Source: Catajapyx aquilonaris
Taxonomy: Eukaryota
Length of the DNA: 34,977 nt
Direction of reading: 5' to 3'
NCBI GenBank assembly: GCA_000934665.2
Contig: KZ539057.1
Location: 1-34,977, forward strand
A model generated the notes under the pieces. The model was not told where the DNA came from, made no database searches, and saw only the letters and a program-made list of their open reading frames with translations. Below are positions 1 to 34,977 of this stretch, one piece after another; position 1 is the first letter of the stretch; each line of letters starts with the position of its first letter. The position numbers and the translations under genes are program-made.

Positions 1-42
1 ATCCGCCTTGAGGCCCCCATTGCGTCATCATACATGTTGTTG

Positions 43-233
43 TGGCTGTTGCCATTGGCACTGATTATTGTTGCGAATATTGTCAACTGTGATTGTTCAG
101 AAATAAACAACGATTTCAGTCTGGCAATTGAGGTGTCGACTGGCCATAGATACAAGCTGAAATCGTTGTTTATTTCTCAACAATCACAGTTGACAATATC
201 CGCAACAATAATCAGTGCCAATGGCAACAGCCA
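43..233. mobile_element. Foldback/MITE-like inverted repeat
   Basis: Arm 43-119 (tggctgttgccattggcactgattattg...gatttcag) is the near-perfect reverse complement of 157-233, with a ~37 bp spacer; no clear TSD. Confidence 0.75.
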
Positions 234-1319
234 ATGGAACAGCCACGGAATAAACAAGTGGGTCTCTTCAGATGAAACCCCAATGTTTGTAAAGGTCTCC
301 TTTGCTATGAAAACTGGATATGCAAGATTAACTTTGTTTCATTTGTGAAGGGCTACAATTGTTCAGATGCAGCAGAGTTAGTGCTTTGATACTCCCATGT
401 TTTTTTTTTTACATGTGACAGTAGAAATATGTGATAAACTCATTTAGTTGTTAAATTGAATCATGGAACTCATAACCGCGCTATGTTGCATTTTTAAGAT
501 AAGATAATCTTGACCTTATTGAATGAAGCCTATAATAACGAAAATAGAGCTCTCCTATGCCTGATATTGGTATCCATGGAAAGATTTGGCAAAACTGTCG
601 ACATACCAGGCGGTACGCCTCCTTGAGTTGGATGACTGAATAGCAAGCAACAGTTCTCCTCCTCCCCCCCCCCCCCCCCCCCCCNNNNNNNNNNNNNNNN
701 NNNNCGGAGAGGCCGGGGGGGAAAAATAGCGTGGCGTCGATTGCCACACTGTCGTGGAACGTAAAACTACACTATGTTCAACGAAAATTAAATTTATTGT
801 GCACGTAACTTGAAATATTGAACAATTATTGAACCATGGAAAGCAAAACTGAGCCAACTCCGGTGACGGGGAAAAAAATACTTGTGCACTTCTTGCACTG
901 ACCCCTCGGAAAGCATAGAAGGGACCATTGCACATGCATGGAATTTGCAGGGAAGTTGCAGCCGGCAATTCAACACCCATCCACGTTGAAATGATGCTTG
1001 TCGGACACATAGGTATGGTACAGCACACCTTTGTAGGGACCCCCTCCTCACGAAGCCCTCTTGGAGTTGTTTCGGTTTTCTCTTCCAAAAGTGTGTGGAA
1101 TACAAAAGTAAGCCAACTCCAATGGATTAAATCCATTGGAGTTAGCTTACCTTTGTATTTTGCAGGGCAGTTGCAGCGGACGATTCAACACCCATCCTGC
1201 CATCCACGTTGAAACGATGCTTGTTGGACATGTAGGTACTGCACAACACATGTTTGTAGTAACACCCTCCCCATGAAGCCCTCTAGGAGTTGTTGCTGTT
1301 TTCTCTTCCATGGCGTGTG

Positions 1320-1324
<5 letters not shown>

Positions 1325-1353
<29 letters not shown>

Positions 1354-1676
1354 TGTTGGGTTAGTGCTCACCCAGAGGGTATTTGCACGGACCTTTATTT
1401 CAATCGAAGTATACATGCTGGTGCCATATTCGAAGCGCCCGGGCCCACGGGCAGGATGACAGGAGGGGATGTGCAAGGGCAGTGCAATGTCTTTATGTGG
1501 CCATTTTTAGTGAACTCCCCCGGGTGGTTTAGTCTGTGGATATACCACCCGAGACGAAGCCAGAGGTGACCCTTGAACTCTGCACGAGATGAAGGGGGTG
1601 TCCCCGGGTTGGGATCGAACCCGGGACCTTAACATCCGTGGGCGCGCACGTTACCGCGGCGCCACTCCGTCTCCCC
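1325..1676 (-). mobile_element. tRNA-derived SINE, full length, (ATT)n tail
   Basis: Minus strand starts GGGGAGACGGAG-TGGCGCCGCGGT (A-box-like)...GGGTTCGATCCC (B box) and ends in (ATT)n at 1325-1353. Exact 12-bp TSD GCGTGTGGAATA at 1313-1324 and 1677-1688. CpG-rich, so probably young. Confidence 0.9.
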
Positions 1677-2123
1677 GCGTGTGGAATACAAAAGTAAGCT
1701 AACTCCAATTGATTAAATCCATTGGCGTTAGCTTACTTTTGTATTCCACACGCTCTTGGAAGAGAAAACCGAAAAAACTCCAAGAGTGCTTCGTGGGGAG
1801 GGGGTCACTACAAAGGTGTGCTGTGCAGTACCTGTATGTCCGACAAGCATCGTTTCAACGTGGACGCGGTTGAATAGCTGGCTGCAACTTCCCTGCAAAT
1901 TCCATGCATGTGCAATGGTCCCTTCTATGGTTTCTGAGGGGTCAGTGCAAGAAGTGCACAAGTCCTTTTTTCCCCACACTGGAGTTGGCTCGGTTTTGCT
2001 TTCCATGGTTCAATTATATTTGCAGAATAGAGTGTGGGAAAAATAGTTCCAGCGAAACTGAACCCATACCCCAGGTTTGACACATGTCGCCCAAGCAGGA
2101 GCTGTACGGTGATGAGCGGTACG

Positions 2124-2379
2124 TCACCCTGAACATAGCGCAGTTTTACGTCCCATGGAATATCAAGTGAAAGGGAAAATGAGTGGACCAAGGAATAGCA
2201 CGGAACCTATGTACACTGGGATCTCGATTCCTTAGGTCCAGTGACACATGCAGTCTTCTAAATACGTGTAGAGGTGTGTCGCATATTAGGACCTTCATTC
2301 TGTGCACTTCCTTGGTCCATTCATGTTCCTTTTCACTCAATATACCATGGAACCTAAAACCGTGCTATGTTCAGGGTGA
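2124..2379. repeat. Degenerate hairpin/MITE inside the right arm of the foldback element
   Basis: tcaccctgaacatagc...ccatggaatat...tggaccaaggaa pairs with ttccttggtcca...atataccatgg...gctatgttcagggtga. Confidence 0.65.
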
Positions 2380-4420
2380 GTTGCAATTGGGGGGGGGGGG
2401 GGNNNNNNNNNNNNNNNNNNNNNNNNNNNNNNNNNNNNNNNNNNNNNNNNNNNNNNNNNNNNNNNNNNNNNNNNNNNNNNNNNNNNNNNNNNNNNNNNNN
2501 NNNNNNNNNNNNNNNNNNNNNNNNNNNNNNNNNNNNNNNNNNNNNNNNNNNNNNNNNNNNNNNNNNNNNNNNNNNNNNNNNNNNNNNNNNNNNNNNNNNN
2601 NNNNNNNNNNNNNGGGGGGGGTGTCAAACTGTCGCTTGCCATTCAGTTGTTGTTCAACTCAAGGGAGTCATACCACCCAGCATTTGGACAGTTTCGACAC
2701 ATCTTTCCATGGATAGCAATATCACACATATGCGATCTGTATTTTCATTATTGTAGGCTTCGTTCTATAAGGTCGAGTTTGGTTTATCTTGAAAATGCAA
2801 CATAGCGTAGTTTTGAGTTCCACGATTCAATTATGTTTCTACCCTGTGTCAGTTCATAATTACACCACATTCATGGCAGTGACTATAACTTACAAGTGGA
2901 CCATAATACTGAATCACATTATTTGATGTACTCGTGTTGATTTGAATCTTTTTAATATCATCAAAAACTAATTAAGTTAACTTTTTTCTGAACTGGGTGC
3001 TTTGCATCTGCAGTGTTAAATCTTGCTCCAGTCTAGATGAATGAAGGCAAATCTACAGTGAGAATTTCCAAATAATGAGATGGTGGAAGGAAAGTGAACA
3101 ATAGCATGCAGTACTTAACTAATTTGATCCAGTATATAATGTGAATATACAGGCTGGAGGTAAGTAACAAGGCTAACGCAAGGGAAGTTCCTTGAAACTT
3201 AGAATGAAATACTAATGTGTACATTGACACAACAGCGGCCTGCATGCAGAATAAAAAATATCTATTCACACCAATATTTCTGATGTTTTGATGTTGTGTA
3301 GTGTGTAGCTTGATTTATTTTTACACTTTGTGAAGAATGTACACAAATTGCGTGTTACTTTGTCAAACTGTTTTACAAAGGAAAGTGATTCATACCACCT
3401 TGTATAGCTGGTCATGTATTTCAAAAACTGAAAGTATCTTGTACAAGGAATTATTTAGCCATTTATTTGTATATGGCCTGTTTTGAGAGACATTTTTATT
3501 AATAGCTCCAATAATGTGTAGTAGTGTATGAAATTCAACATCCCCTATGAAGTACTGGCACAAATCAAGCAATATAGATTAGTGACCAACACTGGCCAGC
3601 CTATGCTGTGTGATCCCATCAGGGGAACGTGGCAGAAGTCAACAGAAGAATATAAAAGTGCCTATGTCCTATCCAGATCATAGTTTCAATTATGGCTGGT
3701 ATGTTTAAACTTCTAAACATCTGAACTGACTTGGGCCTGCATGTTGGTCCTTGGCTAAGCCTGGGTGCCATGCAGAATCATGACTTGCTTCCACTTTCTT
3801 GGGAGCATAGGGTTTTGAGTTGACAGGCAGGAGCTGGAACAGTAGCCTACTATGCAAATGCCCATGTGTCTGACAGTTCAGTCAAGACTATAAAATTGTC
3901 CAGTGTTGAACTTAACATTTTTGAGGGCAACATCCACTCATTGCAATGTAAATATCTGTCCTGTCATGTATCCCATTTTGGCTTTCTGATTTACTATATA
4001 GCACTGCAGTGCTTGCATCTGTCTACTGCGTAATACAGTACAAGCATTACTTACAGCTGTTCCAACTACTCATAGTAAGAAACTATATGCCTGGGCCTGC
4101 GTGGAAAATAACATGCATATAGGTAGGTAATACACTTGACTTATACCACTTGAAGCTTCATACCAGCCACACAAGCACTCGCACATATTCCCTTCAAAAT
4201 TTGACTCTTGACCACATATTTCTCTTCGATGTATTTTCCTGCTGAATAATATGGTATGCAGTACAAAGGCTTACAGAACACGGTGATGGGCAGAGTGGGA
4301 CTAAGTGAGATCACCTGCAGGATGGAAGAGCAAATACAGTAGGAATTGATATTTGAGAGGCACCAACAACATGAGAAGAGCCTCCATTAGCGAAACATAG
4401 TCTGTGTGTTTTTGTTTGTA

Positions 4421-4684
4421 CCTTCCCCAAATCCCTGGGTTTACATGCACCCCCCCCCCCCCTCCCTTTCGGGAGTCATTGAGGCATAACTCATACAAAA
4501 CATGGGTCAATGATACCCAATAAAACCATTGGCACATGCATTTTCTTTCTTACATGTTAATGCACGTTGTTACATGTTACATGTCGTACATGGAGGTTGT
4601 CACTGACCCATATGTTTCGTACAAGTTACACCACAATGACTCATGAACTGGGGGGTGCACGTAAACCCAGGGATTTGGGGAAGG
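4421..4684. mobile_element. MITE with TA TSD (Tc1/mariner-superfamily-like)
   Basis: Perfect 24-bp TIR CCTTCCCCAAATCCCTGGGTTTAC / GTAAACCCAGGGATTTGGGGAAGG, continuing degenerately inward; TA at 4419-4420 and 4685-4686. Confidence 0.85.
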
Positions 4685-5040
4685 TATTTTATTATAAACC
4701 CATATAGAGGGGTCATTCCATGTCAATCCTGTAAATGGTGGTGGCTCGACCCCTTCTGATGTAACTGAAAAAAATCAGGTAGATAGGGATCTGTACCTTA
4801 TTGCGAAATCCTAAATTTGAGGCCGCTGGAGTCAAATCTCACGGACATATAACAATGTAAAGTTCAACAATGACATCTATATCAAGTATTTTTAACTGTT
4901 CACACTGTTCTCCTAACACCAACATGTTATATATCAAATGGAAGGTAATGCAGAGAGGAATAAACATGGTTACACAATATTCGACGTAACTCGTAAAACG
5001 ACATTTTAAAAAAAACACGAAGATATGCGGAAATCACTAT

Positions 5041-5259
5041 GGGCCGAATTCAGAGAGGTTGCTTAATGTAAACGCGCCCGATTAAATCCTTTAGTCATCC
5101 TCGATTAGCAAATTTAACCAACCTGCTAATACAAAGACGGCGATTAGCGCTAAACGCCCCCTAATCGCACTTGCTAGCACTTTTAAATTTGATAATCGAG
5201 GATGACTAAAGGATTTAATCGGGCGCGTTTACGTTAAGCAACCTCTCTGAATTCGGCCC
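5041..5259. mobile_element. Young MITE, PIF/Harbinger (Tourist)-like
   Basis: ~70-bp near-perfect TIRs starting GGGCCGAATTCAGAGAGGTTGCTTAA; 3-bp TSD TAT at 5038-5040 and 5260-5262; CpGs retained. Confidence 0.85.
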
Positions 5260-5405
5260 TATATATTCCCGATAGCCGTAAATCATAGTATTATGATTTT
5301 CACCAATAGATATTTAGGATGTAGGGCAATCACCTTTGCCTAAATGCACATGCAAAACCTCATTGTGATAGGTCATGGGGTTGGAAATAAAAATTCCCTA
5401 AAATA

Positions 5406-5950
5406 CAGTTGAATCCGGATATAACAGCCTTGGTTATAACAGACTCAAAAGGCCAGTCCTGGCAAACTTCCATAAGGGCCTGTGTATTTTTACTCCTGAT
5501 ATAACATACCAATACTCATTTTCATCTCACCTTGGCTCTAACATACCATTTCTTGACCCCTCTGTGGGAACACATTCTGCTTTTGATTACTTCACTTCTT
5601 TTCCCATGTGAGGAAAGCAATGCATGCTGGAGAGGGGGTGATTTTCGTATCTGTCACTGATCTAACACTTGCAGCAAAGGTCAAAATAATTTTGTGGTAT
5701 ATTTGGCAAGAAGGAGACGGCAGGAAAAATAAATAATTTTCTTTGGTCCTGCATAATTTACGGATGAGCTAATTTTGCATTTTGTGGATAGTTTCATTAA
5801 TCAGTATGCAGTTGTGTGCATTATACGCATATAAAAAGCAGAAAATTTTGTATATTCGTTGCAAAATTGGTGGTTTAGTTATAACAGACCTCAGTTATAA
5901 CGTACTTTATTCCACGGCCCCTTGAAGTCTGTTATATTCGGATTCAACTG
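5406..5950. mobile_element. pogo/Tigger-like non-autonomous element
   Basis: TA|CAGTTGAATCCGGATATAACAG ... CTGTTATATTCGGATTCAACTG; repeated subterminal (T)ATAAC motifs. Confidence 0.75.
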
Positions 5951-6217
5951 TTTATATGAGTAATAAAAATTGTGACAATATTTGAATGACTGTAAAGTTC
6001 TATTTGCAAGTTGCATTAGGCAACATACCACCTGCTTTATTGTGGAAAAGGGACCTTGCAGCAGATGGCAATAACCCTGCCATCTCCTGCTTGGATTTGA
6101 ACCTTGGCAATCCATTTGGTGCTCTCTGCATGTGACTTCATAATTCTTCCAAGTGAAACATGTGAATAGACCTTAAACAGGATTGAATATCAGAAAGAGC
6201 TTATCTATCGTACCTTG

Positions 6218-6354
6218 TCACATGTAATGTGCAAAGGTACCTCTTTTTTGTCTGGGGGGGGGGGGGGATCTAACACTAGGGGCCAGCAGTGTTGGACCCC
6301 CCCCCCCCCTCCCCAAGATGAAAAAAAAGAGATACCTTTGCACATTACATGTGA
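6218..6354. mobile_element. Short hairpin MITE with internal poly-G/poly-C arms
   Basis: tcacatgtaatgtgcaaaggta...G-run pairs with C-run...tacctttgcacattacatgtga. Confidence 0.7.
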
Positions 6355-8280
6355 TACCTGTACTATGTGTTTCATAATTTAGCTCACATCCATATCTGTG
6401 GAAATGTTGTGGCAGTTGCTGCAGCAAGTCCGTACACCTGTGTCTGAGTGTACGTACTTGCCGAATATGAGTAAGTGGAAGTTAAGGCACAATCACCATG
6501 ATCAACTCCCTTCTCTCCCTCACCTCTCTCCCTTAGGGCACCAAGAAATCATACCGGCTTACACATTTATGCAGATATGAGTGTGAGCTAAATTCTGACT
6601 CACATGGTATAATATTTGCTACCAAAGTGAAATTCATGGCACCCGTCCACACACAATGAAGAAGATATGCGTCAGTTGTGCTGCATGAAGCGACTTTCAA
6701 CACAATCCTTTTCCCACACATCTTTGCCTGATGGCAAGTTAATGTCTCCACCAAATAGCAGGCAGACTGAATACTACAGTCCTAAATTCTAGAGGAGTAT
6801 CATATAATTATATTATAACAACTGCAAAGGAAAATACATTATTTCAAACATGCACTTAGAGGGTATGCTTAATAACAGGATGGTTGGTCATAATCTGGCC
6901 AACCTACTTTGAAGAATTAAAACATATGTCAGGCTAACACACAGGATGTAGGGGGTTTCATAATCAATCAATTTAGGATGAATTTTTATGAGCCAGGGGG
7001 ATGAGAGGGTGGTCATCTGGTCTGCTGGCTTGTTACCAAGATATTGGGTTCTTAATGTGTGTTGTGGCATATCCTGTAAGATTTTCATACTACCAGACAA
7101 GGCAAGCATCTGAAAAATCTGGTGTCTCTGCTACTTGCAAGGACACATGTGCAAATTTGGGATCATGATCCACATTCTGTGTATTAATTAGCTGATATGG
7201 TATGCATTTGAGAGTCCATTCATCTGTCCCACATACCACCATTTACTTGGGCTAATAAGGATATGTCAAAATGCCTGGCCCTATTATTACATAAATAAAT
7301 ACGTATAATGGAAAATAATGATACTGCTAATGATAATGCTTATGGTGCTGTCCAAGTAACAACAGTACATGTGTTCATAGCATTTTCATCCCCTGAGCAC
7401 AAGATACTTTAATACCATCACACTGTGGAGGATCATCAACAGCCAGAAACTGAACAAGTTTCACCATCAGAAAGTGCAAGCTTTGGGCCCCACAAACTAC
7501 CTTCAAAGTGTTGAATTTTCTCAGTGTTCTGGTTACATGTGATATTTTTCGGGAATTTAATGTGGTTCAGTTGAGTGTTATTGCATTGGTGACCATAATT
7601 GACCATTAGATTTCATTTGAGAATGTTGCCATCTTATCATTTACACTGCCCATGACATAATCTGCAGAGAACACTGTTTTAGACATGATCAACATGTGGT
7701 CAGGTGCAAACCTTCCAGGATATGCTTGATACATGATAAAAGGCCAGTTATTATCTCAGTACTGACACTATGGAAAACAAAGTCACCTCTACATTAAGTA
7801 AACCTCTGGTAAGCAGCAGTTCACCCTAGAAGTTTTTCTGAATCATTATGAAAGACCCTCTCTTTTATTATGACCCTTATAAAACTGAAGCAGAAAAAAA
7901 TACCTCCTAATTTTTGTCTGCCTGAACATGAATATCTATGGAACCATGGATCAATAATATATTTTAATTGAATCTTTTTATATAAAAAACTTGTATGGTG
8001 TACTCATGACATTAACCTGCAGGTTTTGGATTTTCATGGATCACAGTAAGTAGGCCCTAGTTTAGTCCAGTGTTTTTAGAAGCTCTTGGCCATCTGATAA
8101 CCCATTGCTCACGTTAGTGCTGTAGAAATAAACCATAATTGAGGAAGTTCGTAATACCCAACCTTTCTTCATATAAATTTTGCAATCTGCCTGTAATCTA
8201 ACTACATATTGCACTAGAAAACGCTGGACTAATACACAATACCTTACAGGCAGATATAGCCATCTGGAGACATATAATTA

Positions 8281-8622
8281 CATTGTATTCCTGATTATTC
8301 GTGTGGGGATTATCCTTGTTGCAGATTATCCATGCATCGCGAAACAAAGTTAGAAATAAAAGCTAGAAATATTGTAAATGTAGCTAGTGAACAAAGAAAT
8401 GTGCACACTAGCCAGAAGTCAGACTAAAAATCTATTGTAAGTTTTATTATTTTCATTAAATGGTAATTATTGCATCATGCACTACGTACAGTACGGTAGT
8501 TCATTAAAAACATTGAAATAGCTCATTTTTACGGTATGTAGGACCATTTTTGGATTATCCGTGTTTTACAGTTATCTGGGCCACCTGTGCATTAATTAGC
8601 ATGGATAATCAAGAGTGCAGTG
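8281..8622. mobile_element. Old degraded pogo-like MITE
   Basis: Left cattgtattcctgattattc vs right ggataatcaagagtgcagtg (degenerate inverted pair); internal gattatcc repeats. Confidence 0.45.
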
Positions 8623-11563
8623 AATCACTTATTGCAATGGAGCATACTTGACTATCTAGTGAGATGTATTACATGTACGATGAAATTGTCGGTTCAGTTC
8701 ACTCATGCAGTGTAGGTGATGCTGACATTATCCACAAGGCTCACATTCTGTAGATATTCTCATAACATCTTTTCTATAGTGATTTTTTTACATCGGGACG
8801 CACAGGGGAAGTGCTTATAAACATCGTATGTGAACAAAATTATTTAGAAACACAAAATTACACCTGCTTCGGTTTGTTACAGGCCCTATTGATTGGTAGA
8901 TATCAGGGTCTGTTTCTGCAAAAAATGAAGGCATGAGTTTTTCTGTGATGTACTGTTCCCATCTTTCCTTCCCAAGAAACAAGCAAGCATGCTTTTTTGT
9001 ATGCATTCTACAAGTTTCCATAATTCCAGTTTGATTCTGGTATGTGAAAAATTAAGCCGAAGGTTTGATGATGTTATTCACCTTTTAAGTGCCAATATTA
9101 AATGTGTTTTTTAAGTACACAGAAACTTGTACATATGCATCATGCCTATTTTTAAAAACATTTACAGTAGATGCTTTTGTCATGTCCAGTACCTTAGTTA
9201 CATTTGGCTTTGCCAGATTCCAAAGGCACCCTCACACTATAGTAGTAGGCTAATTAACCTCAACTTAATTTTCATGCCTACATAAAAGTAGAACATGATA
9301 ATTATGTAGTTGTCGCAGAAATAAAGATTTCATGCATGTAGGCAGGTGGCATCACCAACAATATTACTGATAATCAAAAAGTAACATTTGTTTAATGACT
9401 TTTACTGATATTTTTGTTCTTTTGAATTCTGCCCTAAATTAAACTGAAAAAGGCTATTAAAATATACACCTGTCATCAGCAATGCACACAAATCAGATGT
9501 TTTTTTTTTAAATATTTGTCTGAGGCTTTATATTGGGTGAGGCATGATTAAAGATTTTTCTGAAAGAGGGCACTTAAGTACGTATAATATAATTTCAAGA
9601 CTTTTGTAACTAACTGGCAGCTAAGTAGGTATGAATGTAAGTCATCTTGCAACTACATTGTATTACATTTGTAAATTTCATATCAGAAACATTATTAACA
9701 GGAAATTCTTTGATTTCTGCAACATTTCAAATTTGATTAGACAAATTTAGGCTTTGTATGTAATTGACATACCCTGTCATAGAGTAATAGCATATAAGTG
9801 AGTAGATTAATGGGTGAATCGGCTTCAAGTGCTAGCCACGAGCATGTGTGCATGCACATGCTGTAGGTAATAGTGTGGCCAGAACAGGAAGACGCTTCTC
9901 ATACATTCTCGTCTCAAGTTGGTTGCAAAAACGTTGGTGCTCAGCAGATATAATATATACCAGGTGCTGCAAGATCACTTTACTATACCAATTATAATAT
10001 TGAAATTACCTTTGTGATAGTTACAGTATATGCCCATCTATATTAATTTATGCTAAGTTGTTAAAGAAGCATTTGAAAGATACTGGATCTTATGAGTGTG
10101 TGGAATTGATCTTGTACCACATGGTATTTTGTGTGGTATAGCCAGGCTATAAATGTGCAGTAGGTATCCTAACAGCACCTAAAACCCAGTGACATATTGG
10201 CATAGGCATATTAATATATGTGTTGTGGCTTCTTATAATTTCAGTCGCAAGCGAAGTTTTGTAGCTCACAGTTGTGTGTGTTGAAGAATGAATGATTCAG
10301 AACAATCCAATTATTGGTGATTAGTTCTAAGTGTTGTCCTGCAATGCGTCTCTCTACAATGTAACTTACAGTAATATAATGCCTATCCCCAAATATTCAC
10401 TCCCAGATAGTCTTTCTTGTGAATGGACTGAGAGACTCCAATTATTGAACAGCACAGCCACTGAACATGCAAAACCTAGGAAAGGAACATGTTAACTGTA
10501 ATGTAGGTGTGTTTCTCTGCCAAGACCAAGCCCTATGGAGCATGAGTGCCTAGGCACTGAAGTGTATTTTGAAAGTTTACAAGGTTTTTAAAAAGTATCT
10601 GAGTCATTTTCGGCTGATAATATAGTTTAACCGTATTGCTAATTGAGAGGTTCGTGAAGTGTTGGTGCAGTATCCTGTGCTCCAGTATAATAGTGAATTA
10701 AAGGATAATCTCTTATAGGCTTACCATCGCCATAACCACATTCTTTGAAACAAAAATGTATCATAGTATATTAATGTAAGTTCTTTTGGATACATGTGTA
10801 TCTGGAAACAGCAGTTTGCATAGTGTGGTAATTCTGTTGTCATGACATTTTAATGCATTGTGCAATATTAAGTATCAAACTTTCAAATCAAAGTATAATG
10901 TACTACAATAGCACTTAAAATTTTTATGTGCAAAATGTTTTTGGTGCTTATCTTTAAAAATAATTACTGACTCAGTAGACTACTTGGTCCCAAGTCTCAT
11001 TGATCAAATGATACTCTGATATTAGGAGGCATGAGAGGCTCCAGTGAGATCTAAGGTTGCAGATGCTGCCAACAAAGGCATGACCATGAGTCCTTTATCA
11101 GAAGCATCAGGATTCGAAAGAGCCAGGTCTTCACTCTTCAGCTATCTCTATCATATCTTCCTGAACATTAGCTGGCACTATTGACCATTCCTCCAAGTCA
11201 GGCTGATCCTCAGCAATCCTCAGTGACCATGGTCATGGAGAGTCAGTCTGGATTATTGACAAGTGGGAAGGACCTTTTCCTTCCTAATAATTAACCTTCA
11301 CCAGTGCCAGTGTTGCATGGATGCCTAATGACTAGAGTGGGAACTGGGGTTCTTCTTCAAATCTTTTTTGAGGCATACAGTATAATTATGTATCCATCTT
11401 ATGCACCTTACACAGTATTGCATTACATAACATTTAAATATTTCAATTGGTAATATCATGTAATGATCATACTATAATACTATGTACCTGCAATCAGTTC
11501 TGTCATCTCACTAATTGATTGCATTTTATATACTGTAATTAAATTTCACAGGATGACATATTA

Positions 11564-12492
11564 TGAGGGTATGCTGATAATTTTTTCTTCCATGCACATC
11601 GAATTTATAATACATGCCACAGGACAATGAGGTGACATCAAATGAAAGCCTGAAATGTCCTCTTCAAAACCATATATTTACTTTTCTACATAACTACCAC
11701 CAACATCAGTACACTTGCACCAATGATGTACGGGTTTTTCCTCCGGTCGGTGTGCAACTCTGGGCTGTGGGAGAGGCACCAAGTGCGAACAGCAGCCTCA
11801 ACTTCTGCATTGGAGCTGGACTGGCCCCTTCAGATGTGTCTTCATTTTTGTAGAAAGAAAGACTTCACAGGGCACAGCATCTGGGCTGTGTATAGCAGAT
11901 GAGGAAGTGCAGGGAAATTGAGTCTCTGGAGAAGGTGTCGTGCACGTTGAGTTCCTGACTGGTCACGAGCCTGTGAATTCTGAGGTGCATGTAGACACCT
12001 TGTGCAATGTGCAGGTTTTAGGCACACTTGAACAGTATGTGCCCAGGAAAGGATGTCATTGTTCACCATGATACTGCTCAACCACACACAGCACGCAATC
12101 ACACTGCAAATGTGCAGATGCCTTCCAAAGACTCAAGACCCCGTACTTTCTAATCTGGCATAACAGCCCATATCTTGTGCCCTGCAACTTCTTTCTTTTT
12201 CAAAAAATGAAGACACACCTGAAGGGCAATCGGTACAGCTCCAATACAGAAGTTGAGGCTGCTGTTCGCGCTTGGTGCCACTCCCCCAGCCCAGAGTTGT
12301 ACGTCGACCGGGGGAAAAGACTAGTACGTCGTTGGTGCATGTGTACTGCTGTTGGTGGTAGTTATGTAGATAAGTAAATGTATGGTTTTGAAGAGGACAT
12401 TTCAGGCTTTCATTTGATGTCACCCTCATTGTCCTGTGACATGTATTAAAAATTCTATGTGCATGGAGGCAAAAATTATCAGCATGCCCTTG
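11564..12492 (+). mobile_element. Non-autonomous mariner derivative with ~340-bp inverted arms, both made of the element's 3' end
   Basis: TA-flanked; 11564-~11905 is the reverse complement of ~12150-12492. The + strand retains transposase relics GVVHVEFL..VNSE, VHHDTAQPHTAR and PCNFFLFQKMKTHLKGNRYSSNTEVEAAVRAW...GGSYVDK* (mariner C-terminus). Confidence 0.88.
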
Positions 12493-13783
12493 TATACTAA
12501 TGAATTACCAGTGCATTTTAATATAGTCTACTGTGATGTACAGGATATTGTTTTATTGTGCAAGATTAAGGCCTGTGAGCCTAGGATGTTAGTTACAAAG
12601 AAAACTGGCCTACTTGTGTAACACTGTTAAGGAAGTGCTTAAATGCAGCAGTCACACGTGATGAGGGAGACAGAAAACTTCTGCAACATTGGTCAAGGAT
12701 TTTATTGTACATGAGGGCAGAGTAACATTTATTTCTTGAGTCTACCATTACACATCATGACTTTTTAAAGAACCCTTCAGAGTTATAGTGAGCAGATACA
12801 GAATAAGTGAACCTCATATTTTGTGCAAAGGAAAAAGTTCTCTGGTTAGGTGAATTGATGAGAGGAATTGAGAGTGGATGACAGTTATATCAGAAAGTAA
12901 GAGAGTGTAAATAGCTGAAAAGAGGGCTTCTACAACATAGGCTGATTGTACAGCTGCCAGGATGCATTTTCTGGATTGAGAAGTGACAGTATAGTTCAGG
13001 ACAAGACATATGAGAATTGTTTGATCTTATTCCCACTATCTACACTGAACCAAGTGAGATATTTTAGTATATTAAGGCTTTCCACACAAGGCAGAGTTTC
13101 CATACCATGCATAAAATGATTTGCATGGTGTAAATGGTATGAACAAGGCAGATTACCTGCTATTGAAGGTTTTATTGCCACTAGAAGACTAGATATCTCA
13201 CTTTGATCATAGGAGGAGTATGGAATTAAGATTACTGCCACATATTTTGACCTGAATTATGACAATGAAAATATTTTATCAGTTACTAACAACAATGGAG
13301 TAACCATTTTCCTGCTGTGACTTTCCAATCCAGAAGAGTGTGGTTTCCTGGCAAGCAGTGCAACTGCCCCTTTTTCATAGGAACAGCAGTATGGGGGCAA
13401 AATATCACTTCAGAAGGAGGGCGAATTGGTGAAGGGAGGATGAGATGGCATGACATGAGTTCTTTTCAAGCAGCAGACAACCACTCTCTCCATGAGTAAT
13501 CTGAGAACATGCCAATCACTTGCAAATATTTAGATGGTTTACCAGTCCAGAAAGTGGTCTGTAAAAACTAATTTATGAGACGATATCCATGTAATTATTT
13601 TCTAGTACATAAAAGTGTATGGAGATGCATTGCAGGCTCCTGCTATACATGGAGCTGACACCATGGAACCAAGATTGTCACATGTGCGTCAGGCAGGCGC
13701 TGGGGTGAATGTGTGTGTGCTCGTGCCTGCGTATGATTAGCTGCAAGATTGATTTTGTTTTCTCCTTATCTCTCCTCCCACAG

Positions 13784-13972
13784 AAAAACTCCCGCGCTGC
13801 CGAGAATTTTGATCCTATCTTTACGAATGCGAAGACGGAACTCACACCTCCAGATAAGAACAGCCAGCTGATCCTAAACAATTTGACAGGCGACGAGTTC
13901 AAGGATTTCAACTGGGTGAATCCCCACTTCAGTCCAGTGGGACCAGAGGAACTCATCGTCACCCGTTCCTAA
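13784..13972 (+). CDS. Conventional protein kinase C, proximal alternative terminal exon (AGC C-tail, alpha/betaII-like)
   Basis: Polypyrimidine tract + CAG at 13781-13783, phase 0. Encodes KNSRAAENFDPIFTNAKTELTPPDKNSQLILNNLTGDEFKDFNWVNPHFSPVGPEELIVTRS*, with NFD, F-x3-F-T, turn motif LTPPD and an F-x-x-F hydrophobic motif. Confidence 0.88.
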   Translation, partial: KNSRAAENFDPIFTNAKTELTPPDKNSQLILNNLTGDEFKDFNWVNPHFSPVGPEELIVTRS

Positions 13973-16900
13973 GATGGAGTCAGCCAACGGCTGCTTCTCA
14001 TTTTATTTGAGGAAGGGGAAGCATTTTAAATCTCACCTTTTGTATTGTTTCTGGTCTATTTTATGGAAGCTATGTCTCCTTCTGTTTCTCTTTGACCATT
14101 GCAATCAATGGATTTCATTTTTTCTTTCCCTTGGCATTGATCAGCCATGTGATTTTGACAAGCTTGTCAACAAGCTAGTGACCAACGGCGATTCACATGT
14201 GTCACGTGACAATGATAGTCCCATCCAACAGTACCAGATTGCAAATGAGGTTATACTCGCATCTGTTGCTGCTGGAAGAAATTAGATTGAGCCTTGTCAC
14301 AGGACCACTGCCTTGAGAAATGCTCGCGCCTTTCTAGATATTGCTGATGGTGACCTCTTTCTAAGGTTGACCTGTCACCTGTCATTATTCTCAAGGAATG
14401 AAAAGATTCCTCTAACATGGACAAATCAGCACAATTCGTTCTTCCACACCTTGGTTCCTATCCACTCCCTGTTGGTTGACATTCTGTTGACATACCTCAC
14501 ACAAAATGTGGATGATGGTTTTAATATCACATCCCAAATGGTGTATAAGAGTGAAGGCCTAACCATGAGTTACCAGAAGTTTGCTGACTGACTAAAGGTA
14601 CCGTAACTTGCAATGTGGTATGTTACGTCCATAGTTCAACCTTTATGGCAACCAAGGTGGACTCATATCGGTTTGACACTTTCCTTGCTCTGATTGTTAT
14701 AATGCCCTGTTCCTATAAAAGGTAGAATTATATGACGAAAATATTCATCCTAAGGATGGGAGAAGGAAGCAAGCAAGACAAACAGAATTCAAGAAACTTG
14801 ATGTTAGAGTAACATGGCATTAGCATGTCAAGCACATTCTTTAAATCCTTGTACTCTAATATTCCACTAGTGATTTTTCAGGTTCACTCTGAAGTGAGGA
14901 AAGCGAGGAAAATGCATCCTACCCACATCTTCCTTGATTCACTTGTGTATTTTCTTACTAGTTCTTATGCAACTTGGAAAATTTGACACACAGTCTTGTT
15001 CCAAGATCAGAGTGTAGTCTTATCAGAAAGTCTATGCCATGTGGTTCATAGTAAACTTCCCATGTTGTGTGATGCAACAAATTTTAATAGCCAGTCAAGT
15101 CCAAAGGCCTATTATCTTCATAAGATCTTAATTTCATAATAAGATGATTTTAGATGAAAATTTTTAATTGGAAATGACACCTTAGAGCAGACCTAAATTC
15201 ATTATGTTCATTATGAAAATGTCCACATGATAGGGTTTGGGGTGTTGTTCTTGGACTACCTGGTATACTCTTATAAGAACTCGACATAGTTTAATGTATA
15301 AGAGATATACAATACTCAGACTTATTTGGCAATGGCAGAGACTTGTGATGTTTGATGCCAAATGTTACATATTATGTCTCAGACATGTCATATTCTAACA
15401 TATCCTATACCTTTAGGACGTTGTTCAATCAATATTTAAAATATAATGTACAGAATATACCTAACACCTGGTGGTCCGTGCTAAAATTCCCAACCATATC
15501 AATAGACACTTTCAAACAGTGTGTGAACTGCTAATCTTGTCCAATGCAAAAGGGTCACTTGAAATACACTATAATTTAGATGTAGGTGTAATTAATATTA
15601 AATCAATGACATCTTTACTTAGCATACGATGTTAAATTAAATGCCAGTTTTTTAATGCTTCATTTTGCTCTGTGGAATTTAGCTTGAATCACCTGGTACA
15701 CAAGGTATAAGGTACCCAAGTGAACAACTAGCTGCAAGACATCTGCAAAATTGTGCTCCGTTACTCTTCCCAAGATACACAGACATTGTAATGAAGCCAA
15801 ACAATGTCATTTATCATGGCATGACTGTGTACATTTAGTAGAAAAAGCACGTTGACATGGGGCTTTGTGTTGTTGTTCACCTGGGAGCATCTCACCCTGT
15901 GCATACTGAGGTGAACTTTTTTGACCGAGCAAGATGATGGGAATGCAAGTGTAATGTTGTATAAAGCTGCTTGGTGTCACAAACTTGCATAATTTGGCAC
16001 GAAAGAAGCTTGATGGAAAGATATTACATACCTACAAGATATTACCAAAAAAATATATTGCTTCTTCTCTCCATAAATAGTATGGGCATGAATCTTGGGA
16101 AACTGTGGTTCTGCTATTTTTAATTTTAATTTTCTATCAGATAGTGCTTGGAATAAGCTTTATATAACTGTGGACATAATTATTGTGTGTGAATATGACT
16201 ACATATTAATTCATATTTCTCAGGCAGCCCTGCGTAACTTGATTGAGTCATATTACTTGTGTAGCGAAATGATGCTCAAAAAACATATCGTCGATTCGTC
16301 GTCCTTCTTTCAAAACCTCGAATCATATGTAAAATCAATTGCTGCAATTTTCATTAACAGGATGTGAAATTTATATAGTTTTTATAACAGTAAAATATAA
16401 TTAGACTAAGCACATCAGTGAACATGTTGTGACAACATGAATTCTGGTGCAGTATCTAGAGCAGTTACAGAATGAACCTTGAGGTTTCTACAAAATGTGA
16501 TGTATTTCTGCATCATTTGCAGGAATGCAGCAGGAGCAAAATGCTAGTCCTGCCTTATCACTGCACACTCAAAAAGTTTGACCAACAAATTTACTCATGA
16601 GGTTTTGAAAGTATCATGGCGATACACGGTGTCGAGTCTTTGTTATTTTGTCCTAATAAGGAATTGCATTTCCTATGAGACTACTAAAACTGGTAGGCAG
16701 AACAGTGGGAAAGAAATGATGGCATACTGTACATATTGGATGCGTGTCATAATCATATGACTTATACACAAACTACTGTATACACATAATTTTATTTCAT
16801 AATATATATGAAGACAGAGGAACCAATATAGGACTGCACAAACAAAGTGCAGATCTGTTGGAACCCAGCAGATGGGAAGCAAAAATACTAGAGCATGGCT

Positions 16901-19861
16901 GGTAAGACTAGGTCTTGGACATGTGCAGTCCAGTTGATAGTTGTGCAATGCTTGTGAACATAATTAGTTATGTTCTTGTCTGCTGCTTATACTGGCATAG
17001 GTGGTAGGCCAGCTAGCTCAGCTAATATTTATACCTCAATTCTCTTCAGTGCATATCCTAACTGAAAGGATGACTTCTTTTGCACTCTTAAATTTTTTTA
17101 TGCTATTGCACCTGAGATAGCTTTTCATTCCAATTGCAGCAATGTTAGGACTCACTAAAGAATAATGCATTTCCACCAGTGGCATCTTTTGCAAATAGGC
17201 AAATAGCGCCATTGTCACAGACTCAGAAGGCTGAAATAGCCTAGTTGTTATTTTTTTCATATCCTCAGAGAAGTCGCCACTGGCATATGCAGGGGTTTTA
17301 ACGAACAATGTAGGCTACTTGATTTTATTTCATCTGAAGCATTCATGTGACATTATTGACGTGTTTTAGTTGTTCAATCTTGTCTACAGCAGACAATAAT
17401 GAAGTAAGAGTCAATTTGATTTTATGTCTTGTTGCTGTTTTTTACGCAAGAAGCTTTGACAATATACTGTATTATTCCATTCAGCAAGTACACTGTAAGC
17501 ATGAACACTTGGCCTGATCCACCTGACATTTATTTGGGATTTATTTCCATGAAACACATTGAAAGCATTAGAATTTGGTTGTTGTATGTATTAGGACAAC
17601 ATTTTGTCCAGGATAAAGTGAACTATTTTTATATACTGTGATTGTTCAAGTTTCTACTTTTAATTATGACCTGTACAAATTTCCTTCACAAAACTTGCTC
17701 AGTTTTCTTTATAACTAGATTATATTACCTTGTTTAATTTTGTTAGCAGAAATACGTCTTTTGAAATGCGATGAATTTCATGAATCTGGAAGTGGTAACT
17801 CATAAGAATAAATTCAAATCGGAGAGTAGATACAACACATGCACTATGGAGGGGAACAGTAATACATCACTTCATGAGGGGAACTTTTGTAATGCCTCAG
17901 TTCCTTTCTCATACATTCATATTTTATGTTTACTTTATACCAATAATTGCTGCTCACTTATGCCTTTCTTTTTGATGACTACCTGTGTGGTAAGGCATGA
18001 ACTGGACGAGTAAAACTGTTACTTTGATAAATGAGTTGTAAAATGTAATTGCTGGCTAAATAGTGTCATCAGTGGTATTTTCCAAGTTACTCGTTATCTG
18101 GAAGCGTTGTTATGTCATCTAACTTATAATATCTGGAGGACTTGTGTTTGTCAATATCTGTTAAATTTCTTATAAATACAGCACACCACCTTCTTAATGT
18201 AGGTCCGTATGTGGGTGTGTGGATATGCCCCCGTGCATGCATTTTCCAAACATATTTGGCATAAACAGGATGGTGAGAAGTGTACCAAGAAATAACTGAT
18301 GTTGAAGACACAAGCTTTGTGATGGACAGAAATGAATGATGAAAGCCTTTATTGCATGTCAAGTTTTTAAAACATTTTGCCTTTTATGTAAACATGTATT
18401 TACATCTGTGTTACTATGTAGTTGTAGACATCTTATCTTCTAAAGTTTTAAATGTAAAAGTTCTGTATAATGTGAACTTTGTGAAAGAAATCAAGTGATT
18501 AGAGGCTGTGAAGAAGCTGAGAAGTAAGACAAAAATATGAAGGAAATGAGAGGTGCAAAGAAATTGGGATCCAAAATATCTTGGTGGACAGTAACAATTT
18601 TTGGAACAACTACCAGTACTTTCTTGCTCGTACATGTGTCCACACCACATAATTTATGCCACTGGTCCCTCCACAAGAGAATTGTACGATATTAAGGCTC
18701 AGTTGCATGAACACATTTAGGGGAAATCTCCATTATACTGTATACTATGGATATTACCCATAATAATCAGATATTTACCCTTCACCTGTGTTCATACATC
18801 TGAGTGTCAGATGATTGATTGCATTCTAACCATGACTTACATTGAGCAAATTTGTCTAACCCTTGTTTGGATGGACCAATGGTATTATGCTCGTTTATTT
18901 AGGCTCTCTGGCATTGTACACTGCCACCCTAACCTATTCACCTCATTCTGTCTTCCTATTGGATGTGATAGCATTTTCATACCTGCCCTACTCCCTCAAA
19001 TTACCACATTCATGTTTAACCATTATGTTATTTCTTCTCAGACTTGCAATCAAGTCGAAGGTTATATTAGTTTGCAATGAAACAATTATCATATTATGCT
19101 ATTAATTATGCTGTGCTATTCATGTACCATTGTTATCCAATTTAATGGTGTGCAGTAGTTTCTGAGCAATACATTTCCCTCACCTCCCCTTATCGGTTAA
19201 TGTACGTATCAATTGTGGAGTGCACAACATACAATACATTGTAAAAAGAAAGTGTTTGTTTAATTTGCATCACCATTTTTCAGTTTAATGTAATTCAATT
19301 CCTGCAGGGAACCATGCATACATGCAGCTTTCTCCTCAACGCATACTAACATGTGCCATTCTAACCAATTTCATATTAAATCTACCCAGTTATTGCGGAA
19401 TTTTTTCTGAGATCCAGTACTGGAGCTGGTAGAGTAATGTACTTGAGTAGGTCCTCTTGGTAATCTAGGAAACTACCAGCATTATGTCTTCTACCCCACA
19501 AGAACAACTGCAGAAATGATTGGTATTCTTGTGCTGCATGAGGTATCTCTTGCATTTTTGCTATACTTTTTTTCCCACTCCATAACTTGACAGTTAGGCA
19601 AGCATGGTTTATGGTAAGAGAGCAACTTTTAGCATGTATTGTTCACATTGGAATTTGGCACAACTTAGTCATGGGACCTTGCAGTATGTTTATTCATGAA
19701 GAGTATACTGTGGAAGTTGACTGAATGGTCATACTCTAATTGTGAAGAATCTCAGTTAGAGAGTGAGGTAGACAAGGACAAGCAAATTGCTTGCCAATAC
19801 CTATTAGAAGAGCCTGCATACCCCATTACTAAGATGACTTTGGTGCTTTATTTTCTTGCAG

Positions 19862-20014
19862 AAGCACAGAAAGGACGTGAGCAACTTCGACAGACAATTT
19901 ACATCCGAGAAGACAGATTTGACTCCTACAGACAAACTGTTTATGATGAACTTGGACCAGACAGAATTCATGGGCTTCTCTTTCCTCAATCCGGAGTATG
20001 TCCAGCACGTTTAA
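19862..20014 (+). CDS. Pkc53E: Conventional protein kinase C, distal alternative terminal exon (betaI/Pkc53E-like)
   Basis: Branch-like TACTAAG (19827-19833), acceptor ttttcttgcag, phase 0. Encodes KHRKDVSNFDRQFTSEKTDLTPTDKLFMMNLDQTEFMGFSFLNPEYVQHV*, very close to the recalled arthropod cPKC C-terminus. Absent from the ORF track (different frame, no ATG). Confidence 0.95.
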   Translation, partial: KHRKDVSNFDRQFTSEKTDLTPTDKLFMMNLDQTEFMGFSFLNPEYVQHV

Positions 20015-21128
20015 AGATGGTAGCTGCTGTAAGTCTTGCTGTCATCTCACTGCTAACTCGGTTCTTGTCCTTCAAACTCATGTCTTGGTTTCATACGTTC
20101 GGACAGTACAAACCACTTGCACCTTGACCTGTCTTTTCTTCCTGAGCAAGTTGGTCAGGTCACTTGACTGTCTTCAGCATGAATGTTTCCAGTGCGAGCG
20201 TGACTATCTTTTTCGCACTCACCTGTTTGCTCCTTATCACTCCCGACTGGACATACATCTCAAGAATAACTGTGGCCACCATTACTTATCCCATCTTTTC
20301 ATTGTCTCTTTAACACCTCCAATAAGAATCATTGCGCATATATCATCACCCACTTAAGGTTTCATCATCGGGATTGATTAGGACTGACGAATCTTATTTA
20401 TGGCATGCTGACTGCTTAGCAGTGTCATAGACCAATATTACTGTATGTACGAGTATTTCTTTTCTTGTAGTCATTTCATTCTGAATGGTTGTGAATCTTG
20501 AAAACACGTCATTATCCAGTGTAAGAAACCACGTGTTAATTTCAGTTTTTCCCCTCACTTCAACTTTTGCCACAAAAAGGTAATAACAGTTCTCATGCAT
20601 AGGTGTTCAGATGCCAGGCAAAAGAATGATTGTAGCTTTGTGACAAGTTTTTTGTTGCCAAAATATTTTTCTTTTGGCCTAGACTAGTTCTATTTCAAGG
20701 CATTTAATTGTTAAGTTTTTGATGCATTCCATGCCATGTTGGAATTGTTAAATGCATGCTAAATGTTGAAGCTGTCATGCTTGATCAATTTCGATAGTAT
20801 TCTGTGGTAGGAGGACCACTTATTATAGGCTACATGTTGCAAGTATTCCCTATTCTGCCACTCCCTTAGGTAGCAAAATAATATTTTCTTCGTAGAAATA
20901 GAGTGACGCACTGTTTATCTAACTATTGACTAACTTTTTACAATAACACTTGAGCCTTACTCCCTGTTTGTATCATATGTGACGTGTACTCACTGCTCAT
21001 CATTACTGAAAAGTAACTTATCGATACCTAAAACTGTAAAATAACATTTTTTGGTTAAATGGTTTCAAATTTCAACCTTAAGTGAAGTCAAGTAACACTT
21101 TCCTTGTAAATTGTCTATATACTGGTAA

Positions 21129-21167
21129 AATAAATGTGTGGTAACCTTCCTAAATGGCCAAAATAAA
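21129..21167 (+). promoter_or_regulatory. Candidate polyadenylation signals for the distal PKC exon
   Basis: AATAAA at 21129-21134 and 21162-21167, followed by T-rich sequence, ~1.1 kb after the stop. Confidence 0.55.
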
Positions 21168-22011
21168 TGTATTGCATTTTATTTCCTCTTTCAGTGATTT
21201 TCTCTTGTCAGCAGAATGATTCAGTGGTCCAAAACAAGGTAATACTCACTTGTCAGTCAAAAATGGATTTGGCAATCTTGTTACTTTGAGACACCATTAA
21301 TTACAATCACAAATGTTGGGACCATCATATGAGGACAACCGATATCCTCTTGAACAGTCTAGTAAAGCTGTGAAGATAAATTGAGAGCTGCATGCACTTG
21401 TTAAATCTGATGAGAATGTGTTGCATTGGAGAGGACAAAGGAGCTGTTTTCAAATGTGAGGTGACCAAGAAATATTGCAAAAGAATTTTAGTGTGTGTTG
21501 AATAGCATGTACTAGTACTTTCACAATAAATTGTCCCAGCACTTTATGTTACAAAAAGAGAAATTATAAGAGAAATTGAAACAAAAAATTCACAGACATG
21601 AACTTGAAACCTGTTTCCTGCATTTTCACATGTAGGCCTACTTGTTAAAATCAGCAATTTTTTCACAAGTCAATTTCATCCAATCAAGTGCTTCAAATAT
21701 ACTTTCTAGTGGTGTAGTGGTCAAAACACAGCCATCCACCTCTTAGGTCCTAGTTCTATCCTTGAGTCAGAAACTACGGTAGGTAATATAGCTTTCTAAT
21801 GTTGAAAGATTTTATATTGGTTCTCTCCACGTGTGCATTGGTTTACGGATGCAGGTTACGGCGTTACGCTCTTCTTATGCTGATTCATGGAGGGTGACAG
21901 TGCGAAATTCCAAGAATAAAGAGTGCCCATATCAGATTTGGAAAAGCCCATTTTCAGTGCCCCAGATTGACGGTGGAGGTGACCGGCATGAGCCAAGGCA
22001 AAAAATTAAAT

Positions 22012-22680
22012 GAGGCAGTCAGAGGAAGAACGGCATATCCCAACCAACCTCCAATTTTGAGATTGTAGTGCTGTTGTACTCTCCTGCCATGTACCTTTCA
22101 TGTGTTGAAGTACCAAATGAATTGGGATATGTCAAAGGTCACATATTGGACTTGTAAAATTTGTCCGTAGTGGAAAAACGGCCTATCCCAACTCTGCTCG
22201 CGCTTCAGGCAGGAGTGTGGGTGTGTCTTTGTATCACTTACAACAGAAGTACAGTGATCAAAGAAAGATTTTTAAAAGGCAAAATTCAATGACCTTATGA
22301 GAATGTTGAAATACATACCCACCCATCTACCATGACTATAAAAATCTTGTACATGATGGTGTTGATGTTGTAGAAGAATGGGAACATCTGGAAATGGATT
22401 TGGACCAGTAAATAAGTTTCATGTGAAGTGCAATGAAATGCATCATTATGCTTTTTTTCCACTTATTAATTTTTATTGCATTTTCAGCACATAAACATAG
22501 GAAATATTAAAGGCGAAGAGTCTAATATTTGCAGTAAACTCCTAACAGCATGGTTTACAAACCCTGAAGAAATTAACTCAAAAGTCTAAAAATTAGCTGC
22601 GTTATAAAACAAAACACAAAAATGCATTTTTCTCAAAATGAACTCCAGTTGGGATATGCCGTTCTTCCTCTGAGCGCCTC
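22012..22680. mobile_element. Non-autonomous DNA transposon, Sola2-like
   Basis: ~33-bp TIR GAGGC..TCAGAGGAAGAACGGCATATCCCAAC / GTTGGGATATGCCGTTCTTCCTCTGAGCGCCTC; GAG...CTC termini; 4-bp TSD AAAT (22008-22011, 22681-22684). Confidence 0.8.
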
Positions 22681-22993
22681 AAATAATAATGACAACATCA
22701 CAATCGGACTTTTCAGATCCCAATTGTGGTGCACAAACAAATATTATTTTATTTCCAGAATTTTGCAGCTTCAGACAATTGCATTTTTTGGGGAGAAGGC
22801 CATCGCAATTGTAACTACAACTGTAGGATTACTCCTGAGATGATTTTTTTTCAATTGTAAGGCAAATTACCCATGACAGTATGCTTGCAATATTTATCTA
22901 CCACATCCTCCTCCAAGGGAGTGAGTAATGTAGCCTACGAGTAAATTAATGGGTAAGGACTGGTGTCATTCGACTGTCTGCCGTGCAATATTC

Positions 22994-23061
22994 ATTTGTG
23001 GCGGGGCCTACTGTACCTTGATTATGATCATAATCAAGGTAGAGTAGGCCCCGGCACAAAT
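22994..23061. repeat. 68-bp spacerless near-perfect palindrome
   Basis: atttgtggcggggcctactgtaccttgattatga|tcataatcaaggtagagtaggccccggcacaaat. Confidence 0.85.
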
Positions 23062-23370
23062 CCATACTAATTAGTAGCTAATTAAAAGAATACATAAATT
23101 TAAAAAATCACGTGGTATTTATTTACACCATGTGCCATTTGAAGCATGACAAAAATTGTGAATGAAATTGTGAATTAGGAAATTTTTTTCTGGTACACTT
23201 GGAGAGCTAGTTTTATTGGCTCTAGATGGGGACAAATCTCCTGTTATATCGCTTCCTGACTCGATTCCAGTGCACTTTGTGAGAGTTGACCTCGTCAGGT
23301 CATCCCCCTGACCCCGCAAGGTCACTCAGGGTCGTGGTCTAATAATAATACAACGAGTACGGAACATCCG

Positions 23371-23376
23371 TTTATT
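23371..23376 (-). promoter_or_regulatory. Candidate poly(A) signal of the SLC49A4-like gene
   Basis: AATAAA on the minus strand ~230 nt downstream of the stop at 23605. Confidence 0.45.
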
Positions 23377-23604
23377 GGACTAGACATGACTCGGACTACA
23401 ACACAACGAGCCCCCAGTCACTCCGTATACCAGTGCATACACAGCTTCCCCCCCCCCCCCCNNNNNNNNNNNNNNNNNNNNNNNNNNNNNNNNNNNNNNN
23501 NNNCCCCCCCCCCCCCCAGGTCTCCGCACCGCACGCATTTGCCACTCCAGTGATGGAACGTCACAACTTCAATGGGTGCCTTATACATAAACTTAAATAT
23601 TTCA

Positions 23605-29372
<5,768 letters not shown>

Positions 29373-30807
29373 CACCCTTACGTCGTACAATAGTTGCCAT
29401 CAAGTAATCCCCGCCAGCCACAACAGGAAGCGAGAATCAGCACGTGCATGCGTCAATCATCAAAGGCTTCGCACTATTGCCATTCAAGTTGCACTACCAA
29501 TATGCTGGTTTATTGCGGTACGCGAACGTCACTATATAGAGGAAAAGCTAGATAAGTTATCGAAGGAACAGCTGCAGGAAAGAAGGAAAATACAGTCAAC
29601 TATTAACGGTAAACAGTCACTACGGCCTCAGCCCAGCTCTGCGTTCGAGTAGAATAAAATTGCAAACTGAAAACATCTGTGAGTGAAGGTCAGAGTTTAC
29701 GTAATGCGTGATACGAGGCGGCCTTCTAAATCATGGACTTAACAATTCCGAACAAACGGATGCTAAGCTTCAGAGAGTTTATACAAGGATATAGATCTCA
29801 CTTCATCACTTGTCCGTCCGTGGCCATGGTCCGTGGTATCAGCAGTCTACATAGCCTACTGTCGCATTCAGGAATTTGATAGCAGGTGTGCACACAGGTA
29901 TGTTTCGTGCGACAGGCTTAACTAAATGCATACGCCACTGTCACTAGCCTTGAAACTCTGGGTGAATGGGCGGGAATACATATAGGGCCTACGTCACGCA
30001 CGTCCTTCTCGTAGGTCCATTAATAAAAGCTACAAAGAACGTTTCATATGATATAAAAGGCCGAGGACGACGCGACGTGCCGATGATGGTTTGGAAACTC
30101 GCAGAATAAACTACACCATAATTATTTATAGCAGTATTTAATCATGGAAAACTGGTAAACGATGAATTAAAAGTTTGACATCTTGTTCAAAAATCCAACG
30201 CCAACCCGAGGCATCGAACATTACGACAAAAGCACACGAGATTTAGACCTACTTCGGTGCAAAATGCATCGGCGCGGTGCAGTGTCATGATCGGACAGTC
30301 GACTTGTATGGAGGGGTCACACCATCCTTGCGGGACATTGGCCTATCATGAGGAAATTTTCGGAGAAAACTAGATGTCTACGGGGCAAAAGTTTCCGATA
30401 GTAATTTCCAAATGAAGGCCATCAAGGTAGTCCGCTTGGGGGCAAAAACGGGCATTTGGGCATTTAGGTGCAACTTCCAATCTGTGTTCCATTAAATATG
30501 GTATCATTATTATAATTTCCTCCAAGAAGGTTCAATCCACAACTTCCTACCTTCCCCAATGCAATTATTACTCCCCGGAATCTGAACAATAATGAATTTT
30601 TCAAGTCATATGGTATTGGGGGGAAATGTTGTTTATTAGAAAGCCTCCAAGTGACAGGTGATTGACCAAAACAATGACACAATGCACTCGTCGACTCCAT
30701 CTGGACGTCAGCTCATCGGTTGTTCCTGTAAAGATAAGATGATGAATTTTAGACTATTGCCTTTAAACATTATTTGCGAATCACTTTGTAACTTCTAATA
30801 TATTCGG

Positions 30808-31192
30808 ATGCAACCAACCGAATGCTGAACAAGGCTTTTGATGAGCAAGTTGTAAGACAAGCAATAACATATGAGTGGGTTAACAGCTTCGAAGGTGGCG
30901 CGTCAAGTTTGCAGCAAAATCAACTCAATGACGATCATTTTCTTTGACATTTTAGGAATTGTGCATATGGAGTTTCTCCCTCCTGGTAAAACTGTCAACG
31001 GCAAGTATTAGGGCCTAATGGGATGGTTTGAGACGATTTAGGCTCAAATGGCCGGAGATGTGGAAGAACATATAGACTGGTTGCTGCACCATGACAATGC
31101 CGCCTGCACACACCTCACGCGTAGTCAGGGACTTCCTGATAAAAAATAACATGACCACTGTTCCCCACCCTGCATATTCGTTTGTCCTGGCC
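30808..31192 (+). pseudogene. Internally deleted mariner transposase relic
   Basis: Fragments ATNRMLNKAFDEQVVRQAITYEWVNSFEGG (HTH), SKINSMTIIFFDILGIVHMEFLPPGKTVNGKYY, WLLHHDNA and AHTSRVVRDFLIKNNMTTVPHPAYS, with frameshifts; truncated before the third catalytic Asp. Confidence 0.85.
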
Positions 31193-31362
31193 AAGGGGGT
31201 ACTCACTTCGGTACTCCGGTGTACACCTGCAGTGGTACTCTTTGGTACTCTTCGGTACTCCTTAGGTACTCCCTGGTGCTCCAAGACAATAAACAAATAT
31301 GCCTCTAACTTCGGGAGCTTTTCCCTCTCGTGTCGTGCTTCCAATCCCAAGGGGCTAAAAAA

Positions 31363-31431
31363 TGGTGCCGGGGATCGAACCCGGGACCTTTCACATGCAA
31401 AGCGAACGCTCTACCACTGAGATACACCCCC
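31363..31431 (-). tRNA. tRNA-Ala(TGC), probably a pseudogene
   Basis: GGGGGTG TA TCTC AGTGGTA GAGC G TTCGC TT TGC AT GTGAA AGGTC CCGGG TTCGATC CCCGG CACCA, then T6. Anticodon at 31399-31397; the acceptor 3' strand is 3 nt short and the D-stem has a T10/C25 mismatch. Confidence 0.85.
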
Positions 31432-32959
31432 ACTTCGTAGGAGTTATTGCTTCATTACGAGAAGACCTATGAACATGTTCATAACACATAATATTGAACA
31501 TAATATATTTCATGTAGGCGGGTGACACCATGTCCAAATGTCCAAAAGAAGGGCATAGATGCTCTGTATAGGCTGTGTACAATACACACTATTATACTAA
31601 TAAATACGCCTTTTTTGACTTCAGCATAACCGAATCTACGATTTCAAACGTCCTATTTAATGTCTCTGTCTCTATAAAGTGAGTGATGACCAATAGTTTC
31701 ACAACTATCTGTTCTATCTCTTCCTCAGATGCAGGACAGAGCTCCTGTTCACATAAACCCCCTGGAGGAGGAGGAGCAAGAAATGCAGAGAGGAACGCTC
31801 GAAGGAATATTGCAGGACCGTCATCACCGTCATACCTAGCAGAATCTACATCTATACGTATGTGCGATTAAACAGATTCACTTTTTTCATATAATGCGTG
31901 TTGTGCCATAAAGAACCTTAATTATCCCTCAATAAATTCTTCCTCGTTGAGATTCCAGGTCAATTACGAGTAATTTCGGTGTGCCAGGTCTTCGGGTGCC
32001 AGGTCTTCAGGGAGGCAAGTACACGTATATTATTAAGGAAATAAAATCAAAAAGGCTTCAATTTTATAGCATGTCATTGCATATCTAAACATTAAAATCC
32101 GTTACTCAAGTATTCGTTCGAGTTAAACATGGGTCTGTATTACAGTACTAGCTAATTACCCGCATATGCAGTAGATCCGTCCAATTGTGGCCTACAAGTA
32201 AAAACCCAGTATCTTGAGTTACATGGTTTTTACATGAGGCTCCAGCCCTGCTTCCTTACCTTGGTATACACCTTGAATTTTGGTATATACTCCAGTGTAC
32301 ACTTGACACAGTCGAGTGCGTTCGAGTGGTTAATAACCCCTTGGTTTAGATATTTGTTCCGTGTATCCAACTATGTTTCATGGCACGGCCAGTCCGTTAA
32401 TTAGTTTAAGAATGCCGCCAACGCCGTCGTATAAACAACCTTATTTAATTGCCGGTGAACCGGGCAAGTTCACAGATGCGTGCTGGGCGAGGCAAGATCT
32501 CAGCATGTTCGATAAATATTTATTGCATAATATTTACATGAGATTTCTAATAAAACTTGGTAATTCAGAGACAATAATTATAGGCATCGAACGACAAGGG
32601 TCAGTCAGAAAGTATGTTTCTTAATGCTACAGTTTCCAGGCCATGCGACGGACATGAGCAAAGATGGCTATCCTTCCAGTATACTTTATATAGGACAGGT
32701 AGGTGCCATCTTGCAGCCTATGCACAGGCACAGCAGCTGTCGGATGAGACCAAGTGCCTGCCCACATTCCACCAGGAAAAGTCATGCCAGATGGAGAGTC
32801 TTGGTCACAGTAGGTAAATGTCGTGGCCGAGTGTCGAGTTGTCTTGCATGCTTCTGAGCAAGGTAGTCCTACTCGTGTCCAATAAGTCAGGTGCTGACAC
32901 ATTTTATGATGTGTATATTAACAAGGAGCCTACTGACATCACGCTGCAGCCTTGATCCC

Positions 32960-33186
32960 TTGGAGACTACTCCCTATCCTCCTATGTCCCGTCAGAGGAG
33001 ACCAGCTTTGGATACCCGAGCAGACTGGAACCGCCCAGCGGATTCTCGGACGGACACGAGCTCAGCGAGGCCGAATGTGACATGGACACACTGAGGAGGA
33101 TCAAGAGAGCAGGACACCACTAGCCCTTTCGGAGGACTAGGGACAGGGAGAGGATGATGCACGACTTCACCATTGCCGTGTGATGA
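32960..33186 (+). mobile_element. Decayed 3' end of an RTE-like LINE
   Basis: Frameshifted relics RQRR..FG, AQRILGRTRAQRGR, TW, EED and DRER resemble the basic C-terminus of RTE-clade ORF2; ends in tgatga. Confidence 0.35.
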
Positions 33187-33190
33187 TTAA

Positions 33191-33316
33191 CCCATTTTAT
33201 GCCTAGCGTTCCATTATTGGAACGGCCAGTCACGTGGGAGTTATTTATATCCCACTTTCTTGAATATTTCTGGGTAACCTACGAAGTTAGAAATTTCAAC
33301 CTTAGGCATAAATGGG
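33191..33316 (+). mobile_element. 126-bp piggyBac MITE resembling MER85/PGBD3 ends
   Basis: TTAA TSD at 33187-33190 and 33317-33320; TIR CCCATTT(T)ATGCCTA / TAGGCATAAATGGG; internal palindrome GTTCCATTATTGGAAC at 33208-33223. Confidence 0.9.
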
Positions 33317-34744
33317 TTAACACAACATCAACCCCCACCCAATGTTTTCCGCCGTACAGGATGTAAATCAAGGATCCAGTGCATTTATTTATCAGACAAT
33401 TCGCAATTTATGTGTTTGTGTGCGACGTTATAATTAAGTTTATGTGTTGTTGACCCCCCAAAAAAGAGGAAGCAAGCGGGCTGTAGAGATTTTTTAAACA
33501 TGCCCCAATGAGAATAGGTGACTGCTGCAATTTTCAGTGAGAAAGCAGAGTGTATAAGGCAACCGACACAAGAATAAAAGATTAGTTTTGTGCCTTTGCC
33601 TCGTGAGCGGTGATAGTGCCACATCTGACACGAAAATATCGTTGTTTCAGGAGTTTGATAATCAACTGACAAAAAAAAAATTAATATTATCAAGGTGCAC
33701 GGCAGTGCACCCCGCCAAGTCATCACTCCGCATCACTTCACACCACACACACAGTCTACATTTCGACACATCACCTACTGCCACTTGTCATGTAACCAGG
33801 CAACCTAATCAACATGCACTGCTGTGGGCCTTTTACTCTACCCACTTCGTATACTACATTTCACCTCCTTCCAGCTCAGCTCGGAAAAACGCTGGAGATC
33901 TGAGCTTCACAAAATAGAATGGCATGGGCCCAGGGACCCTACAAAAAAATATTCATAATTTTGTGACAAAAGGTTCTCGAGATATAAAGCCTCAAAAAAG
34001 GCCATTTTTCCTCCAATAATATATCTAATACATATTTTAAGACCTATGTCTGTCTTTTGTCCGGTATGCAAATCCGTACGGAGGCTTCGACATACTCCCC
34101 AGGGGTATCACTAGGGATAGTTTTTCACCGGGAAGGATCTTAGCGCATTGGAATTGACCTCCGAAGTCATCCGGGGCCACAGGAGGCGAAAAGAACTTCG
34201 GGAAGTTGGCATCCTGTGCTAATAATCCGCATTTTGGTATCAACAAACGTACAAACCCCTGTTCTGTTTCCAGGGGAACGGTCCCCCCCCCCTCTCTCTC
34301 TCCCTCTCTCCCTCCCCCTCTCTCCCCCTCCTCCCTTCCCTCCCCCCCCCCCTACCACCCCCTCCAGCGCATCAGTGTCATTACATTTCTACGTGGTTGC
34401 TGTACTTTGGTCAGTGCTTTGCACTCACATTGGCTGCATACTTGATTGTTCCAATTTAGAATTTATTACGCACTGTTGCCTTGGTTACGACACTACTGGT
34501 GTAATTGGGTGATGATCACGTTATTTTGTTCATAACATTCAAAGAGTTCCATATCTTGCTATCCTGGTATCTCATTCCATGTTTATCCTATAGACACGGT
34601 GGCACGGTCCAGGCACGGCCTCGGGGCAGGCCCAGGGTTCGAGCTGGTGGTATACAAATGCGCTGTATGTAAGAATAGCGGTTTTGGGTTGTTTGTTCAG
34701 GCAGCCTGTCGGGATTTTCTTGGCGTACTTTTCCTGCCATACCT

Positions 34745-34935
34745 TTTCCTCTACGTACTGTGTCATGTGCTTTTTGTCGGAATTCTCCTGTTCCGAACTG
34801 TGTTACGTTCTGTGTCATGTAGTTTTCAATCGTTTGTTTAAGGTGTGGTATAGTGTGGTGGTATAAAGGTATAAGGTGTATAAGGTGTGGTATAATGTGG
34901 TCTACGTGGGTACTGTGTCATGTACTTTTCAATCT
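34745..34935. repeat. Short degenerate direct repeats, probably the interior of a repeat element running off the window
   Basis: ctgtgtcatgt x3; aggtgtggtata / ggtataa repeats. Confidence 0.4.
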
Positions 34936-34977
34936 TTTTGCATTTGTTTGTTTTTTCACTTTGTAACGATTGGACCT

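Follow-up and report, generated by a model that had tools for sequence, protein, structure and literature searches.

The locus analysed here raises the question of whether an arthropod conventional PKC gene can end in either of two homologous V5 tails and whether this choice shares its origin with the betaII/betaI pair of vertebrates. Through its V5 tail, a conventional PKC is controlled in its maturation, stability and localisation; among mammals, the betaI/betaII switch is a classic example of regulated splicing. The window, that is, the whole stretch of Catajapyx aquilonaris DNA under study (34,977 nt, contig KZ539057.1), contains the 3'-terminal part of a conventional (Ca2+/DAG-dependent) PKC gene from an arthropod and carries two V5 tail exons, both on the forward strand (Table 1). 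The best explanation, which we consider likely, is that the gene is a Pkc53E/PRKCB orthologue, the last common exon of which can be joined to either of them.

Two tail exons in one conventional PKC gene

Both tail exons are real, each having a strong acceptor and its own stop, and each exceeding the gathering score of Pfam PF00433 Pkinase_C (20.9 bits), with 32.2 bits (E 1.8e-7) for the proximal and 48.5 bits (E 1.5e-12) for the distal exon. The encoded peptides are identical at 21 of 49 positions and reach 40.0 bits against each other in BLASTP, a scoring method that differs from the one behind the alpha and betaII bit scores given below. When four full-length arthropod conventional PKCs were compared with the window by tblastn, E-values <1e-4 were obtained solely at both tail exons. 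Since the remaining matches all had E >2, kinase-domain exons are absent between the tail exons, as the first-pass annotation had stated, and from positions 1 to 13783; nor did this search find one elsewhere in the window. The last common exon ends in ...EVQPPFKPKI, and its donor, more than 13.7 kb upstream, falls beyond the window edge. The two exons are tandem exons in that they are homologous and both directly follow ...KPKI in phase 0, as observed for the distal and deduced for the proximal one. The window contains N gaps, but the interval 13784–20014 is free of them. Pfam gave no match in the spacer ORFs or in the adjacent minus-strand ORFs, and the sole match of an Rfam scan was a tRNA.

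Table 1. Features of the tail-exon region, in window coordinates
Feature	Position	Strand	Basis and remarks
Proximal acceptor, polypyrimidine tract + AG	13755..13783	+	Direct reading, ttctccttatctctcctcccacag; unspliced Gln (CAG) of relatives
Proximal (alpha/betaII-like) V5 tail exon	13784..13972	+	62 codons + TAA; translation, Pfam, family matches, pN<pS
Inter-exon spacer	13973..19861	+	5,889 bases; without PKC-like coding match; X1 contigs cover much of it
Distal acceptor, polypyrimidine tract + AG	19840..19861	+	Direct reading, ttggtgctttattttcttgcag; junction used in X1 contig
Distal (betaI/Pkc53E-type) V5 tail exon	19862..20014	+	50 codons + TAA; translation, Pfam, spliced X1 contig
3'UTR behind distal exon, to end of spliced X1 contig	20015..21159	+	X1 record 8
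AATAAA poly(A) signal near contig end	21129..21134	+	Pattern scan, sequence; second copy at 21162

The distal exon is directly preceded by ...ctttattttcttgcAG and codes for KHRKDVSNFDRQFTSEKTDLTPTDKLFMMNLDQTEFMGFSFLNPEYVQHV, followed by the stop, with all three AGC-tail motifs present (SNFD, turn motif LTPTD, hydrophobic motif FMGFSF). Its assignment to the betaI/Pkc53E type holds, the peptide scoring 60.2 bits with human betaI against 39.9 with alpha and 36.4 with betaII; betaI was also the best match among solved structures. Among the matches listed, it is 92–98% identical to arthropod Pkc53E-type tails, and the best 120 of 336 matches consist largely of proteins from arthropods annotated as 'PKC brain isozyme' or as 'protein C kinase 53E' (76–98% identity). 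Splicing connects this exon with the last exon of a conventional PKC catalytic domain: one contig of the X1 run (record 8) matches 19862–21159 with zero differences and carries, ahead of 19862, 255 extra letters ending in GAAGTGCAACCTCCATTCAAACCAAAGATT (EVQPPFKPKI), with the codons AAA CCA AAG ATT and hence phase 0. If the X1 run were DNA, a spliced contig could in principle correspond to a retrocopy.

The proximal exon, directly preceded by ...ttctccttatctctcctcccacAG, codes for KNSRAAENFDPIFTNAKTELTPPDKNSQLILNNLTGDEFKDFNWVNPHFSPVGPEELIVTRS and the stop. A Gln codon (CAG) lies directly ahead of KNPR in translated unspliced relatives, placing an acceptor at the equivalent point, and phase 0 is deduced from the open frame and from the relatives' ...QPPFKPKI/KNPR... 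The expected junction would connect ...AAAGATT of the common exon to the exon start at 13784 (AAAAACTCC / AAAAACTCCCGC). The peptide contains ENFD, the turn motif LTPPD and the hydrophobic motif FKDFNW, in which Asn, encoded by AAC at 13904–13906, occupies the Ser/Thr phosphorylation site. Across 74 distinct tails, this site is Ser in 38, Thr in 28, Asp in five, Glu in two and Asn in one, that of the window. Furthermore, the tail has KNSR where relatives have KNPR, and both features could mark relaxed constraint. All nine invariant residues of the family are kept, as is a C-terminal extension, PEELIV (cf. EE[LIV].IP), and comparison of the exon with four related loci gave a pN of 0.24–0.32 and a saturated pS of 0.84–1.0.

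With regard to its use in C. aquilonaris, the claim that one donor joins both acceptors stands for 19862, on the evidence of the X1 contig; at 13784, the X1 contigs have neither a splice joint nor a loose end, positions 13798–13945 are uncovered, and record 1 (13540–13797) crosses the acceptor unspliced. A query with 13300–20300, 7 kb in length and mostly intronic, had no matching RNA runs listed. The X1 contig depth is about zero over 12000–13584, present over 13585–21192 and zero beyond, a profile that would fit an RNA beginning at the proximal exon and is a mere hint, because the X1 records are contigs. Splicing of the proximal exon in this species is probable by analogy with relatives, in which it is seen. 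The spacer is intronic in the distal isoform and, in the proximal one, possibly 3'UTR or intron; its first poly(A) signals are an ATTAAA at 15597 and an AATAAA at 17807, with none earlier, and the best candidate donors after the proximal stop (14149, 14618, 14894) are weak or far.

The proximal-type tail family in relatives

A search of 1.84 billion representatives yielded 44 relatives of the proximal tail at E up to 1e-3. A word-index search with this tail alone gave no match at the 'longer' lengths, and a profile search succeeded: the profile of 18 proximal-type tails recovered 73 proteins, including 20 named invertebrate proteins from 19 species. The carriers are full-length conventional PKCs of springtails, ticks, a scorpion, horseshoe crabs, an ostracod, an onychophoran, a priapulid and a snail, and in each of the named proteins, for example those of Folsomia, Ornithodoros, Centruroides, Tachypleus, Euperipatoides, Priapulus and Biomphalaria, ...QPPFKPKI is followed by a proximal-type tail. 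Further carriers are full-length open frames on contigs of 2.3–3.3 kb and two translated transcript contigs (L023, L025). The tail is spliced to the PKC body in transcript contigs L002, L006, L012, L023 and L025 and in the named models. The family is conserved and evolves faster than the distal type. Its 'LTPPD', read in the first-pass annotation as an alpha/betaII signature, has no diagnostic value, since members of the family differ at the second Pro.

The expectation that annotation would catch only one of the exons was not supported, as the proximal tail is present in several RefSeq isoforms. Ornithodoros turicata X1, Centruroides vittatus X2, Tachypleus tridentatus X5 and Folsomia candida X2/X3 ('brain isozyme'), all predicted models of otherwise ordinary conventional PKCs, end in a proximal-type tail; C. 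aquilonaris and its Asn variant are absent from these annotated isoforms. Our literature search returned no paper on them and nothing on invertebrate V5 splicing, which the accessible passages of a crustacean PKA/PKC paper do not discuss. Pterygote insects are missing from the named profile matches, which indicates that the proximal exon can be lost. In Drosophila melanogaster, the orthologous gene is Pkc53E, the described isoforms of which vary at the N-terminus and C1 domain and not at the C-tail, and 'protein C kinase 53E' of other insects has the distal-type tail. Spiders and one mite have the tail types distributed over separate paralogous genes (82% and 68% identity, different contigs), so that tail type is not invariably an isoform difference. 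Caenorhabditis elegans pkc-2 reportedly has two alternative C-termini; its sequences were not identified among the matches.

The arrangement in relatives agrees with the claimed order, proximal then distal as human betaII then betaI: of 38 related metagenome loci, 18 have the proximal exon ahead of a distal-type one, and the reverse order occurs in none. Common exon, proximal exon and distal exon are contiguous in four genomic loci (L005, L018, L031, L034), and in a Nymphon gene model part of the proximal-type exon reads into the distal exon. Four transcript contigs (L006, L009, L012, L013) contain the coding sequence, the proximal exon with its stop, about 20 nt and the distal exon out of frame. 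Another contig (L004) begins at base 1 of the proximal exon and spans the spacer as well as the distal exon before a terminal poly(A), and its overlap with the full-CDS contig L002 is 100% identical over 973 nt. The description of the pair as mutually exclusive terminal exons may be wrong, since in relatives the proximal exon appears as a stop-bearing cassette or as a read-through terminal exon.

Relationship to the vertebrate betaII/betaI pair

In human PRKCB, the II-type exon lies upstream (CDS at chr16:24214658–24214813) and the I-type exon downstream (24219961–24220110), which is the order found in the window, at a spacing of about 5.1 kb compared with 5.9 kb. The human betaI and betaII exon peptides (50 and 52 residues) start at the point equivalent to that of the window exons, and the mammalian betaI exon is the counterpart of the distal exon. 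In mammalian PRKCB, the last exon becomes UTR once the upstream betaII exon and its stop are included, and this stop-bearing cassette has the same structure as in the four invertebrate contigs above. The proximal exon of the window is, however, far more diverged from betaII, with a three-residue insert, a 13-residue extension and the Asn, and, unlike the betaII cassette, its stop has no good donor close behind. That a C-terminal exon pair predates the split of vertebrates and invertebrates is already in print, and the switch is also present in automatic annotations. Martinez Gomez et al. (NAR 2021, PMC8373072) dated the PRKCB C-terminal tandem exon event to 'Bilateria' with a starfish as example; the passages of the papers on this event available to us name this deuterostome, and arthropod, priapulid, onychophoran and mollusc cases are not among them.

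The exon pair was present before arthropods, onychophorans, priapulids and at least one lineage of spiralians diverged. In a 75-row tail tree, none of 11 exon pairs from the same DNA group together, all being split by type, and a lineage-specific duplication joining the two exons, the outcome that would have spoken against an ancient pair, is not seen. The proximal-type clade has a support of 94/92 in this tree, and its union with vertebrate alpha/betaII/gamma is supported by 94/84, a value below the tool's 'starred' level obtained from 44 alignment columns with a bootstrap not fully settled; the other tree gave 91/89 for the same union. The trees were built without a vertebrate betaI row, a named outgroup or the Popillia row, the tail of which had been mis-extracted. 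A common origin with the vertebrate betaII/betaI pair is the most likely reading. Under it, vertebrate alpha and gamma would have retained the II-type exon alone, and pterygote insects, it appears, the I-type alone. The old origin proposed in the first-pass annotation is favoured by the tree and by the 11 split pairs; the AU test leaves the alternative unrejected (p 0.138).

Against this stands the alternative that the proximal-type exon arose by duplication of the tail exon within protostomes, or within ecdysozoans and spiralians, independently of betaII/betaI, its alpha/betaII likeness (ENFD, sometimes TPPD) and the exon order being coincidence or parallel constraint. We hold this to be unlikely. 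A single clade of proximal and distal types survives the AU test (p 0.106 and 0.138), and the resemblance to alpha/betaII, as far as it goes, is modest: the single proximal sequence scores 31.9 bits with alpha, 24.9 with betaII and 22.5 with betaI, the 18-tail profile 57.2, 55.5 and 52.4, a margin over betaI of 3–5 bits, and at alpha-like loci of vertebrates the window's distal tail slightly outscores its proximal one. Some proximal tails have distal-like stretches, such as ...TPADKLIIMNM... in Euperipatoides, and the accessible parts of a further study (GBE 2022, PMC9741552) treat many similar fly/nematode/human coincidences as convergent, Drosophila Pkc53E being classed there as 'Different region, convergent' (table S5). 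However, the best trees unite the proximal type with vertebrate alpha/betaII/gamma; all 18 aligned proximal-type tails and every vertebrate alpha/betaII/gamma row have E-N-F-D, with S-N-F-D in the distal type and betaI; exon order and stop-bearing cassette mode both match PRKCB; and, in the passages at hand, equivalent PRKCB exon pairs are reported outside chordates (NAR 2021, PMC8373072).

The proximal exon could also be a relic in Catajapyx, unused or used at trace level, with only the distal tail made and the open frame reflecting inherited conservation rather than present function. The Asn in place of the phospho-acceptor, KNSR instead of KNPR and the losability of the exon evident from pterygote insects would agree with such a state, which we nevertheless judge improbable in view of the 62-codon open frame behind a strong acceptor, the full set of invariant residues with the PEELIV extension, and a pN far under the saturated pS. 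The upstream donor beyond the window and the N gaps could also invite the suspicion that one frame is a fortuitous ORF or that the exons belong to different genes, as tandem fragments or through an assembly join. This has a negligible probability and is effectively refuted by Pfam scores above the curated cut-off for both exons, the contiguous three-part layout in the four genomic loci and the Nymphon model, and the gap-free interval, and the claim of two homologous tail exons in one conventional PKC gene is upheld.

Proposed switch and its significance

On the preferred reading, a choice between two acceptors for the last common exon, joining at 19862 gives the canonical betaI-like tail, a step observed in the window's species, and joining at 13784 would produce a divergent, separately terminated tail, as seen in relatives and presumed here. 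The latter would bring the ENFD motif, the three-residue insert, the C-terminal extension and Asn for the hydrophobic-motif Ser, and its mRNA would either read through the spacer or, in the manner of mammalian PKC-betaII, include the exon as a stop-bearing cassette before the distal one. The switch would leave the catalytic core untouched; as the turn motif, the hydrophobic motif and the very C-terminus all belong to V5, it should alter priming phosphorylation, stability and docking.

More tentatively, and somewhat short of an even chance, the whole device, an upstream stop-bearing II-type exon either included or skipped, may descend from the protostome–deuterostome ancestor and have since undergone reciprocal losses, parcelling among paralogues (spiders and some mites) and drift of the hydrophobic-motif site among Ser/Thr, Asp/Glu and, in the tail studied here, Asn. 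The losses would be those named above for vertebrate alpha and gamma and for pterygote insects. Given this drift in II-type tails, the ancestral role of the switch may have been to provide a conventional PKC whose stability is independent of phosphorylation at that site.

As the principle is already published, the gain lies in breadth and mechanism rather than in a new concept. A common device would account for the 'betaII-like' look of PKC-alpha and gamma, and gene models with the Pkc53E-type tail alone would lack an isoform whose hydrophobic motif differs, being sometimes phosphomimetic or non-phosphorylatable. If the same device works in arthropods, priapulids, onychophorans and a spiralian, it would rank among the oldest regulated splice choices known, and the switch would be open to study in invertebrate models.

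Two tail exons and their surroundings

A tblastn survey of the whole window with four full-length arthropod conventional PKCs revealed PKC-like matches at two tail exons only, termed here proximal and distal, all matches in the rest of the window having E > 2. Thus, no kinase-domain exon is present between them or in the 13.7 kb upstream, and the donor common to both lies beyond the window. The proximal and distal peptides, which share 21 of 49 residues, score 32.2 and 48.5 bits against Pfam Pkinase_C, both above the curated threshold of 20.9 bits. The first-pass annotation had proposed precisely such a pair, each exon with its own acceptor and stop and with a spacer devoid of kinase-domain exons, and the searches bear it out.

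Features of the window
Feature	Position	Strand	Details
Proximal tail exon acceptor	directly before 13784	+	29-base pyrimidine-rich tract, AG end
Proximal tail exon	13784-13972	+	open frame, 62 codons; TAA at 13970-13972
Distal tail exon acceptor	directly before 19862	+	preceding sequence ends ctttattttcttgcAG
Distal tail exon	19862-20014	+	open frame, 50 codons; TAA at 20012-20014
Hydrophobic ORFs, looking like membrane-protein exons	23936-25203	-	three ORFs (78, 74 and 168 aa); no Pfam match at E 0.01
Gene for a fibrinogen-related protein, 3' of the PKC gene	26845-27750	+	three consecutive ORFs, successive parts of a Fibrinogen_C domain (65.9, 54.6 and 46.6 bits)
tRNA-Ala (TGC) gene	31360-31431	-	called by both Rfam (49.1 bits) and ARAGORN
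SINE-like repeats, N runs and microsatellite, collectively	~800-2050, ~690, ~2400-2620, ~23450, ~26690-26830		SINE-like repeats within the first 2 kb, near-identical ORF translations recurring several times; three N runs (assembly gaps); long trinucleotide microsatellite

The distal exon is of the PKC-betaI/Pkc53E type, as first suggested. Among the 120 matches listed of 336, largely arthropod and named 'protein kinase C, brain isozyme' or 'protein C kinase 53E' in their sources, most are 92-98% identical to it, and an annelid tail reaches 76%. Compared with solved structures, it scores 60.2 bits with PKC-betaI (29 of 47 residues identical, counted from the alignment), against 39.9 with alpha and 36.4 with betaII. 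A search of public sequencing runs returned a single one matching this stretch (X1, run type unrecorded) and listed no RNA run. One of its contigs covers 19862-21159 without mismatch and carries, ahead of 19862, 255 extra letters ending GAAGTGCAACCTCCATTCAAACCAAAGATT. The latter encodes EVQPPFKPKI, with which the last common exon of a conventional PKC ends; the joint is in phase 0 and falls exactly on the predicted acceptor. A retrocopy within a DNA run is an unlikely source of this contig, whose end adjoins AATAAA signals at 21129 and 21162 and which most simply derives from RNA. The exon encodes the canonical tail and is in use.

A conserved family of proximal-type tails

With regard to the proximal exon, a full HMMER search across 1.84 billion representative sequences returned 44 matches (E up to 1e-3) of 42-281 residues, with 40-66% identity across nearly the whole exon. 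In many, the ORF is unspliced and places a Gln (CAG) directly ahead of KNPR, indicating the same acceptor position in these relatives, and several are continuous with an upstream ...QPPFKPKI. A profile built from 18 proximal-type tails (A1) retrieved 73 longer proteins, including 20 named invertebrate ones from 19 species, in all of which ...QPPFKP.. precedes the proximal-type tail. They belong to springtails (Folsomia isoforms X2/X3, Orchesella), ticks (Ornithodoros isoform X1, Rhipicephalus, Dermacentor, Ixodes pacificus), mites, spiders, a scorpion (Centruroides isoform X2), horseshoe crabs (Limulus, Tachypleus isoform X5), the ostracod Darwinula, the onychophoran Euperipatoides, the priapulid Priapulus and the snail Biomphalaria (61 bits). 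No pterygote insect with this tail was found among the named profile matches; Popillia reached 38 bits only, and with a different kind of tail. The window's exon retains all nine family-invariant residues and, compared with four related loci, displays pN of 0.24-0.32 for pS of 0.84-1.0 (saturated). It is a member of a conserved tail family. The expectation that annotation would likely capture only one exon is not supported: for several chelicerates and springtails, RefSeq-type models include the proximal tail.

The hydrophobic-motif site governs the stability of conventional PKCs. Among 74 distinct proximal-type tails, its phosphorylatable position is occupied by Ser in 38, Thr in 28, Asp in five, Glu in two and Asn in one, the window's own (F-K-D-F-N-W). 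If this Asn is real, phosphorylation of the predicted proximal isoform at that site would be impossible. Its codon, AAC, is one transition away from AGC and lies outside X1 coverage, so that it may also reflect an assembly error. The LTPPD sequence stressed at first is present in the window, but varies within the family (TPPD, TPAD, TPSD and others). Past the hydrophobic motif, the arthropod tails nearest the window have EE[LIV].IP or DPP[LF]I in common. A subgroup of proximal-type proteins (P0189, P0193, P0204, P0205, P0142, P0149 and P0152) ends in ...[ST]-[SI]-L (e.g. ...VSSL, ...VSIL, ...ISSL), which resembles a class I PDZ-binding end.

Recurrence and splicing of the exon pair

Scanning of metagenome contigs with A1 yielded 38 loci, 18 of which carry a proximal-type followed by a distal-type tail on one strand; the reverse order was found in none. 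The proximal type stands alone in 14, with at most 1,043 bases of downstream sequence in 12 of them and 2,593 (L020) and 10,000 (L007) in the others. The remaining six harbour one single tail, four being vertebrate alpha- or gamma-like; among these, L019 lacks a second tail exon in 7.8 kb of downstream sequence. The common, proximal and distal exons are consecutive in genomic loci L005, L018 (tails nearest to annelid and snail rows) and the L031/L034 group, and a Nymphon gene model runs from ...KPKI through part of a proximal-type exon to the distal exon. L007 encodes at 7952-10159 a mite-like conventional PKC, seemingly intronless over residues 27-624, with a proximal-type tail only; the 10 kb downstream lack a distal-type exon. 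Two retrieved proteins look like contamination or assembly artefacts: P0003, an arthropod-type PKC labelled as the plant Castilleja foliolosa, in which the distal tail segment is repeated four times, and P0004, in which a part of the distal exon is repeated.

In the spider Nephila pilipes (P0064 and P0181, 82% identical) and the mite Halotydeus destructor (P0106 and P0203, 68%), the distal and proximal tail types are annotated on separate, paralogous conventional PKC genes on different contigs, which suggests that the tails were parted between gene copies after duplication. The Ixodes distal and Ornithodoros proximal forms are 92.5% identical, consistent with a single gene.

In four transcript contigs (L006, L009, L012 and L013), a continuous PKC coding sequence runs into the proximal exon (187 nt in L012) and its stop, followed after ~20 bases by the distal exon out of frame; here, the proximal exon is a stop-bearing cassette. 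In L004, from a different organism, the sequence opens with base 1 of the proximal exon. Some 1 kb of spacer, in which the distal acceptor is retained, separates that exon from the distal exon with its UTR, and poly(A) closes the contig. An overlap of 973 nt at 100% identity links L004 to L002, a contig that contains the full coding sequence plus proximal exon and has AATAAA close to its end. In the window, a donor scan found no strong donor close behind the proximal stop, and the first ATTAAA and AATAAA after it lie at 15597 and 17807; these features favour neither cassette nor read-through mode for the window's own exon. The spacer also matches a 2,337-nt X1 contig (16853-19189, minus orientation) with a depth of 53.8 versus 2-17 in neighbouring contigs. 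Its ORFs lack Pfam matches, no Rfam match was found, and either a repeat or transposon fragment or an independent, abundant RNA may account for it.

Age of the pair and relation to vertebrate PRKCB

A tree of 75 tails over 44 columns (38 proximal-type, 23 distal-type, 12 vertebrate alpha/betaII/gamma and two outgroup-like unnamed rows, without vertebrate betaI) was computed from rows picked among 240 proteins and the 38 loci, one mis-extracted row being dropped. Proximal-type tails form one clade (support 94/92), vertebrate tails another (94/83), and both a joint clade (94/84; 91/89 in a 51-row tree). None of the 11 pairs from the same DNA (window and ten loci) group together, which, with the type clades, places the duplication before all sampled invertebrate lineages. 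The ancestral arrangement initially proposed is upheld to that extent; its further element, that proximal-type and vertebrate II-type tails share an origin, is favoured by the joint clade but not established. Trees holding proximal and distal types together were not rejected by the AU test (p 0.106 and 0.138), and the family profile scores alpha/betaII 3-5 bits above betaI. The E-N-F-D common to proximal-type and vertebrate II-type tails (versus S-N-F-D) points the same way as common origin, as do the shared exon order and the shared cassette mode.

Martinez Gomez et al. (NAR 2021, PMC8373072) assign the PRKCB C-terminal event to the last common ancestor 'Bilateria'. Their example is the crown-of-thorns starfish, and they map residues specific to each exon as 'conserved in vertebrates and invertebrates'. 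In the follow-up (GBE 2022, PMC9741552), table S2 again gives 'Bilateria' and table S5 places Drosophila Pkc53E under 'Different region, convergent'; its isoforms are described as varying at the N-terminus and C1 domain (bioRxiv 2021.09.29.462380). Literature searches turned up no publication on the tail pair of arthropods. The two-tail principle is hence already published and partly annotated; new are its apparent lack in pterygote insects, the variable residue at the hydrophobic motif, the cassette mode in invertebrate transcripts and the breadth across protostomes. We conclude that this conventional PKC locus carries a genuine, conserved two-tail device, which in invertebrates is the counterpart of betaII/betaI.
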